Source of the DNA: Nannocystis bainbridge
GTDB taxonomy: Bacteria > Myxococcota_A > Polyangia > Nannocystales > Nannocystaceae
Reading direction: 5' to 3'
DNA length: 64,000 nt
NCBI RefSeq assembly: GCF_028368995.1
Contig: NZ_JAQNDL010000004.1
Span: 672,001 to 736,000 of the forward strand
The position numbers and the translations under genes were made by a program. The notes under the pieces were generated by a model. It was not told the origin of the DNA. It ran no database searches and was given only the letters and a program-made list of their open reading frames with translations. Positions within the stretch are counted from its first letter, which is position 1. Every line of letters starts with the position of its first letter. Below, one piece after another: positions 1 to 64,000 of this stretch.

Positions 1-513
1 GCTCTCCAGGCCGTCGGCCAGCGGCGCGCAGATCTGCATGTAATCGTAGCATTGGGACGTGTCGTAATCCTCGCAGCCGGGGATCTCGAGCAGGTCGGCG
101 GGCATGACCTCGTCGCCGAGGTCCATGAGGTTGACGCAGGCGGGGCCGGTGGTGGTGTCGGCCGTGGTGCTCGAGGAGGTCGTGGTGGTGGTGTCGTCGG
201 TGGTGCTGGTCGTGGTCGTGGTCGTGGTCGCCGGCTCGACGGGGCCGGTGCTGTCGCTGGTGGTGACGATCGTGGTGCTGGTGCCGGTGGTGGAGGTGGT
301 CGTCAGCGGGCCGGTGGTCGGGTCGCCGGGGATGGTTGTGGTGCCCGGCGCGGTGGTGCTGCCGTTCGTGGTGGTGGTGGTGGTGGTGGTGCCCGTTCCG
401 GTGGCGGTGCCGGCGTCGTCGAGCGGCGGCCGGGGGCACCCTGCCGCGACGGTGAGGCCGAGAGCGTGGAGGAGAGCGACCCGGAGACAGGAGAGCGAAG
501 AGGCGGCCGACAT
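1..513 (-). CDS. Thr-rich myxobacterial lipoprotein (3' part outside window)
   Basis: Not in the ORF track. Reverse frame from ATG 513 reads MSAASSLSCLRVALLHALGLTVAAGC (lipobox-like), a Thr-rich linker, then Cys-containing CVNL..CEDYDTSQCYDYMQIC, open to the window edge. Confidence 0.75.
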   Translation of the reverse strand, partial: MSAASSLSCLRVALLHALGLTVAAGCPRPPLDDAGTATGTGTTTTTTTTNGSTTAPGTTTIPGDPTTGPLTTTSTTGTSTTIVTTSDSTGPVEPATTTTTTTSTTDDTTTTTSSSTTADTTTGPACVNLMDLGDEVMPADLLEIPGCEDYDTSQCYDYMQICAPLADGLES

Positions 514-770
514 CCTCGCCAGGCTACGCGGACGCCGGCGGCCGCGGAACCTGGCGCCGGGGCGGGACATCACGCGCACGGTCCCGGCGGCGGTGATGGA
601 TCGCGGGCGCGCCGGCCACGGCGGGCGGTCGGCCGTCCGCGCTGCGCGGTGGCGACCGCGGATGTCCCAAGGGCCATGTCGGCCCGGTCGCTCGTCCGCC
701 GCCGGCGACGGGCGACGCATTCGCCACGGTCGCGGTCGCCAGCCGCGCAGGTCGGGCGACGGCGCCGCGA

Positions 771-1709
771 ATGGCCTGCTTCGATCGGGGGGACGCCGCA
801 GCCAATCACCGCACCGCGGCGCGGCAGACGAGCGACGGCCGTCGGATCTGCGGCGGGCTCGCGTCGGCGCGCCCGCGGCACGGTGCTACACGGATCGCCG
901 TGAACGGGTCTGCTCAGCTCTGCCTCGCAATCGCCAGCCGACGCGTGGAGGTCGAGTCCGCGTCGCAGGCCGTCCATGGGTTTCTGCGCCGGATCGGCGT
1001 CGACGACGAGGCCTGTTGGCGCACCGACGTCGCGGTCCGCGAGGCGGTCGCCAACGCGATCGTGCACGGCAACGGCGAGGACCCTGGCAAGCAGGTCGGC
1101 GTCGCGGTCGAACTCGGCGGCGGGCGGGTGACCGTGCGCGTCCACGACGAGGGCGCCGGGTGGGACGGGGCGCGATTGGCCGATCCGCGCGAGGAGTCGC
1201 GCCGGCTCGAGCCGCGCGGGCGCGGGGTGTTCTTGATGCGCCACTTCATGGACGAGGTGGTCCACGATCGCCGGGCCGGCGGCGGGACGACGGTGACGAT
1301 GTCGACGCGCCTGCACGACCGCGTGAAGCCGCCGAGCGTGAGCTACGAGCCGCTGGCGCGGGAGGCCAGGACCGTCGTGGCGCTGCGCCAGCGCGGCGAG
1401 GTCCGCGTGTTCGAGCCGATCGGCAAGCTCACGATCGGCGCCGGCGCGGTGGCCCTGCGCGAGGCGGTGTTCGCGGCGCTGGCCGGCGGGACGCGCAAGA
1501 TCGTCGTCGACCTCGGCAAGGTGACGACGGTCGACTCGTCGGGCATCGGCGCGCTGGTCAGCGCGTTCTCGTCGGCGCTGAACTGCGACGGGCAGCTGGC
1601 GCTGTGCCGGGTGCCGCCGAAGGTGCTCGAGCTCCTGCTGGTGACCCATCTCATCGGCGTGTTCGAGGTGTACGCCGGCGAGCTCGAGGCGGTCGTGGCG
1701 CTCGAGTAG
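771..1709 (+). CDS. Anti-sigma kinase (RsbW-like HATPase) fused to STAS anti-anti-sigma domain; true start probably GTG ~900
   Basis: EAVANAIVHGN, DEGAG and GRGVFLM HATPase boxes, followed by STAS motif VVDLGKVTTVDSSGIGALV. Confidence 0.85.
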   Translation: MACFDRGDAAANHRTAARQTSDGRRICGGLASARPRHGATRIAVNGSAQLCLAIASRRVEVESASQAVHGFLRRIGVDDEACWRTDVAVREAVANAIVHGNGEDPGKQVGVAVELGGGRVTVRVHDEGAGWDGARLADPREESRRLEPRGRGVFLMRHFMDEVVHDRRAGGGTTVTMSTRLHDRVKPPSVSYEPLAREARTVVALRQRGEVRVFEPIGKLTIGAGAVALREAVFAALAGGTRKIVVDLGKVTTVDSSGIGALVSAFSSALNCDGQLALCRVPPKVLELLLVTHLIGVFEVYAGELEAVVALE

Positions 1710-1721
1710 TAGTGTTCTTTA

Positions 1722-1777
1722 GGACATGTCTCGAAGGGCATGTCGTAAAGAACATGCGCTTCGAGACATGTCCCGAA
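1722..1777. repeat. 14-bp-phased GGACATGTC-like array (4 units)
   Basis: CATG cores at 1725, 1739, 1753, 1767, between convergent genes. Confidence 0.85.
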
Positions 1778-1781
1778 GGGC

Positions 1782-2189
1782 TCACAGGTCGTGGTCGCCC
1801 ATGGCCTCGGGCTGGTAGAGGATCTCGAGCACGCGGAGCTCGGCGACCCGACCGCCCGGCAGCGGCCACTCGATGGCCTGGCCGACGGTGAGGCCGAGCA
1901 GGGCGCTGCCGACCGGGGCGAGCACGGAGACGCGATCGGGGCCGGCGTCGCCGGGATAGACGAGGGTGAGCTCGAACTCCCGCTCGCTGTGCTGCTCGCG
2001 TAAGCGCACGCGTGAGTTCATCGACACCACGTCGGGCGGGAGCGCGGTCGAGTCGACGACGGCGGCGCGCTCGAGCTCGTCGTCGAGGGCCTCGGCGGCG
2101 TCGGTACCGCGGACCGGGGGGCTGGCGAGCAGGCGCTTGAGCCGGCCGAGGTCGTGGCGAGAGATCGTGATCGGGACGTCGGTTTGCAT
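1782..2189 (-). CDS. rnk: Regulator of nucleoside diphosphate kinase (GreA/GreB family)
   Basis: MQTDVPITISRHDL..LDDELERAAVV..DVVSMNSRV..LVYP..VSVLAPVGSALLG; RBS-like GAGG upstream. Confidence 0.9.
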   Translation of the reverse strand: MQTDVPITISRHDLGRLKRLLASPPVRGTDAAEALDDELERAAVVDSTALPPDVVSMNSRVRLREQHSEREFELTLVYPGDAGPDRVSVLAPVGSALLGLTVGQAIEWPLPGGRVAELRVLEILYQPEAMGDHDL

Positions 2190-2199
2190 GGCGTGGCCT

Positions 2200-2237
2200 C
2201 GGGAAAAAGACGAAGCCCGCCGGAGCGGCGGGCTTCG
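2200..2237 (-). terminator. Terminator/attenuator-like hairpin in the rnk 5' leader
   Basis: Minus strand CGAAGCCCGCCG-CTC-CGGCGGGCTTCG followed by TCTTTTT, just upstream of the rnk start. Confidence 0.7.
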
Positions 2238-2242
2238 GCCTA

Positions 2243-2271
2243 AGAATGCGCGACGGTCCGGACCTGTGCAA
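2243..2271 (-). promoter_or_regulatory. sigma70-like promoter for rnk
   Basis: TTGCAC-N17-CATTCT on the minus strand. Confidence 0.55.
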
Positions 2272-2382
2272 CCGCGGCGGGCGGGCGGCGCGCGCGAGGG
2301 CCGAAACCTGGCCGTTGCGACAGGTGGAGCGCCGGCGCGGCCGGCGGTCGCGGCCGCGCGGGCGTCGTCCGCGCTGGACACG

Positions 2383-2395
2383 AATGCGACAGCAA
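2383..2395 (+). promoter_or_regulatory. Ada box
   Basis: AAT-N6-GCAA (aat gcgaca gcaa) upstream of ada. Confidence 0.65.
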
Positions 2396-2480
2396 GACCC
2401 GGAGTGCCGCGGGCCGCCGGACCGGCTAGCGTGGCGGAAGCGGCGGGGTGGTCCGCCGAACAACAGGAGCACGAGCGCCC

Positions 2481-3554
2481 ATGTCCACCAATTCCGCCGC
2501 GCGCGCGGCAGCCGTCACCTGCGATCCTCGCTGGCCGGCCCTGGTCGCGGCCGATCCGAACGCCGACGACAACTTCTTCTACTCGGTCATGACGACCGGC
2601 GTGTACTGCCGCCCGTCGTGTGCCTCGCGGACGCCGCGGCCGGAGAACGTCGCCTTCCACGCCACGGTGGCCGAGGCCGAGGCCGCGGGGTTCCGCGCGT
2701 GCAAGCGCTGCAAGCCGGGCGGGCCGTCGCAGGCCGAGCTGCACGCGGAGATGGTGGCGGCGCTGTGTCGCTACATCGAGGGCGCCGAGACTGCGCCGCG
2801 GCTGGAGGTGCTGGCGGCGCAGGCGGGCCTGAGCGCGTACCACGTGCACCGGATCTTCAAGGCGGTGACGGGCGTGACGCCGCGCGCCTACGCGGCCGCC
2901 CGTCGCGACGCGCGCCTGCGCGAGGAGCTGCGGCGCGGCAGCTCGGTCACCGAGGCCATCCACGGCGCGGGCTACGGCTCGGGCGGCCGCTTCTACGCGC
3001 GCGCCGAGCAGGTGCTGGGCATGACGCCGTCGGCCTACCGCGCCGGCGGAGCGGCCACGGCGATCCACTTCGCCGTCGGCGAGTGCTCGCTCGGATCGAT
3101 CCTGGTCGCCGCCAGCACGCGCGGGGTGTGTGCGATCCTGCTGGGCGACGATCCGGACCGGCTGGTGCGCGACCTGCAGGACCGGTTCCCGCGCGCCGAG
3201 CTGATCGGCGACGACCCGGCGTTCGAGCGCCAGGTGGCGACGGTGATCGCGTTCGTCGAGGCGCCCGGGCTCGGCCTCGACCTGCCGCTCGACGTCCGCG
3301 GCACCGCGTTCCAGCAGCGCGTGTGGCAGGCGCTGCGCGGCATCCCGCCCGGCGCGAAGGTCTGCTACGCCGACATCGCCGAGCGCATCGGGGCGCCGCG
3401 CTCGGTCCGGGCCGTGTCCCAGGCCTGCGCCGCGAACGCGCTGGCGGTGGCGATTCCGTGCCATCGCGTGGTCCAGCGCGACGGCGGGCTGTCGGGCTAC
3501 CGCTGGGGCGTCGAGCGCAAGCGCAAGCTGCTCGACCGCGAAGCCAGCGCGTGA
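2481..3554 (+). CDS. ada: Bifunctional transcriptional activator / O6-methylguanine-DNA methyltransferase
   Basis: Zn-binding TTGVYCRPSC..FRACKRC, AraC HTH, C-terminal IPCHRVV active site. Confidence 0.95.
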   Translation: MSTNSAARAAAVTCDPRWPALVAADPNADDNFFYSVMTTGVYCRPSCASRTPRPENVAFHATVAEAEAAGFRACKRCKPGGPSQAELHAEMVAALCRYIEGAETAPRLEVLAAQAGLSAYHVHRIFKAVTGVTPRAYAAARRDARLREELRRGSSVTEAIHGAGYGSGGRFYARAEQVLGMTPSAYRAGGAATAIHFAVGECSLGSILVAASTRGVCAILLGDDPDRLVRDLQDRFPRAELIGDDPAFERQVATVIAFVEAPGLGLDLPLDVRGTAFQQRVWQALRGIPPGAKVCYADIAERIGAPRSVRAVSQACAANALAVAIPCHRVVQRDGGLSGYRWGVERKRKLLDREASA

Positions 3555-3557
3555 CGG

Positions 3558-3680
3558 CTGCATGACCGAGGGGACATGTCCCTTCGGTCATGGCCGATGG
3601 TGTCGAGCGAAATGTCCGAGGGGACATGTCCGATGGGTCATCATCGTGTGACCGGCAGGACATGTCCGTTCGGTCATGGC
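3558..3680. repeat. 14-bp-phased GACATGTC-like array with a 50-bp higher-order unit
   Basis: Cores at 3561, 3575, 3589 / 3611, 3625, 3639 / 3661, 3675 (steps 14, 14, 22). Confidence 0.8.
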
Positions 3681-4306
3681 GGAGGCGCCGCGCAGGCGCC
3701 CACCGCCGCGAACTTCGCGGCGCAGGCGAACCCCTTCTCGGTCAAGGCGCACAGCTCGCCCTCGATGCAGTCTTGGGCCAGCGGGTCGCAGGTGGCGAGG
3801 CACATGTAGTGATAGTCGCCGAAGCTCTTGGCGCACACCTGGCCCTCGGGACATTGCGGGGTGACGGCGGCGCCGTCGCAGAGCTCGACGCACACGCCCT
3901 GCTCGCTGGGGATCACGTTCCAGCACAACAGGCCGGCGGCGCAGTCGTCGAGGCCGGTGCCGTAGCCGCCCTCGGCGATGCAGAGCTCGGCGATCTGGGC
4001 CGGGCTGTCGTCCAGCGGCACGCAGCGGGCCCCGTCGAGGGTCTGGTCGCCGGCGGTGCTGTAGAGGTTGCACTTCTGGCCCTCGGGACAGTCCTGCAGC
4101 CACGGGTCGCACTCGAACACGGGGCCAGGGCCGAAATCCGCCGCGGGGCCGGTCGGGTCGCCGCCGGTGGGCTCGCTGCTCGACGCCGGCTCGCCGTCGT
4201 CGTTTTCGTCGACCGGCTGGTCGCTCGTGTCAGCGCCACCGGCGGCCTCGCACGCGAGCGCGAGGGCGAGCGGGGCGAGCCGAAGGATCGAGATCGTGCG
4301 CGACAT
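3674..4306 (-). CDS. Cys-rich myxobacterial lipoprotein
   Basis: Lipobox LALAC; CDPWLQDCPEGQKC, DDCAAGLLCW and CDPLAQDC repeats. Confidence 0.85.
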   Translation of the reverse strand: MSRTISILRLAPLALALACEAAGGADTSDQPVDENDDGEPASSSEPTGGDPTGPAADFGPGPVFECDPWLQDCPEGQKCNLYSTAGDQTLDGARCVPLDDSPAQIAELCIAEGGYGTGLDDCAAGLLCWNVIPSEQGVCVELCDGAAVTPQCPEGQVCAKSFGDYHYMCLATCDPLAQDCIEGELCALTEKGFACAAKFAAVGACAAPPP

Positions 4307-4540
4307 GAGCGAGTTCCTCCATTCTCCACGCTAGCGGATCCGCCAGGCCCGCGCCGCGCGGGCGAGCGGAACCGCGACGGACGTCGCGCGGGTCGATTCG
4401 CCGTCAATGGTGGTACTCGGGGTGCGCCCATTGCGGGTCATCGCCATGTGCGACGATCGCGGGGCCGGACGCGAGCCCGCGGGCCGAGTTGAAGCCGGGC
4501 CTGCGGGCATCTACGCTGGTGAAATGAGCGGGGCAGGGTC

Positions 4541-5431
4541 GTGACGGTGCGCGCGGAGAGCCTCGATCTTTCGCTGCGCGAGGTGCTGTTGCTGCTCGAT
4601 CGCGGGATCCGGGCGGTCCAGGCCGAGCGCGGCCTGGTGGTCGACGGCGTCGTCGGCCCGAGGACGCGGGCCGCCCTCGACGACCTGCTGCGCGCGCCGA
4701 CCGGGGTGCCGCGCGGCAAGGGGATGTTCGTCCGCTCGGTGAAGCACGTCGGCTCGATCGAGGCGATGATGGCCCGAGTGGCGCAAGCCGGGCTGGGCTG
4801 GCTGGCGTTCCAGTGCATCTGGCAATACGCCGACAAGAAGAGCGCGGTGTGGACCGGCTTCTCGCGCCACGCCGCGGCGCTGCGCGCGGCCGGCCACGCG
4901 TGCTGGGTGTGGGGATTCCCGTACGCGGGGCGCGAGGCGGAATTCGTCGATGTCTTGCTCGGCACGGCGACCGGTTGCGGCGCGGCGGGCGTGCTCGTCG
5001 ACGCCGAATTGCCGTACGTCGAGGCGCCGGAGGCGGCGGCGCGATTGATGGCAGCGCTCTTGCCTGCCGCGCGCCGGGCCGGGCTGGCGGTCGGGCTGAC
5101 CTCGTACGGCGCGCCGTGGAACTTCCCGCGGTTCCCGTGGGCGGCGTTCACCGGGGTCGACTTCGCGGCGCCGCAGATCTACGACGCGAGCAACAATCAG
5201 GGCCCGGGCTACGCGCAGCGGTCGATCGCGGCCTATCGCACGCTCGGCTTCTCGCGCGTGGTCCCGGCCGGCCCGACGTTCGGCAAGACCGCCGCGCAAT
5301 GGTCGGCCCTTCACGCGTCGCTGCCGGTGCCCGACGGGGCGGTGGTGTGGTGGGATTGGTTCAACAGCACGCAGAATCCGTTCACCTGGAACGGCGTGCG
5401 AGATTTCGTGGTGCCGCCGCGGAATGTGTAG
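4541..5431 (+). CDS. Peptidoglycan-binding motif plus probable glycoside hydrolase-like TIM-barrel domain; start uncertain
   Basis: QAERGLVVDGVVGPRTRAAL (PG_binding_1 C-terminal half); VWGF, VDAE and PQIY motifs. Confidence 0.65.
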   Translation: MTVRAESLDLSLREVLLLLDRGIRAVQAERGLVVDGVVGPRTRAALDDLLRAPTGVPRGKGMFVRSVKHVGSIEAMMARVAQAGLGWLAFQCIWQYADKKSAVWTGFSRHAAALRAAGHACWVWGFPYAGREAEFVDVLLGTATGCGAAGVLVDAELPYVEAPEAAARLMAALLPAARRAGLAVGLTSYGAPWNFPRFPWAAFTGVDFAAPQIYDASNNQGPGYAQRSIAAYRTLGFSRVVPAGPTFGKTAAQWSALHASLPVPDGAVVWWDWFNSTQNPFTWNGVRDFVVPPRNV

Positions 5432-5714
5432 AGTCGGGGGCCGCGGCGCGGCGTGCAGGCGCTGCCGGGACCGGCGCGCGGGCGTCGACGGTTTTCGCAG
5501 CTCGTGGCCATCGCCCGTTGAGGGCGGGTCTCGAGGTCTCGCGCCGACAGGTCGACTGCGCCGGCTCGCTCGCACGCGCGCGGGCCGCATGATCACGCAG
5601 GGCGCCGGGGCCGGGGCCGGTCGCCACCGCGCCCGGCGCGTCCGAGGGCCGTCGCCGCCCTGCCTCCGGAGCCGCGACCGCCCGGCGCGCCGACGATCTG
5701 CGAGACTGCGGCCC

Positions 5715-6272
5715 ATGACCGACACGCAGGCAGGCGACCGAACATCCTTGCTCGGCGTGATCCTCGGGCTCAGCGTCGGCGTGCTGATCGGCGGAGGGGT
5801 CACCTACCTCGGCGTCGACGCCACCGCCGCGGAGCTGCGCCTGCGCAGCGGCGGCGACATCGTCGAGGCCGACGTGCTCGACACGCGGGTGATGAAGGCG
5901 CGCAACACCGGGACCACGTACGAGGTCCGGTACGCTTTCACGCTGGCGGGAGCGGCCGAGACGTACACCCTCAGCGACGGGACCGGCCGCGAGGGCCTGT
6001 GGACCGCGCTGCCCGTGGCCGACTGGGAGGCCGCGCGCGCGTCGGGGAAGGTGGCAGTGCGCTACCTGCCGGGCGACCCGTGGGTGAGCCGTCCGGTCAA
6101 CGCCGCCGCGCCGCCGCTCGGCGACTCGATCGCCGGGCTCGTCCTGGGTCTGCTGATCGCGCTGCCCTGCTTGCTGTTGCTCGTCCGGGTCCTGATTCGC
6201 CGCCCGCCGCCGCCGCTCGTGGCCGCGAGTGAAGAAGTGCGGGCGCGACCGGGCCGGCGGTCCGCGGACTGA
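5715..6272 (+). CDS. DUF3592-like membrane protein
   Basis: Two TM helices flanking a beta domain with YEVRYAF..GKVAVRYLPGDP. Confidence 0.75.
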   Translation: MTDTQAGDRTSLLGVILGLSVGVLIGGGVTYLGVDATAAELRLRSGGDIVEADVLDTRVMKARNTGTTYEVRYAFTLAGAAETYTLSDGTGREGLWTALPVADWEAARASGKVAVRYLPGDPWVSRPVNAAAPPLGDSIAGLVLGLLIALPCLLLLVRVLIRRPPPPLVAASEEVRARPGRRSAD

Positions 6273-6904
6273 ACTTGGTCGGGGCGGGCGAGGCCGGCCG
6301 GTTCGACCTCGGTGCCTATCGTGGGAGCGTCGCGCTCGTCGGCCCTGGCCGGCGGACAATGGCATCACGCCAGAATGCAATGTGCCAGTGACCTCGAATC
6401 GCCCATGACAGGCGCTGCGCGCGCAAAATTCGCGCCGAACCATGTCCGCCACCGGCGTGGAGCGCCCCCAGGCCGAGGGGCAAGTTCGCCCATGGGTCGG
6501 GCCGCGGCAGGTGCGGAGCCCAGACCACAAACGGCGCTCGCCTGCGCCGAATTTGCGCCCCGAACCGGGCTCGAATGCGCGATGTCGCGCGACTGAGACG
6601 CGAAGGGGCGAAAATGACCTGAATTCGCCAGGAGAAGATCTCCCGCGAACGGTCCAGCTGGGTCTCGCTCTGGGTCCGAATCTGCGAAACCGCGAGCGGC
6701 CCGCGGTTGCGACGCGTACCTTGTTCCCCTCGAGGGCTGGGTAAAACGCGAACTTGGCGCCGCTGAATCGACCCATTCGATTGCGAGCGAGGCCGCGCAT
6801 TATCGGGGGATGCGGCCGCGGCTTCACGGTGCATTCCCTGGCTTCCATCGCCAATCCTTTTCGTGAAGATATCGCTGGGCGTCCCACAAACCCAGGAGAT
6901 TGCG

Positions 6905-9133
6905 ATGACTCGGAATCGAGTGCAGTATGTATCGTTGGCTACGATGATGATTGGTGCGGTCGGTGCATTTGGATTGGTCGGGTGTACCGAAAACGAGGTC
7001 GACGAGGCGGATCTCGGCGACGACGTCGAGTTCAAGAAAGACGGCGATCCGAAGGCGTTCCCGGGCGAGAGCTTCTCGGCGGACAAGCTGCCGTTCGTCG
7101 AGCCGCTCGAGACGGCCGAGGTGTTCGTCCAGAAGCTGCCCAAGGCGACCGAGGCCGGTGACAACGTCGCGGTGCACATCAAGCTGGACAAGCCGCACAA
7201 CAAGGACCTCCAGGACAGCCTGGTCCGCGTCGTCGGTGACCCCAAGAACCCGATGATGCTGGTGCGCAGCGACGCGCTGGTCGAGCTCGGCGTGCTCAAG
7301 GAGAGCCCCGGCAAGGAGTTCTTCACCGCCTTCGCCACGCTCAGCGCCGAGGAGCTCGAGCAGCGGGCGAAGACCGAGCAGAACCTCGCCAAGTTCGGCG
7401 AGACCACCAAGGACCGGATCGTGTTCGAGGGCCGCAACCCGATCGCGGTCACGACGGGCATCAAGTTCGACATCAGCGTGTTCGACACCGGCGTCCCGGT
7501 CGCGCTCGGGCCCTGTCCGCTCGCGCCGATCTCGACGCCGGCGCGCTGGGAGGAGGCGCTCCTCATCACCGACCTCTCGGTGGTCCGCGACAAGAACCGC
7601 ACCAACGACGTGTGTCACCCCGGGGCCGACAACCCGAACGGCGTGTGGACGTTCAAGCACCTGATGGAGGAGATGGCGATCGGCTCGGGCCTCAGCACCA
7701 ACGATTTCGTGGTCAAGTGGCTGTCGACCTGGCTGACCAATCAGGTCGTCAACAGCGACACGCTCCCGGCGCGCACGCAGATGTTCCAGCAGGTGATCCG
7801 GCCGTGGGCCAACGCCAGCGGCGTCACGTCGTCGCTGGTGGGCGGCAACCTGACCCTCGGCGGCCCGCTCAACCTCGACAAGGCGCCGTTCCGCCTGTCC
7901 GCGATCGTCAACCGCATCGACCTCGGCGAGACCAGCAGCGGCGGCATGTACGGCGGCGGCGGCATGCCGCTCACCGCGGGCGAGATGCGCTTCGTGTTCG
8001 GCGTGCAGAACCTGAACAGCTGCGCGCAGCTGCCCTTCTCGGTGATCTTCGAGTACGGCGTGCCGCGGGAGGACTGCGCCGCGATCAAGGACTGGGCGAA
8101 CCAGTGGATCCGGCTCAGCGACCCGCTGCTGCCCCGGTTCTCGTCCTCGTGGCGCGCCCACCTGGAGAGCATCACCGAGAACGTGGTGCTCAACGGCGCC
8201 GCGCCGGCCAAGGGCAACCAGAACGCGATCAACCAGATCCGGACCAACGAGAACGCGCTCAACTTCCAGTGGGAGCTCCGCGAGTTCACGCTGTCCACCG
8301 AGGACGCGCTCACGAATGTCGACACGCCGACCGACGGCCCGCTGCAGCCGCACACCGTCGCGCTGACCCCCAACGACAGCTTCTACAACGCGTCCGGCGA
8401 CGTCGACATCGACGACTGGACGCTGTTCACGCCGATGCCGCCGTCGGGCGCGCCCGGGGCGGTCCTGTCCGAGGTCTCGTTCGGCGCGGCCTTCACCACC
8501 GGCGCGAGCGGCAACACGATCGTCAGCGACTGCAGCCCGAGCTACTCGATGCCGCTCGTCGCCAGCGGCCTGCCGCTGCGCGGCGGCAACGCTTTCGTGT
8601 CGCCCGTGGATCACTGGCAGATCGCCGCCGCCGATCCGAGCGATCCGCGGGAGGTCTGCGCGCGCCAGCAGTTCTCGATCAACTCCTGCAGCGGCTGTCA
8701 CAAGGAGGACTCGGCCACGCCGTTCTTCCACGTCGATCCGACGAGCGCGCCCGCGAGCCTCTCCAACTTCCTGACCGGCGGCGGCGCCGGCAACGTGTGG
8801 GCGGTGCCCGACCAGCAGTGGGGCCCCGGCGTGGCGTGGATGGAGTTCGCCGACCTCGATCGCCGGCACAACCGGCTCTACGAGATCGCGTGCAACAGCT
8901 GCGGCCGCAGGTTCGTGTTCCCGCACCTCATCGACGTCATCATGGAGGTCAACGGCATGGTCCCCGTGGACACCGGCGTCGCCGAGGATTCGCCGATCAA
9001 GGTCGGTCCGGTGACCAAGCTCGACACGGTCAAGCACCTGCTCAACGCCGCCGCGAAGGTCGACAAGGACGCGGTCGCGCAGGACGTCGAGCTGAGCCGG
9101 TTCACCGGCACGAGCCAGGTGTTCGTGCACTGA
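6905..9133 (+). CDS. Large lipoprotein with a single CxxCH heme-binding motif, function unknown
   Basis: GGAG RBS; lipobox LVGC; strong GC3 bias; INSCSGCH near the C-terminus. Confidence 0.85.
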   Translation: MTRNRVQYVSLATMMIGAVGAFGLVGCTENEVDEADLGDDVEFKKDGDPKAFPGESFSADKLPFVEPLETAEVFVQKLPKATEAGDNVAVHIKLDKPHNKDLQDSLVRVVGDPKNPMMLVRSDALVELGVLKESPGKEFFTAFATLSAEELEQRAKTEQNLAKFGETTKDRIVFEGRNPIAVTTGIKFDISVFDTGVPVALGPCPLAPISTPARWEEALLITDLSVVRDKNRTNDVCHPGADNPNGVWTFKHLMEEMAIGSGLSTNDFVVKWLSTWLTNQVVNSDTLPARTQMFQQVIRPWANASGVTSSLVGGNLTLGGPLNLDKAPFRLSAIVNRIDLGETSSGGMYGGGGMPLTAGEMRFVFGVQNLNSCAQLPFSVIFEYGVPREDCAAIKDWANQWIRLSDPLLPRFSSSWRAHLESITENVVLNGAAPAKGNQNAINQIRTNENALNFQWELREFTLSTEDALTNVDTPTDGPLQPHTVALTPNDSFYNASGDVDIDDWTLFTPMPPSGAPGAVLSEVSFGAAFTTGASGNTIVSDCSPSYSMPLVASGLPLRGGNAFVSPVDHWQIAAADPSDPREVCARQQFSINSCSGCHKEDSATPFFHVDPTSAPASLSNFLTGGGAGNVWAVPDQQWGPGVAWMEFADLDRRHNRLYEIACNSCGRRFVFPHLIDVIMEVNGMVPVDTGVAEDSPIKVGPVTKLDTVKHLLNAAAKVDKDAVAQDVELSRFTGTSQVFVH

Positions 9134-9147
9134 GCCGCGCCGAGCAG

Positions 9148-9175
9148 CGCCCGCGGCCGACGAAGGCCGCGGGCG
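9148..9175 (+). terminator. GC-rich hairpin after the lipoprotein gene
   Basis: CGCCCGCGGCC-GACGAA-GGCCGCGGGCG; no U-tract. Confidence 0.45.
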
Positions 9176-9268
9176 GCTGCCTCGATCCGATCGCAGCGAG
9201 ACCGCCGCACAATCGACCGCCCGGAAGCGCCGCTTAAGCGCGAATACGTCTGTATGCTTGGAGGCAAC

Positions 9269-9502
9269 ATGAGCACTCTCGACCGAGTCAAGAAGATCGT
9301 CGTCAAGCATCTTGAAGTCAAAGCCGCCAAAGTGACCAAGCAAGCGAACTTCGTCCGCGACCTTGGCGCCAATGCCAACGACATGCTTGAGCTGGTCATG
9401 GCGTTTGAGGAAGAATTCGGCATCGAGATTCCCGATGATGCGGAAGAGAAGATCTCCACCGTGAAGGATGCGATTGTTATCATCGAAAGCAGGCAGGGCT
9501 GA
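9269..9502 (+). CDS. Acyl carrier protein homologue lacking the phosphopantetheine Ser
   Basis: AcpP-like [36 protein letters not shown]; GGAGG RBS; DSL replaced by NAN. Confidence 0.85.
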
Positions 9503-9689
9503 TCGGCTTTCCTGGCGTGGCCGATCTGTCGGGAGAACCCATGAGCGAAGCCTCGACGCAGAAGGTGTCTCTTTTGAGGGCAGCCGTAGGCGCGGCCGTG
9601 CTCGCGGCGTTACTCGTCGGAGTCATCCTCGACGAGCGAGATCCGGCGTCGGTCTTGGCGACATGTAGGATCGGCGAGACATGAGTGAA

Positions 9690-9921
9690 CGGTCGTGGCA
9701 GCGCGCCACAGGTACGGGCGAGCTCCACGTCCTCGCGGGCGTAGATGTCCTCCTGGCGGTGCAACGGGAGGTGGTCTTGCCACCGGCGCACGATCGTGTC
9801 GGCGAGCAGGTCGGGGCCGGCGAGCCCACGCTCGATCGGTCGCTCGGGCGTCTCGGCGATCAGGACCAGGGTGTTCAGCGCCGTGGGATCGGTCACCCTC
9901 CGGACAAACTTCGGCCGCACG
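9690..9921 (-). mobile_element. IS66-family transposase (TnpC) internal remnant
   Basis: RPKFV..PERPIERGLAGPDLLADTIVRRWQDHLPLHRQEDIYAREDVELAR, the typical IS66 DHLPLxRQ motif. Confidence 0.8.
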
Positions 9922-10818
9922 ACGGACGGGCCCAACAACGCCAACACCAACGCGTGCAAGGCCGACTGCAGCAAGCAGGCGTGCGGCGATGGCTTCGTCG
10001 GCCCCGGTGAAGGCTGCGACGACGGCAACCAGAGCAACGCGGACGCGTGCACCAACGTCTGCAAGCCGGCCACCTGCGGCGACGGGTTCGTGCAGGCCGG
10101 CGAGCAGTGCGACCTCGGGCTGCTCAACAGCAACAGCGGGCTGTGCACGCTCGCCTGCAAGAACGCGGTGTGCGGCGACGGCTTCACCCAGCCGGGCGAG
10201 CAGTGCGACGACGCCAACATGAACAACAACGACGCCTGCACCAACACGTGCAAGAACGCGGCGTGCGGCGACGGGTTCGTCCAGCCGGGTGAGCAGTGCG
10301 ACGACGGCAACGCGAGCAACACCGACGGCTGCACCAACGCGTGCAAGCCGGCCACGTGCGGCGACGGGTTCGTCCAGCCCGGCATCGGCGAGACCTGCGA
10401 CGACGCCAACAACATCCCCAACGACGGCTGCAACCCCGGCTGCGGCACGTCCTGCAAGGCCGTCAACGGGCTCAACTGGTGCTACAACCCGACCGCCTGC
10501 GGGCAGCCGTGCGATGCCGTGTGCGCGCACTTCGGGCTCACGCCGCTGGCCGACAAGAACGCGTGGTTCCTGGCCCAGGACACCGAGCCCGAGTGCTAGG
10601 CGCTGGCGAGCGCGTTCGGGCTGAACGGCGTCGCGGTGAACGGCTGGACCTACGCGTGCCTCGAGGACACGTCCGGCGATCACACCAACATGCCGCTGAT
10701 CGGGCCGCTGTACTGCTCGACCTACGCCGGGTGCCCGAACGAGCACCTCATCAACATGGACCAGATCGGGAACGCCTGTAACAACAACGGCCGGCGCTCG
10801 ATCTGCCCGTGCCAGTGA
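9922..10818 (+). pseudogene. DUF4215 (myxococcal Cys-rich repeat) protein, 5'-truncated, with in-frame TAG
   Basis: CGDGFV..GEQCDDGN repeats; no signal peptide or start; TAG at 10597-10599 with the same frame continuing to SICPCQ. Confidence 0.8.
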
Positions 10819-10977
10819 GCGCGCTCGCCGGATGGCTCTCGGGACAGGTAGACCGAGAGCCGTCCGGTGCCTGGACCGCGTGACGCGCGGCCTGCTCGCG
10901 GCTCAGCCGGAGGTCCCATGGGTGCCTCCGGCTGAGCCGTCGACACGCATCATCCGTGGAGCCGCGCGGGCTCGGCG

Positions 10978-12582
10978 TCAGCGCGGGGCCGCGGTGTTCT
11001 GCAGCACGACCACGTGGCTGGCCTGCGGCGCGACGTCGGCGGCCGTGAAGGCGGTGAGCAGCTCGGCGCGCAGCAGCTCGCAGGTGGCGTCGTCGCGGCC
11101 GGGCTTGACGCGGGCGACGCAGCGGACGAGCACGCCGGTGTCTTGCAGGTCCTGGACCACGAATTCGGGGTCGTCGAGGAGGTCGGGGCAGCGCGGGCGG
11201 AGCTCGGCCAGGTGGGCCTTGAAGAGCGCGAGGACGCGGGTGAGGTCGGCGGCGTAGGGCAGGCGGAAGTCGACGATCGCGTTGACGTAGACGCGCGCGT
11301 GGTTGGCGATGCTGCGGACCTCGCCGTTGGGGATGCAGTGGAGCACGCCGGCCTCGTCGCGGAGCTTGAGCACGCGGACCCCGATCTCCTCGACGTTGCC
11401 GACCACGTCGCCGACGCGCACGCGGTCGCCGACGAGGAACAGGCCCTCGAACAGGATGAAGAAGCCGGACACGACGTCGCCGACGAACGCCTGCGCGCCG
11501 AGGCCGACGGCCAGCCCGAGCAGGCCGGCGCCGGCGAGGATCGGCGAGGTGTCGAGGCCGAGCTCCTGCAGCGCCATCACCGTCATGCAGAAGTAGATGG
11601 CGTAGCGGAGGATGCTGCTGGCGACCGGGACGAGGGTGAGGCGCTGCTGGTTCTCGGCCTCGCTGCGCTTGTCCGGATCGGCCAGCAGCAGCTCGCGCAC
11701 CAGCAGCTCGAACACCTCGATCAGCACCCGGCCGGCGTACACGAGGGCGATGATGCGGATGCCGACGAGGCCGAACTCCGACAGCCGGCCGCCGGGGTTG
11801 ATCTGATCGAAGATCCAGGTGGCGGCGCCGACGAAGAAGAAGTAGTCGAGCGTGCGCTTGGTGATGCCCGCGAGGTGCTCGAGCCGACCGACGTAGCGCA
11901 GGGTGCGGTGGCCCTCGCGGCCGCGCGCGAACTGAAACACGACGTCGACCGCCAGGTGGGCGATGACGATCATCGTCCGCGCGATCAGCACGCCGAGCGC
12001 GACCACCGTGACGACGTGCAGCGCTCGCACGATCAGCTCCGGCGGAGGTGCGAGCGCGACGCACAGGCCCGCGGCCGCCAGCGCGATGCCCCAGCGCAGG
12101 GCGATCAGCAGGCGCTCGAGCAGGACGGCGAGCTGGGCGTCGTGCTGCGCGAACGCGGGGTTGCGGCGCAGGCCGGCGATCAAGTAGTGGGCGACGACCT
12201 TGAAGAATCGATAGACGAGGTAGGCGGCGAGCGCGACGCCGACGACGCTCAGGGCCCGCTGCAGCGCCGCCATCGGATCGCGGAGGAGCGCGACCTGGGC
12301 CCACGCCCACAGCCGCGGCGCGCAGTCGATGTCGTACATCGTCAGCGCGACGCCCCCCACGATCAGCGCGATGGCGACCACGGTGGCGACGACGACGATC
12401 GCCCGCGACACGCGGCTCGCCAGCGAGGCGGCCAGGGTGTCGTGATTGGGAGCGCGGACCAGCCGCAGCGCGACCCGCAGCAGGCGACCGGACTGGCGCG
12501 ACACGATCAGGGCCGCGAGGACCACGAGCAGGAGCGCGGCGCCGAATACGAGCGCGTTATTCAACAGCGTTGCAGCGTCCAT
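10978..12582 (-). CDS. MscS-family mechanosensitive channel
   Basis: Multiple TM helices; ILAGAGLLGLAVGLGAQAFVGDVVSGFFILFE..VGDRV..IPNG. Confidence 0.9.
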   Translation of the reverse strand: MDAATLLNNALVFGAALLLVVLAALIVSRQSGRLLRVALRLVRAPNHDTLAASLASRVSRAIVVVATVVAIALIVGGVALTMYDIDCAPRLWAWAQVALLRDPMAALQRALSVVGVALAAYLVYRFFKVVAHYLIAGLRRNPAFAQHDAQLAVLLERLLIALRWGIALAAAGLCVALAPPPELIVRALHVVTVVALGVLIARTMIVIAHLAVDVVFQFARGREGHRTLRYVGRLEHLAGITKRTLDYFFFVGAATWIFDQINPGGRLSEFGLVGIRIIALVYAGRVLIEVFELLVRELLLADPDKRSEAENQQRLTLVPVASSILRYAIYFCMTVMALQELGLDTSPILAGAGLLGLAVGLGAQAFVGDVVSGFFILFEGLFLVGDRVRVGDVVGNVEEIGVRVLKLRDEAGVLHCIPNGEVRSIANHARVYVNAIVDFRLPYAADLTRVLALFKAHLAELRPRCPDLLDDPEFVVQDLQDTGVLVRCVARVKPGRDDATCELLRAELLTAFTAADVAPQASHVVVLQNTAAPR

Positions 12583-12824
12583 CGACGCGACATTGTGGAT
12601 CACGAGCGGCGGCCTCGTCGAGTCCTCGGGTGCGCCCAGTGTGCCATAGCGATCGGCGAGGAACACAAACGCCCATTGACAATCGTGACAGGTGTCGGCA
12701 GTGGGCGCCCGCTGGGCGCCCGCCCGGCCGGACCGGGCGCCCACGCCGATTGTGCCACGCAGACGGCCATTGCGTGAGGATATCTGGCGATCGGCCGCTC
12801 GCATCCGCGCCGCTTGTTTTTACG

Positions 12825-12853
12825 TTGACAGCGTATTTCTGACCCGGTAGAGC
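12825..12853 (+). promoter_or_regulatory. Possible sigma70 promoter of the encapsulin-geosmin operon
   Basis: Perfect TTGACA, 17-bp spacer, weak -10 TAGAGC, T-rich upstream tract. Confidence 0.4.
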
Positions 12854-13037
12854 TCGCCGCGAAAATTCCAATCAACATACTCCGCGCGCGGTTACGGACG
12901 CGCCGGAAATGTCACGAGTCCGAACGGTTCTCGTGACCGACGAATGACGAGCCCCCGGGGGTCGAGCCCGGGAATGGCGCGTCTGTTCGGCGGTGCGGGC
13001 CAATCGTCACAATTGAGAAAGACCTCGAGGTTACGTC

Positions 13038-14435
13038 ATGTCGAATGCTCAGAAACCCGGTGATTTTGGCTCGCAGACCAGCCTGGCGACCGCAGCAGCG
13101 CGCAATTTGGCGACGACGACCAAGTCGGAGCCGCAGATGCAAGGCATCAGCTCGCGGTGGCTGCTCAAGCTGCTGCCGTGGGTGCGCGCCGCGGGCGGCG
13201 TCTACCGCGTCAACCGCCGCCTCAGCTACGCGATCGGCGACGGTCGCCTCAGCTTCACCAACGTCGGCGCCAAGGTGTCGGTGGTCCCGCAGGAGCTGAG
13301 CGAGCTGCCGCTGCTGCGCGGCTTCGACGACGTCGAGGTGCTCGCGGCCCTGGCCGGCAAGTTCGTCCAGCGCGAGTACAAGGCCGGCGAGTTGCTGGTC
13401 GAGGCCGGCAAGCCCGCCGACCAAGTGTTCCTGATCGCCCACGGTAAGGTCAACAAGCTCGGCACCGGCAAGTACGGCGACGAGACCGTGCTGGCGGTGC
13501 TGGCCGACGGCGCCCACTTCGGCGACCAGAACCTGGTCGAGGAGAACGACACGTGGGGCTTCACCGTCAAGGCGGTGACCCGCGTCATCGCCCTGACGCT
13601 GCCCGAGAAGGCGCTCGCCGACGCGGTCGAGCAGTCGCCGGCGCTGCGCGCCCAGGTCGAGAAGTTCAAGGCCAACCGCGGCAAGCCGCAGAGCGGCCAG
13701 GGCGAGGCCGAGATCGCGCTGGCCTCCGGCCACCGCGGCGAGGTGGCGCTGCCGGGCACGTTCGTCGACTACGAGCTGTCGCCGCGGGAGTACGAGCTCA
13801 GCGTGGCCCAGACGGTGCTGCAGGTGCACTCCCGCGTCGCCGATCTCTACAACGAGCCGATGAACCAGACGCAGCAGCAGCTGCGCCTGACCATCGAGGC
13901 GCTGCGCGAGCGGCAAGAGCACGAGATGATCAACAGCCCCGAGTTCGGCCTGCTCCACAACGCCGACCTCAAGCAGCGCATCCACACCCGTTCGGGCCCG
14001 CCGACCCCGGACGACCTCGACGAGCTGCTGGCGCTGGTGTGGAAGGAGCCGACGGCGTTCCTGGCCCACCCGCGCACCATCGCGGCGTTCGGCCAGGAGT
14101 GCAGCAAGCGCGGCATCTACCCGCACCCCGTCGAGTTCGCGGGGCATCACATCCCGGCGTGGCGCGGCGTGCCGATCCTGCCGTGCAACAAGATCCCGGT
14201 GACCGACACCCGCACCAGCTCGATCCTGCTGCTGCGCGCCGGCGAGAAGAACCAGGGCGTCATCGGCCTCCACCAGCCGGGCATCCCCGACGAGGTCGAG
14301 CCGAGCCTGTCGGTGCGGTTCATGGGCATCAACGAGAAGGCGATCATCTCGTACCTCGTCAGCGCCTACTACTCGGCCGCCGTGCTGGTGCCCGACGCGC
14401 TGGCGGTGCTCGAGGACGCGGAGATCGGTCGCTGA
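13038..14435 (+). CDS. Family 2B encapsulin shell protein with cNMP-binding insertion (EshA/Cnb-like), copy 1
   Basis: [67 protein letters not shown]. Confidence 0.92.
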
Positions 14436-14471
14436 GGCGGCCGCGGAGCTGAGTCGTAGAGGAGACCGGTC

Positions 14472-15869
14472 ATGTCGGACACGTCGAACCCGAGAGATGA
14501 TGCGCAGACGAGCCTCGCCACGGCGGCGGCTCGCAACCTGGCGACGACCACCAAGTCGGCGCCGCAGATGGCGGGCCAGAGCCCGCGCTGGCTGCTGCGC
14601 CTGCTCCCGTGGGTCGACGTGCCCGGCGGGACCTACCGCGTCAATCGTCGCCTGACCTACGCGGTCGGCGACGGGCGCGTCGGATTTACCAGCGTCGGGC
14701 CGCGCGTGCAGGTCATCCCGCGCGAGCTGACCGAGCTGCCGCTGCTGCGCGGCTTCGAGGACGACGAGGTGCTGTCGGCGCTCGCCGATCGCTTCGTCCA
14801 GCACGAGGTCGCCGCCGGCGAGGTCATCGTCGCCGCCGGCGCGCCCGCCGATCGCGTGGTGCTGCTGGCGCACGGCAAGGCGCGCAAGCTCGGCCCCGGC
14901 AAGTACGACGATTCGCTGGTGCTCGGGCAGCTCGTCGACGGCGATCACTTCGGCGACGAAGGCCTGGTCGCGCGCGGCGACGCGTGGCCGTACACGGTGC
15001 AGGCGGTCACGCGCTGCGTGGTCCTGACGCTGTCGGAGCAGGTGCTGACGCGGGCGATCGCCGACTCCCCGGCGCTCGCCGCACACGTCGAGGCCTACGC
15101 GCGCCGACGCGCGCAGCCGCAGGACAAGAGCGGGCAGCAGGCGATAGCGATGTCCGCCGGGCACAGCGGTGAAGCGACGCTGCCGATCAGCTACGTCGAT
15201 TACGAGCTGCGCCCGCGCGAGTACGAGCTCTCGCTCGTGCAGACGATCTTGCGCGTACACACCCGCGTGGCTGACCTCTATAGTGAGCCGATGGATCAGA
15301 CGCAGGAGCAGCTGCGCCTCACGATCGCGGCGGTGCGCGAGCAGCAGGAGCACGAGCTGCTGAACCACCGCGAGTTCGGGCTGCTGCACAACGTCGACCT
15401 CAAGCAGCGGATCCCGACCCGCAGCGGGCCGCCGACGCCCGAGGACCTCGACGAGCTGCTGTGCCGTCGGCGCTCGACCCGGTTCTTCCTGGCCCACCCG
15501 CGCACGATCGCCGCGTTCGCCCGCGAGTGCACGCGCCGCGGGATCTACCCGCAGACGCTGGCGCTCGAGGGCAGCGCGATGCTCGGCTGGCGCGGGGTCC
15601 CGATCGTGCCGAGCGACAAGATGCCGATCTCCCGCGAGGGCACCAGCGCGATCCTGGCGATGCGCGTCGGCGCCGAGTCGCAGGGCGTGATCGGGCTGCA
15701 CCAGACCGGCATCCCCGACGAGGTCGAGCCGAGCCTTTCGGTGCGCTCGATCGGGGTCGACGACCGCGCGGTCCACGAATACCTGATCACTGCGTACTTC
15801 TCGGCGGCGGTGCTGGTGCCCGACGCGCTGGGGATGCTCGAAGACGTGGCGATCGGTCGCCAGGAGTAG
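14472..15869 (+). CDS. Family 2B encapsulin shell protein, copy 2
   Basis: Same motifs and length (465 aa) as the upstream paralog. Confidence 0.92.
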
Positions 15870-18224
<2,355 letters not shown>

Positions 18225-18297
18225 CCGGCCTCACTTCGGGCGCCAGAACGCCGGCGGCGCCGGCGTCTGGCCCTTCGCCTGCGGCAAGATTTCGTCG

Positions 18298-19392
18298 TCA
18301 GCGCGGCGCGGTGGCCTGCGCGGCCTCGATCTCGGCGTGGATCGCGGGCGCGTGGAGCCGGGTCCACTCGAGCACGGCGCGCAGCTGGACGCCGTAGTTC
18401 TCGGTGCGCACCGCGACGCCGTCGAGCTTGATCGTCGCGCCGGGGAGCTCGCGGTGGCCGCGGTGCAAGGCGACGACGCCCCACTCGTCGTCGCACACCG
18501 GCGAGCCGGAGGCGCCGCTGCGGGTGTCGGTGAGATAGCTGAGCCAGTGGCTGTCGCCGTGCACGACGAAGTTGTTGCGCAGGCCGATCCGCATCGGCTC
18601 GCCGTCGGGGTGCTGCAGGACGTTGACGCACTCCGCCAGCGGGGTGTCGCGGGTGCGCTCGAGCGGGCGCACTCGCAGGCGCAGCGGCGGACGGTCGACG
18701 GGCCCCAGCCGCAGCAGCGCGAAGTCGAGTTCGGCGTCGGCGGCGACGACCTCGAGCACACCGACCGATTCGAAGGGAGCGTCGGGGGCGAGGTAGTCGA
18801 ATTGCAGGACGGTCCCGCGGGCCTGCAGCGCGAAGTCAGTGGCGGTGATCGTCTCGCCGTCCTGGCGCGCGGCGATGACGTGATGGTTGGTGATGCCGAG
18901 GTTGGGCGCGATCAGCCAGCCGGTGCCGGTCGAAACCTCGGGGCTCTCGTCGGCCTGGTAGCGCGGCTTGTCGCCGAAGTGACGGTGGACCAAAACCTTG
19001 GCCACCGACTTGGCCGCCTCGGCGCCGCGGACGAGGAAGCGGGCGGAGATGGTGTGATCGCGCCGGGTCGACAGGGCCTCGAGGTGGAGGCGCGAGAGCT
19101 GCTCGGGCGAGGTCCAGGCGTAGGGCTTGGGCTGGGACCACTCGGCCGCGACGGCCTGGATCTCGGCGCTGCGGCGCGGTCGCTCGGCGCACAGAGCGGC
19201 GAAGAAGCGGGCGTCGACGAGCTGACGGCGCTCGAGCAGTTCGCACGCGGCCTCGACGAGCTGCACGGGCGGAACGTTGGCGCCGGGCAGGGCGAGGATC
19301 ACCTCGTCGCCGAAGCCGTAGCGCAGGAATCGCCGCAGCTCGTCGGCGCTGAACATGCTGAGCAAGAGGCGCTCCAACCGTTGTGTTCGCAT
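18298..19392 (-). CDS. Effector-associated-domain (EAD-like) protein fused to a trypsin-like serine protease
   Basis: N-terminal helical ~85 aa (LLLSMFSADELRRFL..FFAALCAERPRRSAEI); triad TNHHV / DFALL / GASGSP. Confidence 0.8.
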   Translation of the reverse strand: MRTQRLERLLLSMFSADELRRFLRYGFGDEVILALPGANVPPVQLVEAACELLERRQLVDARFFAALCAERPRRSAEIQAVAAEWSQPKPYAWTSPEQLSRLHLEALSTRRDHTISARFLVRGAEAAKSVAKVLVHRHFGDKPRYQADESPEVSTGTGWLIAPNLGITNHHVIAARQDGETITATDFALQARGTVLQFDYLAPDAPFESVGVLEVVAADAELDFALLRLGPVDRPPLRLRVRPLERTRDTPLAECVNVLQHPDGEPMRIGLRNNFVVHGDSHWLSYLTDTRSGASGSPVCDDEWGVVALHRGHRELPGATIKLDGVAVRTENYGVQLRAVLEWTRLHAPAIHAEIEAAQATAPR

Positions 19393-19445
19393 GGCGGTGT
19401 TCGGCTCGAAGGATCAAGGCGAGGATGGCGGGTTTCGGTCAGGCA

Positions 19446-21200
19446 TCACTCGGGTTCGGGCGCGCCGAGGCGGACCTCGAGGGTGATCGGGACGACGATG
19501 CGCAGGCTGTCGGTGGTGGTCGTTGCGGTGGTGGGGGCGAGCTGCACGCGACGTCGCGGTCGCGCGGGGGCGGCGGTCGTGTCGGCGATCCGCCGGCGCA
19601 GGGCCATGGAGGCGTGGCGCGGGACGGCCGGCAGCGGTGATTCGCCGAGGACCGCGTCGACCAAAGCGCGACGATAAACAGGGTCGACGACGAGCTGCTG
19701 CAAGACCTCGACGCCGAGGCCCGGGGCGGCGGTCGTGAGGTCCTCGCGGGCGCCGGCGCCGAGCAGGTGGGCGACGCCGAGGCGGACGCGCTGCTCGACG
19801 CTGCGGGTCTGCGCGTGCGCCGAGACGATGGCCTCGTGCGGGCCCGTGCGACCGCGTGCGCGCTCCAGGGCGAGGGGCAACAAGGCGTCGACGAGCATCG
19901 CTTCGGGGGCGGCCGGCGGCGTGGCGCCTGGGGCCTCCTCGCCGAGCGGCAGCGGGGCCTGCAGCAGGGCCGCGCAGTCGAGCAGGCCGGCGCCGAACCA
20001 CGCCCGCGGGAACGGGCCGGGATCGAGGGCGTCGCGGGTCGAGCCGGCGAGCGCGCGGCGAAACGCCTGCGGCAGCGCGGCGCCGGGGTAGCGCTGGCGC
20101 AGCGCGACGGGGTCGTGCCGGGCCAGCCACAGCGCGGCGGCCGAGGCGACCAGGGCGGTCGCGTAGGAGGTGCCGCTGCTGATCCGCGTCACGGCGTCGC
20201 CGTCGCGCCAGTCGGCGACGAGCATGCGGTGGCCAGGGGCCGTCAGGGCGACGCTCGGGCCCTTCGACGAGTCACTCCATACCTGTCCTTTAGGACCGGT
20301 GGCCGCGACGGCGAGCACCTCGGGATAGGCGGCCGGCCAGACCACGAACTGCACGTGGTTGCCGGCGGCGGCGACGACGATGACGCCGCGCGCGTGGGCC
20401 CGCTCGACCGCGCGGCGCAGGCGAGCGCCAGGCAGGCCGCCGAGGCTGAGCGAGACGACGTGACAGCCGCGCGCGACCGCGTGGTCGATGGCCTGGGCCA
20501 GGCGCGCGTGCCAGGTGAGGATGACGACCGAGTCGGTGACGCGGATCGGCACGAGCTCGGCGGCGGGCGCGAGGCCGACGACGCGGTGCGGCAGCCGTTC
20601 GCGGCCGACCATGAGGCTGCTGGTCGCGGTGCCGTGGCCGGGTTGGCCCACTGGCGCGAGCGGATCGATCGGCGGGCTGCCGGGCTCCATCAGGTTCAGG
20701 CCCTGGTCGTGCAAGACGGCCGCGCCGGCGAGGCTGGGGTGCTCGGTGGTGCCGCTGTCGGGGTGACCGATCCGCACACCGTGGCCGTGGCCGTGCTGCC
20801 AGGCGCGCTCGGCCCCGATCTCGGCCAGATGCCAGCGCGGCGGGGGGTTGATGGAGAGCTCGGTGCCGGGGGCCTCGCGCACTTCGGCGGCGATCCGGGC
20901 GTCGATCTCGGTCAACGCGTGATCGAGCTCGGCCTCGGCGATAGCGGCGAGCTCGGGGCGAGCGGCCAGCGCTTCGGTCAGCGCGTGGGCGGCGTTCCAG
21001 CCGCGGCGCAGGTCGGTGCCGGCGGGCGCGAGCACCTCGATCAGCCGCCGCGGCTCGCCGGGGTCGGCGGGGCCGCGGACGCGCCAGCCGCGAGCGGCGA
21101 GGCCCGCGGTCTGCACGGCGTGCTCGACGGCGGCGGCGGCGTGGGCGGCGGTGTCGGCGGTGAGCTCGACGACGACGCTGCGGGTGTTCGGCGGGTTCAT
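19446..21200 (-). CDS. S8 subtilase-family peptidase, no signal peptide
   Basis: GHPDSG (D), GHGTAT (H), AAAGN, SGTSYAT (S); ATG overlaps the upstream stop (ATGA). Confidence 0.9.
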   Translation of the reverse strand: MNPPNTRSVVVELTADTAAHAAAAVEHAVQTAGLAARGWRVRGPADPGEPRRLIEVLAPAGTDLRRGWNAAHALTEALAARPELAAIAEAELDHALTEIDARIAAEVREAPGTELSINPPPRWHLAEIGAERAWQHGHGHGVRIGHPDSGTTEHPSLAGAAVLHDQGLNLMEPGSPPIDPLAPVGQPGHGTATSSLMVGRERLPHRVVGLAPAAELVPIRVTDSVVILTWHARLAQAIDHAVARGCHVVSLSLGGLPGARLRRAVERAHARGVIVVAAAGNHVQFVVWPAAYPEVLAVAATGPKGQVWSDSSKGPSVALTAPGHRMLVADWRDGDAVTRISSGTSYATALVASAAALWLARHDPVALRQRYPGAALPQAFRRALAGSTRDALDPGPFPRAWFGAGLLDCAALLQAPLPLGEEAPGATPPAAPEAMLVDALLPLALERARGRTGPHEAIVSAHAQTRSVEQRVRLGVAHLLGAGAREDLTTAAPGLGVEVLQQLVVDPVYRRALVDAVLGESPLPAVPRHASMALRRRIADTTAAPARPRRRVQLAPTTATTTTDSLRIVVPITLEVRLGAPEPE

Positions 21201-23233
21201 GCGTCCTCCGGCGCGGGCGTGAACTCGACGAGGTCGACCCATTGTGGGTGATCGATGAACGGGTTGCGGTTGCCCTGCACGGCGAAGATGGCCTGATTGC
21301 GGTGACGCTCGTGGAGGCCGGGCGGATCGTCCGTGGACCAGCGCTTCAGCAGCTCGATCTGGGCCGGCGTGGGCGTGCGGGAGGGGTCGAGCTCGCTGGC
21401 GTAGCGGACCAGGAAATAGAGGGTCGCGCGGGCGACCGGGCCGTGGCCGTCGCCAGGCTCGAAGTACGGGCCCTCGCCCTCGCCGCAGGGCGGCATCGGG
21501 GTGTCGCGGTCGAACTCGTGGTAGGCGCGGTCGGCCCGCAGGGTGTTGCAGGGCGGGTCGCAGGCGAAAAGATGGTGGAGGTCGCCGCGCATCGGCTCGC
21601 GCTTGCCGAACCAGCTCTGCGGGACCACGTGCTCGCAGTTGTAGGGCAGCTCGGCCTCGACGGCGGCGTCGATGTCGGCGAGCGAGAGGGAGGTGCGGCG
21701 CGCCCGCAACTCCGATCGGCGGGCCCGGCGGGCGGCGTCGATGCGGGCGTCGTCGGCGATCAGGGCCTCGGGCGAGAAGGTCGCGCCGGAGTAGATCGAG
21801 GCCAGGCGGAGGTCGGGGCGGAGGTCGACCCAGGGGTAGAGCTGGTGGCTCGGATTGTATTTCGGCGCCTCGGCGTGGGTGGTCGTGAGCAGGGCCGAGA
21901 GCGATTCGTGGCAGATGTCGTGGAGGATGTCGGCGTAATAGCTCGCGCGATCGCTGGCGTCCTGGGCGGCGTCGTAATACGGGCGAGCGCGGGCGGCGGC
22001 GACGAGGCGGTGCAGGTCGGCGGCAATGGGGGCAGGCTGCTCGACCGCAGCAATGGTGGCACCCGCCGCGGTGCCGAGCCGCACGGTGATCTCGATCGGC
22101 ACGGTGATGCGCAGGGTCTGGCCCGGAACGGCGACTGTGGTGATTGACGGCGCCGGGGCGATCGGCGGCGCCTGCTCGAGGTCGTTCCAGGCGGCGCTCC
22201 ATTCGCCCGGCAATTCGCGGGGCGCGGCGGCGCCGGCGAACCGGACCCCGGCGTCGACGATCCGCGGATCCCAGGCGAGCTCGGCGGCGGGGACGGCGAA
22301 GTTGCGGTCGAGGTAGACGCCGCCGAAATGCAGCCCGAGCACGCGGCCGGTGGCGACGTCGAGGATCGCGGCGCCGGAGCAGCCGCCGAGGGTCGAGGAG
22401 TCGTGCAGCGCGGCCGAGACGGTGCGGCCGAAGCTGGCGACGCGGCGGCGGCCGCCGAAGTAACCGGGGGCGAGGCGTTTGAGGTTGTAGCGGCCGCGGA
22501 ACACGCGTTGCTGGATCGTCAGGTCGTTGCGCAGATCGAGGCCGGGATAACCGATCACTGCGACGCGCCGACGGGCGGCAGGATCGTCGACGGCGAGCGC
22601 GAGCGGGGTGACCTGCAGGCCGTCGACGCGCAGCAAGGCCAGGTCCCAGTAGGGGTGGATCAGGACGACCTCGGACACTGCGTAGGTGGGGCCGTCGGGC
22701 TCGTCCTGCTGCTCGCGGCGCGGATCGAAGCCGGCGGTCTGGCCGGGGAGGAAGCGCAGGTGGGTGCGCCCGAGGCCGCCGGCGAACAGCTGGGCGACGT
22801 GGCGATTGGTCATGATGAGGCCGTCGCCGACGACGAAGCCGGTGCCGCCGTAGGGCAGCGAGAGGTTGTCCGGCAGCTCGATGCGGCCGATCGCCGGCAG
22901 GCAGGCTTCGATGCGCGCGCGGAGGTCGGCGTCGGCGTGGAGGTCGAAGAACTCGCCGGGCGGCAGACCGAGCAGCTTGCCGTCAGCGATGTCGGCGACG
23001 GGCCGCTCCCTGGGCAGGATGATCGCCTCGAGGCACTCGAGGTCGCCCGGCGCGAGCGGGGCGCGATCGATCCACTTGCGGGCGGTGCTGCGGACCTGAT
23101 CGGTCTGGCGCGCGTCGAGGCCGAACCACTGGGCGGCGCCGGCGACGATGGGCTCGACGGAGGCGCTGGATTCGAGGTGGGACGGTGGCAGGATGGAGTC
23201 CGCGTAGGCGCGGACGCGGGCGGGCGAGGCCAT
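21197..23233 (-). CDS. Trypsin/V8-like protease fused to an endonuclease I (EndA-type beta-beta-alpha-Me) nuclease
   Basis: GTGFVV..TNRHVA, DLALL, HDSSTLGGCSGA; C-terminal NCEHVVPQSW..GDLHHLF..CN..R, ARATLYFLVRY, QGNRNPFIDHP. Confidence 0.9.
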   Translation of the reverse strand: MASPARVRAYADSILPPSHLESSASVEPIVAGAAQWFGLDARQTDQVRSTARKWIDRAPLAPGDLECLEAIILPRERPVADIADGKLLGLPPGEFFDLHADADLRARIEACLPAIGRIELPDNLSLPYGGTGFVVGDGLIMTNRHVAQLFAGGLGRTHLRFLPGQTAGFDPRREQQDEPDGPTYAVSEVVLIHPYWDLALLRVDGLQVTPLALAVDDPAARRRVAVIGYPGLDLRNDLTIQQRVFRGRYNLKRLAPGYFGGRRRVASFGRTVSAALHDSSTLGGCSGAAILDVATGRVLGLHFGGVYLDRNFAVPAAELAWDPRIVDAGVRFAGAAAPRELPGEWSAAWNDLEQAPPIAPAPSITTVAVPGQTLRITVPIEITVRLGTAAGATIAAVEQPAPIAADLHRLVAAARARPYYDAAQDASDRASYYADILHDICHESLSALLTTTHAEAPKYNPSHQLYPWVDLRPDLRLASIYSGATFSPEALIADDARIDAARRARRSELRARRTSLSLADIDAAVEAELPYNCEHVVPQSWFGKREPMRGDLHHLFACDPPCNTLRADRAYHEFDRDTPMPPCGEGEGPYFEPGDGHGPVARATLYFLVRYASELDPSRTPTPAQIELLKRWSTDDPPGLHERHRNQAIFAVQGNRNPFIDHPQWVDLVEFTPAPEDA

Positions 23234-23610
23234 GGAGACGAACAGCAAAGCACGCGCGGACGGGCGAGAAAAGCCGGACGGCGCGGGGAAAGACGGGGTG
23301 CGCCGATCTGGCGAAATCGCGGACGATGAGCATTGCCCGGCGGTTGAACCGTGTTCGTCGGCGGCGCGGATGGAGGCCCGCGCGCGCGCCGGAGCGGCGG
23401 GCAGGCGTTCGCGGGGTGTGCGTTTTCCGGGGCACGCGACCAGGGACGGAAAGGCCGCCGACGAACACGTCGATGTCCATGCGCCATCCTGGGCGAGTGT
23501 CGCGCGCCGGCATCGCGCATGACTTCGAATCGAAGCACGCGCGAACGCGCCGCGCCGATCCTGCGTTCCCAGCCGGGCCTGTGGGCATTGCGCCGAGCCG
23601 GCGCCTGGGC

Positions 23611-24981
23611 TCAATCGACCTGCGGAATGCAGGGACAGTCGTCCCAGTCGCCGACGCACAGCTGCTCCGGCGGGGCGTTCAATTGTTGTTGCACCCATCC
23701 GTCGACCTGCGCGGGCGTCACCTGGGTGTCGATGAATTGCAGCGACTTGACGAGCTCCTGCACGCTGCCGAGGCCGTCGAGCGAGGTGAGGCCGGGGCTG
23801 TTGGTGACGACGAGGAACCGCGCGCTGGTCAGCGCGTCGAGGCCGGCCAGGCTGGTGAGGCCGTCCATGCGAAAGCCGGTCTGCGAGCAGTCGCCGATGG
23901 CGAGGTTCACGTCGACGAGCTTCAGCTGCTCGAGGCCGTGGAGGTCGGTGACCTGCGGCAGGCCCGAGACCTGCAACGTGTGGACTTGCTCGAGGGCGGC
24001 CAGCTGCGCCAGATCGGGGACCTGGGGCAGGTCGCGCAGCGACAGCAGGCCGGCGGCGGCGATCGTCTCGAGGCCGGCGAGCGACGCGAGCTCGGGCAAC
24101 GAGCGCAGCCGCAGCGTCATGTCGGGGCCAGCCTGGGCGAACAGGGCGGCGCTGGGCGACAGATCGGCGAGCGTCGCGTTGTCGGCGAGCAGCACTTCGA
24201 GCGCGGTGATGCCGGAGTACTTCAGCGTGGCGAGCGCGTCGACGTCGACGAGGGCAGGGTTGCCGACCACGTGGAGCTCCTCGATGCCCTCGTAGTCGGG
24301 CGCGAACGTCGGCAGGCTGGTGATCCCGGTGGCGAAGATGTCGAGCGTGACCAGCCGCTTCAGGTTGGCCAGCGCGGACATGTCGGTGAGCGCCGGCGTG
24401 TCCTCGATGCGCAGGCTGAACAGGTCCTCCACGCAGGCGAGCGGCGAGAGGTCGGTCAACACGGCGTTGCTGTCGAGCTGCAGCGCGCTGGCGGTGACGA
24501 GGTTGGCGAAGCCCGCGAGCTGCGCAACGGTGAGGTCGCCGGTGATGTGGATCGATCCGGTCACGCGCGTGACGCAGGCCATGAACTCGGTCGAGTCGCC
24601 GGGCCCGATCTCCACGTTGCCCTCGAACTCGAGCGCCTCGGGGCACGGCGGTCCGCAGTCGACGGCGGACTCGCCGGTGGTGGTGGTGTCGCCGGTGGTC
24701 GAATCGCTGGTGGTGGTGTCGCCGGTGGTCGAGCTCGTGAGGGTCGTCGTGCCGTCGCTCGTGTCCGTGGTGGTCGAGGCGGCGCTCGTGGTCGGTCCCG
24801 GCGGGTCGCCGGTGGTGCTGTCCGTGCTCGTCGACGACGGCGGCCCGTCATCGGTGGTCGGCGAGGTGTCCGAGGTCGTCCCGGGCCCGCTGACGCTCTC
24901 GCCGTCGGTCTCCGTGTCGGCGGGCTTGGGAGCGCAGGCGAGAGTCACGATGCACGCGAGCCACGAATGAGCACGAGCCAT
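23611..24981 (-). CDS. Leucine-rich-repeat (receptor L-domain-like) lipoprotein
   Basis: Lipobox TLAC, Thr-rich linker, LTSLAGL/LTDLSPL repeats. Confidence 0.85.
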   Translation of the reverse strand: MARAHSWLACIVTLACAPKPADTETDGESVSGPGTTSDTSPTTDDGPPSSTSTDSTTGDPPGPTTSAASTTTDTSDGTTTLTSSTTGDTTTSDSTTGDTTTTGESAVDCGPPCPEALEFEGNVEIGPGDSTEFMACVTRVTGSIHITGDLTVAQLAGFANLVTASALQLDSNAVLTDLSPLACVEDLFSLRIEDTPALTDMSALANLKRLVTLDIFATGITSLPTFAPDYEGIEELHVVGNPALVDVDALATLKYSGITALEVLLADNATLADLSPSAALFAQAGPDMTLRLRSLPELASLAGLETIAAAGLLSLRDLPQVPDLAQLAALEQVHTLQVSGLPQVTDLHGLEQLKLVDVNLAIGDCSQTGFRMDGLTSLAGLDALTSARFLVVTNSPGLTSLDGLGSVQELVKSLQFIDTQVTPAQVDGWVQQQLNAPPEQLCVGDWDDCPCIPQVD

Positions 24982-25290
24982 CCGCGCAGCGTACATGCGC
25001 GTGGCGATCCGGCTCAAGGCGCGGACGAGCCCTCGCGTGGCGAGGAGATCGCCGTGGCTGCAGCGCGCGGCGACGCGGCCGGAGCTGCGCGATGTTCGGG
25101 CCTCGCAGGCCGAGGGACTCGGCGGCGCGAAGAGGCAGCGCGCACGCTCGCGGACGCGACGGACGGGTCAGCGCATGAACCCGGTGTCGGGAGACACGGG
25201 CCGACGGTCGGGGGCGCAGGTGGCCACCGGGCTTCGACGCAGGGCGAGCGGCCGGCGCCGAAGGGCGAGCGAGATCCGCCCGCGGCCCGC

Positions 25291-27648
25291 TCAGCCGATG
25301 GCCTTGCAGGCCGGGCCGAGGCTGGCGGTGTTGTTGTCGGTGCGGCACTCGTGCCACGGGTGCTCGGGCATGCCGTCGTCGACCACGAGCACGAGCGGCT
25401 TGCTGCCATCGATGAAGCTCGGCGGCAGCTCGGGCAGCTCGAGCAGCAGCTCCTGGGCCTCGGCGGGGTAGAGCACCTTGGTGGTGACGAGGGTGCCGAG
25501 CAGGGTGCCGCCCTGGTTCGGGTCGCCCTCGTAGAAGCCGACGGGCACGCCGGCGGGCACGGCGGCCTGGCCGAGGTTGCGCACGCGGGCGAACGCCTTG
25601 AAGCCGTCGAAGCACTGGGTGTGGCCGCTGACGACCAGGTCGGGCGCGGCGAACTCGCCCTCGGGCTGGACGTTCTGGCGGAAGTTGTTGAGGCCGGGCG
25701 TGGTCCAGTTGGTCGCCTCGACGGCGGGGATGGTGCCGTCCTCGGCGACGTTGGTGACGTGGTAGGCGTGCTGGTTCCAGATCCGGCGCGTGCGCACCCA
25801 CTGGTTGTTGGCGTCGCCGAAGATCCGCACGCCGCGGGTCTTCATCTGCTCTTTGGGACAGGTGAGGCTCGAGTAGTCGTTCGAGGTGACGACGATGTCG
25901 GCCTGGCCGTCGTTGTCGACGTCGGCGACCAGCGGGTACTCGTGGAGCGTGCCGGAGGTGTTGCAGATCTCGGTCAGGACCTCGCCGGTGGCGCCGTCGT
26001 AGATCCGCATGTACTGCTCGTCGGCGTAGACGACCTCGGCCGAGCCGGAGCCGTCGAAGTCGAACACCGAGCTGCCGGTGAACGCCGACGAGCAGTCCTG
26101 CGTCTGCTTGATCCACAGGAAGGTGTCGGCCGCCGCGACGGCGGGGTCGAGCAGCTTCTTGCCGTCGAACACGGCGTAGCCGATGCCGCCGGCGACGCCG
26201 ATGTCGGGGGTGCCGTCGCCGTTGAAGTCGGCGATGGTCGGCGGGCCGCCGCCGCCGATGTTGCCGGCGCTGTCGGGCGGGCACAGGTCGGGCGACAGCG
26301 GGCCGTTGATGTCGAGGTCCTGGCGGACGACGACGAACAGGCCGGGGGCGTTGGGGTCGTAGCGCCAGATGTTGAGGTCGTGGGTGCCGGTGCCGTGGGC
26401 GTTGTCGATGCCGACGATCTCGGGCACGCCGTCGAGGTCGAAGTCGGCGACGGCGGGGAAGGTGCCGCCGAGGCCGGTGTCGACGAGCACGGTGCCGTCG
26501 ATCTCGAGGACCCGGGTGGGGGTGACGATCTCGAGCTGGCCGTCGCCGTCGACGTCGGCGGCGATCGCCTTCTTGTTCCACCAGCTGCTGGTGATGGCGT
26601 CGATGGTGAGCTCGAGCGCGCCGGTCTTGCCGTCGAGCACGCTCGACTCGGTGAGGATCTCGACGTTGCCGTCGCCGTCGAAGTCGGCCAGCGAGATGTG
26701 GTCGCAGCCGACGACCTCGGCGGTGATCCACAGCTCGGCGCCGGCGGCGGTGTAGGCCCGCACCTTGCCCTCGGCGGTGCAGGCGACGACCTCGTTGCCG
26801 GCGACGCCGTCGATGTTGCCGGCGGCGAGCGAGCGCCCGCCGAACAGGGTGTCGACGGCCGGCTTCTGCGTCCACTTGGTGACCAGCGCGCCGTTGACGA
26901 TCGAGATCGCGTGCAGGGTGCCGTCGGAGCTGTAGTTGCCGTCGTCGAACGACATGAACACGATCTCGGGGATGTCGCGCTCGTCGACCTCGCCGTTGCA
27001 GTCGTCGTCGTCGAGCTGGATGACGATCGGCGGCATCATCACGCTGGCGTCGGTCCACGCGTACTTGAGCACCGGCTCGAAGCTGGTCTGCGGCTTGAAC
27101 TCGCAGCGGGGCAGGCAGTCGATGTCGTCGCCCTCGGGCACGACGCCGGGGTCGCACTCCGGCGGCTCGGGCAGGCACTTGCCGGTGGCCGGCACGAACC
27201 CGCCGCCGCACTGGTCGCCGCCCATGCTGCCGGGCTCGCCGAGGGTGTATTCACAATAGTTGCCCTCGGGGCATTCGGCGGCGTCGACGCATTCGGCGCC
27301 GGGGACCACGCATTGCTGGAACGAGCACACCTGGTCCGATTGACAGCAGACCTCGCCGCACGCGAGGTCGGCGGCGCAGCAGACGTCGCCGACGCAGGCG
27401 CCGTCGGGGCAGCTCTCGAGGTCGCAGGCGGCGCCGGTGGTGCCGTCGCTGTCGGTGAGGCCGCCGCTGCCCTCGGTCGGGACGACGTCGGTGGTGGCGT
27501 CGGTGGTGGCGCCGGTCAGGCCGTCGGTGACGGTGATCGAGGTGCCGGGGGTCGTCGGCGTCGCGGTGTCTTCGGCCGGGCGACCGTTGTCGCCGCAGGC
27601 GGCGACGATGGCGACGAGGAGGTTGGGGGCCAAGATCGCGCGACGCAT
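25291..27648 (-). CDS. FG-GAP/VCBS repeat lipoprotein
   Basis: Lipobox VAAC; ADFDGDG and ADVDGDG repeats; WNQHAYHVTN; C-terminal CARDB-like domain. Confidence 0.9.
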   Translation of the reverse strand: MRRAILAPNLLVAIVAACGDNGRPAEDTATPTTPGTSITVTDGLTGATTDATTDVVPTEGSGGLTDSDGTTGAACDLESCPDGACVGDVCCAADLACGEVCCQSDQVCSFQQCVVPGAECVDAAECPEGNYCEYTLGEPGSMGGDQCGGGFVPATGKCLPEPPECDPGVVPEGDDIDCLPRCEFKPQTSFEPVLKYAWTDASVMMPPIVIQLDDDDCNGEVDERDIPEIVFMSFDDGNYSSDGTLHAISIVNGALVTKWTQKPAVDTLFGGRSLAAGNIDGVAGNEVVACTAEGKVRAYTAAGAELWITAEVVGCDHISLADFDGDGNVEILTESSVLDGKTGALELTIDAITSSWWNKKAIAADVDGDGQLEIVTPTRVLEIDGTVLVDTGLGGTFPAVADFDLDGVPEIVGIDNAHGTGTHDLNIWRYDPNAPGLFVVVRQDLDINGPLSPDLCPPDSAGNIGGGGPPTIADFNGDGTPDIGVAGGIGYAVFDGKKLLDPAVAAADTFLWIKQTQDCSSAFTGSSVFDFDGSGSAEVVYADEQYMRIYDGATGEVLTEICNTSGTLHEYPLVADVDNDGQADIVVTSNDYSSLTCPKEQMKTRGVRIFGDANNQWVRTRRIWNQHAYHVTNVAEDGTIPAVEATNWTTPGLNNFRQNVQPEGEFAAPDLVVSGHTQCFDGFKAFARVRNLGQAAVPAGVPVGFYEGDPNQGGTLLGTLVTTKVLYPAEAQELLLELPELPPSFIDGSKPLVLVVDDGMPEHPWHECRTDNNTASLGPACKAIG

Positions 27649-27916
27649 TGCGAGGATGGGACCACGTGGACCCCGACGATGACAAGTCGGCGCATGCGGA
27701 TCGGCGGCGGCGATGCGTCCGCGTGGTCTGCGATGCCGCTCGCCGGACCGCCGGCGCCCGGCGTCGCGGTGAATTCGCGGATTCACACGAGGGCCGCCCG
27801 GCCGGCGCGCGGCCGCCCGCGGGTGCGCGTTCGCCCGCGGCGCGCAATCGGCTTCATCGCGCGGGCCCCGAAACCCGCGCGGAATGGGGGCACTCGGCGG
27901 ACGAGGCGGCGGCGAA

Positions 27917-29020
27917 TCAGGTCACGACGTTCGGCGGTTCGCTCGCCAGCGTCAGCGGCGGGGCGGCCATCGCCGCGCGCGCGACCGGCCGCGCCGGGGT
28001 CGGGGCGGCCCGCCAGCGCTCCACGGCGGCGTCGAGGATGCCGCCGATGAGCGCGTCGTAGCTCCAGCCGTGACCGGCGGCGAGGTTGGCGAGGTCGCTG
28101 AAGCCGGGGCGCAGGCCCGGCAGCGGGTTGATCTCGATGAACTGGACCTCGCCGTGGCGATCGCAGCGCAGGTCGACGCGCGAGATGTCGCGGCACTCGA
28201 AGGCGCGGTGGGCTCCGAGCGCGAGCTCGTGGATCTGGCCGAGGCGCGCGGGGCTGAGGGCGCCGTGACGCAGCAATTCGTCGGTCATGGGATAGCGGAC
28301 CTCGGCCGAATAGTCGCGCTTGTACTCGAGCGAATAGACGAACTCGTCGAGCGGACCGGCGGGCACGATCTGCATGACGCCGAGGACGCGCGCGCCGTCG
28401 CCGTTGCCGATCACGCCGACGGTGTACTCCTCGCCGGGCAGGAACTCCTCGACGAGCACGGGCTGGCGGTAGGCGGCGTGGAGCGAGCGGACGAGGGCGT
28501 GCAATTGCTCGGGGTCGGTGCAGCGGGAGCGGCTGCGGATGCCCATCGAGGAGCCCTCGCCGACCGGCTTGAGGAACAGCGGATACTGCAGACCGTGATC
28601 GTCGCAGGTCTCGCCGGGCGGGACCAGGCGGAACGGCGGGGTGGGCAGGCCGTGGTCGCGGGCGACGAGCTTGGCGACCCGCTTGTCGAGGGTGAGGGTG
28701 AGCGCGGGGGCGTCGCTGGCGGTGAACGGGACGCCGAGCATTTCGAGCAGCGCGGGAACCTGCGATTCGCGGCCGCGGCCGCCGAAGCCCTCGGCGAGGT
28801 TGAACACGCCGTCGAGGCGCTCGGCCAGGCCGCCGCGCACGAGGCCGTCGAGCAGCGCCCGCCCGCCGCCGAGCCGCACGACATCGTGGCCGCGACGGCG
28901 CAGGACCTGCTCGATGGCGACAATGGTGTCGATCGCCTCGAGCTCCTCATATAGGTCGATCGGCTCCGACGCGCTCGGGACTTCCATCGGTTTGAGGTCG
29001 TAGGTGATTCCGATCCGCAT
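27917..29020 (-). CDS. D-Ala-D-Ala ligase-family ATP-grasp protein
   Basis: VFNLAEG..RESQVPALLEM, KPVGEGSSMGI, VEEFLPGEEYTV, FIEINPLPGL. Confidence 0.9.
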   Translation of the reverse strand: MRIGITYDLKPMEVPSASEPIDLYEELEAIDTIVAIEQVLRRRGHDVVRLGGGRALLDGLVRGGLAERLDGVFNLAEGFGGRGRESQVPALLEMLGVPFTASDAPALTLTLDKRVAKLVARDHGLPTPPFRLVPPGETCDDHGLQYPLFLKPVGEGSSMGIRSRSRCTDPEQLHALVRSLHAAYRQPVLVEEFLPGEEYTVGVIGNGDGARVLGVMQIVPAGPLDEFVYSLEYKRDYSAEVRYPMTDELLRHGALSPARLGQIHELALGAHRAFECRDISRVDLRCDRHGEVQFIEINPLPGLRPGFSDLANLAAGHGWSYDALIGGILDAAVERWRAAPTPARPVARAAMAAPPLTLASEPPNVVT

Positions 29021-29804
29021 CGCCGGGCGCGACCAGTAGCACGGGCCGCGAACGGGCACGAGGCGTTTCACAGCGGGACGCCACCCCGGAAAATTCCCTG
29101 AGCGGGGTGAGCGCCCGCGAGACGCCGCGGCGGGCCGGGTCGGTCGATGTCGGCGCCGGCCTCGATGCCGCGTCGCCTCGTCGAGGTTGCGATGGAGCGG
29201 CGCTGCATGGGAGAGGCTGCGGCGGGTCGCGGACGGCTCCGCCGACCTCGATCTCGTCATCCGGGGCGGCGATCGGGGCGGGCCATTGCAGGGTGACCGC
29301 AAGCACCGCGGCGTGGGAGCAGGTGCGCGAGGTGATGCTCGCGACCGGCGCAAGAAATTGGCGCATTCGCATGGGCTCGCGACTCGGGCCTGGCGCGGGC
29401 GGCGAGATCGCGGTCGCGGGTGAGGGCGTCCTCGACGGGCCGCGGCGGAGGCGGCATCGGTGCGCGGCCGAGAGCCGCGGGACTCGATCGCCCGAGCTTG
29501 ACGGCGTTCGGTTTTGCGATTGGGGGCGCGGGGGCCCCGGAGGGCGCGCAGGCGCATAAAGCATGATTCGCGCCAAACGCCCGCGGCGCCCGGTTTCGAG
29601 CGGATCTGCGGGCCTGGGGGCGGAGACGAGATTTGACGCGATTGATGGGAGATGGTAAATGAGGTGATGTCGGCGGGGCGCTGCGACAGGTTCGCAGCAA
29701 TGCCTCCGCCGTTCGTCTTTGGGTCGACGCGAGGGCCGCCGGGCGGGTCGGGGCCTGCTGGCCGCAAGTCGCTTGTGGACGGTCCCGTGTGCGGCGTATC
29801 GTAA

Positions 29805-29993
29805 CTGCAGTTCGCGCAATCGCTGGTGCGGATGGCCAACGGGATGGAGATGGTCGGGGCGATCGGCGCTTCGATGCTGATCCCCGGCATCGTGCTCGCG
29901 GCGTTCGGCGGCCACGCGCTGCGCAAGGCCCGGGCCTCGCGCTTCAGCGCCTCGTTCGGGCCGCGCTCGGTGGGCCTGGCGCTGCGCTTCTGA
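29805..29993 (+). pseudogene. 3' fragment (or very small gene) of a myxobacterial membrane protein ending GLALRF
   Basis: After TAA: LQFAQSLVRMANGMEMVGAIGASMLIPGIVLAAFGG..VGLALRF*, high GC3. Confidence 0.45.
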
Positions 29994-30059
29994 GGCGCGG
30001 TCCGTGGCGTGACAGGTGGTCGCAGCGCCCGGCGGGGACGGTTCGGCTAGGCTCCGGGC

Positions 30060-30809
30060 ATGGCCGACGCCCCGTTCCTCACCGCCGAGTGGCGCGACCT
30101 CGTGATGCTGAACTTCGTCGTCGACCCGGCCGTGCTCGCGCCGCACGTCCCGCCGGGGACCGAGCTCGATCTGTTCGGCGGCGAGGCCTTCGTCAGCGTG
30201 GTCGGCTTCATGTTCCTGCGCACGCGCCTGATGGGCTGCCCCGTGCCGTGGCACCGCGATTTCGAGGAGCTCAACCTGCGCTTCTACGTCCGCCGGCGCG
30301 GGCAGGACGGCGAGCCGCACGTGGGCGCCGATGGCTACAAGCGCGGGGTCGCGTTCGTCAAGGAGATCGTGCCGCGCGCGGCGGTGGCGATGGTGGCGCG
30401 GCGGCTGTACGGCGAGCGCTACGAGGCCTGGCCCATGCGACATACGAAAGTGCCAGCCACGGCGGCGGCCAGCGGGGCGGTCGGCTACGCGGTGCGGATC
30501 GGCGGGCGCTGGCACGAGCTGGGGCTGGGGTTCCGCGGAGAGCCGGCCGCGCTCGTCCCCGGATCGGAGGCGGAGTTCATCGCCGAGCACTACTGGGGTT
30601 ACGTCGCCGGGCCGGGCCGGCCGACGATCGAGTACCGCGTCGAGCACCCGCCGTGGCGGGTCTGGCACGGCGAAGCGCCGCAGCTCCGGGCCGACGTGGC
30701 AGCGCTGTACGGTCGGGAGTGGGCTGCCGCCCTGGCGACGCCGCCGCGCTCGGCGTTCCTCGCCGACGGCTCGCCGGTCACGGTCTATCACGGCCGCAGG
30801 CTGACGTGA
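30060..30809 (+). CDS. DUF2071 (YqjF-like) protein
   Basis: FLTAEWRDLVMLNF..FEELNLRFYV..FIAEHYWGY..YRVEHPPW. Confidence 0.88.
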   Translation: MADAPFLTAEWRDLVMLNFVVDPAVLAPHVPPGTELDLFGGEAFVSVVGFMFLRTRLMGCPVPWHRDFEELNLRFYVRRRGQDGEPHVGADGYKRGVAFVKEIVPRAAVAMVARRLYGERYEAWPMRHTKVPATAAASGAVGYAVRIGGRWHELGLGFRGEPAALVPGSEAEFIAEHYWGYVAGPGRPTIEYRVEHPPWRVWHGEAPQLRADVAALYGREWAAALATPPRSAFLADGSPVTVYHGRRLT

Positions 30810-30912
30810 GCGCTTGCGCCGGGGCGGCGAGTGGGCGACGCTCGGCGCCGAAGTGCCTCGCAGGAGCCGCATCGATCGGGGGACGGAGCGCCACGAGGCC
30901 GCTCGGTGTCTT

Positions 30913-30970
30913 CATGGACATGTCGTCATGGACATGTCGGATAGAACATGTTGGATGGGACATGTCCATG
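30913..30970. repeat. 14-bp-phased GGACATGTC array (4 units)
   Basis: CATG cores at 30919, 30933, 30947, 30961. Confidence 0.85.
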
Positions 30971-31003
30971 AATTATAGCTCGTGAAGGGTTGGAGGTGAG
31001 CGC

Positions 31004-31786
31004 GTGGGTCTCTTTGATTTTCGCTGTCCGGTGTCCGGGCTGTCGCTGCGCGCCGCCGATGCGGTCCACGTGGCGCTGATCGAGCTCGATCCGGGCGAGT
31101 GGGCGCCGCTGTCGCTGCCGGTCGTCGGCTGCTACGACCGCGGCGGCTCGATCGACGGCTTCACCCCGGACTTCCGCACCGACCTGTTCGCGGCGGGGTT
31201 CGCCAGGTTCTACAAGTGCGGCCGCGCCGACGGCCCCGACGTCAGCCATGAGCTGCGCGAGTTCTCGCGTCAGCCCGACTTCGGGCGGCTGCTCCACGTG
31301 TTCGAGCGCGTCAACACGATGAGCCAGTGGCACGCGATGGAGTTCACGCTCGACGGCCTGCCGCTGCGGCAGGTCCTGATCCACGCGGAGGTGTTCTCGA
31401 CCGTGGCGCCGTCGGAGCCGCCGACCCGCGCCCCCGCGTTCGAGGCGATCGAGCAGCAGCTCGCGGCCGCGCCGGTGGCCCCGCAGGCGCGCGAGATGTT
31501 CGAGGCGCTGATCATCGCCGACGACCCGATCCGCTGCCAGACCGCCGCGGCGCTGTCGCAGCTGGCCGCGTTCTCGCGCTGGCTGGCGGAGCGCGGTAAG
31601 TCATGGTCACCGGCGCCGGAGAGCGGCCAGTACTTCGTTGAGACGGACCTCGAGTTCGCCCGCGAGGCGCGGACGACCTGGGCCGCCGACCCTCAGGTGC
31701 TGTCGGTCGTCGAGCTCGTGATCCAGGACCTCGAGGAGGAGCTCGCGGGCGGTCGGCGGCGTCGTCGACGTGCGCGCGCGCTGTGA
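31004..31786 (+). CDS. Hypothetical protein
   Basis: GGAGG RBS, GTG start, high GC3; MGLFDFRCPVSGLSL..G.YDRGGSID. Confidence 0.75.
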   Translation: MGLFDFRCPVSGLSLRAADAVHVALIELDPGEWAPLSLPVVGCYDRGGSIDGFTPDFRTDLFAAGFARFYKCGRADGPDVSHELREFSRQPDFGRLLHVFERVNTMSQWHAMEFTLDGLPLRQVLIHAEVFSTVAPSEPPTRAPAFEAIEQQLAAAPVAPQAREMFEALIIADDPIRCQTAAALSQLAAFSRWLAERGKSWSPAPESGQYFVETDLEFAREARTTWAADPQVLSVVELVIQDLEEELAGGRRRRRRARAL

Positions 31787-31960
31787 AGCACGTGCGTCGC
31801 GGTCGGCCGATCGGATCGCCACGATCGGCGTGCCGAGCGTGCGGGGACGCTGTACTCGTCGGCGGGGATCCGGATCTCCGAGACGCTGGCCGAGTACATG
31901 ATGAACCTGCGCGCGACGTACCCGTGAGCGGGGACTTTGTATGAGTCCGGGTGTGAATGA

Positions 31961-31984
31961 TCAACATGTCTCGATGGACATGTA
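31961..31984. repeat. 14-bp-phased ACATGT pair
   Basis: CATG cores at 31965 and 31979. Confidence 0.6.
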
Positions 31985-32025
31985 GCGGCCGGTCTTGGAA
32001 GACCGGGACACGCCGGCGCAGCGGG

Positions 32026-33396
32026 TCAGCCTCCGTTCGCCGGGCACAGGGCGCCGGCCTTGCGCGCCGCGGCGGAGCCCGGCCGTTCGTCGGCGATCCG
32101 GGCCGCCTCGGCGCGGGCCGCTTCGACCTGGCCCAGCGAGCAGAGCGCGCTGACCAGCGACAGCCGGCGCTCTTCGACCAGGGCGCCGGCCGGGAACTCG
32201 AGCGCGTGTCGCTGCAGCAGCGCGTGGGCCTGCGTCCAGGTGCCGGCGCGCAGGGCAGCGCGGGCCTCGGCCATCAGCGTGGACTCGCGGAGGAGCGCGT
32301 CGGGTTCGATCGGCGCGGAATCATCGGATGTCGCATCGGACATGTCCTTCGGGACATTGATGAGAGTCGTGGCTCGGGTGGGCGAGCTCGCCTGAGCGGC
32401 GCGGGCCGCGGCCGCGGTGAGGCGCGCGAACTCGGGCGAGGGCTGGTCGTCCAGGGCGGCCGGGGTCGCATCGGCGGGCGGTGAGGCGGCGGGCCGCGCC
32501 GCTTCGGCCGCGGACGCGACCCGAGCGGCGGGCGCGGGCGCGGCGGTTGGCTCGCTTCGCGGCGCCGTGAACACGACGACGGCGACGAGCCCGACCACCG
32601 CGGCCGCGATCGCATTGGTGGTGGCGAGCCCGGACGCGAGCGCGCCCGTCGTCCCCGCGGGCGCAGCGGTCCACGCCGACGCGGTCCACGCCTGGGATGC
32701 AGCCTGCGCGGCGGCGGCCTCGCCGGCCCCGGCCAGGCCCACGCCCGCGACCAGCGCGAGCCACACCCGCTGGCGCGTCGCCGGGCTCGGTTCGCCGGCC
32801 CGGCGGGCGCGACTCAGCAGCAGCGCGCGCTCGTCGAGCGCGGCCTCGCCGGTGGCCCGGCGCTCGCGCAGGCGGACCCGCGCGAACGTGCGGTCGAACT
32901 CCTGGCGAGCCGCCCGCAGCCGCGAATACACCGTGTTCTCCTTGACCTCGAGCGCGCGGGCGATCTCCGGCGCCGTCATCTGCTCGAGCTCCGCCAGCAG
33001 GAACACCGCGCGCTTGTCCTCGTCGAGCCGGTCGAGGAAGCGCTCCAGCAGCGCGGCGGCCTCGCGCTCGGCGACCGCGTCGGTGCCCTCGTGCGCGCGC
33101 GGGGCCTCGTCGGCGAACGCCTGCGCCAGCCGGTGCTGGCGCCCCGCGGACCGCCGCTGTCGCCACGCGATCTTGCGGGCGATGCCGTACAGCCAGCCGC
33201 GGACCGAGGTGATCGGCGCGTCGGGGCGGCGCAGGACCACCAGGAAGACCTCCTGGGCCGCGTCCTCGACGGCGCCCGGGGCCACGCCGAGGCGACGCAG
33301 GTTGCGGTGGACGAACCCGATGTGCTCGCGGAACAGCGCCTCGAACGCGGCGCCGCCGGGGGGCACGGGGTCGGACTCGAGGGGCTGGAGCTGCAT
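32026..33396 (-). CDS. ECF sigma factor with a long C-terminal extension (TM plus helical/TPR-like domain)
   Basis: Region 2 EDAAQEVFLVV..WLYGIARK; region 4 EIARALEVKENTVYSRLRAAR; then Ala-rich and TM segments, and HALEFPAGALVEER. Confidence 0.85.
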   Translation of the reverse strand: MQLQPLESDPVPPGGAAFEALFREHIGFVHRNLRRLGVAPGAVEDAAQEVFLVVLRRPDAPITSVRGWLYGIARKIAWRQRRSAGRQHRLAQAFADEAPRAHEGTDAVAEREAAALLERFLDRLDEDKRAVFLLAELEQMTAPEIARALEVKENTVYSRLRAARQEFDRTFARVRLRERRATGEAALDERALLLSRARRAGEPSPATRQRVWLALVAGVGLAGAGEAAAAQAASQAWTASAWTAAPAGTTGALASGLATTNAIAAAVVGLVAVVVFTAPRSEPTAAPAPAARVASAAEAARPAASPPADATPAALDDQPSPEFARLTAAAARAAQASSPTRATTLINVPKDMSDATSDDSAPIEPDALLRESTLMAEARAALRAGTWTQAHALLQRHALEFPAGALVEERRLSLVSALCSLGQVEAARAEAARIADERPGSAAARKAGALCPANGG

Positions 33397-33408
33397 GGAT
33401 CGGTCGGT

Positions 33409-33439
33409 ATCTCCGGGTCGCCGCGGATCCGTCTAAAAA
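33409..33439 (-). promoter_or_regulatory. Putative ECF promoter (autoregulatory)
   Basis: TTTTTaGACGGaTC-N9-CCGGAGAT, 12 nt before the sigma ATG; matches 34863-34893. Confidence 0.65.
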
Positions 33440-34605
33440 AGTTGCACCGCGACGCCGCCGCCCAGGCGCACGCCCGCGGGCGGCACCGCGTAGAACTCGC
33501 CGCCGTCGCGGGTGGCGTAGCGGCGGCGCGTGAAGGCGACCACGGCCTCGATCTCGAGGCCGAGCACCAGCCAGCGCAGCGGTCGCCACTGCAGGCCCGG
33601 GGCCAGCAGACCGGCCGCCCACAGCCCGCGGGAGGTCTCGCTCGCCGTGAGGCCCACGCCCTCGGCGCGCAGCCGCCCGAGCTCGAGGCCGGCGCACAGC
33701 TCGAGCGCGAGGGTGCGGCGGACCAACCGCGGACAGCCACGCACGGCCCCGGCGGCGAGCTGCAGGGTGGCGCCGACCCCCGGGTGGGCAGGGTCGCGCA
33801 GCGGGCTGCCGAACCAGCCGCTGCCGCGCAGGTCGAGCCGGGCCGGGCGCCACACCAGCGAGAGGTGACCGGAAAGACCGGCAGCGAACCGCTCACTGGG
33901 CCCGACGCCGGCGGCGGCGCCGAAGCCGAGCGCGAGCCCGGGGCGGCGGCGCGGGGGGACGGTCGAGGCCGCGAGCGGCCCGGCGGCGGTCGAGGAAGCG
34001 CTGGACGACGCGGACGCGGTCCCGGCGGCGGTGAGCGGCGCGGACGCGGTCGCGGAGGCGGAGAGCGGCGCAGACGCGGTCGCGGGCAGCGGCGCGGGCG
34101 TGGATCCGGGCAGCGGCGCGGAGGTGGATCCGGGCAGCGGCGCGGGCGGGATCGACGGGCCGGCGGGCAGCGGCGAGGGCTTCGGGCCGGGCGGCGGGGC
34201 GAGGTCGAGCTCGAGCGGATCGGGCGGCGGCGCGGGGCCCTGCATGAAGCGCGTGCTGACCTCGAGCGGCGCCGCGGCGACGGCCACGATCACCGCGGTC
34301 GCGTCCGCCAAAGCCTCGCAGCGCGGGCTGTGGAGCGTCCGCCGCTGCTCGCCGCCGACCTCGCGCACGCGCAGCTCGAGGGTGTAGCCGCCGGCGTCGG
34401 CGACGAGGCGGGCCTCGGCCGTGACCGGCTGGGGCGCGCCGCCGGCGGTCAGGCGCAGGGCAGTCGCCTCGACCTGCGCGCGGCCCGGACAGCCCGCCAG
34501 CTCGGGCCAGCGCAGCTCGAGCCAGGTCGGCGCCGCCGCGACCTCGCGGGCGCCGAGGACCGTCAAGCACAGCGCGGCGAGGCAGGAACCTGGTCGAAGA
34601 GACAT
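33433..34605 (-). CDS. Secreted/outer-membrane protein with Pro/Ala linker and beta-rich C-terminus
   Basis: Signal peptide MSLRPGSCLAALCLTVLGA; CEALADATAVIVA; APLPGST repeats; terminal Phe. Confidence 0.75.
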   Translation of the reverse strand: MSLRPGSCLAALCLTVLGAREVAAAPTWLELRWPELAGCPGRAQVEATALRLTAGGAPQPVTAEARLVADAGGYTLELRVREVGGEQRRTLHSPRCEALADATAVIVAVAAAPLEVSTRFMQGPAPPPDPLELDLAPPPGPKPSPLPAGPSIPPAPLPGSTSAPLPGSTPAPLPATASAPLSASATASAPLTAAGTASASSSASSTAAGPLAASTVPPRRRPGLALGFGAAAGVGPSERFAAGLSGHLSLVWRPARLDLRGSGWFGSPLRDPAHPGVGATLQLAAGAVRGCPRLVRRTLALELCAGLELGRLRAEGVGLTASETSRGLWAAGLLAPGLQWRPLRWLVLGLEIEAVVAFTRRRYATRDGGEFYAVPPAGVRLGGGVAVQLF

Positions 34606-34862
34606 GTGACCCGGGACGCCGGGCGCGAGGGTAGCGAGGCTGGTCGGCGCCGACAAGCGGGACAGGCCCCTCGCGCCGGCGAAGCGCGCTGCGCCCCGCG
34701 TGCGCTCGCAAGCCGCAGCGCCGGAGCGCCCGCGAGCGGTGACCGTGGGCGGCCGGCGCCGTCGCCCGGACCGTCGCCCGTATAGGAGGATCACGAGCGC
34801 GGCGCATCGAGCCGCGAGGGCGCGTCGTCGATCGAAGTCGCGCCGTCGAGGTGGCCGAAAGA

Positions 34863-34893
34863 TTTTTCGACGGGTCTCGCCGGTGCCGGAGAT
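34863..34893 (+). promoter_or_regulatory. Putative ECF promoter of the amidohydrolase gene
   Basis: TTTTTcGACGGgTC-N9-CCGGAGAT, 9 nt before the ATG. Confidence 0.65.
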
Positions 34894-34902
34894 GGGTCGG
34901 CC

Positions 34903-36534
34903 ATGCACACCACGACGCGCCCCGTCATCGACGCCCAACTTCTCACGACCCCCGCCGCCCGACTGCGCAGCCGCACGCGCCCGATTCACCGGATTACGCG
35001 CGGGGTGAGCCTCGGCGGCTGGTTGCTCGCGCTCGCGTGTGACGGCGGCGGCGCGACGAGCACGGCGCACACGACCGCCGACGACACGACCATCGCGACC
35101 ACGCAGGACAGCGGCACCGAGGGGCCGGACCCGGGCACCACGAAGGGCACCGAGGGGCCCGACCCGGGCACGACGAGCGACGGGAGCACCACCGCAGTGA
35201 GTGCCAGCGACGGCAGCACCACCCACGGCACGAGCGAAGGCACGACGAGCGAAGACACGACGAGCGAAGGCACGACGAGCGAGGGCACGACGAGCGAAGG
35301 CACGACGAGCGAGGGCACGACGAGCGAGGGCACGACCTTCGGCACCACCGGCGCGTGCGAGAGCGACGATCGGGCGGTCAAGCTCGGGCGGCTGATCGAT
35401 CCGCTGGACGGCAGCGTGCTCGAGCCCGCGATCGTCATCGTCCACGCCGACCGGATCGTCGCCGTCACCTCCGACGAGGCCGCGATCCCGTGCGGCGCCG
35501 AGATCGTCGACTGGTCGCGCTACACCGGCGTGCCCGGGCTCGTCGACGCCCACACCCACTTCGTCTACCAGACCGACGACGAGCCCGGCACCTTCCCGTG
35601 GTCGCGCAGCTGGTGGCTGTTCCAGAACAAGCCGGACACGCTGGCCGCGCTGGCGCGCCAGGCGGCGGAGAAGACGATCCAGCTCGGCGTCACCACGGCG
35701 ATCGACAAGGGCTGCGGCCCGGGCGAGGGCATCATCGCCGGGCTGCGCGACGCGATCGCGGCCGGCGAGGTCGTCGGTCCGCGCATCTACTCGGCCGGCT
35801 ACGGGATCAGCGGGCCGGTGCCGTCGATCCCGGTGATGAAGGGGTGGATCGAGCAGAACGTGGCGAACGGCGCCGACCTGATCAAGGTGTGGGCCGACAA
35901 CTGCAGCGACGACACGCTGACCTGCACCTCGAAGTTCAGCTTCGACCAGCTCAAGGCGGCCGTCGACCACGCGCACGCGCTCGGCAAGCCGATCGCCATC
36001 CACGCCTACCACGCCGACACCGCGAAGCTGGCGATCATGGCCGGCCCGGACTCGCTGGAGCACCCGGAGGGCCTCGATACCATCGACTTCATGGACATGA
36101 TCGCGATGGGCATCACCTACGTGCCGACCATCGATCACAACCGCTATTACCGGGACAACCTGGCCTACTTCGGCTACGAGCCGGGCAAGGCGGCGGAGTT
36201 CGAGGCGTACATCGCGTTGAACCTGGCGACCGCGAATCAGGCGTACCTGGCCGGGGTCGACATCGCCATGGGCTCCGACGCGGTGTTCAGCGGGTTCGGC
36301 GAGAACACGCGCGAGCTGGGGTGGTTCATCGAGGCCGGGATGACGCCGCTCGAGGCGCTGCAGGCCGCGACGCTCGAGGGCGCGGCCAGCATCGGGGTCG
36401 AGCACGAGGTCGGCCGGGTCGCGCCCGGTTACTTCGCCGACATCGTCGCGGTCGACGGCGATCCGCTGACCGACGTGAACGTCCTGATCGACGATGTGCA
36501 CGCGGTGATGAAGAGCGGCGTGGTGGTGCCGTGA
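34903..36534 (+). CDS. Amidohydrolase-family lipoprotein with Thr-rich linker
   Basis: LALAC lipobox; PGLVDAHTH, ADLIKV, IAIHA, SLEH, GSDA, GYFADIVAVDGDPL. Confidence 0.9.
   Translation: MHTTTRPVIDAQLLTTPAARLRSRTRPIHRITRGVSLGGWLLALACDGGGATSTAHTTADDTTIATTQDSGTEGPDPGTTKGTEGPDPGTTSDGSTTAVSASDGSTTHGTSEGTTSEDTTSEGTTSEGTTSEGTTSEGTTSEGTTFGTTGACESDDRAVKLGRLIDPLDGSVLEPAIVIVHADRIVAVTSDEAAIPCGAEIVDWSRYTGVPGLVDAHTHFVYQTDDEPGTFPWSRSWWLFQNKPDTLAALARQAAEKTIQLGVTTAIDKGCGPGEGIIAGLRDAIAAGEVVGPRIYSAGYGISGPVPSIPVMKGWIEQNVANGADLIKVWADNCSDDTLTCTSKFSFDQLKAAVDHAHALGKPIAIHAYHADTAKLAIMAGPDSLEHPEGLDTIDFMDMIAMGITYVPTIDHNRYYRDNLAYFGYEPGKAAEFEAYIALNLATANQAYLAGVDIAMGSDAVFSGFGENTRELGWFIEAGMTPLEALQAATLEGAASIGVEHEVGRVAPGYFADIVAVDGDPLTDVNVLIDDVHAVMKSGVVVP
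35230..35337 (+). repeat. 15-bp tandem repeat (TSEGT x7)
   Basis: acgagcga(a/g)ggcacg repeated in frame. Confidence 0.9.
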
Positions 36535-36846
36535 TCGGCCGTCGCGAGCGGGCTGCGCGTCCGGGCGCGGCCCACGCATGCTGCGGATCCGCGGTCCTCG
36601 GCGCCTCGCAGTAACAGAGCGCGGGCTGCTGGGTGTCGCGGCGAAGGAGCGCCACTCTCGGCGACGACCATGGCCACCGTGACCTCGCGCTCGGGGGCTC
36701 TGACGGGCTGCCCACGGAGAGAAATAGTTCGAAGTTTTTTGGATCTCAACGGGGTTGTCGGGGCTCTTCACCCTTGAGCGTCGCTCTGGCCGGGCGTCCT
36801 CCCGACGAAGGCCAGGACTGGGGCGCCATCCACCGGACAAAATGAC

Positions 36847-37224
36847 ATGAAGAAGCTCGCATTTCTCGCTCTTGCTGCTGCTGCTGTCGGCGGCCTGTCC
36901 CTGACCTCGCTCCCGAGCACAGCGATCGCCAAGGGTCAGTGCAATGGCACGACGAAGCCCTGTCCGCTCCAGCAGTGGATGCGCGACAACCTGGGTACTC
37001 CCATGGCGAGCGGCGACTTCGTCGCGGTTGCCAAAGGGGTCGAGAAGATCCAAACATTCGGCGGCCCTGCCATGAAGGACTGGACCAAGTTCGCCAAGAA
37101 GACGGTCGACGACCTCAAGGCCAACAAGTCGGACGACGTGAAGGCCGACTGCAAAACGTGCCACGACGCCTACAAGGTCGCCTACAAGAACAACACGGCG
37201 CTGCGGAACCGGCCGATCCCGTGA
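36847..37224 (+). CDS. Small secreted c-type cytochrome (cytochrome c'-like)
   Basis: Signal peptide; C-terminal CKTCH..YK. Confidence 0.8.
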   Translation: MKKLAFLALAAAAVGGLSLTSLPSTAIAKGQCNGTTKPCPLQQWMRDNLGTPMASGDFVAVAKGVEKIQTFGGPAMKDWTKFAKKTVDDLKANKSDDVKADCKTCHDAYKVAYKNNTALRNRPIP

Positions 37225-37240
37225 GCGATTCACCGCGGAG

Positions 37241-37360
37241 GTGGCGAGCAGGCCGCGCAGAGACCGGCAGGCGCTCGCCGAGGAGACGCTGCGCCGCCTG
37301 CCTCTGACCCGGCAGGGCATGGTGCTCGGCACGCCGGCGTACGTGGCCCCGGAGCCGTTT
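37241..37360 (+). pseudogene. Ser/Thr kinase activation-loop fragment
   Basis: LTRQGMVLGTPAYVAPE with no flanking kinase subdomains. Confidence 0.65.
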
Positions 37361-37418
37361 TGCGGCGAGCGGGTTGTCGGCGGTGGGCTTGTCGGCGACG
37401 GGATCACCGTCGCTGGGC

Positions 37419-37980
37419 TCAAGCGGGCCGAGCTGCGAGGAGCGGGAGCCGGACCGTGAACACCGCGCCTCCGCCCTCGCCCGGGCTCTCGGCGTTCACG
37501 GTGCCGCCGTGCAGCTCGACGAGTTGGCGGACGATCGCCAGGCCGAGCCCGAGGCCGCCATGAGCGCGGGTCGTCGTCGGGTCGGCCTGACTGAAGCGGT
37601 CGAACACGTGCGGCAGGAACTCGCTCCGGATCCCCGCGCCTGTGTCGGCGACGCGAAGCTGCATCGCGTCACCCTCGCGCTTCAGCGACAGGGTGACGAT
37701 GCCGCCCACGGGCGTGAACTTGATGGCGTTGCTGAGCAGGGTTCCACAGCACCTGCTGCATGCGCTCGGGATCGGCGAGGGCCGGGCGCAGTTCGTGCGA
37801 GACGGTGGCGAGGAACTCGTCCTTGAGCCGCGTCACCGTCTCCGCCGCTTCGCGGGCCGCGCGTTCGCGGACTACCAGGTCGCGGACCACGTACTGTCGT
37901 CGACGGTCGCGGAGCGCCGACCGCACGGCCGTCACCAGCGTCAGCGGGGTGACCGGCCGCGCCAGCACGGTGACGTGGCA
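37419..37980 (-). pseudogene. Hybrid sensor histidine kinase remnant with internal deletion and frameshift
   Basis: [13 protein letters not shown] joined directly to [12 protein letters not shown]; +1 shift before LLSNAIKFT; [18 protein letters not shown]. Confidence 0.8.
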
Positions 37981-38008
37981 TAAGCGGCCGCCTGGCGCTT
38001 GACCGTCA

Positions 38009-38024
38009 ATGACCCGAGAGTCAT
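38009..38024. promoter_or_regulatory. Possible TetR operator
   Basis: Palindrome ATGAC-ccgaga-GTCAT just downstream of TTGACC, upstream of the monooxygenase-tetR operon. Confidence 0.5.
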
Positions 38025-38115
38025 GGATTGCGAAATCAACGCCAGCGCCGGTCTCGGGGCAATATCGGGCCGCAGGCGGTAAACGCGATAATCGAAGTTC
38101 CGAGGAGATCAGGCC

Positions 38116-39639
38116 ATGGACGACGTTCTCATCGTGGGTGCCGGACCGACCGGCCTTGTGCTGGCGCTTTGGCTGAAAAAACAAGGCATCCGGTTCCGGA
38201 TCATCGACAAGAGCGCCGGGCCTGGAGAGACCTCCCGCGCCATGGCCGTGCAGGCCCGCACGCTGGAGCTCTACCGCCAGCTCGATCTCGCGGATGCGGT
38301 CGTCGCCGCCGGTCACAGGAATCCGAACATCAACCTGTGGGCCCGCGGCAAGCGACGGGCGCATGTCTCCTTCGCCGACGCGGGTACCGACGTGACGCCG
38401 TACCCCTTCGTCCTGGTGTACCCCCAGGACCTCCACGAGCGGCTCCTGGCGGAGCGCTTGCAGGTGCTCGGTGTCGAGGTCGAGCGCCGGACCGAGCTGG
38501 TCTCCTTCGAAGACAAGGGTGACCACGTCGTCGCTCGCCTCAGGACGCCCGACGGCGGCGAACAGAATCACGAAGCGCGATACCTCGCCGGCTGCGACGG
38601 CGCTCGCTCCCCGATCCGCCATGCGCTCGGCATCGAATTCGAGGGCGGCACCTACAAGCAGATCTTCTATGTGGCCGACGTCGCGTTGAACGGGCTTGAA
38701 CCGGCCGACGAGGTCCACATCGCGCTCGATACGTCCGACTTCGTGGCGGTGCTGTCCTACGGAGGAGACCGCAACCGCCTGATCGGAACGGTCAAGGACG
38801 AACGCGCGGACCGCCCCGAGACCCTGACGTTCGAGGACGTCGGCCACCAAGCGATCGAGGGTCTCGGGATCGAGGTCCGGAAGGTCCACTGGTTCTCCAC
38901 CTATCGCGTCCACCACCGGGTCACCGGCAGCTTCCGGCGCGGTCACGTCTTCCTGGTCGGGGACGCCGCCCACGTCCACAGCCCGGCCGGAGGCCAGGGG
39001 ATGAACACCGGCATCCTCGACGCCATCAACCTGGCGTGGAAGCTCGCCATGGTCGTGAAGGGGCAGGCACCCGACAGCCTGCTCGACAGCTATGACCTCG
39101 AACGCCGGGCGTTCGCCCGCAAGCTCGTCGATACCACGGACCGCCTGTTCACGTTCGTCACCGCCGACGGAAGCTTCGCGGACTTCGTCAGGACCCGGAT
39201 CGCCCCGGTCGTCGCAAGCGCGGCGTACCGCATCGAAAGCGTCCGTGAATTCATGTTTCGAATGATCTCGCAGACGACCCTGAGCTACCAGGAGAGTCCC
39301 CTGAGCGAGGGCAAGGCGGGTTCGATCGAAGGCGGCGACCGTCTGCCGTGGGCGCGGTCGGCGGCCTCGGACAACTACGCGCCGCTGGCGGACATCGGCT
39401 GGCAGATTCACGTCTACGGCGCGGCCCGATCCGACCTGCGGAGCTGGTGCGAGCGGCGCCGTGTCCCGCTGCACACGTTCGCCTGGAGGCCCGAGCACAA
39501 GAAGGCTGGCCTGCAGAAGAATGCCCTCTATCTGCTTCGGCCGGACACCTGGGTGGCGCTCGCCGAGCCGCAGCAGTCCACGGCTACCCTCGACCGGTAT
39601 TTCAGCGCACGGGGGCTCGCCCCGGGGGAGGTCCTTTGA
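38116..39639 (+). CDS. FAD-dependent monooxygenase (PheA/TfdB-like)
   Basis: GAGPTG, GCDGARS, GDAAHVHSPAGGQGMNTG, LLRPD. Confidence 0.93.
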   Translation: MDDVLIVGAGPTGLVLALWLKKQGIRFRIIDKSAGPGETSRAMAVQARTLELYRQLDLADAVVAAGHRNPNINLWARGKRRAHVSFADAGTDVTPYPFVLVYPQDLHERLLAERLQVLGVEVERRTELVSFEDKGDHVVARLRTPDGGEQNHEARYLAGCDGARSPIRHALGIEFEGGTYKQIFYVADVALNGLEPADEVHIALDTSDFVAVLSYGGDRNRLIGTVKDERADRPETLTFEDVGHQAIEGLGIEVRKVHWFSTYRVHHRVTGSFRRGHVFLVGDAAHVHSPAGGQGMNTGILDAINLAWKLAMVVKGQAPDSLLDSYDLERRAFARKLVDTTDRLFTFVTADGSFADFVRTRIAPVVASAAYRIESVREFMFRMISQTTLSYQESPLSEGKAGSIEGGDRLPWARSAASDNYAPLADIGWQIHVYGAARSDLRSWCERRRVPLHTFAWRPEHKKAGLQKNALYLLRPDTWVALAEPQQSTATLDRYFSARGLAPGEVL

Positions 39640-40262
39640 CGGACGCGAAGCCGAGATGGAACCGGCGGAAGGAGGCGCGTCCGGCAGAGATCGTCGACGC
39701 CGCGATCGACGTCTTCGTGGAGAACGGTTTTGCGGGGACGAAGCTCACCGAGGTCGCGCAGCGCGCGGGGGTCGCGAAGGGGACGCTCTATCTGTACTTC
39801 GAAACCAAGGAGGACCTCTTCCGCGCCGCCGCGCGGCAGGCACTCGCCACGAACCTGGACGCCATCGAAAAGGTGGCGGCGGGCTTCGACGGAACGATCA
39901 CCGACCTGGTGCCGATGTTGTTGAAGCGGGCGGCCGGGCGGATGGGAGACAGCCGCATCCCGGCCATCGTACGCATGGTGCTGGCGGAGAGCCGCGCGTT
40001 CCCCGACCTCGCCCGCATCTGGCACGACGAGGTCGTGGCTCGCGTCCTGACGCTGCTGACCAGGCTGGTCGCAGAAGCTCAGGCGCGCGGCGAGGTCCGG
40101 CCGGGCGATCCGAAGCTCCTCGCCCTATCCATCGCCGGTCCGATGCTCGTCGGTGTGCTGTTTCACGAGGTGTTCGGGGCCGAGAGCCCCTTCGCTCCGG
40201 ACCTCGACGCGCTGGCCACCCACCATTCAGAAGCGGTCCTCCAAGGAATTGTGGATCGATGA
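39636..40262 (+). CDS. TetR/AcrR-family regulator
   Basis: TTG start overlapping the upstream stop; EVAQRAGVAKGTLYLYFETKEDLF. Confidence 0.9.
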   Translation: MTDAKPRWNRRKEARPAEIVDAAIDVFVENGFAGTKLTEVAQRAGVAKGTLYLYFETKEDLFRAAARQALATNLDAIEKVAAGFDGTITDLVPMLLKRAAGRMGDSRIPAIVRMVLAESRAFPDLARIWHDEVVARVLTLLTRLVAEAQARGEVRPGDPKLLALSIAGPMLVGVLFHEVFGAESPFAPDLDALATHHSEAVLQGIVDR

Positions 40263-40900
40263 TGCACCGTCGCCGTCGCGGCTATCGCGGGTCTGGTTTC
40301 GTGCATGTGAAATGTCGCCGGAGGGGCAGTCCAGCAATGGATCGGACGTGCGGTGGCCGCCCTCAATTCGCTGCGGCGAACGTGTTCCGTCTCAGCGCCG
40401 ATGACAGGGCGACCGCGCATGCGTGCAGTCCATGCATTCGGGTCTGCGTCCCGGCCACGTCGAACTGGGGCCACGACAGGCGATGCGTCGTCCGCCTGGC
40501 CGCTCCTGCGCCGGCATGACTGCCGCTCGCGGCCCCCATCGTCGCCTCGCTGCCCCGATCGCTCCAGCGCATGGGGCGGCCGAGCCGGGGGGCGGGAGAC
40601 GAGCCTGGAGGGGCTGTCCGGGCCACGGCGGCGGGCGAGATCGCTTTTTAGCCTCGCCGGCGCCGACGTCGCGCGGCGAGGACGGCGCATGAGCGGCCGC
40701 GCGGCCGCGCGCCGTCGCGCTCGACCTCGCCCGTGTTCGGCGCTCCGAGGGCCGATTTTCAGTGGTTCCCTGATCTGCACAATCGTCGCCGCGGCGAATC
40801 GCTCGCTGCGACCACCTCCGCTCGCAGACGGAGCCGAATGTTCGGTCGCTCCCGGCGCCGCGCGTCGTCGCAGTACGATCGGTGTCATCGAGGAGTCTGC

Positions 40901-42541
40901 ATGAGGATGTACGGACGTGGATTGGGAATGTTTTTTGCGCTGAACCTGATCACTGCCTGTGGCAGTGACGGCACCACCACCGATTCGGCGTCGGGCGACG
41001 GGTCGACCAGCACGGGCGACGCGACGACCGACGTCGGGACGACCACCGGCACGCCGACCACGGACACGCCGACCACCACTTCGACGACCGACGCGCCGAC
41101 GACCGGCACGCCCACGACCGGCACGACGGACGGCGACACCACCGGCACCGTCGTCCCCGAGTGCGGCGACGGTATCGTCGATCCCGGCGAGGAGTGCGAC
41201 GACGGGGCCGACAACGGCGCCGGGCAGGCGTGCAACGCGACGTGCGCCAGCAACATCTGCGGCGACGGCGATCAGGGGCCCGGCGAGGAGTGTGACGACG
41301 GGGGCGACAACGGCGACACGAAGAGCTGCAAGTCGAACTGTACGCAGCAGATCTGCGGCGACGGTTTCCCCGGCCCCGGGGAGGCGTGCGACGACGGCAA
41401 CCAGGACGACACCGACGCGTGCACCTCGACCTGCGGGGTCCCGGCCTGCGGCGACGGCTTCACGCAGGACGGCGAGGGCTGCGACGACGGCGCCGCCAAC
41501 GACGACCATGGCGCCTGCACCTCGGCCTGTCAGGCGAACGTGTGCGGCGACGGCTTCGTGTTCGACAGCGAGGGCGGCGCCGAGGAGTGCGACCTCGGGG
41601 CCGCCAACGGGCCCGGGCAGACGTGCAACGCCGAGTGCAAGGCCAACGTCTGCGGCGACAACGACAAGAGCGCCGACGAGCCGTGTGACGACGGCAACAA
41701 GGTCGGCGGCGACGGCTGCTCCGCGAGCTGCCAGCTCGAGGAGTGCGGCAACGACGTCGTCGACGAGGGCGAGGCGTGCGACGACGGCCAGGACGGCAAC
41801 CAGGATAACGGCTGCACCGACAACTGCGCCGAGCCGGCCTGCGGGGACAGCTTCACGCAGGCGAGCCTGATGGAGCAGTGCGACGAGGGCGCCGGCAACA
41901 ACAACACCGGCACCTGCACGCTCACCTGCCAGTTTCCCGAGTGCGGCGACAGCTTCGTCCAGGCGAGCCTGATGGAGGAGTGCGACGACGGCAACACGGT
42001 CAACGACGACGCCTGCAGCAACACGTGCAAGACCGCCAAGTGCGGCGACAGCATCAAGCAGGCCGACGAGGAGTGCGACGACGGCAACGCGGTCAACGAC
42101 GACGCCTGCACCAACCTCTGCAAGTCGGCCAAGTGCGGCGACGGCATCCTGCAAGCCGGCGAGGAGTGCGACGACGGCAACGCGGTCAACGACGACACAT
42201 GCAACAACATGTGCAAAAAGCCGCTGTGCCCCGGCGGAGCGTTCTACGCCAACCGCTGCTGGTACGCCTCGACGCAGTGCGAGTCGGCCGCCGCCAAGTG
42301 CGCCTCGGTCGGCCTGACCGGCGCCGACGGCTTCGTCAACGGCCTGACCTGGGACCTGGCGACGATGACGGCCGTCGCCGGCCAGCTCGGCCTCGCCACG
42401 GGCGGCGATGTCGGCTGCTGCGTCGAATTCGGGTGGATCGAGAACAACACGATCTACACCCACAACTTCGGCGCGAGCTTCTACAACTGGAACGGCTGCT
42501 TCTCCAACTTCCCGACCCTCAAGGTCTGCAACCCGCAGTGA
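40901..42541 (+). CDS. DUF4215 Cys-rich repeat lipoprotein
   Basis: ITAC lipobox, Thr-rich linker, many [11 protein letters not shown] repeats. Confidence 0.9.
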
Positions 42542-42616
42542 CGCGCGGGCGCTGACCCGGGGCCCAGGAGGCTGGGCCGGCCGCGCGGCGCGAAGCTGTC
42601 ACCCGTGGGCCGCGCT

Positions 42617-43192
42617 TCAGGGCGCGGCCCACTCTCGCTTCGGGTCCGCGGGCTTCGGCACCTCGCTGTAGTAGAGCTCGGGCCGAAGCTGCGTGTCGCG
42701 GTCGAGCAGCGCGCCGACGAACCTCTCGATGCGACTCTCGGCCACCTCCATCGGGCTCTGCCGCTCGCTGCCGTCGGTCGTGACGTGGGCGACGCGGCCG
42801 CCCTCGAAGCTCACGCGCATCGGGGTGTCGTATTTGGGGAGGCACGCGCCGAAGCTGGTCGTCAGGTCGGTGAACGTCTCGCCGCTCTGCAGCGTGAGGT
42901 CGTACTCGTGCGGGTTATGGACGTTGCCGCGGCCGCCGTGGCGGCAATGCGTCGCCACCTCGCGCACCTCGGACAGCCAGCGACGGGCGCTGTCGGCGGC
43001 CCCGGGGAGGTACGGGGGAAACAGCGAACCCGGGAAGTAGGGGGCGTCGAAGCGAGCGAGCTGCAGGTCGATCTGCTTGTTGAACAGCTCGACCAGCTGC
43101 GGGTTCGGCAGGTCCCCCGGCATCGGCGGCTGCATGCAGGCCGCGAGCGCGAGGGTCATGGAGAGGGTGCTGTACGTCGCTGCCTTTCGCAT
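42617..43192 (-). CDS. Hypothetical lipoprotein
   Basis: MRKAATYSTLSMTLALAAC lipobox; high GC3. Confidence 0.75.
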   Translation of the reverse strand: MRKAATYSTLSMTLALAACMQPPMPGDLPNPQLVELFNKQIDLQLARFDAPYFPGSLFPPYLPGAADSARRWLSEVREVATHCRHGGRGNVHNPHEYDLTLQSGETFTDLTTSFGACLPKYDTPMRVSFEGGRVAHVTTDGSERQSPMEVAESRIERFVGALLDRDTQLRPELYYSEVPKPADPKREWAAP

Positions 43193-43434
43193 GGAATTGC
43201 GAGGATAAGGAACGGGGCCGGTCTGCGCCAGTCGGCGAGCGCCGCGACGCGGCGTGCGGGCGTCGGTGCGCGCGCTGCGAGGCGCAGACCGCGAGGCGCG
43301 AGCGTGAGGCGAGATCGTGAGCAGGAGGCGCCTGGCGCCTCGTACGGCGCCGTTTCGCAGCGGCCGGCAGACCGCGCGCCGGGCGAACGAAGAACACTGG
43401 TTCGTCCTTCGCAGTGCGTGGCGCGTGGGCGAGC

Positions 43435-43907
43435 TCAGCCCGGCTCGAGGCAGTAGCCGGAGCCGGCGACCTTGTTGTTCTCGGTCCGGCACTCCTGCCA
43501 CAGGTGCTCGGGCATGCCGTCGTCGAGGACCACGTAGACCGGCGTCGCGCCGTCGGTGAGGGCCATCGAAGGGTTGGCGACGTCGATCGCCACGTCCTCG
43601 GCCTCGGCGGGGTAGAGCGCCTTCTTCGTCATGCCCTCGCCGAGCTTGACGCCGCCCATGTCGGGGTCGCCCTCGTAGAAGCCGACCACCACGCCGGCCG
43701 GCACCGCCGCCTGGCCGATGTTGCGGACGCGGGCGACGATGCCGTACGGGCCGTCGCAGCGGGGGAAGATGGTGGCGGTCAGGTCGGGCGCCGAGAATTC
43801 GCCCTCGGGCTGGACGTTCTGCCGATAATTGTTGAGACCGTCGGCCTTCCAGTTGGGCGTCTCGGCGACCGGCACGGTGCCGTCCTCGCCGATGTTGGTG
43901 ATGTGGT
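43435..43907 (-). pseudogene. 3' fragment of an FG-GAP lipoprotein gene interrupted at the YHITN motif
   Basis: HITNIGEDGTVPVAETPNW..NNYRQNVQPEGEF..WQECRTENN, closely paralogous to the C-terminus of 25291-27648; no 5' part adjacent. Confidence 0.85.
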
Positions 43908-44106
43908 GTACAGCCAGCTCTAGACCCCCCTACTGGCTGTTCTACAAGGGGTGTCTCGGAAAACGCCAGAATCGCGACAAAATCGAGACGATTTTTCGAG
44001 ACAACCAGGGGATCGCGCCGTCGCGCATCAGGGGCTCCAAGGCACCCCAGACCTCCCGCTTGACCAAGCTTTCAGTCCGCCGGCCGCCGGACCGACGAGA
44101 CAAGCG
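43895..44106. repeat. att-like ~212-bp direct repeat, copy 1
   Basis: ttggtgatgtggtgtaca...gggatcgcgccgtcgcgcatcaggg...ccgccggccgccggaccgacgagacaagcg, near-identical to 45814-46026. Confidence 0.9.
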
Positions 44107-44178
44107 CTGCCGCGACGGGGCACCCCTCAGGCCGGTGGCGGCTTGATTGCGGGCGCAGCGGCGCCTACGGTCGGGGTG

Positions 44179-44664
44179 ATGACGACAGCAACGTATACGC
44201 ATGTCACGACGACCCTGATCGAAGCGCCGGTTGAGGTGGTGTGGTCGCAGGTCCGCGACCTGCTCGTGCTGGTCCGGATGGTCTTCGGCACGAAGCTCGA
44301 CGAGTACTACACGCGCGGGTGGATCGAAGGCGGCTCGGTGGACCGCGTGCCGGCGGCGCTCGCGTTCTGCCTGCGATCGGGCGGGCCGGAGATGGTCGTG
44401 GAGGGGGTCGGCCGCTCGGACCGCGAGTACCTGCTGCAGTACTGCACCCGCGGGCGGGTGATGCTCGTGGCCGACTACTTCGGCGAGCTCCGGCTGATCC
44501 CGACGACGCACCCGGCGGACTGGACGGTCATGGTCCACAAGCGGGAGTTCTCGGTGCTCGACGGCACGGCCAGCGACTACGCGGCGCAGATGGTGGCGGG
44601 GATGGTCGACTTCATGAACGGCGAGGCGGAGGCGATGCGGGACGCGTTCACGCCGAAGTCGTAG
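44179..44664 (+). CDS. SRPBCC-like protein
   Basis: TTLIEAPVEVVWSQVRD N-terminal signature. Confidence 0.6.
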   Translation: MTTATYTHVTTTLIEAPVEVVWSQVRDLLVLVRMVFGTKLDEYYTRGWIEGGSVDRVPAALAFCLRSGGPEMVVEGVGRSDREYLLQYCTRGRVMLVADYFGELRLIPTTHPADWTVMVHKREFSVLDGTASDYAAQMVAGMVDFMNGEAEAMRDAFTPKS

Positions 44665-44930
44665 GCGTGATGGTCTGAGGAGTCCGACCACTTCAGCTTC
44701 GCAAAGTTCGTCGTCGAGAAGTTGAACAAGTACAGCGAGTCCAAGCCTCCTGGCCACGCCTCTCCTCTACCAGATCTCAGGTCCGTTGCAGCTCAGCCGA
44801 GGCAGTACACTTGGGGCAGGGTACAATCTGACACCCGGCCGAGACTCTCCAAGTGATTGAGACCGGCCAAGCACAGCAGTCCTGAGGGGCTCCGACCGAG
44901 TGACCTACCGAGGAAGTGGCGCTCGATGCT

Positions 44931-45446
44931 TCAGTAGGCTTCGTCGCGCGCGGACGTCCACGTTTCCCAGGTCAGCCCGACGACGAGGTGGTCGAGCAGC
45001 CGCGCGTCGGCGACCTCGAACTCGAGGATCTGCACCATGTGCAAATCGCGGAACGCGGGGGGCTTGGGGCCGCCGCTGTTGTTCTGTGCGTGCCACGCCG
45101 CGGCCTTCTCGAAGTTCGCGTTGCTGAGCTCGGTGATCCGGACGATCTCCGCCTCGGCGCTCTCGATGAGCTGCTCGTTGAACGCCTCGTCGTGGTTCGC
45201 CTGGAGCCCTTCGGAGTACGCGACGAGGCGCGCGGGGGCGCGGGCCGCGAGCTTCGTCGCGCTCTTCTTCGTCTGGTTCGTGTCCTTGTAGCTGTCGCGC
45301 AGCGCGTGGTGCGCGTCGGCGAGGAGCTGGAGCCCGAGGCACTTGTTGGCGGGCACCTCGGGGTACTGAAAGTTCAGGAGGAGCACCCGCGCGCGAACGG
45401 TGCGCTCCTCGAGGGCCTCGATGGTGATCTCGTAGGTCGCGCTCAT
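44931..45446 (-). CDS. Hypothetical protein
   Basis: 171-aa ORF with coding-like GC3 and normal composition. Confidence 0.7.
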   Translation of the reverse strand: MSATYEITIEALEERTVRARVLLLNFQYPEVPANKCLGLQLLADAHHALRDSYKDTNQTKKSATKLAARAPARLVAYSEGLQANHDEAFNEQLIESAEAEIVRITELSNANFEKAAAWHAQNNSGGPKPPAFRDLHMVQILEFEVADARLLDHLVVGLTWETWTSARDEAY

Positions 45447-45813
45447 CCGAGGGCCTGTACCAGAGACGGCGCGGACGACGCGAGTTCAAAATTCCGAGAC
45501 CCCCAGTGAGCGAGCGTACTCGCCAAGCGCGACGTGTGGCTCACGTCGTGGCGCGCGGGATTCGATGCGGCCCGCGCCCCTGTTGCGTCTGCAGCGGGTC
45601 GTGGACGCATCGCAGTAACGCAGCTACTGCCCCGCGCGGACGTCGGTCCGCACCGCATGTTGTCGTGGTATCAGCACGCGATCCTTGCCCATCGTCGCCA
45701 CATCTCACCCTAGCGGCGTTCGGCGCTGGCTGATACTAGCCGATTCCACTTCCACGAGAAGGCGCCAAAAGGTGCACTTGGACGGCGTTCAGGCGGCTGC
45801 CTGAAGCCGAGAT

Positions 45814-46026
45814 TTGGTGATGTGGTGTACAAGCCCAGCTAGACCCACATACGGGCTTGTTTGCGAGGTGTTGTCTCGAAAACTGCCCGGATCGCGACAA
45901 ATTCGAGACGAATTTTCGAGACATCCGGGGGATCGCGCCGTCGCGCATCAGGGCCTCCAAGGCACCCTGGACCTCCCGCTTGACCAAGCTTTCAGGCCGC
46001 CGGCCGCCGGACCGACGAGACAAGCG
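45814..46026. repeat. att-like ~213-bp direct repeat, copy 2
   Basis: Matches 43895-44106; contains the inverted repeat TGTCTCGAAAA...TTTTCGAGACA. Confidence 0.9.
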
Positions 46027-46183
46027 GAACGGGAACGTCGGCGCGCAGCGCCGAGCGACGGGCGACATCACACTGCCGGCGAAATTGCGTGACGTGAACC
46101 AGAGGACAGGCGACTCCCTCGTGTCCGTCTCGGTTCACGCCGAGCCCTCGCGTTCCGGCCGACGTGCGCCGAACGTCGCGTAG

Positions 46184-46320
46184 ACCGGCGTCGGCGTCGA
46201 GAACATCCGCTACTACGAGCGCATCGGCCTGTTGGCCGAGCCGGCGCGCACCGCCGCCGGCTACCGTCTGTACGAGCCGGAGCACGTCCGCCGCCTCAAC
46301 TTCATCCGCCAGTCCGCGGG
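46184..46320 (+). pseudogene. MerR-family HTH fragment
   Basis: TGVGVENIRYYERIGLLAEPARTAAGYRLYEPEHVRRLNFIRQ. Confidence 0.75.
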
Positions 46321-46439
46321 CCGCCGTGACAAGGAACGGGCCCCACGTCGCGGCTGGCCACTCTTTTGCGAATCTCGAGAGGGCGTACCGGCAATGCCGG
46401 TACCCTGTGGAGAGCCGGGGTCAGCCGTCAAGCACATGG

Positions 46440-46825
46440 TCAGCCGACCATCAGCTTGGTCTCCGGGAAGGTCACGTGGGCGCTTCGCGGAGTACCGAGT
46501 CGCCAGTGCCAGCGAGATCGGTCCGACGCGGCCGATGAACATCGTGACGATGATCAGCCACTTGCCGAGCGCGTTGAGCTCGGCCGTGCCGCCGATCGAC
46601 AGGCCCGAGGTAGCGAGCGCGCTCACCGTCTCGAAGGCCGCCTTCTCGAACGCCATGTCATGGCTGGCGAGCAGGGCGAAGCTGACGATGACCGCGACGA
46701 GCGTGGCGATCGTCATGATCGTCGCGGCGCGGTAGACGATGTCGTGCGGGATTGTCCGGCGCAGCAGCAGGGCCCGCGCCTGGTTGCGCGCGAGCGCCGG
46801 GATCGCGGCGAGCACCACCGCGAGG
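46440..46825 (-). pseudogene. TrkH/KtrB potassium transporter C-terminal fragment
   Basis: FETVSALATSGLSIGGTAELNALGKWLIIVTMFIGRVGP. Confidence 0.8.
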
Positions 46826-47100
46826 GTCGTGGTCGACCGTCCAGCCGTCGCCGGGCGGGACGACGTCGACGTGGCCGAAGAACGCCACGTGAGGCGAACC
46901 GCTGCCGAGGCGCGCCACGAGGTTGTGCACGGTGTGTCCGCTGGCGCCCGCGAAGTCGACGCGCCTGCACGAGAACCCGCGCGCCGCGAGGGCGCGCGAC
47001 GCGACCGTGAGCGCGCCGCCCTCCGCGGGTGTGACGCTCGGGCAACGTAGAAGCGAGGCAGCCAGCGGCAACGGATCGTACGGATCGTCGAGCCTGAGTG
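46826..47100 (-). pseudogene. DapE (M20) N-terminal fragment
   Basis: LLRCPSVTPAEGGAL..NLVARLGSGSPHVAFFGHVDVVPPGD.W, then an abrupt join to the TrkH fragment. Confidence 0.8.
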
Positions 47101-47257
47101 GCTCCACCGGCTGGGGTTCGATCGATGTCGTGATGAGCATGGCGAACCGAAGGTGCTGCCGGCGAGGTTAAAATGGCGCCAAAAAGCCGCTCGGCCGTTG
47201 GGACGCGGGAGGACTTGCGTGGCGCTCGCCCGGCGCACGAGCGCCGGCATCACTACA

Positions 47258-47276
47258 TTCTTAACCCCTTCTTAAC
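47258..47276 (+). promoter_or_regulatory. Putative KdpE (OmpR-type) binding site
   Basis: Direct repeat TTCTTAAC-CCC-TTCTTAAC, 11-bp period, upstream of the kdp operon. Confidence 0.65.
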
Positions 47277-47367
47277 TCGGCCCGATGCAGCTTCCCGATC
47301 GCGAGGACTGTGCCAGGTGGGGCTCCAGCTCGCCTCCTCACACCGTCCGATTCCGACCCAGGCACCG

Positions 47368-47451
47368 ATGACTGACCTCTTCTTCATCGCCGTCGTACTC
47401 GCGTCGTTCGCGGCCTTCTGGGGCTTCATGCGCTTCCTCGGCCGGCTCTGA
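47368..47451 (+). CDS. 27-aa hydrophobic peptide upstream of kdpF
   Basis: MTDLFFIAVVLASFAAFWGFMRFLGRL, single TM helix. Confidence 0.7.
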   Translation: MTDLFFIAVVLASFAAFWGFMRFLGRL

Positions 47452-47468
47452 CAAGGATTCCCGTCCCC

Positions 47469-47561
47469 ATGACCATCATGCACTGGCTCGCCGGCCTCGT
47501 GTCGATCGGCCTCGGCGTCTACCTCCTCGTCGCCCTCCTCGCCCCGGAGAAATTCTCGTGA
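47469..47561 (+). CDS. kdpF: K+-transporting ATPase subunit F
   Basis: MTIMHWLAGLVSIGLGVYLLVALLAPEKFS (YLLVALLxPEKF); overlaps the kdpA start. Confidence 0.9.
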   Translation: MTIMHWLAGLVSIGLGVYLLVALLAPEKFS

Positions 47562-49291
47562 CCGCGCATGCGCTCCTGCTGTGCGGCGTGTACGTCGCCG
47601 TCCTCGTCGCCCTGGCGATCCCCCTCGGGGGCTACTGCGCTCGGGCCCTGGGCGGCGAGGCGACGCTGCTTCAACGTCTGCTCGGCCCGCTCGAGCGCGG
47701 CCTCTATCGCGTCGCCGGCGTCCGACCGAACGACGAGATGCACTGGCGCGACTACACCGTCGCCGTGCTGTGGTTCAACCTGTTCGGCCTGCTCGTCGTG
47801 TACGGCCTGCAGCGGCTGCAGCACCTGCTCCCGCTCAACCCGCAGGAGCTCGGCCCAGTCGCGCCGGACCTCGCCTTCAACACGGCGGTCAGCTTCGCCT
47901 CGAACACCAATTGGCAGGCGTACGGCGGCGAGACGACGCTTAGCTATCTGACGCAGATGGTCGGGTTGACGACGCAGAACTTCGTGTCGGCGGCGACCGG
48001 CATCGCCGTCCTCGCCGCCCTGTCGCGTGCCTTCTCGCGTCGGCGCTCGGAGACGATCGGTAATTTCTGGGCCGACCTGGTCCGTTCGACGCTCTACATC
48101 CTGCTCCCGCTGTCGCTCGTCCTCGCTGTCGCGCTGGCCGCCGACGGCGTGGTGCAGACGCTGGCGCCCGCAGCGGAGGTGGAGCTGATGCGCGCGGCCA
48201 CCGGTCCCGAAGGACAGGTGATCACGCAGCAGACCATCCCGCTCGGCCCCGGCGCCTCGCAGATCGCCATCAAGCAGCTCGGCACCAACGGCGGCGGCTT
48301 CTACAACGTCAACTCCGCGCACCCGCTCGAGAACCCGACGCCGCTGACCAACTTCCTCGAGTGCCTGGCGCTCCTGCTGATCCCGGCGGCGCTGTGCCTG
48401 AGCTTCGGCAAGATCGTGGCGGATCGGCGCCAGGGCTGGGCCGTGTTAGGGGCGATGTTCGCCATCTTCCTGCCGCTGCTCGGGCTCTGCGTCTGGTCCG
48501 AAGGACAGCTCGCGCCGCAGCTCGTCGAGCTCGGCGTCGATCCCTCGGCCGGCAACCTCGAGGGCAAGGAGGTGCGGTTCGGTCCGGCCGCCTCGGCGCT
48601 GTGGGCGACGGCGACCACCGCGGCCTCGAACGGCTCGGTCAACTCGATGCACGACTCGTTCAACCCGCTCGGCGGATTGGTGCCGATGTGGCTCATGCAG
48701 ATCGGCGAGGTCGTGTTCGGCGGCGTCGGCTCGGGGCTCTATGGCATGCTCGTGTTCGCCATCCTGGCGGTGTTCCTCGCCGGCCTGATGGTGGGTCGCA
48801 CACCCGAGTACCTCGGCAAGAAGATCGAGGCCTTCGAGGTCAAGATGGCCGCGCTCGTGGTCCTGCTGCCGTCGGCCGGCGTACTGGTCGGCACCGCGAT
48901 CGCGGTCGCCAGCGCCGCGGGGCGGGCCGGTATCTCGAACCCGGGCATTCACGGGTTCAGCGAGGTGCTGTACGGCTTCTCGTCGGCGTCGAACAACAAC
49001 GGCAGCGCGTTCGCCGGTCTCGGCGCCAACTCGTTCTTCTACAACCTGGCCCTCGGGCTATGCATGCTGATCGGGCGCTACGGCATCATCGTGCCGGTGC
49101 TGGCGCTCGCCGGCGCGCTCGCCCGCAAGCAGACCGTCCCGCCCGGGCCCGGCACGATGCCGACCCATACGCCGCTGTTCGTGTTCCTGCTCGCCGCGAT
49201 CGTCGTGCTGGTCGGTGCATTGACATTCGTGCCCGCGCTCGCGCTCGGGCCGATCGTCGAGCACCTGCAGATGACCGGCACCCACCCCTGA
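47558..49291 (+). CDS. kdpA: K+-transporting ATPase subunit A
   Basis: FNTAVSFASNTNWQAYGGE, IKQLGTNGGGF, SNGSVNSMHDS, NNNGSAFAG. Confidence 0.97.
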   Translation: MTAHALLLCGVYVAVLVALAIPLGGYCARALGGEATLLQRLLGPLERGLYRVAGVRPNDEMHWRDYTVAVLWFNLFGLLVVYGLQRLQHLLPLNPQELGPVAPDLAFNTAVSFASNTNWQAYGGETTLSYLTQMVGLTTQNFVSAATGIAVLAALSRAFSRRRSETIGNFWADLVRSTLYILLPLSLVLAVALAADGVVQTLAPAAEVELMRAATGPEGQVITQQTIPLGPGASQIAIKQLGTNGGGFYNVNSAHPLENPTPLTNFLECLALLLIPAALCLSFGKIVADRRQGWAVLGAMFAIFLPLLGLCVWSEGQLAPQLVELGVDPSAGNLEGKEVRFGPAASALWATATTAASNGSVNSMHDSFNPLGGLVPMWLMQIGEVVFGGVGSGLYGMLVFAILAVFLAGLMVGRTPEYLGKKIEAFEVKMAALVVLLPSAGVLVGTAIAVASAAGRAGISNPGIHGFSEVLYGFSSASNNNGSAFAGLGANSFFYNLALGLCMLIGRYGIIVPVLALAGALARKQTVPPGPGTMPTHTPLFVFLLAAIVVLVGALTFVPALALGPIVEHLQMTGTHP

Positions 49292-49303
49292 GATTTCGTC
49301 ATC

Positions 49304-51370
49304 ATGCACTCGCCCAAGCACAAGCCCGCCCGCGGGCCGAGCATCCGTCGCGCCGCCATCGAGGCGTTCACGAAGCTCGATCCCCGGCGCATGGTGCGAA
49401 ACCCGGTCATGTTCGTGGTCGAGGTCGGCAGCGTCCTCACGACCATCCTCGCCGTCCAGGCCCTGGTCGGCGAGGGGGAGGCCCCCTTCGGGTTCATCGC
49501 CGGCGTCGCCGCCTGGCTGTGGTTCACGGTGCTGTTCGCCAACTTCGCCGAGGCGCTTGCCGAGGGCCGCGGCAAGGCGCAGGCCGAGAGCCTGCGCAAG
49601 GCCCGGCAGCACGTGCAGGCGCGCCGGCTGGCCGAGCGCGACCGACACGCCAAGGCCGTGCAAGTGCCGGCAGCGCAGCTCCGCCGTGGCGACCTCGTCC
49701 TCGTGATCGCCGGCGACACAGTTCCCGGCGACGGCGACGTGGTCGAGGGCATCGCCTCCGTCGACGAGAGTGCCGTGACGGGCGAATCAGCGCCGGTCAT
49801 CCGCGAGAGCGGCGGCGACCGCAGCGCCGTCACCGGCGGCACGCGGGTGCTGTCGGACTGGATCATCGTCGAGATCCGCAGCAATCCCGGCGAGACCTTC
49901 CTCGATCGCATGATTGCGATGGTCGAGGGCGCCAAGCGCAAGAAGACGCCGAACGAGATCGCGCTCGACATCTTGCTCGCCGGGCTGTCGCTGGTGTTCT
50001 TGCTCGCCTGCGCGACGCTGTACCCGTTCTCGCTCTACGCGCTCGAGACGCGCGGCCAGGGCGCCCCGGTGCCGATCACCGTGCTCGTCGCGCTGCTCGT
50101 GTGTCTGATCCCGACCACGATCGGCGGACTCCTGTCGGCGATCGGCATCGCCGGTATGGATCGCCTGATCCGCGCCAACGTGATCGCTACGTCGGGGCGC
50201 GCGGTCGAGGCCGCCGGCGACGTCGACGTCCTCCTGCTCGACAAGACCGGCACGATCACGATCGGCAATCGTCAGGCGGTCGAACTGCTGCCGGCGGCGG
50301 GCGTGAAGGTCGAGGTGCTCGCGGAGGCCGCCCAGCTCGCCTCGCTGGCCGACGAGACGCCCGAGGGCCGCAGCATCGTCGTCCTCGCCAAGGAGAAGTA
50401 CGGCCTGCGCCAGCGCGAGCTCGCCAACACCGAGGCGCGCTTCATCGCCTTCACGGCGCACACTCGCATGAGCGGCGTCGATCTCGCCGGTCGCGAGATC
50501 CGCAAGGGCGCCGCCGACGCGATCGGCAAGCACCTCAAAGCCAAGGGCGGCGGTCTGAGCCCCGACATCCAGGCCCTCGTGCAGACGATCGCCAAGAGCG
50601 GCGGGACCCCGCTGGTCGTCTCCGAGGGGTCGAGGGCGCTCGGCGTCGTGCACCTGAAGGACATCGTCAAGGGAGGGATCCGCGAGCGCTTCGCCGAGTT
50701 CCGGCGGATCGGCATCGAGACGATCATGATCACCGGAGACAACCCGCAGACCGCCGGCGCGATCGCGGCGGAGGCCGGGGTCGACAGCTTCCAGGCCGAG
50801 GCCACCCCCGAGACCAAGCTGGCGCTGATCCGCAGCAAGCAGGCGGCCGGTCACCTGGTCGCTATGACCGGCGACGGCACCAACGACGCGCCCGCGCTGG
50901 CGCAGGCCGACGTCGCGGTGGCGATGAACACGGGTACGCAGGCGGCGAAAGAGGCCGGCAACATGGTCGACCTCGACTCCGACCCGACCAAGCTCCTCGA
51001 CATCGTCGAGATCGGCAAGCAGATGCTGATGACCCGCGGGGCGCTGACGACCTTCAGCGTCGCCAACGACGTCGCCAAGTACTTCGCCATCATTCCGGCC
51101 GCCTTCGCGGTGACCTATCCGGATTTGCGCGCGCTCGACCTGATGCACCTGCACTCACCGCAGAGCGCGGTGCTCGCGGCGGTGATCTTCAACGCGATCA
51201 TCATCATCCTGCTGGTGCCGATCGCGCTGCGCGGCGTGAAGGTGCGGCCGCTCCCGGCGGCGGCGCTGCTGCGGCGCAACCTCCTGATCTTCGGGCTCGG
51301 CGGCCTCGTCGCGCCCTTCATCGGGATCAAGCTCATCGACATGGTCATCACGACCGTCGGCGTCGCCTGA
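49304..51370 (+). CDS. kdpB: K+-transporting ATPase subunit B
   Basis: [21 protein letters not shown]. Confidence 0.97.
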
Positions 51371-51383
51371 GGAGGACACGAGC

Positions 51384-51956
51384 ATGCTGAGCGCCATTCG
51401 TCCCGCCCTGATCCTGCTGGCCCTCTTGACCGCCGTCACCGGCGTGGTCTACCCGCTGCTCGTGACGGGGATCGCTACCGTGCTGTTTCCTGATAAGGCC
51501 CATGGCTCGCTGGTTGTCGCGTCGTCGGGCCCCGTCGGCTCCGAGCTCGTCGGACAGAACTTCACCAGACCGGGTGATTTCTGGAGCCGTCCCTCGGCGG
51601 TCCACTACGACGCGAGCTCCTCGGGCGCGAGCAACATGGGGCCGCTGAATGAGGGCCTGCACGAGGCCGTCGCGGCGCGAATCGCTGCGCTGCAGGCAGC
51701 CGACCCCGAGGCCGAGCTGCCGGTCCCCGCCGATCTCGTGCTCGCGTCGGGGTCGGGCCTCGACCCGCATATCTCGCCGGAGGCAGCCCGCTACCAGGCG
51801 CGTCGCGTCGCGCAGGCACGCCGCCTGCCCAGGGCAGAAGTGCTCATGCTGATCGAGGCCCACACCGAGGGGCGCACGCTCGGTATCCTCGGGGAACCGC
51901 GCGTGAACGTGCTTCGCCTCAACCGCGCCCTCGAGGGGCTCCGATCCTCGCCATGA
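51384..51956 (+). CDS. kdpC: K+-transporting ATPase subunit C
   Basis: GSELVGQNF, SGASN, ASGSGLDPHIS, VNVLRLN. Confidence 0.95.
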   Translation: MLSAIRPALILLALLTAVTGVVYPLLVTGIATVLFPDKAHGSLVVASSGPVGSELVGQNFTRPGDFWSRPSAVHYDASSSGASNMGPLNEGLHEAVAARIAALQAADPEAELPVPADLVLASGSGLDPHISPEAARYQARRVAQARRLPRAEVLMLIEAHTEGRTLGILGEPRVNVLRLNRALEGLRSSP

Positions 51957-54667
51957 ACCGCATGGAGCTCGACGACGACCGTCCTGACCCCGAGGCCCTC
52001 CTCGAGGTCGCGCGCGCCGAGGAGGCCAAGGCCAAGCGCGGCGAGCTGAAGATCTTCTTCGGCGCGGCCCCGGGCGTCGGCAAGACGTACGCGATGCTCG
52101 AGGCGGCGCGGCGCGCCCGGGCCGAGGGGATCGACGTCGTCGTCGGCATCGTCGAGACGCACGGGCGCAGCGAGACGGCGGCGCTGCTGGAGGGGCTCGA
52201 TCGCCTCCCGCTGCGCACGATCGAGTATCGCGGCAAGGCGCTCCAGGAGTTCGACCTGGAGGCTGCGCTCGCGCGCCGACCCGAGCTGCTGCTCGTCGAC
52301 GAGCTCGCGCACACGAATGTGCCCGGCTGCCAACATCGCAAGCGCTGGCAGGATGTCGATCTCTTGCTCGCCAGCGGTATCGACGTCTACACCACCCTCA
52401 ACGTCCAACACCTCGAGAGTCTCAACGACGTCGTCGCCCAGATCACGTGGATCCGCGTCCGCGAGACGATCCCCGACGCGGTGTTCGACCGCGCCGACGA
52501 CGTCGAGCTGTGCGACCTGCCGGCCGACGAACTGCTGGAGCGGCTCAAGGAGGGCAAGGTCTACCTGCCCGAGCAGGCCCGGCACGCGACCGAGGCTTTC
52601 TTCCGCAAGGGCAACCTGCTCGCGCTGCGCGAGATGGCGCTGCGGCGCATGGCCCAGCGGGTCGACAGCGACGTGCAGGCGTATCGCCGCGCGCACGGGA
52701 TCTCGACCACCTGGGCCATGTCCGAGCGGATCCTCGTGTGCATCGGCCCGAGCCCCAACGGGCCGCGGCTGGTTCGCGCCGCGGCCCGCATGGCGGCGGG
52801 GCTGCGCGCCGAGTGGATCGCGCTGCACGTCGAGACGCCGCGCCTGGCGCTCGTGCGCGCGACGGGTCGCGGGGCTCTGGTCGAGACGATTCGTCTCGCT
52901 GAGTCGCTCGGGGCCGAGGTCGTCAACATCAGCGGCGAGCCGATCGGCGAGCGGCTCCTCGAGTACGCGCGCGCGCGCAACGTCACCCGCCTCGTCGTCG
53001 GCAAGCCGAGCCAGCCGCGCTGGCGCGAGCTGCTCGGCGGTTCGGTGCTCGACACGCTGGTCCGCGGCAGCGGCGCGATCGACGTCCACGTGATCTCCGG
53101 GGACGAGGGTCCTGGGGCTCGCCGGCCGATGCTGCGGCCCGTGACGCCGAGTCGCGCACGACCGATCCCCTACGCGTGGGCGGTCGGCAGCGTCGCCGGC
53201 GTGACCGGACTGTGCACGCTGCTCTACAGCTACGTCGACATGTCCGACATCATCATGCTCTACCTGCTGGTGATCATGATGACGGCGGCCCGCTTCGGCC
53301 GCGGACCGTCGATGCTGGCCGCGGTCCTGAGCGTCGCCTCCTTCGACTTCTGCTTCGTTCCGCCGTTTTATACGTTCGCAGTCGCGGATGCGCGCTACAT
53401 GCTGACCTTCGGCGTGATGCTCCTGGTCGGCATCGTCATCTCGGGCCTTACCGAGCGCGTGCGCATGCAGGCCGAGGCGGCCCGCGGGCGTGAGCAGCGG
53501 ACGGCGATCCTCTACTCGCTGAGCCGCGAGCTGGCGCAGCTCCGCCACAAGCAGAGCATCGGCACGAGCGCCGCTCGCCACGTCGCCGAGCTCGCCGGGG
53601 GACGCGTGGTCGTCCTCGTCGCAGGAGCGGACGATTCGCTGACGCCGCTGCAAGGGACCGACGTCGAGCTCGTGGCAGATCCGCTGGAGCAGGCCGCCGC
53701 CCGCCAGGCGTTCGAGCGGGGCCCGGCGGGCGCGGGCACCGATACGCTGTCGTCCGCCAAAGCCCTCTACGTGCCGCTCCAGGCGGTCGGTCGCACGATC
53801 GGTGTCCTCGGCGTGACGACCGGGGACCCCGTCCGCCTGCGTCATCTCGCGGAGCAGGAGCTCTTGGCGGCGATGAGCGGCCAGGTCGCGCTGGCGCTCC
53901 ACCGCGTGCTGCTCGCTCAGGAGGCGCAACAGGCCGAGCTCCGCGCGCGCACGGAGGAGCTGCGGGGGGCCCTCCTCAGCTCGGTCAGCCACGACTTGCG
54001 CACGCCCTTGACCGCGATCAGCACGGCCGCCAGCGTGCTCGGCCAGGCGGGCCCGATGGCGGACGAAAAGCGGCGCGAGTTCGCGAGCTCGATCTACGAA
54101 GAGGCGCTCGGCCTCGGCCGGCTCGTCACGAACCTCCTGCACATGACGCGGCTCGAGACCCAGGGTGTCGCGCTGCGACGCGAGTGGACGCCGCTCGAGG
54201 ATCCTATCGGCGCGGCGTTGACCCGGCTCGAGCGGGCGCTCGCGGGTCACATGGTGAACGTGTCGCTCGCGCCCGACCTACCGCCAGTGCTGCTCGACGA
54301 GGTGCTGTTCGAGCATTTGATGCTCAACCTGCTGGAGAACGCCGCCAAGTACACGCCGCCTGGCAGCGCCATCGACATGTCTGCGCGCGTCGAAGGCGCC
54401 TCGGTCGTGGTCGAGGTCGCGGACCGCGGCGACGGGATCCCCGCTGGCCAGGAGGACCGGATCTTCGAAAAGTACTTCCGGGTCGGCGGCCCCGCTCAGG
54501 GCGGCTTCGGGCTCGGTCTGGCGATCTGCCGCGCGATCGCGGTGGCTCACGGCGGCACCATCACCGCGGCCAACCGACCGCAGGGCGGCGCGCTCTTTCG
54601 CGTCACGATGCCGATCGGTGAGGAGACGCAGACCGCCCTCCCGTCCGCGCAGGAGGCGACAGCATGA
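51953..54667 (+). CDS. kdpD: Sensor histidine kinase KdpD
   Basis: GAAPGVGKTYAML, DELAHTN, Usp domain, 4 TM helices, SHDLRTPL. Confidence 0.96.
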   Translation: MNRMELDDDRPDPEALLEVARAEEAKAKRGELKIFFGAAPGVGKTYAMLEAARRARAEGIDVVVGIVETHGRSETAALLEGLDRLPLRTIEYRGKALQEFDLEAALARRPELLLVDELAHTNVPGCQHRKRWQDVDLLLASGIDVYTTLNVQHLESLNDVVAQITWIRVRETIPDAVFDRADDVELCDLPADELLERLKEGKVYLPEQARHATEAFFRKGNLLALREMALRRMAQRVDSDVQAYRRAHGISTTWAMSERILVCIGPSPNGPRLVRAAARMAAGLRAEWIALHVETPRLALVRATGRGALVETIRLAESLGAEVVNISGEPIGERLLEYARARNVTRLVVGKPSQPRWRELLGGSVLDTLVRGSGAIDVHVISGDEGPGARRPMLRPVTPSRARPIPYAWAVGSVAGVTGLCTLLYSYVDMSDIIMLYLLVIMMTAARFGRGPSMLAAVLSVASFDFCFVPPFYTFAVADARYMLTFGVMLLVGIVISGLTERVRMQAEAARGREQRTAILYSLSRELAQLRHKQSIGTSAARHVAELAGGRVVVLVAGADDSLTPLQGTDVELVADPLEQAAARQAFERGPAGAGTDTLSSAKALYVPLQAVGRTIGVLGVTTGDPVRLRHLAEQELLAAMSGQVALALHRVLLAQEAQQAELRARTEELRGALLSSVSHDLRTPLTAISTAASVLGQAGPMADEKRREFASSIYEEALGLGRLVTNLLHMTRLETQGVALRREWTPLEDPIGAALTRLERALAGHMVNVSLAPDLPPVLLDEVLFEHLMLNLLENAAKYTPPGSAIDMSARVEGASVVVEVADRGDGIPAGQEDRIFEKYFRVGGPAQGGFGLGLAICRAIAVAHGGTITAANRPQGGALFRVTMPIGEETQTALPSAQEATA

Positions 54668-55377
54668 GCGAGCCCGGAGCCTTGATCCTCATCGTCGAGG
54701 ACGAACCGTCGGTGCGGCGATCGTTACGGACGATCCTGCTCGACTGCGGGTTTCGGGTCGTGGAGACCGAGACCGCGGCCGAGGCAGTGCTGCGGGCCAG
54801 GGAGCACAACCCCGACCTCGTCCTCCTCGACCTCGGGCTGCCCGACCGGGACGGCCTCACGGTCGTCACGGCGATGCGAGCCTGGTCGCTGGCGCCGGTG
54901 ATCGTCCTGTCGGCGCGCGGCCAGGAGGACGACAAGGTCACAGCGCTCGATTCCGGCGCCGACGACTATCTCATGAAGCCATTCAGTGCCAACGAGCTGC
55001 TGGCGCGGATCCGCGTCGCGCTGCGGCACGTCGCGCAGCGGACCCCGCTTCGTGATCCCGTGGTCGAGCTGGGCGACGTGAGGGTCGACCTCGGTCGTCG
55101 GGTGGTGACGCGGTCGGGGCAGGAGATTCACCTGACCCCGCACGAATACAAGCTCCTCGAGGTCCTGCTGCGACACGCGGATCGGGTCGTCACGCACCGG
55201 CAACTGCTGAACGAAGTGTGGGGACCGGGACATTCCACGGAGACCCGCTATCTCCGCGTCTACATGGTCGCGCTGCGGCAGAAGCTCGAGCCCGTGCCGG
55301 GGCGCCCGCGCTGGATCATCACCGAGCCCGGCGTGGGCTACCGTCTTCGGCTCGACCGCGAATTAGCATCGTCTTAA
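54664..55377 (+). CDS. kdpE: Response regulator KdpE
   Basis: LLDLGLPD, GADDYLMKPF, YLRVYMVALRQKLE..TEPGVGYR. Confidence 0.93.
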   Translation: MSEPGALILIVEDEPSVRRSLRTILLDCGFRVVETETAAEAVLRAREHNPDLVLLDLGLPDRDGLTVVTAMRAWSLAPVIVLSARGQEDDKVTALDSGADDYLMKPFSANELLARIRVALRHVAQRTPLRDPVVELGDVRVDLGRRVVTRSGQEIHLTPHEYKLLEVLLRHADRVVTHRQLLNEVWGPGHSTETRYLRVYMVALRQKLEPVPGRPRWIITEPGVGYRLRLDRELASS

Positions 55378-55410
55378 CCCGCAGCTCTCTACGCTGGCAG
55401 CACGTCGTTC

Positions 55411-56928
55411 ATGTGCATGCCGGTTCCGCTCTTTATCTCGCTCGTCAGGCTGCTGGCAGCCGTGGCCCCCGCCGAGCCGTCGCCGCCCGGCTCGGCGTCC
55501 CCGACCGCGCCCGCAGCCGCTCCTTCCGCCCCGTCTGCGGGGTCCACGGCGCCCTCTGCAGACCCGGGGGCTACGCGCTCGCTTCCGCCCTGGACGCCCC
55601 CGGACGACGAGGACGAGGTCCAGGGCGCGCTGCCCGGCACCGATGCGGCGTCCGTGAACAACCCGGCGATCTCGGCCGGGCGAACTCCGGCAGCGCCGGC
55701 CGCGGTGCCTGTGGGCCCCCGCGAGGAGGCGGACGAGGACCGGGTACAGAAGACATTGCCGGGGACGGACGCGGCGGCGGTGAACAACCCCGCGATCTCG
55801 GCCGGTGACAAGATGGACCCGAACGGGGTCGCCGGCTTCAAGGCGTGGGAAGTCGGCGGCTTCATCGACGTCAACTACAGCTACAACAGCAACAACCCCG
55901 ACAATCATGTCTACCGCGGCACGAGCGTGCAGCCGCGGACCGGCGAGTTCTCGCTCAACCACGCGGTCGCGTACATCCGCCGCGATGCGATTCCGGGCCG
56001 CTTCTCGCCGCTGTTCGAGTTCGCCGCGCAGGGCGGTCCGGCCGCCGACGCGCTGGTCGCCTACGAGCCGAACCCGGGCGGCGCCAACGGCAAATTCGCC
56101 GGACCGGAGGTGTGGAAGCATATCTCGCGGGCCACCATCGGGTTTCGCACCCGTCACGGCACGGAGTTGGTCGCGGGCCTGCACCTGAGCCCCGTCGGTA
56201 TCGGCATTCACTGGAGTCCCTACAACTGGAACTACACGGTCACCTGGCAGCTCAACAGCGTGCCGTACTACCTCTCGGGCATCAAGTTCGCGCAGACGAT
56301 CCGCGACAAGCACCAGGTCCAATTGTGGGTGACCAACGGCTGGCAGATCCTCGCCGACAACAACAAGGCGCCGAGCGTGATGCTGGGCTACACCTTCACG
56401 CCGAGCGAGCGCTTCAACTTCGGCGAGTACGTATGGATCGGCCCCGAGCAGGCCGACATGCGCCCGAATGCCTGGCGACTGTTCTCCGACTCGCAGTTCA
56501 CCTACAACACCGAGCGCTTCGGCATCGGCGGGCTGTTCGACGTCGGCGCCGACCCGCGCACCGACCTGCCGCTGACGCCGTGGCAGATGTGGATGAACGG
56601 GGCGATCTTCACTCGCTGGCGCGTGCTCGGGAAGGAGCGCACGTGGGACATGGCCCTGCGCCCCGAGTTCTTCTGGGACCGCGACGGCCGGATGTTCGGC
56701 GTCCCGCAGACCTTGATCTCGGGCGCCTTCACCAACAACTTCCGCATCTTCAACAACCTCCTGTTGCGCGTCGAGTACCGCTACGACCACTCGACCAACC
56801 CCAATGGCTTCTTCTACCGCGGGGCCGCGATCGCCGACGACGCCATGGGCCTCGGACGCGACCAGCACACCGTGTTCTTCAGCGCCGCGGGCGTGTTCGC
56901 CCACCGCTTCGGCGGCAAGCGCCCATGA
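55411..56928 (+). CDS. Outer-membrane beta-barrel porin (BBP2/OmpL-like)
   Basis: Signal-like N-terminus; GGFIDVNYSYN, PYYLSGIK, NGWQ..DNN, LRVEYRYD. Confidence 0.75.
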   Translation: MCMPVPLFISLVRLLAAVAPAEPSPPGSASPTAPAAAPSAPSAGSTAPSADPGATRSLPPWTPPDDEDEVQGALPGTDAASVNNPAISAGRTPAAPAAVPVGPREEADEDRVQKTLPGTDAAAVNNPAISAGDKMDPNGVAGFKAWEVGGFIDVNYSYNSNNPDNHVYRGTSVQPRTGEFSLNHAVAYIRRDAIPGRFSPLFEFAAQGGPAADALVAYEPNPGGANGKFAGPEVWKHISRATIGFRTRHGTELVAGLHLSPVGIGIHWSPYNWNYTVTWQLNSVPYYLSGIKFAQTIRDKHQVQLWVTNGWQILADNNKAPSVMLGYTFTPSERFNFGEYVWIGPEQADMRPNAWRLFSDSQFTYNTERFGIGGLFDVGADPRTDLPLTPWQMWMNGAIFTRWRVLGKERTWDMALRPEFFWDRDGRMFGVPQTLISGAFTNNFRIFNNLLLRVEYRYDHSTNPNGFFYRGAAIADDAMGLGRDQHTVFFSAAGVFAHRFGGKRP

Positions 56929-56947
56929 CCCAGCCATCGGAGGTCGG

Positions 56948-57133
56948 ATGTCTCCACTGATCATACTCCTCGTCGTATTCGCCGGCTTCGGGATCTACGG
57001 CGCCATCAGCGATCGGGCCGACGATCGGGCCCGCCGCCGGAAGGCGCTCCGTCACACGCTCGAGCAATTGCCGGTCGATCGTCGGCAACCCCGGACCATG
57101 CCTCGCGCCGGGGAGAGGCGGACGCCTCGGTGA
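56948..57133 (+). CDS. Small membrane protein
   Basis: GGAGG RBS; MSPLIILLVVFAGFGIYGAIS. Confidence 0.5.
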   Translation: MSPLIILLVVFAGFGIYGAISDRADDRARRRKALRHTLEQLPVDRRQPRTMPRAGERRTPR

Positions 57134-58087
57134 GCGCCGAGTAACTTCATCGGCCGGCAAACGGCGGAGAGCGCGCACCGCGCTCGAATGAGACGCTTCC
57201 GACCCTGGCCCATCCAGGGCCGACGACTGGTGTCCCGGAGTCGACCGACCGAGACGTGGGCGGCATCGTGGCACCTCAGAGAGCTGGGCTTGGCTCACGG
57301 CTCGCAGAACCAGCCGAGGATCGCGGCGTCCCCGAGCGTGTGTCAGCCGAGCGCCAGGGCGACGAGGAGATAGCCCGTGTTCCAGCCGTAGCCGTAGAGG
57401 TGGTGCAGGACCACGAACACGCCGCCGCCGATCACCAGCTCGGTGGCGTCGGCACGTCCATGCCGACACGAGTCTATCAGGGCTTGCCGCCGCCGGGCGG
57501 CTGGGTCCCCAGGTTGTTCGGGGCGCCGCCGGAGTGCCTGGACGGACAACTGCATCCGTCCACCAGCGCAGCGGCGGCGATCACGACGACCACAAGGAAC
57601 CATACCGCCGACTTCTCGGTCTCGATCGCCAGATCGCCGAGCCCTTGCCCGAGCTGTTCGTCCGTCAGCGGCTCGCCGTGGATCGGGCACGGGAGCGCGA
57701 CGTGGGCCGTGATGAAGCGGCGTTTCCGCCACCGACGCGTCGACAACTCGCGCGATCGACCCGCCAGGGTGTAGTCGACGGCGCGCAACTTTGGCGTGGT
57801 CGACCACGAGCGCCGCGTGTCGTCGCGCTCGACGCATTCCCGCAATGGGAGCATGCGGACGATTGCACCGCATGTTCTGCCGTCAGCCGGGCGCGATCTC
57901 AGAACAGGGTGTAGACGAACGGGGCGACGTAGGCGAGGCCGCCGGTGAGCCATAGCAGGACGCCGGCGAGCAGCAGGACGATCAGCCGCGGGGCGCCATC
58001 GCGCATCCGGGGCTGTGAGCAGGGCCAGACACCCCCCCGGCCCAAGCCTTGAGGCCGCGGGTCTGCGGGCCGTCGGGCCAGCGCCCC

Positions 58088-58663
58088 TCACTGGCAGCAG
58101 CCGTCCGGCAGCTTGTAGTCCGGGCGTGGCTCGCACCCGATCACGCGGCCCCGGGCGTCGACCGTGATGTCGCAACACTCGTCAAGCATTACGCGCAGGC
58201 GAGCACGCCCTCGCTGCACACGGGACTTCATCCCGGACAGCGAGACACCGAGCATCGCGGCCGCGTCCTTCTGCGTCAGTCCTTCGAGCTCGGTCAACGT
58301 CAGTGCTTCGCGGTAGGGCGACGGGAGCGCCGCCACGAACGGCGCGAGGTACGTGGCGAGCTCGCGCTCGACCGCGCCGTCGTCCTCCTCGTCGTCCGCG
58401 GCGGGCTCGTCGGCCGCTTCGAGAGACGCCAGCGGGTGCCGCAGGGCCGCGCGCTGGTGGTCGACGATGGCGCTCCGGGCGACCTGGTACACCCACGGCC
58501 CGAAACGATCCTCGTCACGGAGGTGGGGCAAGCTCTTCTGCATGCGCAAGAAAATGTCCTGAAGGACATCTTCGGCGTCGGCCCCGGCGACGCGGCGCGC
58601 GACGAACGGACGGAGCTTGCGTTCTAGCTCCCGCCACGCGCCGCGCATCTCCAACGTGATCAT
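58088..58663 (-). CDS. sigZ: ECF sigma factor, SigZ-like, Cys-rich C-terminus
   Basis: DAEDVLQDIFLR, WVYQVARSAIVD, YREALTLTELEGLTQ..SGMKSRVQRGR..ECC. Confidence 0.85.
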   Translation of the reverse strand: MITLEMRGAWRELERKLRPFVARRVAGADAEDVLQDIFLRMQKSLPHLRDEDRFGPWVYQVARSAIVDHQRAALRHPLASLEAADEPAADDEEDDGAVERELATYLAPFVAALPSPYREALTLTELEGLTQKDAAAMLGVSLSGMKSRVQRGRARLRVMLDECCDITVDARGRVIGCEPRPDYKLPDGCCQ

Positions 58664-58778
58664 GTCGAGTGACCTCCCGGCCGGTCGGGTTGGACGCCTG
58701 GTCGCGTCCCGTCGATCACCATGTCAGAGCCGTTGCAGCGCCGCAACGCCCCGGACACTGCCGCGACGCTGCGGCCAA

Positions 58779-59336
58779 TCATGCCGGGGCCTTCGCGTTG
58801 GCGGACTGAGCCCCGCGCAAGCCGAGGTAGACGTGCAGGAGACCGAGGACGATCGCGCCCGGTACCAGGTTGATGGCGAGCGCGGCGCTGAACCCCGGCA
58901 TCGGCGTATGGAGCACCGTGGGGCCGTCGAGCGTCCATGCGGAGGCGGGTCGAGCGGCAAGGACGAGCGCCAGCGACGCCGCGTGCAGCATCGTCAGCGT
59001 GACGTGCACGGTGTACTCCGCGGTGCTCAGGCCCCCCAGCGTCGCCCGGCTGTCACGCTCGATCGCCACGTCCCAGAGCCCGACCACGAGGTCGAGGACG
59101 GCGACTCCGACCGCCGCCCAAAGGAGCGCCCCGGCGGTCGGCGCGGCGAACAAACCGCCGACGAACGCCGGGAAGAGAAGGGCTCGCAGGGTGTGCAGCC
59201 AGTGCTCGCGGCGGGTCTCCGCGCGCTGGTGAAGCCTCAGCCGCCAGAGGTGGATGTAGAGCCCGTCGACCGCGGCGAGGACGGCGTAAGCGGCGAGAAG
59301 GACCGCGGCGACGTTGGTCAGCGTGGCATCGATCAT
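58779..59336 (-). CDS. Membrane protein with His-containing TM helices
   Basis: DGLYIHLWRLRLH, EHWLH, AEYTVH; 4-5 TM helices. Confidence 0.75.
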   Translation of the reverse strand: MIDATLTNVAAVLLAAYAVLAAVDGLYIHLWRLRLHQRAETRREHWLHTLRALLFPAFVGGLFAAPTAGALLWAAVGVAVLDLVVGLWDVAIERDSRATLGGLSTAEYTVHVTLTMLHAASLALVLAARPASAWTLDGPTVLHTPMPGFSAALAINLVPGAIVLGLLHVYLGLRGAQSANAKAPA

Positions 59337-59355
59337 GGTCGACTCCGTGGTGTGC

Positions 59356-60153
59356 TCAGGCGGCGCCGCCGCGGGGTCGGTTGGCCTCGATGATCGCCGA
59401 CGCGACGTAGTTCTCGGCGCCGGACCCCGGGACCCAGTCCTTGATGAACTCTCGGCTCTCGGGCTTGACGCTGATCCTGATGTTCTCGAAGCCGGCCTCG
59501 CGCAGCAGCGCCTCGAGCACCCCGACCTCGGCCGCACCGGCGACGCAGCCGGTCCGCGCGGCGACTTGCGTCGCCAGCTCCTCGGGCAAGGTCGCGGTGG
59601 CGACGACATCGGAGATGGCGAGCCGCCCGCCCGGCCTCAGCACCCGGAACGCCTCGCGGAACACGGACCCCTTGTCGGGCGAGAGGTTGATGACGCAGTT
59701 CGAGAGGATCACGTCGACCTGCGCATCGGCGACGGGCAGGTGCTCGATCTCGCCGAGCCGAAACTCGACGGTGCGCGCGTCGAGCTTCCGCGCGTTGGCC
59801 CGCGCCTTGGTGATCATGTCCGGCGTCATGTCGACGCCGATCACGCGGCCGGTCGGGCCGACCTGGCGCGCGGCGAGGAAGCAGTCGAAGCCGCCGCCGC
59901 TGCCAAGGTCGAGCACGACCTCGCCGGGCCGCAGCGCCGCGATCGCCTGCGGGTTGCCGCACCCGAGGCCCATGTCGGCCCCTTCAGGGACGGCGGCCTG
60001 CTCCTCGGCCGAGTAACCAAGTTGGTGGCTGGAGTCCGTCTTCGGGCCGCTGCAGCAGCCGGGAGTGCAGCCGCTCGCGGCGCCGGTGTTGGCGATCTTG
60101 GCGTAGTGCTCGCGGACGGCGCCGCGGATCTCGTCGTCGTTCTGGTCGGTCAT
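59356..60153 (-). CDS. arsM: Arsenite S-adenosylmethionine methyltransferase
   Basis: [38 protein letters not shown]. Confidence 0.92.
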
Positions 60154-60258
60154 GATGGTTTCCGCCCCGAAGACGACGACCCTCCCGAAAGGACGCAGAC
60201 TTTTTTCGGGCCTCGCCGCCTCCCGCTTTCGGGCTTGAATCTCGGCGCCTGAGGCTAT

Positions 60259-60274
60259 ATCGTTAAAATGCGAT
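60259..60274. promoter_or_regulatory. Putative ArsR operator overlapping the arsR start
   Basis: ATCG-N8-CGAT; similar ATCG-N8-CGAA at ~60623-60638 before acr3. Confidence 0.5.
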
Positions 60275-60614
60275 GAGCGACGCCGCCCCCTCGGCCTGCT
60301 GCCCTCCCTCCGACGACCGCCCGGACCTCCGACCGATCGAGGGGGAGGAGGCCGATCAAGAGCTCGCGGCGCTGGCGAAGGCGGTCGGACATCCCGCCCG
60401 GGTGCAAATCCTCCGGCTACTGGCGCGCCGCGCGTCGTGCGTTTGTGGCGAGATCGTCGACGAGCTCCCGCTCGCGCAGTCGACCGTGTCGCAGCACCTG
60501 AAGGTGCTGAAAGACGCCGGTCTCATCCGCGGCGAGATCGATGGCCCGCGGACCTGTTACTGCATCGACAACCGCGCCCTCCGTCGGCTAAAGGCGCTCG
60601 TGGGTGGCCTCTAG
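60273..60614 (+). CDS. arsR: ArsR/SmtB repressor
   Basis: [33 protein letters not shown]. Confidence 0.9.
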
Positions 60615-60674
60615 CCCGCTAAATCGTCCTTCTACGAACGCGAGCGCCGGCCTCGCGTCGATGGAGTGTTCTGC

Positions 60675-61715
60675 ATGAGTTCTTCAAGTCCTCTCGGCAT
60701 CTTCGAGCGCTACCTCAGCCTCTGGGTCGCGCTGTGCATCGGGGCGGGCGTCGCCCTCGGCAACCTCGCGCCGGGCTTGTTCGCGTTCGTTAGCAGCCTC
60801 GAAGTCGCCAGCGTCAACCTCGTCGTCGCCTTGCTGATCTGGGTGATGATCTACCCGATGATGATCCAGATCGATTTCGGCTCGCTGCGCGACGTGGGGC
60901 GCAGGCCGAAGGGCTTGATCGTCACGCTCGTGATCAACTGGCTGATCAAGCCGTTCACGATGGCCGGCCTCGCCAGCCTGTTCTTTCTCCACGTGTTCGC
61001 CGGCCTCATGCCCGAGGCGGAGGCCCGCGAGTACCTCGCCGGCGCGATCCTTCTCGGCGTCGCGCCATGCACGGCGATGGTGTTCGTGTGGAGTCAGCTC
61101 ACCCGCGGCGACGCCAACTACACGCTCGTCCAGGTCGCGGTGAACGACTTGATCATGGTCGTCGCGTTCGCGCCGATCACCGCGCTCTTGCTCGGCGTCA
61201 CCGACATCACCGTGCCCTGGACGACCCTGTTGCTGTCGGTCGTTCTCTACGTCGTGATCCCGCTCGTCGCCGGCGCATGGACCCGGCGCGCGCTGACGGG
61301 GCACGAGCCCGCGGCGCTCGGCCGCTTCGTCGCCGCCCTCAAGCCCGTCTCCGTGCTCGGACTCCTCGGGACGGTAGTTCTGCTGTTCGGCTTCCAGGCG
61401 ACGACCATCGTCGAGCGCCCGCTGACCATCGCGCTGATCGCCGTGCCCCTGCTGATCCAGGGCTATGGGATCTTCGGGCTGGCGTACTTGTGGGCGTGGG
61501 CCTGGCGCCTGCCGCATTCGGTCGCAGCGCCGGCCGCGCTGATCGGCACGTCCAATTTCTTCGAGCTCGCGGTCGCGGTCGCGATCGGGCTGTTCGGCCT
61601 CCAGTCGGGCGCCGCGCTCGCCACGGTCGTCGGCGTGCTCGTCGAGGTGCCGGTGATGCTGTCCCTGTGCGCCTTCGCCAACCGAACCGCCCACCGCTTC
61701 GCCGCCGCCGCGTGA
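60675..61715 (+). CDS. acr3: ACR3-family arsenite efflux transporter
   Basis: [50 protein letters not shown]. Confidence 0.95.
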
Positions 61716-61718
61716 CCC

Positions 61719-62144
61719 ATGAGCGTCCCCAACTTCACGAGCGTCCTGTTTCTCTGCGTCGCCAACTCGGCCCGTAGTCAGATGGCCGAGGCCCTTGCGC
61801 GCGCCCGTTGGGGCGATCGCGTGCGTGTCACCAGCGCTGGCTCGCAACCCACACGCATCAACCCCTTCGCCATCGAAGTGATGCGCGAGCGAGGCCTGGA
61901 CCTCGGGTCTCACTACTCCAAGTCCGTGACGACGATCGATCCCGCCTCGGTCGACCTCGTAATCACCCTCTGCGCCGACGAGGTCTGCCCGCTGTTCCTG
62001 AGCAAGGCACCGCGCCTGCACTGGCCGCTTCCGGATCCCGCGAGCGATGATCCCTCGTTGACCCGCGACGACATGCTCGAACGCTTCCGGCGCACCGCGG
62101 ACGCGATCGAAACCTGCCTTCCTGAGCTCGACGGACGCGCCTAG
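61719..62144 (+). CDS. arsC: Thioredoxin-type arsenate reductase (LMWP fold)
   Basis: FLCVANSARSQMAE, ITLCADEVCP, HWPLPDP. Confidence 0.92.
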   Translation: MSVPNFTSVLFLCVANSARSQMAEALARARWGDRVRVTSAGSQPTRINPFAIEVMRERGLDLGSHYSKSVTTIDPASVDLVITLCADEVCPLFLSKAPRLHWPLPDPASDDPSLTRDDMLERFRRTADAIETCLPELDGRA

Positions 62145-62315
62145 GTCGCCCGTCGCCGCGGCGAACCGCTGTCCACTCGAACGACAGCGGCTTTCACGGC
62201 GCCACGTGCGGGGGGCCGATGGTGTACCGCGTTAGTTCGACAGGGCGCCGTGCAGGTTGCCGCGGCATTGCCCCCGGCGGGTGACATCGCCCGCTGCGCG
62301 AGGTACCTTGAGCGT

Positions 62316-63404
62316 ATGCGCCGCCTCGCGCTCGCCACGCTCGCCGCTCTCGCCGCCTGCAACAATGGTGAGGGGCCAGGGCCAGGATTCGGCTCGAGCA
62401 TCACGACTGCGCCGCAGGGCACAAGCTCGAGCGGTGACGCGTCGACGTCGACCTCGACGTCGACGTCCACCAGCTCGGCGGAGGACTCGGCCGCGGCGTC
62501 GAACAGCTCCGCCAGCTCGGCGGGCTCTGGCATTCCGGACGGCGGTACGCCGCCGGACGGCGGCGACAAGCCACCGGCAGGCTGCATGGGCAAGGTCGAT
62601 CTCGTGTTCTCGATCAGCTCGCGGTGGACGATGAAGGGCGCGCAGGATTGGCTCAAAGCGAGCTTTCCGGGCTTCGTCGACACGCTCGAGACCGAATTCG
62701 CCGGCTTCGACTATCACATCCTCACACCTCGTCAGTATGGCCCGCCGTGGGGAATCCCGGGCTGTGAAGACTGCGTCGACACCTGCCCGAGCGGGCCGGA
62801 GGACTATCCGTGCGGAGCAGTGCTCGAGCCGTGCGACACGGTGCAGGGCGCGGGGATCACCTTCTCCGCAGGGTGGGACGCGAGCAACAAGCGGTGCGAC
62901 CTGTCGGGCGGACACCGTTACATCGGCGCGGGACAGGCTGATCTGGACGACGCCTTCGCGTGTGTGGCGTCTGTCGGCACGAGCGGTGGCGGGTTGGTTG
63001 CTGAAGCTGCCGTCAGCGCACTAGAGGACGAGATCAACGCGCCGGCCGGCTGCAACGCGGGCTTCCTCCGCGATGACGCGCTCCTCGTGGTCGTCGCCAT
63101 CGATGACACATGGGACGAGAAGAGCGAGGGCACGGCGAAAGACTGGGCCGACGCCCTGGTCGAGGCCAAGGGCGGCGACGCGGACGCGGTGGTGCTGCTC
63201 GTGATCACGAACGACATCGACGATCCGGACGGTCTGTGCGGCTACGAAGGAGTCCCCCCCGGCTATCACAAGCTCCGCACCTGGACGGAGCTGCTTCCCC
63301 ATTCAGTGTTCGGCTCGATCTGCAACGACCAAGGCTACGCCGAGTACTTCGCCGCCGCGGCCGCGAAGATCAAGGCGCAGTGCGACGTGTTCGTGCCGCA
63401 GTGA
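62316..63404 (+). CDS. Myxobacterial lipoprotein with vWA-like domain
   Basis: LAAC lipobox; CMGKVDLVFSI, FACVASVGTSG, CNAGFLRDDALLVVV. Confidence 0.8.
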   Translation: MRRLALATLAALAACNNGEGPGPGFGSSITTAPQGTSSSGDASTSTSTSTSTSSAEDSAAASNSSASSAGSGIPDGGTPPDGGDKPPAGCMGKVDLVFSISSRWTMKGAQDWLKASFPGFVDTLETEFAGFDYHILTPRQYGPPWGIPGCEDCVDTCPSGPEDYPCGAVLEPCDTVQGAGITFSAGWDASNKRCDLSGGHRYIGAGQADLDDAFACVASVGTSGGGLVAEAAVSALEDEINAPAGCNAGFLRDDALLVVVAIDDTWDEKSEGTAKDWADALVEAKGGDADAVVLLVITNDIDDPDGLCGYEGVPPGYHKLRTWTELLPHSVFGSICNDQGYAEYFAAAAAKIKAQCDVFVPQ

Positions 63405-63408
63405 GCGC

Positions 63409-64000
63409 CTACGGGTAGAGGCGCAACGCGAACGCCCGCGGTTGCAGGTCGGCGAATTCGCTCCCCACGATGGACACGTGACCCCAGGGACCGACAGCGA
63501 GTCCCGCGGCGTCATCGGGGCCCTTGCCCGGCCCGTTGCGGACGACCTCCCAGACGTGCCCGCCGAGCGGGCCAGGGATGGCGAAGATCCACGCGTCCAT
63601 GTCGGTGGCCGGCTGCTTGCGCGAGCCGGCGATGATGATCTTGCCCTCGCGGTCCTCGCCGATCGCGTAGCCGATCGCGTCGCTCCCCGGCGTGGGCTCG
63701 ACCCGCACGGGCCCGGGTTCCCCCGCGGCCGAGAACCAGCGTGTGAGCACCTGGCGGATCGTGAACAGGTCGCGCCCCCACCCGGTGATGACAAATCCAC
63801 CTCCCCGCAGCGGCGCGACGGCCATCCCGCCGTCTTCCGCGAGCTGTTCGCCGGGCGACGTCCACTCGCCAAGCGCTTCGCCCGCGAGCGAGTACCGCAG
63901 CACGATCGTCCGCCGATAGATCTTGTTGAAGTCGCCAACGATCTCGCGCTCGCCGACGACGATGACCTCGTCACCGACGATGGCCACGCCGCGGCCGATC
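63409..64000 (-). CDS. Beta-propeller-like protein (5' part outside window)
   Basis: Repeating D.GYAIG.D..G.IIIAG / DDAAGLAVGPWG.VSIVG; ends ALRLYP. Confidence 0.7.
   Translation of the reverse strand, partial: IGRGVAIVGDEVIVVGEREIVGDFNKIYRRTIVLRYSLAGEALGEWTSPGEQLAEDGGMAVAPLRGGGFVITGWGRDLFTIRQVLTRWFSAAGEPGPVRVEPTPGSDAIGYAIGEDREGKIIIAGSRKQPATDMDAWIFAIPGPLGGHVWEVVRNGPGKGPDDAAGLAVGPWGHVSIVGSEFADLQPRAFALRLYP

Follow-up and report, generated by a model that had tools for sequence, protein, structure and literature searches.

The three co-oriented genes A, B, and C at positions 18298-23233 of the 64,000-nucleotide stretch of Nannocystis bainbridge DNA analyzed here (the window) look, from their sequences, like a variant of a cell-suicide or immunity system that has already been described. 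Kaur, Burroughs, Iyer & Aravind 2020 (eLife 9:e52696) named it the NucA-peptidase system, and it overlaps with the CARD-NLR systems that use trypsin-fused effectors (Wein 2023 preprint) and with LypABC (Banks et al. 2026, Nat Microbiol). The Nannocystis cluster departs from these relatives in that its nuclease is an Endonuclease I, its S8 protease is a separate gene, no NTPase is present in cis, and its adaptor belongs to a 14-member family. Taken as a whole, the best explanation, to which we assign a probability of roughly 60%, is that A-B-C is an NTPase-less, Endonuclease I-bearing variant of a known cytoplasmic multiprotease/nuclease module, in which a sensor would trigger a proteolytic relay.

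Gene layout and domain content

All three genes lie on the minus strand with open frames that are intact in translation: A (21197..23233, 678 aa) encodes a trypsin joined to Endonuclease I, B (19446..21200, 584 aa) an S8 subtilase, and C (18298..19392, 364 aa) a helical adaptor joined to a second trypsin. The TGA of A overlaps the ATG of B as ATGA, and a 53-bp gap separates the stop codon of B from C, in agreement with the layout given in the first-pass annotation of this DNA. The start of B at 21200 matches the N-termini of its homologs in the family alignment; a 918-aa ORF for B was rejected, its Arg/Pro-rich N-terminal third corresponding to A in another reading frame. Upstream of A, a 377-bp intergenic region (23234..23610, minus strand) is presumed to hold the promoter of the A-B-C unit. 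No sigma-70-type site was found in this region, a result of little weight for a myxobacterium.

The A protein consists of a conserved N-terminal region, a trypsin-like peptidase, a disordered linker that carries a beta motif, a helical extension, and the Endonuclease I domain. Its Trypsin_2 domain (22331..22846, minus strand; residues 130-301; Pfam E = 4.6e-18) contains the triad H145, D197, and S286, which is invariant in 13 aligned sequences and conserved to at least 90% in a set of 55. The Endonuclease I core (PF04231; 21245..21652, minus strand; residues 528-663; Pfam E = 6.7e-29) retains E534-H535 and N563; the Endonuclease_1 match begins at profile position 73 of 235, with the helical extension in place of the start. 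AlphaFold2 predicts two folded modules for A (pLDDT 85.1). Gene B encodes a conserved N-terminal region of ~110 aa, the S8 domain, a helical region toward the C-terminus, and a motif in the tail. The Peptidase_S8 domain (PF00082; 20112..20786, minus strand; residues 139-363; Pfam E = 6e-30) matches thermitase and subtilisin in the PDB (E = 1e-18), and its D148, H189, and S345, together with the oxyanion residue N281, are all invariant in an alignment of 40 sequences. The Trypsin_2 domain of C (18466..18927, minus strand; residues 156-309; Pfam E = 3.2e-17) carries H171, D223, and S295. The intact triads read earlier from the three proteases were thus located and found conserved in alignments, and the fusion of a trypsin to an Endonuclease I domain with an EH..N core was likewise borne out.

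In the first 60 residues, the Kyte-Doolittle maxima over a 12-residue window are 1.16 (A), 1.05 (B), and 1.28 (C), and no 19-residue window exceeds 1.49 anywhere in the three proteins. These values are consistent with the absence of signal peptides, as the first-pass annotation had it, and of transmembrane segments. In other bacteria, Endonuclease I and most subtilases are exported, and the catalytic domains of periplasmic Endonuclease I (Vvn/EndA) and of the secreted subtilisins match those of A and B, respectively. With a myxobacterium as host, A, B, and C might on these grounds be digestive enzymes of a predator, exported by a nonclassical route to degrade prey. We consider this extremely improbable. 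Unlike the exported enzymes, A and B lack a hydrophobic N-terminal segment, as does C, and they are fused with conflict-system modules or have them as neighbors; in an alignment of 13 A-family members drawn from several phyla, the N-termini are charged helices. Moreover, C bears an intracellular-type, Death-fold-like adaptor common to NACHT, SAVED, and CHAT proteins, and in other phyla the A family is found together with STAND NTPases.

A shared motif and its genomic context

The linker of A and the tail of B carry the same short motif. In A, this 16-residue beta motif (22070..22117, minus strand; residues 373-388) lies inside the disordered protease-nuclease linker, where AlphaFold2 gives residues 362-396 a pLDDT below 50; in B, the copy (19461..19508, minus strand; residues 565-580) follows a Thr/Ala/Pro-rich linker. 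By a position-specific scoring matrix (PSSM) built only from A-family linkers, the B tail scores 18.5 bits, against a maximum of 3.6 for shuffled proteins. The motif of A is the best match in the whole genome (38.6 bits), and that of B is the second best among the 16,827,999 residues of its six-frame ORFs; at 14 bits or more, these ORFs yield A, B, and one low-complexity match only. A regular expression for the motif matches 101 of the 120 A-family proteins listed, and the motif was found in 73 of the A genes at the 80 best A-family loci, in genes with partners and without. It also occurs in 19 of 99 B-family proteins, at the extreme C-terminus in 15 of them, and in one split form (L057), it goes with the N-terminus of the NucA gene. 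We found no description of this motif in the texts of Kaur 2020, Wein 2023, and Banks 2026 available to us.

The A protein belongs to a large family that combines a conserved N-terminal region, a trypsin, the linker motif, and a swappable effector. Among 8000 scored candidates, 1258 proteins belong to the family at E ≤ 0.001 and have the N-terminal region and trypsin in common; in a one-genome-per-species collection, the pattern gave 380 matches, of which 369 were confirmed. The C-terminal domains interchange among PF04231, PF01223, PF02450, or none, with PF01223 in most relatives. In other phyla, A-family genes stand beside trypsin genes with EAD1 or Death-like domains and beside STAND NTPases, with fusions to S8 domains in some cases; the domains found in partner genes include EAD1, bDLD2, nSTAND1, and AAA_16. 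For the 80 best loci, we counted neighbors within 8 kb. A C-type adaptor-trypsin gene accompanies A in 21 of them, across phyla, and another second trypsin gene in 8 more. A B-family S8 protease is present in 9, fused to an A-type trypsin in four (L081, L090, L091, and L110) and separate in five (L033, L034, L042, L052, and L068). Gene B itself encodes a signal-less subtilase, and members of its family recur next to trypsin genes or fused to them, including trypsins of the A type. In metagenome loci centered on B, where many contigs are short, a trypsin was seen in only 8 of 80.

The flanks of A-B-C contain encapsulin and terpene-synthase genes and LRR and FG-GAP genes and do not form a defense island. 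We found no STAND/NLR gene in the cluster, in its flanks, or among the larger ORFs of the window that were scanned, and three NTPase-type partners from other loci, used as queries, had no match at E ≤ 0.001 in the genome, which is 90.5% complete. The A locus occupies the same chromosomal slot in five Nannocystis genomes, with differing gene content. In the orthologous cluster of Nannocystis sp. G005, an additional gene for a trypsin joined to Endonuclease_NS (PF01223) lies between B and C; in G010, B is a 70-aa remnant; and in G001, A is kept, with other genes in the place of B and C. The components of the three-gene unit seen in the first pass are not obligately together, as G010 and G001 illustrate.

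This uneven retention is open to another account, in which A is a self-contained unit whose N-terminal region senses, whose own trypsin cuts its own linker, and whose nuclease then acts, with B and C independent or accessory and no three-step cascade. At about 48 of the 80 A-family loci, A stands without another trypsin or an S8 gene within 8 kb; G001 keeps A in the absence of B and C, and G010 keeps it with B no longer whole; the motif is found in A genes whatever their partners; and the genes flanking the A block are heterogeneous, with 136 Pfam families among 128 neighbors, each in at most three. We nevertheless judge this account quite unlikely. The tail of B has the motif of A and is the sole other strong match in the genome bar the low-complexity one, the two genes overlap, fusions of A-type trypsins to S8 domains exist, and C-type genes accompany A across phyla. 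In the LypABC system, all three proteins are required (Banks 2026).

The pattern of substitution bears on whether the cluster still works. For A, B, and C, dN/dS is 0.42-0.52 at a dS of about 0.33-0.37, and dN is ~3 times that of the flanking genes, whose dN/dS is also lower. Together with the lack of an NTPase in cis, the erosion of B in G010, and the absence of B and C from G001, the elevated ratio might mark A-B-C as the decaying, nonfunctional remnant of a once complete system that has lost its NTPase. Such decay appears very unlikely, however, in that the three frames are intact with all catalytic residues kept, dN/dS stays below 1 over that dS range, and the motif is retained in both A and B. 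Frameshifts in the G007 congener look like assembly errors because the neighboring encapsulin gene is also hit.

The adaptor family and a possible relay

An EAD-like adaptor had been proposed for C, and an adaptor domain is indeed present. The adaptor domain (19123..19392, minus strand; residues 1-90) has helices at residues 2-13, 16-27, 29-33, 42-55, 61-70, and 72-86; in the AlphaFold2 model of C (overall pLDDT 89.6), residues 2-86 form a six-helix bundle with pLDDT 88-98. The domain aligns by hhalign (profile-profile comparison; probability 93.3%, E = 2.7e-7) with the N-termini of proteases that adjoin A-family genes in other phyla, and some of these adaptors, from C-type proteases beside A genes, match Pfam EAD1. 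No Pfam EAD model was matched by C itself at E ≤ 0.1. Homologs of C are mostly EAD5-trypsin proteins, and the closest ESM Atlas structure clusters to the adaptor carry EAD1 or EAD7, a lead only. Fold searches of C against the PDB returned lists filled by trypsin-domain matches (model range 113-358), which hid the N-terminal domain, and residues 1-100 had no PDB match by sequence search. On the predicted fold and profile comparisons, C resembles a Death-fold-like, EAD1/EAD7-like adaptor joined to a trypsin and would be the counterpart of the CARD/EAD-proteases.

The host genome encodes 14 domains of this adaptor family, that of C and 13 paralogs, and their fusion partners include NACHT-HEAT, SAVED (twice), CHAT (twice), and FGE-sulfatase. 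The NACHT-HEAT protein lies on another contig (C1:1628440-1631802). Against CBASS effector models, the SAVED parts give E values down to 3.9e-60, and a CdnC-like CD-NTase (E = 3.1e-23 to PDB 6p80) adjoins one of the adaptor-SAVED proteins. Proteins with the adaptor of C that could act as sensors are present elsewhere in the genome, as had been anticipated.

From these components, we infer a cascade. A sensor with the same adaptor, encoded elsewhere, would assemble on a trigger, the EAD-NACHT-HEAT protein and the CBASS-type SAVED-EAD proteins being candidates. The assembled sensor would draw in C through adaptor-adaptor contacts, and the protease of C, activated by proximity, would start a proteolytic relay through A and/or B. 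The motif that A and B share may serve as a docking or processing handle, and release of the nuclease and/or the subtilase from restraint would lead to cell death or arrest. The cluster could serve in abortive infection or in some other form of programmed lysis.

A wider proposal, which we regard as tentative and rather doubtful, has two parts: that the motif is a common processing or docking handle across the family, in trypsin-effector linkers, split-nuclease N-termini, and subtilase C-termini, so that one upstream protease licenses several effectors, and that the Nannocystis module is wired in trans through the 14-member adaptor family to a NACHT-HEAT NLR and to CBASS-type SAVED receptors. 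If both were true, the result would be a hub-and-spoke death network resembling animal adaptor signaling, and the motif would offer a first handle on effector switching in the CARD-NLR and LypABC systems. The locus and its relatives in any case provide a concrete, testable element, a short linker motif kept across phyla and common to two neighboring effectors; were it a cleavage or docking site, the protease-cascade idea of Kaur 2020 would become directly testable. The cluster also indicates that the module can occur in a form with no NTPase in cis, and the presence of adaptors of this family on CBASS-type SAVED sensors bears on how the Death-fold adaptors of bacteria link sensors to effectors in trans. 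Should none of these readings hold, A-B-C simply adds a member to a family already described.

Comparison with known systems

In PADLOC-DB 2.0.0, A and C match trypsin-domain models only (nacht, 3.3e-09; RT-Protease_XI; PDC-M35A), and no family matches B. The first-pass annotation did not recognize the cluster as a named system and took it for the best candidate for a new one, a claim that is not supported: the A family is the NucA-peptidase, or NucA-trypsin, conflict system (System 3) of Kaur 2020, and it overlaps with CARD-NLR and LypABC. As described there, System 3 has peptidase paralogs in its operon, sometimes including an S8 protease, as well as EAD1-trypsin proteins, and a proteolytic cascade that deploys the nuclease was proposed. 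Like A-B-C, which has two trypsins and an S8 protease in one unit, it combines a trypsin fused to a nonspecific nuclease with further peptidase genes. In System 3, one trypsin paralog is fused to an EAD that recurs in proteins elsewhere in the genome, an arrangement to which the adaptor of C and its 13 paralogs may correspond; the G005 cluster even contains a trypsin-NucA gene. The differences are that the nuclease of A is Endonuclease I (PF04231) rather than NucA/Endonuclease_NS (PF01223), the term "Endonuclease I" having no occurrence in the main text of Kaur 2020, that B is a separate S8 gene with its own motif-bearing tail, and that the adaptor of C falls short of the Pfam EAD1 model. Kaur 2020 also states that organisms with EAD1 versions encode no other EAD1 system, whereas the Nannocystis genome joins the C-type adaptor to NACHT, SAVED, and CHAT proteins.

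CARD-NLR systems (CARD_NLR in DefenseFinder) protect against phage in a manner that depends on protease and ATPase; their death effectors, such as gasdermins, nucleases, and phospholipases, are often fused to a trypsin-like protease, and the Wein 2023 preprint describes Azospirillum-type three-gene operons with trypsin-fused effectors. A-B-C shares with them an effector fused to a trypsin (A), the adaptor on the trypsin of C may correspond to their Death-fold adaptor, and A-family genes in other phyla form operons of exactly this type with STAND ATPases; A-B-C itself lacks the NLR-like ATPase and has the extra S8 gene. The Lysobacter-type gasdermin/CARD system in the same preprint resembles A and C in having two trypsin genes, which there are consecutive and act upstream of a death effector, and its one protease with a CARD-like N-terminus may be matched by C, but that effector is a gasdermin instead of a nuclease or subtilase, and its operon includes an NLR-like ATPase.

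By its published description, LypC of Caulobacter crescentus (trypsin, 1-335; flexible linker; endonuclease, 354-662) has the domain order of A and a similar size, and LypA combines a CARD-like domain with a trypsin, as C probably does. An extra ATPase-like domain in LypA and the essential NLR-like ATPase LypB are absent from A-B-C, and LypABC has no S8 protease. The LypC peptidase is essential for lysis, and its nuclease residues are dispensable, so release of the nuclease need not be the killing step in A-B-C. How CARD-NLR and LypABC-type systems are activated is stated to be unknown in the Discussion of Banks 2026. LypABC is required for lysis mediated by gene transfer agents (GTAs) and lies outside any defense island, as A-B-C does in its fixed slot in five genomes; Table 1 of Kaur 2020 reports, further, that the NucA system is over-represented in multicellular bacteria (29 of 45 organisms, P = 6.3e-08). 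The same machinery might accordingly have a role other than antiphage defense, in host-controlled lysis or DNA degradation such as developmental autolysis in a myxobacterium that forms fruiting bodies, or the release of particles or DNA. We think this unlikely in view of the raised dN and the variable gene content among congeners, both typical of conflict genes, the adaptor on SAVED sensors next to a CD-NTase, and the phage defense provided by related CARD-NLR systems. Overall, the initial assignment of A-B-C to a cytoplasmic, conflict-type protease/nuclease family stands in outline, resting on the Kaur 2020 family with its proposed cascade, on the antiphage activity of the CARD-NLR relatives, and on the adaptor-bearing NACHT-HEAT and SAVED proteins elsewhere in the genome.

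The protease cluster and its genomic slot

Three genes lie side by side on the minus strand: gene A (21197-23233; 678 aa), gene B (19446-21200; 584 aa), and gene C (18298-19392; 364 aa). Their translations bear out the layout described in the first-pass annotation, with an ATGA overlap between the stop of A and the start of B and a spacing of 53 bp between B and C. Because the window has a G+C content of ≈70%, its six-frame ORF lists are rich in spurious frames; homolog alignments fix the start of each of the three genes. A 918-aa ORF considered for B was rejected, as its 5' end is A read in the wrong frame. Pfam places Trypsin_2 at residues 130-301 and Endonuclease_1 at residues 528-663 of A, Peptidase_S8 at residues 139-363 of B, and Trypsin_2 at residues 156-309 of C. 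The catalytic residues of A (H145/D197/S286, plus the nuclease residues E534-H535...N563), B (D148/H189/N281/S345), and C (H171/D223/S295) are present and conserved in the alignments, in agreement with the intact triads and EH..N core reported earlier. Hydropathy analysis reveals no hydrophobic N-terminal stretch in A, B, or C, consistent with the earlier statement that none carries a signal peptide. The cluster thus encodes intact, cytoplasmic-type enzymes in a tight, operon-like arrangement. Generic trypsin-fold relatives (MarP, Esp, and HtrA) were all that a fold search with the model of A returned. A scan for sigma-70 promoters gave 0 sites, a result that is uninformative for this organism.

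Downstream of the cluster and convergent with it (13038-18224, plus strand) are two family-2 encapsulin shell genes in tandem, both SrpI-like (E 3e-137 and 2e-128) and both encoding cNMP-binding domains. After them comes a gene for a two-domain terpene synthase of 782 aa with geosmin-synthase-like architecture. Four other Nannocystis genomes keep this arrangement, with 88-96% identity. A 1739-aa open frame (12912-18131, minus strand) entertained as a downstream sensor was rejected because it is antisense to these encapsulin and terpene synthase genes; it is an artifact of high G+C content and not a gene. Upstream, a 377-bp gap separates the cluster from genes for an LRR protein (23611-25017, minus strand) and an FG-GAP protein. 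A tblastn search (E ≤ 1e-6) of syntenic regions from the four other cluster-bearing Nannocystis genomes gave no match to the LRR gene, and therefore the slot beside the cluster is variable too. Among the larger ORFs scanned in the window there is no NTPase sensor, and KdpD, an amidohydrolase, and a GreA-like protein are ordinary. The genome itself is an 11-Mb assembly in five contigs. Among public sequencing runs, no RNA data set was listed as a match, and the nine soil-metagenome DNA data sets that were listed contained at most 0.37 of the sampled words.

In the four other Nannocystis genomes the cluster again lies between the terpene synthase and FG-GAP genes, but its content differs. One genome (G005) has A, B, an extra gene, and C. 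The extra gene, between the B and C orthologs (locus L033, 11913-13838; the same as L023), encodes a 641-aa fusion of trypsin with Endonuclease_NS (NucA), placing a canonical "NucA-trypsin" protein inside the same cluster. A second genome (G007) has all three genes with frameshifts, which are probably assembly errors because the adjoining encapsulin gene is also split. A third (G010) retains A and C with a 70-residue remnant of B, and in the fourth (G001) the place of B and C after A is taken by a LysM/PG-binding gene and a gene for a 909-aa protein of unknown type. Between species, identity is ≈74% for A, B, and C and 88-96% for the flanking genes; dN for A, B, and C is about three times that of the flanks, and dN/dS is 0.42-0.52 compared with 0.14-0.40. 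The cluster is a modular island that evolves fast and is under purifying selection, the usual pattern for conflict genes. At a second site in G001 (L027, ≈7254-9903), two trypsin genes precede a gene that matches A only in its linker and Endonuclease I part (residues 355-672, 39% identity), a split version of A.

A short beta motif shared by A and B

AlphaFold2 models the protease module of A (to residue ≈355) and its nuclease module (from ≈400) with confidence, with residues 362-396 between them at pLDDT < 50. Within this linker lies a 16-residue motif (residues 373-388) in which hydrophobic residues alternate about an invariant proline. This residue, P379, shows no variation among 13 aligned sequences, and its conservation is at least 90% in an alignment of 55. 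The motif is recovered by regular expression in 101 of the 120 listed A-family members and by a position-specific scoring matrix (PSSM) in 73 of the 80 A genes of the best loci. Built from A-family linkers only, this PSSM scores the extreme C-terminal tail of B (residues 565-580) at 18.5 bits, compared with a maximum of 3.6 bits for shuffled proteins. Motif tails above that shuffled maximum occur in 14 other B-family proteins, and in two homologs the motif is near the N terminus. At ≥14 bits, the six-frame ORFs of the whole genome (16,827,999 residues) yield only A, B, and one low-complexity repeat. In a split form of the A architecture (L057), a separate NucA protein carries the motif at residue 10. 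Judging from the A linkers, the B tails, and this NucA N terminus, the motif travels with effectors and can be attached at either end. It is always in a flexible segment and co-occurs with an A-type trypsin.

We infer that a protease of the system uses the motif as a handle for docking or processing. No motif residue is conserved in the fashion of a P1 site, and the AlphaFold2 model of A does not dock the motif in cis. A predicted complex of A residues 1-404 with full-length B scored 0.02 against a mark of 0.32, a value that, coming from a run without controls, speaks neither for nor against binding. An amyloid-signaling motif of the BASS/RHIM-like type is not favored, given that the motif is absent at ≥12 bits from the P-loop proteins of the 80 loci and at ≥14 bits from every other protein of the genome; a match in a histidine kinase (L058) is taken as chance. 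We found no description of this motif in the sections consulted from papers on related systems.

Two further features were observed in the B family. The metagenomic B homolog P0128 (655 aa) consists of an A-like N-terminal helix, a motif copy at residues 42-57, a whole subtilase, and a C-terminal motif copy; it looks as if an A gene had lost its protease and been fused to B. A second short conserved element, "AS..LR..L", lies at B residues ≈525-540 (≈19581-19628, minus strand), near the C terminus of the S8 family; many members without a beta-motif tail end with this element. Its S531 and L534 are kept in at least 90% of the 40 sequences in the B-family alignment.

Neighborhoods across phyla and the adaptor network of C

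We examined the best 80 A-family loci using crude gene calling (GC3-based, with HMMs). A C-family trypsin gene is present in 21 of these loci, another second trypsin gene in 8 more, and a B-family S8 in 9. The S8 is fused behind an A-type trypsin at four loci (L081, L090 Pseudomonas chlororaphis, L091, L110 Mesorhizobium) and is a separate gene at five (Nannocystis L033 and L034, planctomycete L042, L052, L068); about 48 of the 80 have A with neither a second trypsin nor an S8. By Pfam, partners include EAD1-trypsin and bDLD2-trypsin proteins, nSTAND1-like proteins (some with NucA), and 1250-aa AAA_16/pYEATS NTPases, and on a Kuenenia contig an EAD1-nSTAND1 NTPase adjoins A. Outside the A block the flanks are heterogeneous: in a scan that omitted five long NTPase genes, 128 neighbors fell into 136 families with at most three occurrences each, S8, AAA_16, and TIR_2 reaching three. 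The reciprocal scan of metagenome loci centered on the B family, many of them on contigs of only 2-8 kb, found a trypsin in 8 of 80, including two A-type fusions, one C-type trypsin-motif-S8 fusion, and one S8-trypsin fusion. From the two scans, the links among the A, B, and C modules are recurrent, Rosetta-stone fusions included, but not obligate. Three NTPase-type partners from other loci had no match in the genome at E ≤ 0.001. On one Planctomycetota MAG contig (L042), a pair formed by a short A and B lies between a TIR-SLOG protein and an LRR-Roc-COR-TIR protein, in a neighborhood dense in conflict-type genes.

The N terminus of C is an adaptor. AlphaFold2 models C as a confident six-helix bundle, a disordered linker (residues 103-112), and the protease. 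Residues 1-90 have 13 paralogs in the genome, which answers the earlier suggestion to look for other proteins with the same adaptor. They are fused to CHAT (two), SAVED (two, with the adaptor once N-terminal and once C-terminal), an FGE-sulfatase domain, short unknown or membrane-like proteins, and a NACHT-like NTPase with HEAT repeats; the closest paralog (43% identity) is a protein with no recognized domain. A profile of the paralogs matches the N termini of C-type proteases beside A in other phyla (hhalign probability 93.3%, E 2.7e-7, 84 columns), some of which match Pfam EAD1. The nearest ESM Atlas structure clusters bear EAD1 and EAD7 (TM 0.64-0.87, depending on the query), which serves as a lead only. 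Most sequence relatives of the C protease bear EAD5, and a few bear both the C adaptor and EAD5; because EAD5 occurs instead of or in addition to it, the adaptor is swappable. Fold searches with the C model (Foldseek against the PDB and VIA-align wide) were both filled by trypsin-domain matches. When the sequences of C and of an EAD1-trypsin protein (L054) were searched against the PDB, no CARD-like entry was returned.

Two groups of paralogs resemble immune sensors. The NACHT-HEAT protein (1109-1121 aa; contig C1, 1628440-1631802; L111, 2477-5806) carries the adaptor at its N terminus; its NACHT-like NTPase is assigned from weak Pfam matches, and PADLOC yields no match for the protein. We regard it as a candidate sensor, acting in trans, for effectors that bear the adaptor. 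In both SAVED-adaptor proteins, the SAVED part matches models of CBASS effectors (E down to 3.9e-60). One belongs to a CBASS-like unit with a split effector (contig C2, 1389993-1393174; L113, ≈3991-7174), in which a CdnC-like CD-NTase (E 3.1e-23 to PDB 6p80) is divergent from the gene for the SAVED protein with a C-terminal adaptor, and this gene lies between the CD-NTase and an adaptor-CHAT protease gene. Its SAVED part matches SAVED-nuclease effector models of CBASS (E 3.9e-60), and the adaptor seems to take the place of the usual fused effector. Because the SAVED-adaptor proteins are CBASS-like and one adjoins an adaptor-CHAT gene and a CD-NTase, the adaptor links immune-type sensors to separate effectors in this genome. 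It is plausible, as the first-pass annotation proposed, that a sensor for C is encoded elsewhere in the genome.

Relation to described peptidase systems

A search of 5.8 billion proteins places A in a family of at least 1258 proteins (E ≤ 0.001 among 8000 scored candidates), its closest homologs among the matches listed being from Nannocystis. The conserved N-terminal region and the trypsin, which together make up the first ≈350 residues, are 40-50% identical across phyla, and the C-terminal part is exchanged: among 120 listed members it is Endonuclease I in ≈30, Endonuclease_NS/NucA in most, and otherwise a PF02450 lipase-type domain or none. A one-genome-per-species collection gave 380 pattern matches, of which 369 proved to be A-family, with hosts in Myxococcota, Acidobacteriota, Planctomycetota, Alphaproteobacteria, Actinomycetota, Pseudomonas, and others.

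DefenseFinder CARD_NLR subtypes include a subtilase one. Our literature search found no paper that joins CARD-NLR systems with a subtilase, and the 2026 STAND preprint contains nothing on trypsin systems. The architecture of the A family is that of the NucA-peptidase system (Kaur et al. 2020), in which a trypsin is fused to NucA, sometimes with an S8 domain, one trypsin paralog is fused to EAD1, and some operons include a STAND NTPase with a Death-like domain. LypC of Caulobacter is described as having a trypsin (1-335), a flexible linker, and an endonuclease (354-662), and its peptidase serine is essential for lysis while its nuclease residues are dispensable (Banks et al. 2026). In such relatives, according to the literature, defense or lysis needs an adaptor-protease and an NTPase, together with the effector protein's own peptidase.

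By our proposal, assembly of a sensor would recruit and activate C; a proteolytic relay would then pass through A and/or B, at the motif, and the nuclease and subtilase would be released or activated, leading to cell death. Of the new findings, the conserved linker and tail motif is the most useful, since it makes this cascade hypothesis testable. The cytoplasmic cascade put forward in the first-pass annotation is in part supported, but its claim of an unrecognized system is not supported: the cluster represents a variant within a family that was described in 2020 and received partial validation in 2023-2026. It is distinguished by its Endonuclease I effector, its stand-alone, motif-tagged subtilase, the lack of an NTPase in cis, and its rich in-trans adaptor network.

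Follow-up and report, generated by a model that had tools for sequence, protein, structure and literature searches.

A conserved amphipathic strand shared by the trypsin–nuclease and S8 peptidase of a bacterial protease operon: a candidate docking tag

We analysed a 64,000-nucleotide window of the Nannocystis bainbridge genome (RefSeq assembly GCF_028368995.1, contig NZ_JAQNDL010000004.1, positions 672,001 to 736,000) that contains an operon of three protease genes, all on the minus strand. The first gene (tryp1; 21197..23233, 678 aa, with boundaries set by a GC3 frame plot and choice of start) encodes a regulatory N-terminal region, a Trypsin_2 domain (22331..22846; PF13365, aa 130–301, 4.6e-18), a linker, a β-strand motif, a further linker and an Endonuclease I domain (21245..21652; PF04231, aa 528–663, 6.7e-29), which is the likely toxic effector. 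Residues H145, D197 and S286 did not vary across 53 relatives. A sequence search of the PDB returned Endonuclease I/Vvn-type nucleases and V8/Spl proteases as the sole matches to tryp1, and none of them covered the motif. The second gene, whose ATG overlaps the tryp1 stop codon (ATGA), encodes a subtilisin-like S8 peptidase (19446..21200, 584 aa; PF00082, aa 139–363, 6e-30) in which an N-terminal β-α prodomain-like unit precedes the catalytic domain and a helical C-terminal domain leads into a tail. Its Asp-His-Ser triad (D148/H189/S345) and N281 were invariant in 37 relatives, placing it in peptidase family S8 (subtilases). The third gene (tryp2; 18298..19392) encodes a helical N-terminal domain of ~130 aa, for which neither Pfam nor NCBIfam gave a match, followed by a second, different Trypsin_2 domain (PF13365, aa 156–309, 3.2e-17). 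In other genomes S8 and tryp2 are fused in 18/120 and 14/150 members of two sets of S8 relatives. The genes adjoining the operon encode LRR and FG-GAP proteins, encapsulins and a terpene synthase, and no NLR/STAND protein was identified among them. PADLOC returned generic protease-domain matches with none at the level of a system, and the NCBIfam search returned nothing above threshold.

The first-pass annotation of this DNA had reported one 14-residue motif in both tryp1 and the S8 peptidase. Both peptides are indeed encoded in frame on the minus strand, each ending one base earlier than annotated, and the plus strand at the same coordinates encodes unrelated peptides. Copy 1, LRITVPIEITVRLG (22073-22114; tryp1 aa 374–387 of 678), lies in the linker between the Trypsin_2 and Endonuclease I domains. 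Copy 2, LRIVVPITLEVRLG (19464-19505; S8 aa 566–579 of 584), is followed by APEPE and the stop codon, and so ends five residues before the C-terminus. The flanks of both copies are rich in Pro, Ala and Thr, as annotated. The copies are identical at 10/14 residues and 30/42 bases and conform to the consensus h-x-h-x-h-P-h-x-h-T/S-h-x-h-G (in its longer form ending in -G-x-P), an amphipathic strand of ~13–16 residues. When the motif-bearing segments of 51 aa and 65 aa were searched against Pfam, no family was matched at E values up to 5.

Taken by itself, the resemblance between the two peptides is marginal (BLASTP of tryp1 against S8, E = 0.026), and strands of this general kind are not very rare: a generic alternating pattern with at least seven hydrophobic positions occurred 56 times among the genome's ~8,400 candidate ORFs. 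Both facts would favour the view that two hydrophobic linker segments are alike by chance. A strict regular expression, composed after both peptides had been seen, matched the two copies and one further site when the 11-Mb genome was read in all six frames. The annotation had also suggested a hidden Markov model of the motif as a means of listing its carriers. Here, a model built from the trypsin family singled out the tryp1 copy in the whole genome (24.5 bits, next match 10 bits) and gave the S8 tail only ~8 bits; as matches at or below 10 bits are noise, the profile lacks the power for a genome-wide list of carriers, and its 20 positions cannot attain significance in large protein libraries. 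It is instead conservation and position that mark the motif as non-random. Conservation in orthologues, on which the annotation had made its proposal depend, was found for both proteins and at the same positions in each. Moreover, a panel of 150 diverse S8 representatives contained the strict alternating pattern 16 times, every time in a terminal tail, and 0 times elsewhere in 100,133 residues. Chance is therefore an extremely improbable explanation.

The trypsin module proved to be the usual carrier of the strand. The tryp1 family comprised 325 relatives among 355 matched stretches from ~185,000 species genomes. Of 53 aligned tryp1 relatives, 51 have the strand C-terminal to the trypsin domain and two lack it; among 83 tryp1-type ORFs at 81 loci, 73 scored at least 9 bits, two were weaker, four were judged divergent by eye and one was split by a frameshift. 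The gap between trypsin domain and motif ranges from 15 to 48 aa (median 33), and the flanks vary in both length and sequence, while Pro379 is kept in at least 90% of tryp1 copies. The polar face of the strand also varies (E, Q, R, H, T) and offers no conserved candidate for a P1 residue. What follows the motif differs between relatives: Endonuclease I, Endonuclease NS, a lipase-type domain, or nothing at all, as in the trypsin-only proteins P0224, P0159 and P0241, where the motif is C-terminal. Most relatives have the same trypsin module fused to Endonuclease NS (PF01223), and the module from the window is 41–53% identical to that of PF13365+PF01223 proteins. S8 is present at only 11/81 loci, and most of the remaining 70/81 carry the motif without it; two further Nannocystis species (L001 and L002) have the same trypsin–nuclease gene with no S8 within 8 kb. 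Thus, the motif belongs to the trypsin module and is neither specific to the S8–nuclease pair nor a private link between these two proteins.

In S8 peptidases the strand is far more restricted. A tail copy was present in 15/150 representatives, where it characterizes the S8 clade closest to the query, and stand-alone S8 relatives are mostly tail-less, with an S8 domain only in 92/120 and 129/150 proteins of the two sets (counts on the proteins by themselves). These tails conserve the pattern and not the sequence: 11–15 residues of strict hydrophobic/polar alternation (e.g. VRIRIDLEICIRV, ITIRIELDIVVRV and VHVRLNVEVEIRI), many without the proline. Where S8 is encoded by a separate gene beside tryp1, the tail strand was found at 4/4 loci (the window, L003, L005 and L008), which represent only two independent lineages. 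Where S8 is fused into the tryp1 polypeptide there was no second copy at 3/3 loci, two encoding trypsin–nuclease–S8 proteins (L041 and L058) and one a trypsin–S8 protein (L050); each of four tryp1–motif–S8 fusion proteins likewise has a single motif copy. The claim that the two proteins are otherwise unrelated therefore stands only in part: BLASTP found no other significant similarity between them, but other genomes encode trypsin, nuclease and S8 as one polypeptide. The distribution of one strand per polypeptide is in turn not general, since the third protease, tryp2, carries no motif and is not matched by the tryp1 profile.

The two copies at this locus may also be matched to each other. When the S8 tail from the window was compared with 75 tryp1 motifs, that of its own partner ranked first (10/14 identical); other Nannocystis motifs shared 7–9/14 residues with it and most others 4–5/14, and other S8 tails differ strongly from it. 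This suggests that S8 tail and tryp1 motif are matched between partners, an argument from sequence that comes from a single lineage: at L008, the one other pair whose genomic context is available, the two strands share ~3/14 residues (counted by eye).

Structure prediction placed neither copy against its own protein. In the AF2 monomer of tryp1 (53-row alignment; mean pLDDT 85) residues 362–396 around the motif fall below pLDDT 50, and no receptor site for the motif was seen within tryp1; in that of S8 (mean pLDDT 88) the tail, aa 543–584, is coil at pLDDT 52–63. A complex prediction of tryp1 aa 1–400 with the S8 tail (aa 520–584) scored 0.02 against a mark of 0.32 and gave no answer either way. 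We considered whether the motif strand completes an incomplete protease barrel and rejected the idea, both six-stranded barrels of Trypsin_2 being complete in the tryp1 model (DSSP). A MYXO-CTERM-type sorting signal, a PDZ ligand, a sliding-clamp-binding motif and a membrane-inserting hairpin were dropped for want of any supporting feature.

These models bear on the proposition that the strand acts in cis, folding back on its own protein as a folding aid or as an autoinhibitory latch that covers the nuclease or the cleft of the protease, with the S8 copy an independent or duplicated latch and no contact between the proteins. Because most loci without S8 keep the motif, it must have a role inside the tryp1–nuclease proteins alone, and its C-terminal position in the trypsin-only proteins also agrees with action in cis. 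However, AF2 with the family alignment left the motif undocked at very low confidence in both proteins, and retention of the motif whichever domain follows argues against a latch on the nuclease. We consider a cis-acting element improbable. The lack of a receptor site in the tryp1 monomer model is compatible with pairing between strands, and equally with there being no defined partner.

The operon is a conflict system of trypsin, nuclease, S8 and second trypsin of the type described as ‘System 3’ and predicted to be a proteolytic cascade that deploys a nuclease (Kaur et al, 2020). As in the systems described there, a trypsin-like peptidase is fused to a nuclease (PF13365 and PF04231 in one protein), S8 is found in the same polypeptide or operon (here the same operon), a further trypsin paralogue bears an N-terminal domain that may be adaptor-like, and the type is over-represented in multicellular bacteria. 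The nucleases differ, being Endonuclease I (PF04231) in the window and NucA/Endonuclease NS (PF01223) in the published account. A subset of the published trypsin paralogues carries EAD1. The corresponding 130-aa helical region of tryp2 is matched by no Pfam or NCBIfam family, and its likeness to an EAD is no more than an impression. The System 3 text of that paper, figures and supplements apart, makes no mention of a conserved strand after the trypsin domain. The operon type is thus known in print; the assembly and activation of its separate proteases and nuclease are not described.

A cascade of this kind raises the alternative that the strand is a processing cassette, recognized and cut by tryp1, S8 or tryp2, such that cleavage would part the nuclease from tryp1 and trim the S8 tail; the two copies would then be common substrates of one protease and not a docking pair. 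Proteases bind their substrates as extended strands, and the motif lies at domain boundaries, where cutting would release the nuclease. The S8 protein of the P0006 lineage has copies at both ends of the S8 core, N-terminal and C-terminal, which likewise fits a cassette, as does the proteolytic cascade proposed for System 3 (Kaur et al, 2020). Related defence modules are activated by site-specific cleavage, in one case with the cut placed behind one specific Ile of a C-terminal tail; as described by Evans et al (bioRxiv 2025.11.14.688446, PMC12642450), trypsin-like, caspase-like and S8 proteases are tied to latent death effectors that such cleavage frees, although the parts of that report consulted contain no trypsin–Endonuclease I fusion and no shared strand motif. 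Against a cassette, 13 residues of strict alternation exceed what S1 or S8 protease subsites span, no P1-type position is conserved on the variable polar face, and S8 tails retain only the pattern, often without the proline. This retention of pattern in place of sequence is better explained by one face of the strand being buried in a sheet than by sequence-specific cleavage. We regard the cassette as unlikely but a serious contender, and cleavage and docking could be combined. If it is a cassette, the strand would mark where a widespread nuclease zymogen is activated.

The first-pass annotation had favoured homotypic docking or polymerization by analogy with RHIM and amyloid motifs. In its strongest form, copies of the strand would template cross-β polymers as in Bab/Agp (BASS11; bioRxiv 2024.11.07.622273), BASS pairs (BASS1–10; Dyrka et al, bioRxiv 2020.01.06.895854) or RHIM proteins. 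In favour of this, as described for those systems, a short motif is common to adjacent gene products of a cell-death or defence system, sits among Pro-rich linkers and invites the idea that like binds like; the alternating pattern is prone to assembly, the Nannocystis partner copies are alike, and the orthologue P0005 reads EVQIG. However, the central proline is near-invariant in tryp1 copies, whereas an engineered N-to-P change in BASS11 is reported to abolish assembly into foci. A single strand of 13–16 aa with charged polar positions stands against a rigid core of ~25 residues modelled as four strands in BASS11, and in an in-register fibril its charged polar face would stack like charges. 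The motif is not rich in G, N or Q; with one Gly and a central Pro it has neither the G-h-Q-h-G core described for RHIM, PP and BASS3 nor the Gly-separated strands of BASS11. Gene context differs as well, since BASS, RHIM and PP motifs are described at an effector C-terminus and the N-terminus of an adjacent NLR/STAND protein, whereas the two copies in the window occupy the S8 C-terminus and an internal site in tryp1, with no NLR/STAND protein identified beside the operon. The main text of one paper on amyloid-motif detection contains none of the terms trypsin, peptidase, protease or nuclease. Given the near-invariant proline, the short length and the missing G-h-Q-h-G core, a RHIM-like amyloid is distinctly improbable; the annotated idea is supported in part, in that a docking role is the proposal we share.

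The reading we lean towards, which we hold to be plausible though short of probable, is that the motif is a trans-acting β-strand docking tag of a proteolytic cascade. Alternating polar/non-polar patterns are reviewed as rare in proteins and as promoting β-sheet self-assembly, so that their retention in exposed linkers implies selection. We propose that the element, 14–16 residues long, is unfolded in the isolated protein and would become one long amphipathic β-strand only upon pairing in trans, with either a second copy or the sheet edge of a partner domain. It would serve as the assembly tag of the trypsin module in this cascade of trypsin, nuclease, S8 and second trypsin. An S8 domain within the same polypeptide would need no tag of its own, whereas S8 encoded by a separate gene, as here, would use its C-terminal copy to join the assembly of the trypsin–nuclease zymogen. 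Proteases brought together in this way would be able to cut the flanking linkers and free the Endonuclease I domain. The placement in disordered linkers, the conservation, the distribution over separate and fused S8s and the partner match all favour this reading; against it count the single lineage behind the partner match, the untagged tryp2, the many tail-less S8 relatives and the ~8-bit score of the S8 tail.

EADs and Death-like adaptors (PMC7159879, PMC8195603) offer a parallel to such a docking tag, being small modules found on different effector and sensor proteins and predicted to act by homotypic recruitment. The unification of one of them with the Death-like superfamily implies that such adaptors are folded, whereas the element in the window is a single strand of 14–16 residues, predicted to be unfolded. 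A true strand-pairing tag would thus be a third kind of adaptor in prokaryotic conflict systems, beside folded EAD/Death-like domains and amyloid motifs, and would provide a simple sequence signature for further clients. A broader proposition, which we think doubtful, is that the post-trypsin strand represents an unrecognized class of β-strand signalling tag, unlike both amyloid motifs and folded adaptors: a proline-marked amphipathic strand that would seed an intermolecular sheet, finite or polymeric, assembling the proteases and nuclease zymogen of a bacterial death cascade, with partner-specific copies such as that of the Nannocystis S8 setting recruitment. Occurring once in each trypsin polypeptide that carries it, with a copy on S8 at the loci where S8 is a separate neighbouring gene, the conserved strand offers a concrete, mutable handle on how a death cascade assembles and is activated.

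Scans for the tail-bearing S8 clade gave several minor observations. A metagenome scan yielded 80 loci with distant S8s, of which 1/80 had a trypsin neighbour and 0/80 the motif, and so added no S8/tryp1 pair. With scoring limited to three candidates per genome, 5/401 genomes of the window's phylum yielded the clade, and the four loci outside G000 had S8s with no tail strand and no tryp1 within short flanks; the same scoring detected it in 1/401 genomes of the phylum to which G401, the genome of the query itself, belongs. The N-terminus of P0006 weakly resembles tryp1 residues 1–30 with a copy of the motif after them (E = 0.16), as though a fusion protein had lost its trypsin and nuclease domains.

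The three genes lie in the same direction on the minus strand, as delimited by codon-position G+C together with inspection of start sites, in a window of 70% G+C from a host genome of ~11 Mb whose nearest protein matches are Nannocystis. Gene 1 (21197-23233) encodes tryp1, a 678-aa protein with a Trypsin_2 domain and an Endonuclease I domain; gene 2 (19446-21200) encodes a 584-aa S8 peptidase, and its ATG overlaps the gene 1 stop codon; gene 3 (18298-19392) encodes a 364-aa protein with a helical N-terminal region and a different Trypsin_2 domain. Family alignments showed that the catalytic triads of tryp1 (H145/D197/S286) and of the S8 peptidase (D148/H189/S345) are invariant. Residues 1-115 of tryp1 (22889-23233, minus strand), which precede the trypsin domain, had no Pfam match and were modelled as a high-confidence fold; here E69, A70, I71, R77 and P78 are invariant (…LEAIILPxxRPV…), and the region could be a pro-region or a pseudosubstrate. 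Upstream of the operon, a 377-bp gap is followed by unrelated LRR and FG-GAP proteins, while downstream there is a convergent terpene synthase gene. On the plus strand, 13038-18224 carries two family-2 encapsulin shell genes in tandem (PF19307), both with a cyclic-nucleotide-binding domain (PF00027) inserted; immediately after them comes a gene for a terpene synthase of 782 aa with two domains, matched by PF19086 in two stretches. The arrangement resembles an operon for an encapsulin and a terpene cyclase, oriented convergently to the protease operon.

The first-pass annotation had reported one beta-strand motif in two proteins of this operon. Both peptides are encoded, at 22073-22114 within gene 1 and at 19464-19505 within gene 2, on the minus strand and ending one nucleotide earlier than reported; the plus strand encodes no such peptides at either site. 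The two proteins are otherwise unrelated in sequence, as had been stated, with BLASTP returning a single 22-residue match (E = 0.026). Taken alone, the pairwise resemblance of the two copies is weak: strict alternating strands with at least seven hydrophobic positions occurred 56 times in ~8,400 candidate ORFs, and the trypsin-family motif profile scored the S8 tail at ~8 bits, which is within genome noise. Judged by its conservation among relatives, the motif is nevertheless real and not a product of chance.

Of 8,000 candidates scored, 1,017 were relatives of gene 1 (E ≤ 0.001), and the species genome collection gave 325 relatives among 355 matched stretches. They have the N-terminal region and trypsin domain in common and differ in what follows: an Endonuclease I, Endonuclease NS or lipase-type domain, or no domain at all. 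An h-x-h-x-h-P-h-x-h-T/S-h-x-h-G block follows a variable Pro/Ala-rich linker in 51 of 53 aligned relatives, and its proline (P379 in tryp1) is at least 90% conserved in that alignment. Among 83 tryp1-type ORFs at 81 loci (the window's own and those of 80 genomes), the motif scored at least 9 bits in 73, was weaker in two, was recognized by eye in divergent form in four and was absent from three; one further ORF is split by a frameshift. The gap between trypsin domain and motif was 15-48 residues, and in trypsin-only proteins (e.g. P0224, P0159, P0241) the motif forms the C-terminus. From this distribution, the motif is part of the trypsin module. An S8 was found within 8 kb at only 11 of the 81 loci, and only seven of these S8 peptidases fall in the gene 2 clade; N. 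punicea and N. exedens (L001, L002) have a trypsin-motif-nuclease gene without S8. Whatever its function, the strand thus acts without S8 in most systems, and the earlier proposal that it serves to link the S8 peptidase to the nuclease is too narrow.

The first-pass annotation had made its proposal depend on conservation of the motif in orthologues. Alongside the block in tryp1 relatives, the S8 proteins nearest to gene 2 also have the tail strand (LRIVVPITIEVRIG, LRIVVPITIEVQIG, LRVTIPITIDIRVG), in some cases as a proline-free version (VHVRLNVEVEIRIG, VEIHLTLTVEVRI and others). In a panel of 150 S8 representatives (50% clustering; 100,133 residues), an alternating strand of 11-15 residues ends 15 stand-alone proteins and one further protein carries such a strand at its N-terminus; the strict pattern occurred nowhere else in the panel. 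A short helix motif near the C-terminus (A-S-x-x-L-R-x-x-L; residues 530-540 of the window's S8, at about 19581-19613 of the window, minus strand) is common to almost every S8 relative, whether or not the strand is present, and conservation of its S531 is at least 90%. Most relatives terminate at this helix, which may represent a second and older element for docking or regulation at the terminus. Between 10413 and 11815 of locus L005 (Nannocystis pusilla Na p29), the S8 gene is apparently split ahead of the tail, with catalytic domain and motif-bearing tail in separate open frames, owing to a frameshift or to an error in the assembly.

The presence of the tail strand differed between separate and fused S8 peptidases. 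Trypsin, motif, nuclease and S8 form a single polypeptide at loci L041 and L058, as do trypsin, motif and S8 at L050 and in proteins P0075/P0109/P0122; each of these carries one motif, and their S8 parts end in the conserved helix (…S-x-x-L-R-x-x-L) and lack the strand. Where a clade S8 is a separate gene beside tryp1 (the window, L003, L005, L008), it has the tail strand. Thus the strand was present in 4/4 separate and 0/3 fused cases, the four representing two lineages only. Many other S8 relatives (18 of 120 in one set, 14 of 150 in the panel) are fusions with a tryp2-type domain (that of gene 3) and lack the motif, and gene 3 itself carries none. The window's S8 tail matched its own partner's motif at 10/14 positions, ranking first of 75 tryp1 motifs, against 7-9/14 for other Nannocystis motifs and 4-5/14 for most others; at L008 a manual count found the two strands alike at only about 3/14. 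In the first 60 residues of two S8 proteins (P0006 and P0007, from a metagenome and a 'Myxococcales bacterium'), ~25 residues that resemble the tryp1 N-terminus (10/23 identical; a weak match, E = 0.16) lead through a linker into a second copy of the motif (LTLTVPLELSIHVG). By sequence they look as if a fusion had lost its trypsin and nuclease domains and kept the tag. At locus L162, 575 residues precede the domain of a distant S8 relative within a 918-aa open frame; this region, phosphoesterase-like by eye, matched none of the three profiles used and suggests further effector-S8 fusions in the phylum.

AlphaFold2 models built with family alignments had confident cores (mean pLDDT 85 for tryp1 and 88 for S8), with pLDDT < 50 for tryp1 residues 362-396 and 52-63 for the S8 tail (residues 543-584), which was coil. 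No Pfam model matched either motif segment, and a PDB sequence search found no solved structure covering the motif. A missing core element of the trypsin barrel was ruled out because the modelled barrels are complete. The strand has 13 residues with one fully hydrophobic face, lies in flexible linkers and keeps its pattern over large distances, although a review describes alternating patterns as disfavoured by selection in proteins owing to their self-assembly. These features are best explained if the element becomes a strand only within an intermolecular sheet. Together with the fused-versus-separate distribution, they lead us to favour, tentatively, a docking tag that would gather the polypeptides of a proteolytic cascade in trans. 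A shared cleavage cassette, which is compatible with docking, is a less probable account, as it poorly explains the 13-residue periodicity and there is no conserved P1 position; a latch acting in cis is quite unlikely. In the trypsin copies the near-invariant proline lies on the polar face and would block pairing at one edge, so that a finite sheet or edge addition fits better than an open-ended fibril. True amyloid signalling, the RHIM-type analogy of the first-pass annotation, is likewise unlikely: as far as the available descriptions go, the motif lacks the sequence and context characteristics of the BASS and RHIM families, and an engineered proline is reported to abolish assembly of BASS11, a proven bacterial amyloid motif (bioRxiv 2024.11.07.622273).

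The operon matches System 3 as described in the text of Kaur et al (2020), except that Endonuclease I takes the place of NucA. The passages of that paper on the system do not mention the strand motif, nor was it found in the text of the literature searched, and the main text of an amyloid-motif detection paper contains none of the terms trypsin, peptidase, subtilase, protease, nuclease or Myxococc…. We rate the motif as a putative shared adaptor element of a conflict system that consists of one unfolded strand. The helical N-terminal domain of gene 3 (residues 1-130; 19003-19392, minus strand) had no Pfam or NCBIfam match; judged by its position, it should be a candidate counterpart of the EAD1 (effector-associated domain) adaptor on the trypsin paralogue of Kaur et al.

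Follow-up and report, generated by a model that had tools for sequence, protein, structure and literature searches.

A displaced 3′ fragment of an FG-GAP/VCBS gene lies on the minus strand of the window, the whole 64,000-nt stretch of DNA analysed here, directly against a non-coding repeat that returns 1.9 kb further on (Table 1). The DNA belongs to a Nannocystis-like soil bacterium. The fragment (GC3 0.97) is 55% identical (82/148 residues, E 6e-56) to residues 720–867 of an intact 876-aa FG-GAP paralogue (25294–27921) and 87% identical to the C terminus of the full-length orthologue P0001. Homology to the paralogue begins at HITN, in agreement with a preliminary description of this DNA that placed the cut at the (Y)HITN codons; what adjoins repeat copy 1 is thus the last 157 codons of the gene. 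Intact orthologues of ~839 aa in the protein database continue through ...WNQHTY followed by H(I/V)TN..., and H, T and N are invariant at this motif in all eight aligned sequences. The uninterrupted target, or empty site, is seen in relatives at the protein level only, in P0001, P0002, P0004, P0005, P0007 and P0008, which all read through the motif. The intact paralogue also retains an unoccupied site, as had been reported near 25751, which differs from the core by 1 mismatch in 13. Neither the FG-GAP 5′ half nor a right junction was found within the 64-kb window. A tRNA was rejected as the target: none is located close to the site, either in the window or in the related loci.

Table 1. Features at the interrupted gene, the two repeat copies and the adjoining segments (positions in the window)
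Feature	Position	Strand	Remarks
Unoccupied homologous site in intact paralogue, TTGGTGACGTGGT	25751–25763		Codons YHVTN; 7-nt core intact
Displaced 3′ fragment of ~839-aa FG-GAP/VCBS gene	43438–43908	−	157 codons, stop 43435–43437, begins HHITN
Core, copy 1, TTGGTGATGTGGT	43895–43907		Invariant part TTGGTGA 43895–43901; doubles as H-I-T-N codons
Putative element-side arm, copy 1	43908–44106	+	No coding signature in any frame
Sub-sites, copy 1	43953–44102		TGTCTCG 43953–43959; CGCGACA 43973–43979; CGAGACG 43984–43990; CGAGACA 43997–44003 and 44096–44102
Invariant boxes, arm copy 1	44010–44033, 44055–44075		
Cargo gene 1, 161-aa SRPBCC/polyketide-cyclase-like protein	44179–44664	+	Pfam PF10604, E 1e-5; GC3 0.95
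Cargo gene 2, 171-aa protein, no known family	44931–45446	−	GC3 0.96
Far-side (P-type) flank of 1.9-kb unit, weakly conserved	45740–45813	+	Motif CCGATTCCACTT 45740–45751; hairpin TTCAGGC-GGCT-GCCTGAA 45788–45805
Core, copy 2, internal attP-like junction	45814–45826		RBIL2 synteny starts 45813
Putative arm, copy 2 (to 46026), plus conserved extension	45827–46135	+	Extension also in L001, L002 and L003b
Blocks of the conserved extension	46053–46071, 46099–46117		GAGCGACGGGCGACATCAC; CCAGAGGACAGGCGACTCC
Decayed gene fragments opening second segment	46136–47371		MerR N-terminal piece, TrkH C-terminal piece; Pfam
Second-segment cargo, no end within window	47372–62144	+	kdpABC, kdpD, kdpE, OmpL-like porin, ECF sigma factor, SAM methyltransferase, ArsR, Acr3-type SBF transporter, LMW phosphatase/ArsC-like gene; Pfam

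The repeat is present as two diverged non-coding copies (43895–44106 and 45814–46026; spacing 1919/1920), both beginning TTGGTGATGTGGT, much as the preliminary description had it (~212 bp, slightly diverged, 1919 bp apart). Overall identity between the copies is 86%; it amounts to 92% in the inner 155 nt and to 74% in the first 58 nt. With up to 3 mismatches allowed, TTGGTGATGTGGTGTACA occurs exactly twice in the window, at the two repeat starts, against a chance expectation of 0.01. Each copy carries CGCGACA, CGAGACG and CGAGACA as direct repeats, with 11 and 13 nt between successive starts, plus TGTCTCG in inverted orientation and, at its extreme end, a fifth sub-site, CGAGACA. The previously noted CG(C/A)GAC direct repeats and TGTCTCG..CGAGACA inverted repeat are therefore present in both copies, and CGAGAC occurs four times per copy where 0.23 would be expected per 212 nt from its window-wide frequency. 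The second invariant box of copy 1 contains the palindrome GCTTGACCAAGC, an inverted core-like TTGGTCA.

Hidden coding sequence in the repeat was rejected: 13 nucleotide differences translate into 6–12 amino-acid differences in every frame, and three frames contain stops. A core-proximal hairpin shows a compensatory difference between the window copies (ACAGCCAG/CTGGCTGT versus ACAAGCCC/GGGCTTGT) and was rejected as a conserved feature because it is absent from L001, L002 and L003b.

Four further copies were found in two Nannocystis genomes, which brought the comparison to six copies from three genomes (two in the window, L001, L002 and two in L003). All six start TTGGTGA, and the sequence ahead of the core is unrelated among them. 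The 13-bp core claimed earlier thus holds at both window sites as TTGGTGATGTGGT, but its invariant part at the boundary across the six copies is only these 7 nt. On the other side, the conserved unit reaches about +325 in four of the six copies; copy 1 ends at +212. Alignment of the window to Nannocystis sp. RBIL2 gives 93% identity rightwards from 45813 and unrelated sequence leftwards, and the synteny ends precisely at the core. At 91% identity, copy 2 resembles its RBIL2 orthologue in L001 more than it resembles copy 1 (86%), which argues against a recent duplication.

A second RBIL2 locus, L003, provides the reciprocal junction, the matching right-hand end that the preliminary description had called for. 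There, a P-side flank runs into a core at 1599–1609 (TTGGTGATGTG) followed by a 44-nt remnant of the FG-GAP 5′ part, with GCGGTTCCACTTGGAAC on one side of the core and TGTGATAACCGCGCCGATTCCAGATCCGG on the other. The latter matches CGTGGTAGGCGTGCTGGTTCCAGATCCGG of the paralogue and encodes NRIWNRRGYHIT followed by K. The same locus holds an array of small units of 3.0 kb and 5.6 kb. Both junction types share the core, without target-site duplication. DNA to the left of L001 and L003a looks chromosomal (a beta-lactamase family gene, a Ser/Thr kinase-TPR gene and a beta-helix protein gene) and is without mobile-element genes.

Database proteins extend these junctions to other lineages, which are represented as proteins only. 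Short homologues of the fragment number 55; 17 of them start at orthologue positions 681–685 and 5 carry foreign N-terminal extensions of 14–41 aa. Extensions of P0143 and P0151 are translations of the same arm, joined at HxTN to different FG-GAP fragments from other lineages; by tblastn they match the window at 44028–43885 (E 7.7e-8) and 45951–45859 (E 6.3e-6). P0146 reads HDFTN, a second arm subtype also seen in L002, and P0122 and P0129 join a diverged arm to an FG-GAP fragment. A protein counterpart of the right junction is P0176 (695 aa), a 5′ half ending ...WNQHTYHIT followed by KDIRLS, which is 93% identical to P0001 over the region searched, terminates 9 residues past the WNQHTY match and is the only one of 223 long motif-bearing family members to stop at the motif. 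Nine short homologues start at (M/V)TN on contigs of 1.3 to 50 kb and are ambiguous as junctions. When the arm-derived open reading frame was compared with 1.84 billion representatives, three matches at E ≤ 0.001 were returned (P0283–P0285), all of them further arm copies and none with an FG-GAP flank. Recurrence of HxTN junctions across lineages favours the earlier proposal that an element family targets a conserved motif of a multicopy protein gene family instead of a tRNA.

Between the two cores at 43895 and 45814 lies a 1.9-kb unit with two open reading frames, neither of them a recombinase, which matches the two small cargo genes earlier assigned to 43908–45813. The PF10604 match of cargo gene 1 falls slightly under the gathering score, and searches for the functions of the two cargo proteins gave nothing beyond this weak SRPBCC match; the cargo gene 2 protein had no match in Pfam, NCBIfam, PHROGs, PADLOC or Atlas. 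A blastn search of 43895–46026 against phage and plasmid collections was likewise without a match. The hairpin in the left flank of copy 2, also seen in the preliminary description, is not conserved in the other copies. The motif CCGATTCCACTT recurs 55–75 nt ahead of the core in L001, L003b and L003c, and so is found in four of five P-type flanks. These far-side flanks are otherwise barely conserved beyond that one 12-nt motif, with 24 nt common to L003a and L003b.

To the right of copy 2 lies the larger kdp/ars island that had been described, with kdp and ars genes in place but no end inside the window. RBIL2 counterparts of the decayed fragments at 46136–47371 are longer (an AcrB fragment, CDF, full TrkH and an M20 peptidase piece), and 47245–52197 is 93% identical to L001. 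Elsewhere in the window, an unrelated IS66 remnant lies at 9483–10481.

No recombinase of any class was detected in the window (50 chosen open reading frames, plus stop-to-stop frames of at least 60 aa around the repeats), so the earlier statement that no integrase is visible holds by domain search, and none lies within 10 kb of L001, L002 or L003 (27 open reading frames; 131 stop-to-stop frames). No int or transfer-gene remnant was found in the 1.9-kb unit, and no integrase remnant beside any of the six arms. The only link to an integrase comes from P0137, a single predicted protein in which a tyrosine-recombinase catalytic region runs into an FG-GAP fragment from the lineage of P0122 and P0129, with the fusion point 30 codons downstream of HITN. 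It matches positions 98–166 of 172 of Phage_integrase PF00589 (E 2e-11) and XerA (5hxy, E 2.7e-7); among solved structures it is closest to Xer-type and IntI4 recombinases, and this only in the generic catalytic region. P0137 could be a deletion product or an assembly chimera. A tblastn search with its catalytic part against the window and the loci returned only noise and no integrase remnant.

Taken together, the two repeats probably represent the element-side arms of attachment sites produced by site-specific recombination, in which the enzyme was most likely a tyrosine integrase of the lambda-Int type. TTGGTGA would be the strand-exchange region, and the CG(C/A)GAC-type sub-sites would be putative arm-type binding sites. 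The chromosomal target would be GTTGGTGA(T/C)GTGGTA, which codes for the conserved Y-H-(I/V)-T-N of a family of ~800-aa FG-GAP/VCBS proteins. Integration would split the gene, keeping its last 157 codons at one junction (43438–43908, core 43895–43907), and its first ~683 codons, extended by a short foreign tail, would be expected at the far junction. That junction is predicted to consist of a flank bearing the CCGRTTCCACTT motif, followed by TTGGTGATGTGGTA and, in reverse complement, by ...WNQHxY and about 680 more FG-GAP codons.

Each unit would open with a conserved arm and end in a poorly conserved flank. In the arm, three direct CG(C/A)GAC(A/G) sub-sites follow one another at intervals of about one helical turn, a fourth sub-site is inverted and a fifth is distal, and there is an inverted core-like TTGGTCA. 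The window would then contain a tandem array of at least two units: the 1.9-kb unit at 43908–45813, with two ordinary genes and no recombinase, and, past the internal hybrid site at 45814, a second unit of at least 18 kb in which decayed metal/ion genes come first, followed by kdp and ars. Such an array may have formed by successive integration (accretion). We call the 1.9-kb unit integrase-less because neither the window nor the 10 kb around the related copies yielded a recombinase; it resembles a cis-mobilizable element (CIME) and would presumably be movable only in trans, or in cis with its neighbour.

Lambda-type elements use a heterobivalent tyrosine integrase and an attP with arm-type sites, with a core common to attP and attB. 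The loci described here share with them a core common to both junctions and the target, a long arm in which sub-sites recur, three as direct repeats spaced at about one helical turn, and, on a related contig, a tyrosine-recombinase fragment that adjoins the junction and is co-oriented with the gene fragment (P0137). They differ in that the target is internal to a protein-coding gene, which is not restored (P0176), the far arm is hardly conserved, which is unusual for attP arms of related elements, and no integrase lies in the window.

The absence of int at six of six units, four of which share one inner boundary near +325, is not predicted by random decay of int genes, and it raises the question of whether the sites are served by a recombinase encoded outside the units. 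A host enzyme of the Xer type, like that exploited by IMEX elements and dif modules, is one candidate and a resident integrase resembling that of integrons another; in either case the units would be genuine gene cassettes and not decayed islands. The existence of two small-unit arrays, with a unit of 1.9 kb in the window and units of 3.0 kb and 5.6 kb in L003, fits such an arrangement, as does the resemblance of P0137, in its generic catalytic region only, to Xer-type and IntI4 recombinases. Integron attC sites measure about 57–141 nt, are bounded by RYYYAAC...GTTRRRY and stand in arrays next to IntI and attI; Xer-dependent IMEX and dif modules carry a 28-nt dif-like site with XerC and XerD half-sites. 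Like integron cassette arrays, the loci consist of small units with one recombination site apiece and no recombinase. Unlike integrons, they have no IntI or attI, their site spans 212–325 nt, far more than attC or dif, and their genes lie on both strands. Read directly against the integron consensus, the boundary (N before TTGGTGA) misfits GTTRRRY, and no dif-like 11-6-11 site or attC-type symmetry is apparent by eye. P0137, moreover, locates an integrase gene at a junction, as is usual for islands of the ordinary kind. We therefore consider a recombinase of this external kind unlikely.

A still less probable reading takes the unit as a dispersed repeat without mobility, for instance a regulatory region or the gene of a small RNA, whose junctions arose by ordinary duplication, deletion and homologous recombination between copies. 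The small number of copies (six in three genomes), the chromosomal-looking neighbouring genes and the lack of a recombinase nearby would suit it, but the boundary is base-exact in all six copies, it recurs at identical codons in different FG-GAP genes of other lineages, and a reciprocal junction exists. Nor does the repeat behave as RNA or promoter: fold z-scores are −2.2, −1.1, −1.2 and −0.7 (two copies, both strands), a six-copy consensus fold has compensatory change in 2 of 58 pairs with a positive covariation term, Rfam gives no match at gathering score in the repeat region, and a promoter and terminator scan of 43300–46400 found nothing exceeding shuffles.

Least probable of all, and largely refuted, is the reading of the unit as one end of a DDE transposon of the Tn7/Mu/Tn552 type, with a transposase binding several subterminal repeats and two copies marking two insertions: clustered subterminal repeats are present and a fragment of an IS481/IS3-type rve transposase ends about 250 nt from the L003b unit, but that fragment is truncated, sits beside an AT-rich insert and is missing from the other five copies, the recombinase fragment beside a junction belongs to the tyrosine recombinases, the first 13 nt of the supposed end are the gene's own codons (paralogue and orthologues), the core is common to both junction types without target duplication, and all copies are direct, with no inverted arm or sub-site cluster in the window or the three loci, which also speaks against an IS end.

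Site-specific recombination remains the preferred reading, and accretion systems are among its closest known parallels. In CIME–ICE/IME accretion as described for the ICESt1 family of Streptococcus thermophilus and others (PMC5704250), CIMEs have att sites at both ends, lack integration and transfer genes and stand in tandem with another island at one target, with three direct core repeats, and the arrangement here is alike in each of these respects. It differs from ICESt1-family CIMEs in having no conjugation or mobilisation genes, a myxobacterial host and a target that is not a gene 3′ end, and in that its units share one conserved arm boundary, which deletion decay alone does not predict. 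Reports on dusA-specific integrases (PMC4482086), SGI1-like islands in trmE/dusA (PMC8409611), PAISt modules at bacA (PMC4057263) and tandem ssrA islands of Dehalococcoides (PMC3146451) show a comparable site held constant by selection on the gene product, and tandem or modular arrays. The genes targeted there are reportedly housekeeping genes present in single copy, and the island mostly enters at an end and restores it; here, the gene is broken at an internal motif, and it belongs to a multicopy, lineage-specific family of surface proteins. The kind of event is thus familiar and the target class is new: a conserved motif of a multicopy protein family. Full-text searches of the literature collection available to us listed no paper that treats FG-GAP genes as targets of integration or deals with integrative elements of Nannocystis.

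Going further, Nannocystaceae might possess a capture system that is integron-like without being an integron, in which a trans-acting tyrosine recombinase stacks integrase-less units at YH[I/V]TN of the FG-GAP/VCBS family; we offer this as a tentative possibility. Its units would be 2–6 kb long, each opening with a module of ~212–325 nt that stops at a fixed inner boundary. Since the target is a conserved protein motif, each genome would offer many landing pads. In a sister lineage, the target would be another motif of these proteins, DNDGxADIV (P0125, P0131).

To our knowledge, the mobile elements of Nannocystaceae are almost undescribed. The exact core and arm provide a probe for finding complete elements and their integrase, and the cognate integrase might serve as a tool for large, hard-to-engineer genomes. 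Short open reading frames annotated as 'hypothetical' or 'hemolysin, partial' in myxobacterial genomes and metagenomes may be explained as displaced gene ends. More broadly, these loci would add to the known integration targets, which comprise tRNA and tmRNA genes and housekeeping genes in single copy, a motif that lies within the genes of a multicopy surface-protein family and is constrained at the protein level. If the integrase-less units are mobile, they would provide a second example of chromosomal cassette stacking outside integrons.

Two copies of a non-coding direct repeat, at 43895-44106 and 45814-46026, are each opened by the 18-mer TTGGTGATGTGGTGTACA, whose only occurrences in the window (70.5% G+C) with up to three mismatches allowed are at 43895 and 45814, against 0.01 expected by chance. 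The copies are 86% identical overall, 92% over the inner 155 nt and 74% over the first 58 nt, in agreement with a preliminary description of a slightly diverged, non-coding sequence of ~212 bp. A coding origin was rejected: whichever of the six frames is read, the 13 differences would change 6-12 amino acids, and three of the frames contain stops. Each copy holds the CG(C/A)GAC direct repeats and the TGTCTCG..CGAGACA inverted repeat described earlier, namely three direct sub-sites (CGCGACA, CGAGACG and CGAGACA; start spacing 11 and 13 nt), 20 nt upstream of which stands an inverted TGTCTCG, and a fifth sub-site, CGAGACA, at the end of the repeat. Per copy, CGAGAC is found four times (0.23 expected per 212 nt). 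Blocks 44010-44033 and 44055-44075 are identical between both copies, and the latter includes the palindrome GCTTGACCAAGC, which contains TTGGTCA, an inverted near-copy of the core TTGGTGA. The two pair in the consensus fold, and the palindrome may be a second recombinase-binding site.

On its left side, copy 1 adjoins the 3' fragment of an FG-GAP gene. The fragment matches an intact FG-GAP protein of 876 aa, encoded at 25294-27921, over residues 720-867 of the latter (55%, 82/148; E 6e-56), with homology starting at HITN. Longer relatives in a protein database search are mostly 700-850 aa; the best of them, P0001, a full-length FG-GAP/VCBS orthologue of 839 aa, is 87% identical across the entire fragment. 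All full-length proteins in the alignment read ...WNQH(T/A)Y-H-(I/V)-T-N..., with H, T and N invariant in 8 of 8 sequences. From these matches and this alignment we conclude that the window retains only the last 157 codons of the gene, and the aligned sequences place the break within or directly after TTGGTGATGTGGT. The earlier proposal that the gene is cut at its (Y)HITN codons was borne out, as orthologues continue through the motif; so was the presence of a related sequence in the intact paralogue, which reads TTGGTGACGTGGT at the same codons. No 5' half of the FG-GAP gene was found in the window or in the three fetched loci of related genomes (L001-L003).

Table: Features in the window, arm copies in related genomes and starts of FG-GAP fragments whose homology to P0001 begins at Y|HITN
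Feature	Location or proteins	Strand	Remarks
FG-GAP 3' fragment ORF	43438-43908	minus	Left of copy 1; host-like codon use, GC3 0.97
Unoccupied target copy	25751		Intact paralogue
Palindrome GCTTGACCAAGC	44058-44069 and 45978-45989		Invariant in 6/6 known copies
SAM methyltransferase (Methyltransf_31)	59359-60153	minus	Within 58091-62141
L001	Nannocystis sp. RBIL2		One arm copy
L002	N. exedens DSM 71		One arm copy
L003	RBIL2, 2 Mb from L001		Two arm copies, 2987 nt apart
Foreign N-terminal extension, 14-41 aa	P0122, P0129, P0123, P0143, P0151		5 of 17
One extra residue	P0146, P0171		2 of 17
Start at (M/V)TN			9 of 17
Start at YHVTN			1 of 17

The same cut recurs in other lineages. Among 55 database proteins of fragment-like length, homology to P0001 begins at positions 681-685 (Y|HITN) in 17, an upper estimate of independent junctions given that the data are at protein level and the (M/V)TN-start ORFs are ambiguous. 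The other 38 have scattered starts, like contig-end partial genes, or begin at the first downstream start codon, as does the window's own P0121. In P0143 (MRDDAISRSSRKFVSILSRF...) and P0151 the extension is the arm, the non-coding repeat beyond the core, translated from the minus strand: by tblastn they match window 44028-43885 (48% over 48 aa, E 7.7e-8), window 45951-45859 (55% over 31 aa, E 6.3e-6) and the N. exedens locus (79% over 19 aa). Their FG-GAP parts are just 55-60% identical to P0001, so arms of one kind have cut different genes, in different organisms, at identical codons. The extension shared by P0122 and P0129 (MRGGEISGLW...) is more diverged, with a weak arm match (E 0.1). We regard P0143, P0151, P0146, P0176, the window and L003 as firm junction cases. 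At the protein level, two further FG-GAP fragments, P0125 and P0131, start at the conserved (A)VIDNDG(Q/H)ADIVV, 55 residues upstream of HITN, preceded by ...PY(S/T)QELG(R/P)FEGP; P0125 also has LRGDAIS..., resembling the arm's MRDGAI box. These may represent a sister element family using a second motif of the same proteins.

Scanning species-representative genomes with an exact 20-mer from the arm, which misses diverged copies elsewhere, yielded three loci, in which BLAST located four arm copies. All six known copies start with TTGGTGA and are preceded by unrelated sequence; the 13-bp core first proposed to open the repeat is shared by both window copies, and across all six the common start shrinks to these 7 nt. 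After the core, window copies 1 and 2, L001 and L003a (one of the two L003 copies) read TGTGGTGTACA, whereas L002 and L003b read A(G/A)TCATG(T/C)(G/A)CA (subtype 2). Conservation extends to about +325 in four copies (copy 2, L001, L002 and L003b); copy 1 ends at +212. The window shares 45813-46184 and 47245-52197 with RBIL2 at 93% and nothing left of the core, so the synteny break falls on the core itself; L001 and copy 2 are orthologous. The 93% identity from 45813 onward marks the window as DNA of a close relative of RBIL2, a myxobacterium. As copy 2 is closer to L001 (91%) than to copy 1 (86%), the window copies diverged before the two genomes split, ruling out a recent local duplication. 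At the start of the kdp/ars-bearing segment the window (46136-47371) retains a MerR regulator and a TrkH transporter only in pieces, whereas RBIL2 has TrkH in full at the same place (L001 4953-9856), together with an AcrB-family C-terminal half, a CDF cation-efflux gene and part of an M20 peptidase gene, so this start decays along different lines in the two genomes.

The flanks fall into two types. GATG-TTGGTGA, the target-type flank, precedes copy 1, where it belongs to the FG-GAP gene, and L002, where only about 14 nt resemble FG-GAP sequence (GTTGATGTTGGTGA, reading TNIN), directly followed by an N-terminally truncated DUF3592-like gene with an intact homologue at window 5715-6272. From these few bases we read L002 as the same junction type followed by a deletion, a reading supported by the FG-GAP fragment P0146, which begins V-HDFTNVAEDG, HDF being encoded by the subtype-2 arm. 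The far-side flanks (four other copies and a third L003 core) share little sequence, apart from CCG(A/G)TTCCACTT 55-75 nt ahead of the core in 4 of 5 and 24 nt common to L003a and L003b; in all of them, across window and loci, the Asn codon becomes Lys. That third core, TTGGTGATGTG at L003 1599-1609, has the same orientation as the other two, with GCGGTTCCACTTGGAAC on its far side and, opposite, TGTGATAACCGCGCCGATTCCAGATCCGG, which aligns with paralogue sequence CGTGGTAGGCGTGCTGGTTCCAGATCCGG and encodes NRIWNRRGYHIT|K. The matching FG-GAP 5'-part junction predicted by the preliminary model is thus found in RBIL2, as a 44-nt remnant, and forms one boundary of an array that spans about 8.6 kb (10182 to 1599). 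At the protein level, a query with P0001 residues 540-690 listed 120 proteins, and a motif check covered 282. The WNQHxY-type motif occurs in 223 of the 224 proteins of at least 400 aa, followed by at least 100 residues in 220; the remaining three have 55 (P0204), 91 (P0254) and 9 (P0176). P0176, which has 695 aa and stands for a cluster with 27 members, shows the reciprocal junction as a protein: its C-terminus is ...WNQHTYHIT|KDIRLS. A 100% identical 82-nt direct repeat (L003 1316-1397 and 12451-12532), holding an inverted repeat (GGGGAAGTGCCGGCCGCGA...) and resembling a REP/MITE-type element, brackets the whole RBIL2 array; beside it is a second repeat (1067-1130 and 12502-12566, 89% identical).

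No recombinase was found in the window among 18 + 26 + 6 chosen ORFs and the stop-to-stop ORFs near the repeats (131 of at least 60 aa around all copies, window and loci together), in keeping with the earlier report of no visible integrase; the one exception is an unrelated IS66 remnant (9483-10481). In the interval 9483-10599 this IS66-family transposase remnant (Pfam E 1.8e-7) adjoins cysteine-rich DUF4215-type repeats, which also match an L001 repeat protein. Nor was a recombinase present within 10 kb of L001-L003, where only L003 holds a truncated IS481/IS3-type fragment: this frameshifted C-terminal transposase piece lies beyond an AT-rich stretch (5360-6640) foreign to the 70% G+C genome, about 250 nt from L003b. 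One database protein, P0137 (195 aa), aligns through residues 9-76 with positions 98-166 of the 172 in Phage_integrase PF00589 (E 2e-11) and with structures of XerA, XerD and IntI4 (E 3e-7 to 2e-6). At the position of the catalytic tyrosine it passes into FG-GAP sequence (FSAPDV...) that belongs to the P0122/P0129 lineage, the fusion point being 30 codons downstream of HITN. We read this single predicted protein, which could be a chimera, as a deletion of the int end, the arm and the fragment start; if so, int adjoined the arm and read towards the core.

In the most likely mechanism, a tyrosine integrase brings the FG-GAP site together with an element site of the form far flank-TTGGTGA-arm, and strands are exchanged within or beside TTGGTGA, whose 7 invariant nucleotides fit the usual overlap length. 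The direct CGAGAC-type sub-sites are candidate arm-type binding sites, and the palindrome with its inverted core-like sequence a candidate further protein site. Action of an Xer-like or integron-like recombinase that the units themselves lack has a low probability; attC and dif are both far shorter than this site, and the boundary does not fit the integron consensus GTTRRRY. A non-mobile dispersed repeat reshuffled by general recombination leaves both the base-exact boundary in six copies and the identical cut in other FG-GAP genes without explanation. A DDE-transposon end is contradicted by the lack of an inverted arm in the window and the three loci, by a core made of the gene's own codons and by junctions with a common core and no duplication.

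The core codes for amino acids that this protein family does not allow to vary, so many paralogues and species possess the site. Insertion breaks the gene, with nothing to restore it, and paralogues presumably absorb the cost. If units integrate one after another into a junction that is already occupied, as described for CIME-ICE accretion (PMC5704250), the outcome is fragment-core-arm-[1.9 kb]-flank-core-arm-[at least 18 kb], which is the order in the window. Within the smaller unit, of 1.9 kb (43908-45813), there are two genes with host-like codon use (GC3 0.95-0.96), of which one is SRPBCC-like and the other belongs to no known family, and no recombinase among profile-checked ORFs and stop-to-stop ORFs of at least 60 aa, much as first described; it fits the definition of a cis-mobilizable element. 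It may be a decay product or a cassette in its own right; that all six arms are without an int remnant and four have a common inner boundary speaks, in a small sample, for a cassette.

Elsewhere in the window, an arsenic-type cluster behind the kdp operon (58091-62141) comprises an ECF sigma factor, ArsR, an Acr3-type SBF transporter and an LMW phosphatase (ArsC-like). At 13017-18221 a terpene synthase gene comes after two tandem SrpI-like (type 2A) encapsulin shell genes, both of which encode a cyclic-nucleotide-binding domain; Rfam Sernc350 ('Saccharopolyspora sRNA 350', antisense) matches within both shell genes (201 and 89 bits) and may simply capture their coding sequence. An ARAGORN tRNA-Gly (anticodon ACC; 3000-3084) inside an Ada/AraC-methyltransferase fusion ORF (2430-3551) is probably a false positive.

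Island integration into protein genes is known, as are tandem arrays and remnants that lack an integrase, with dusA, trmE, bacA and ssrA as targets in published accounts (PMC4482086, PMC8409611, PMC4057263, PMC3146451). Our literature search returned no FG-GAP/VCBS gene as an integration target and no description of such elements in Nannocystis. We rate the FG-GAP/VCBS gene as a new target class for an otherwise known type of integration; small units acting as a capture system, if true, would raise the interest of the finding.
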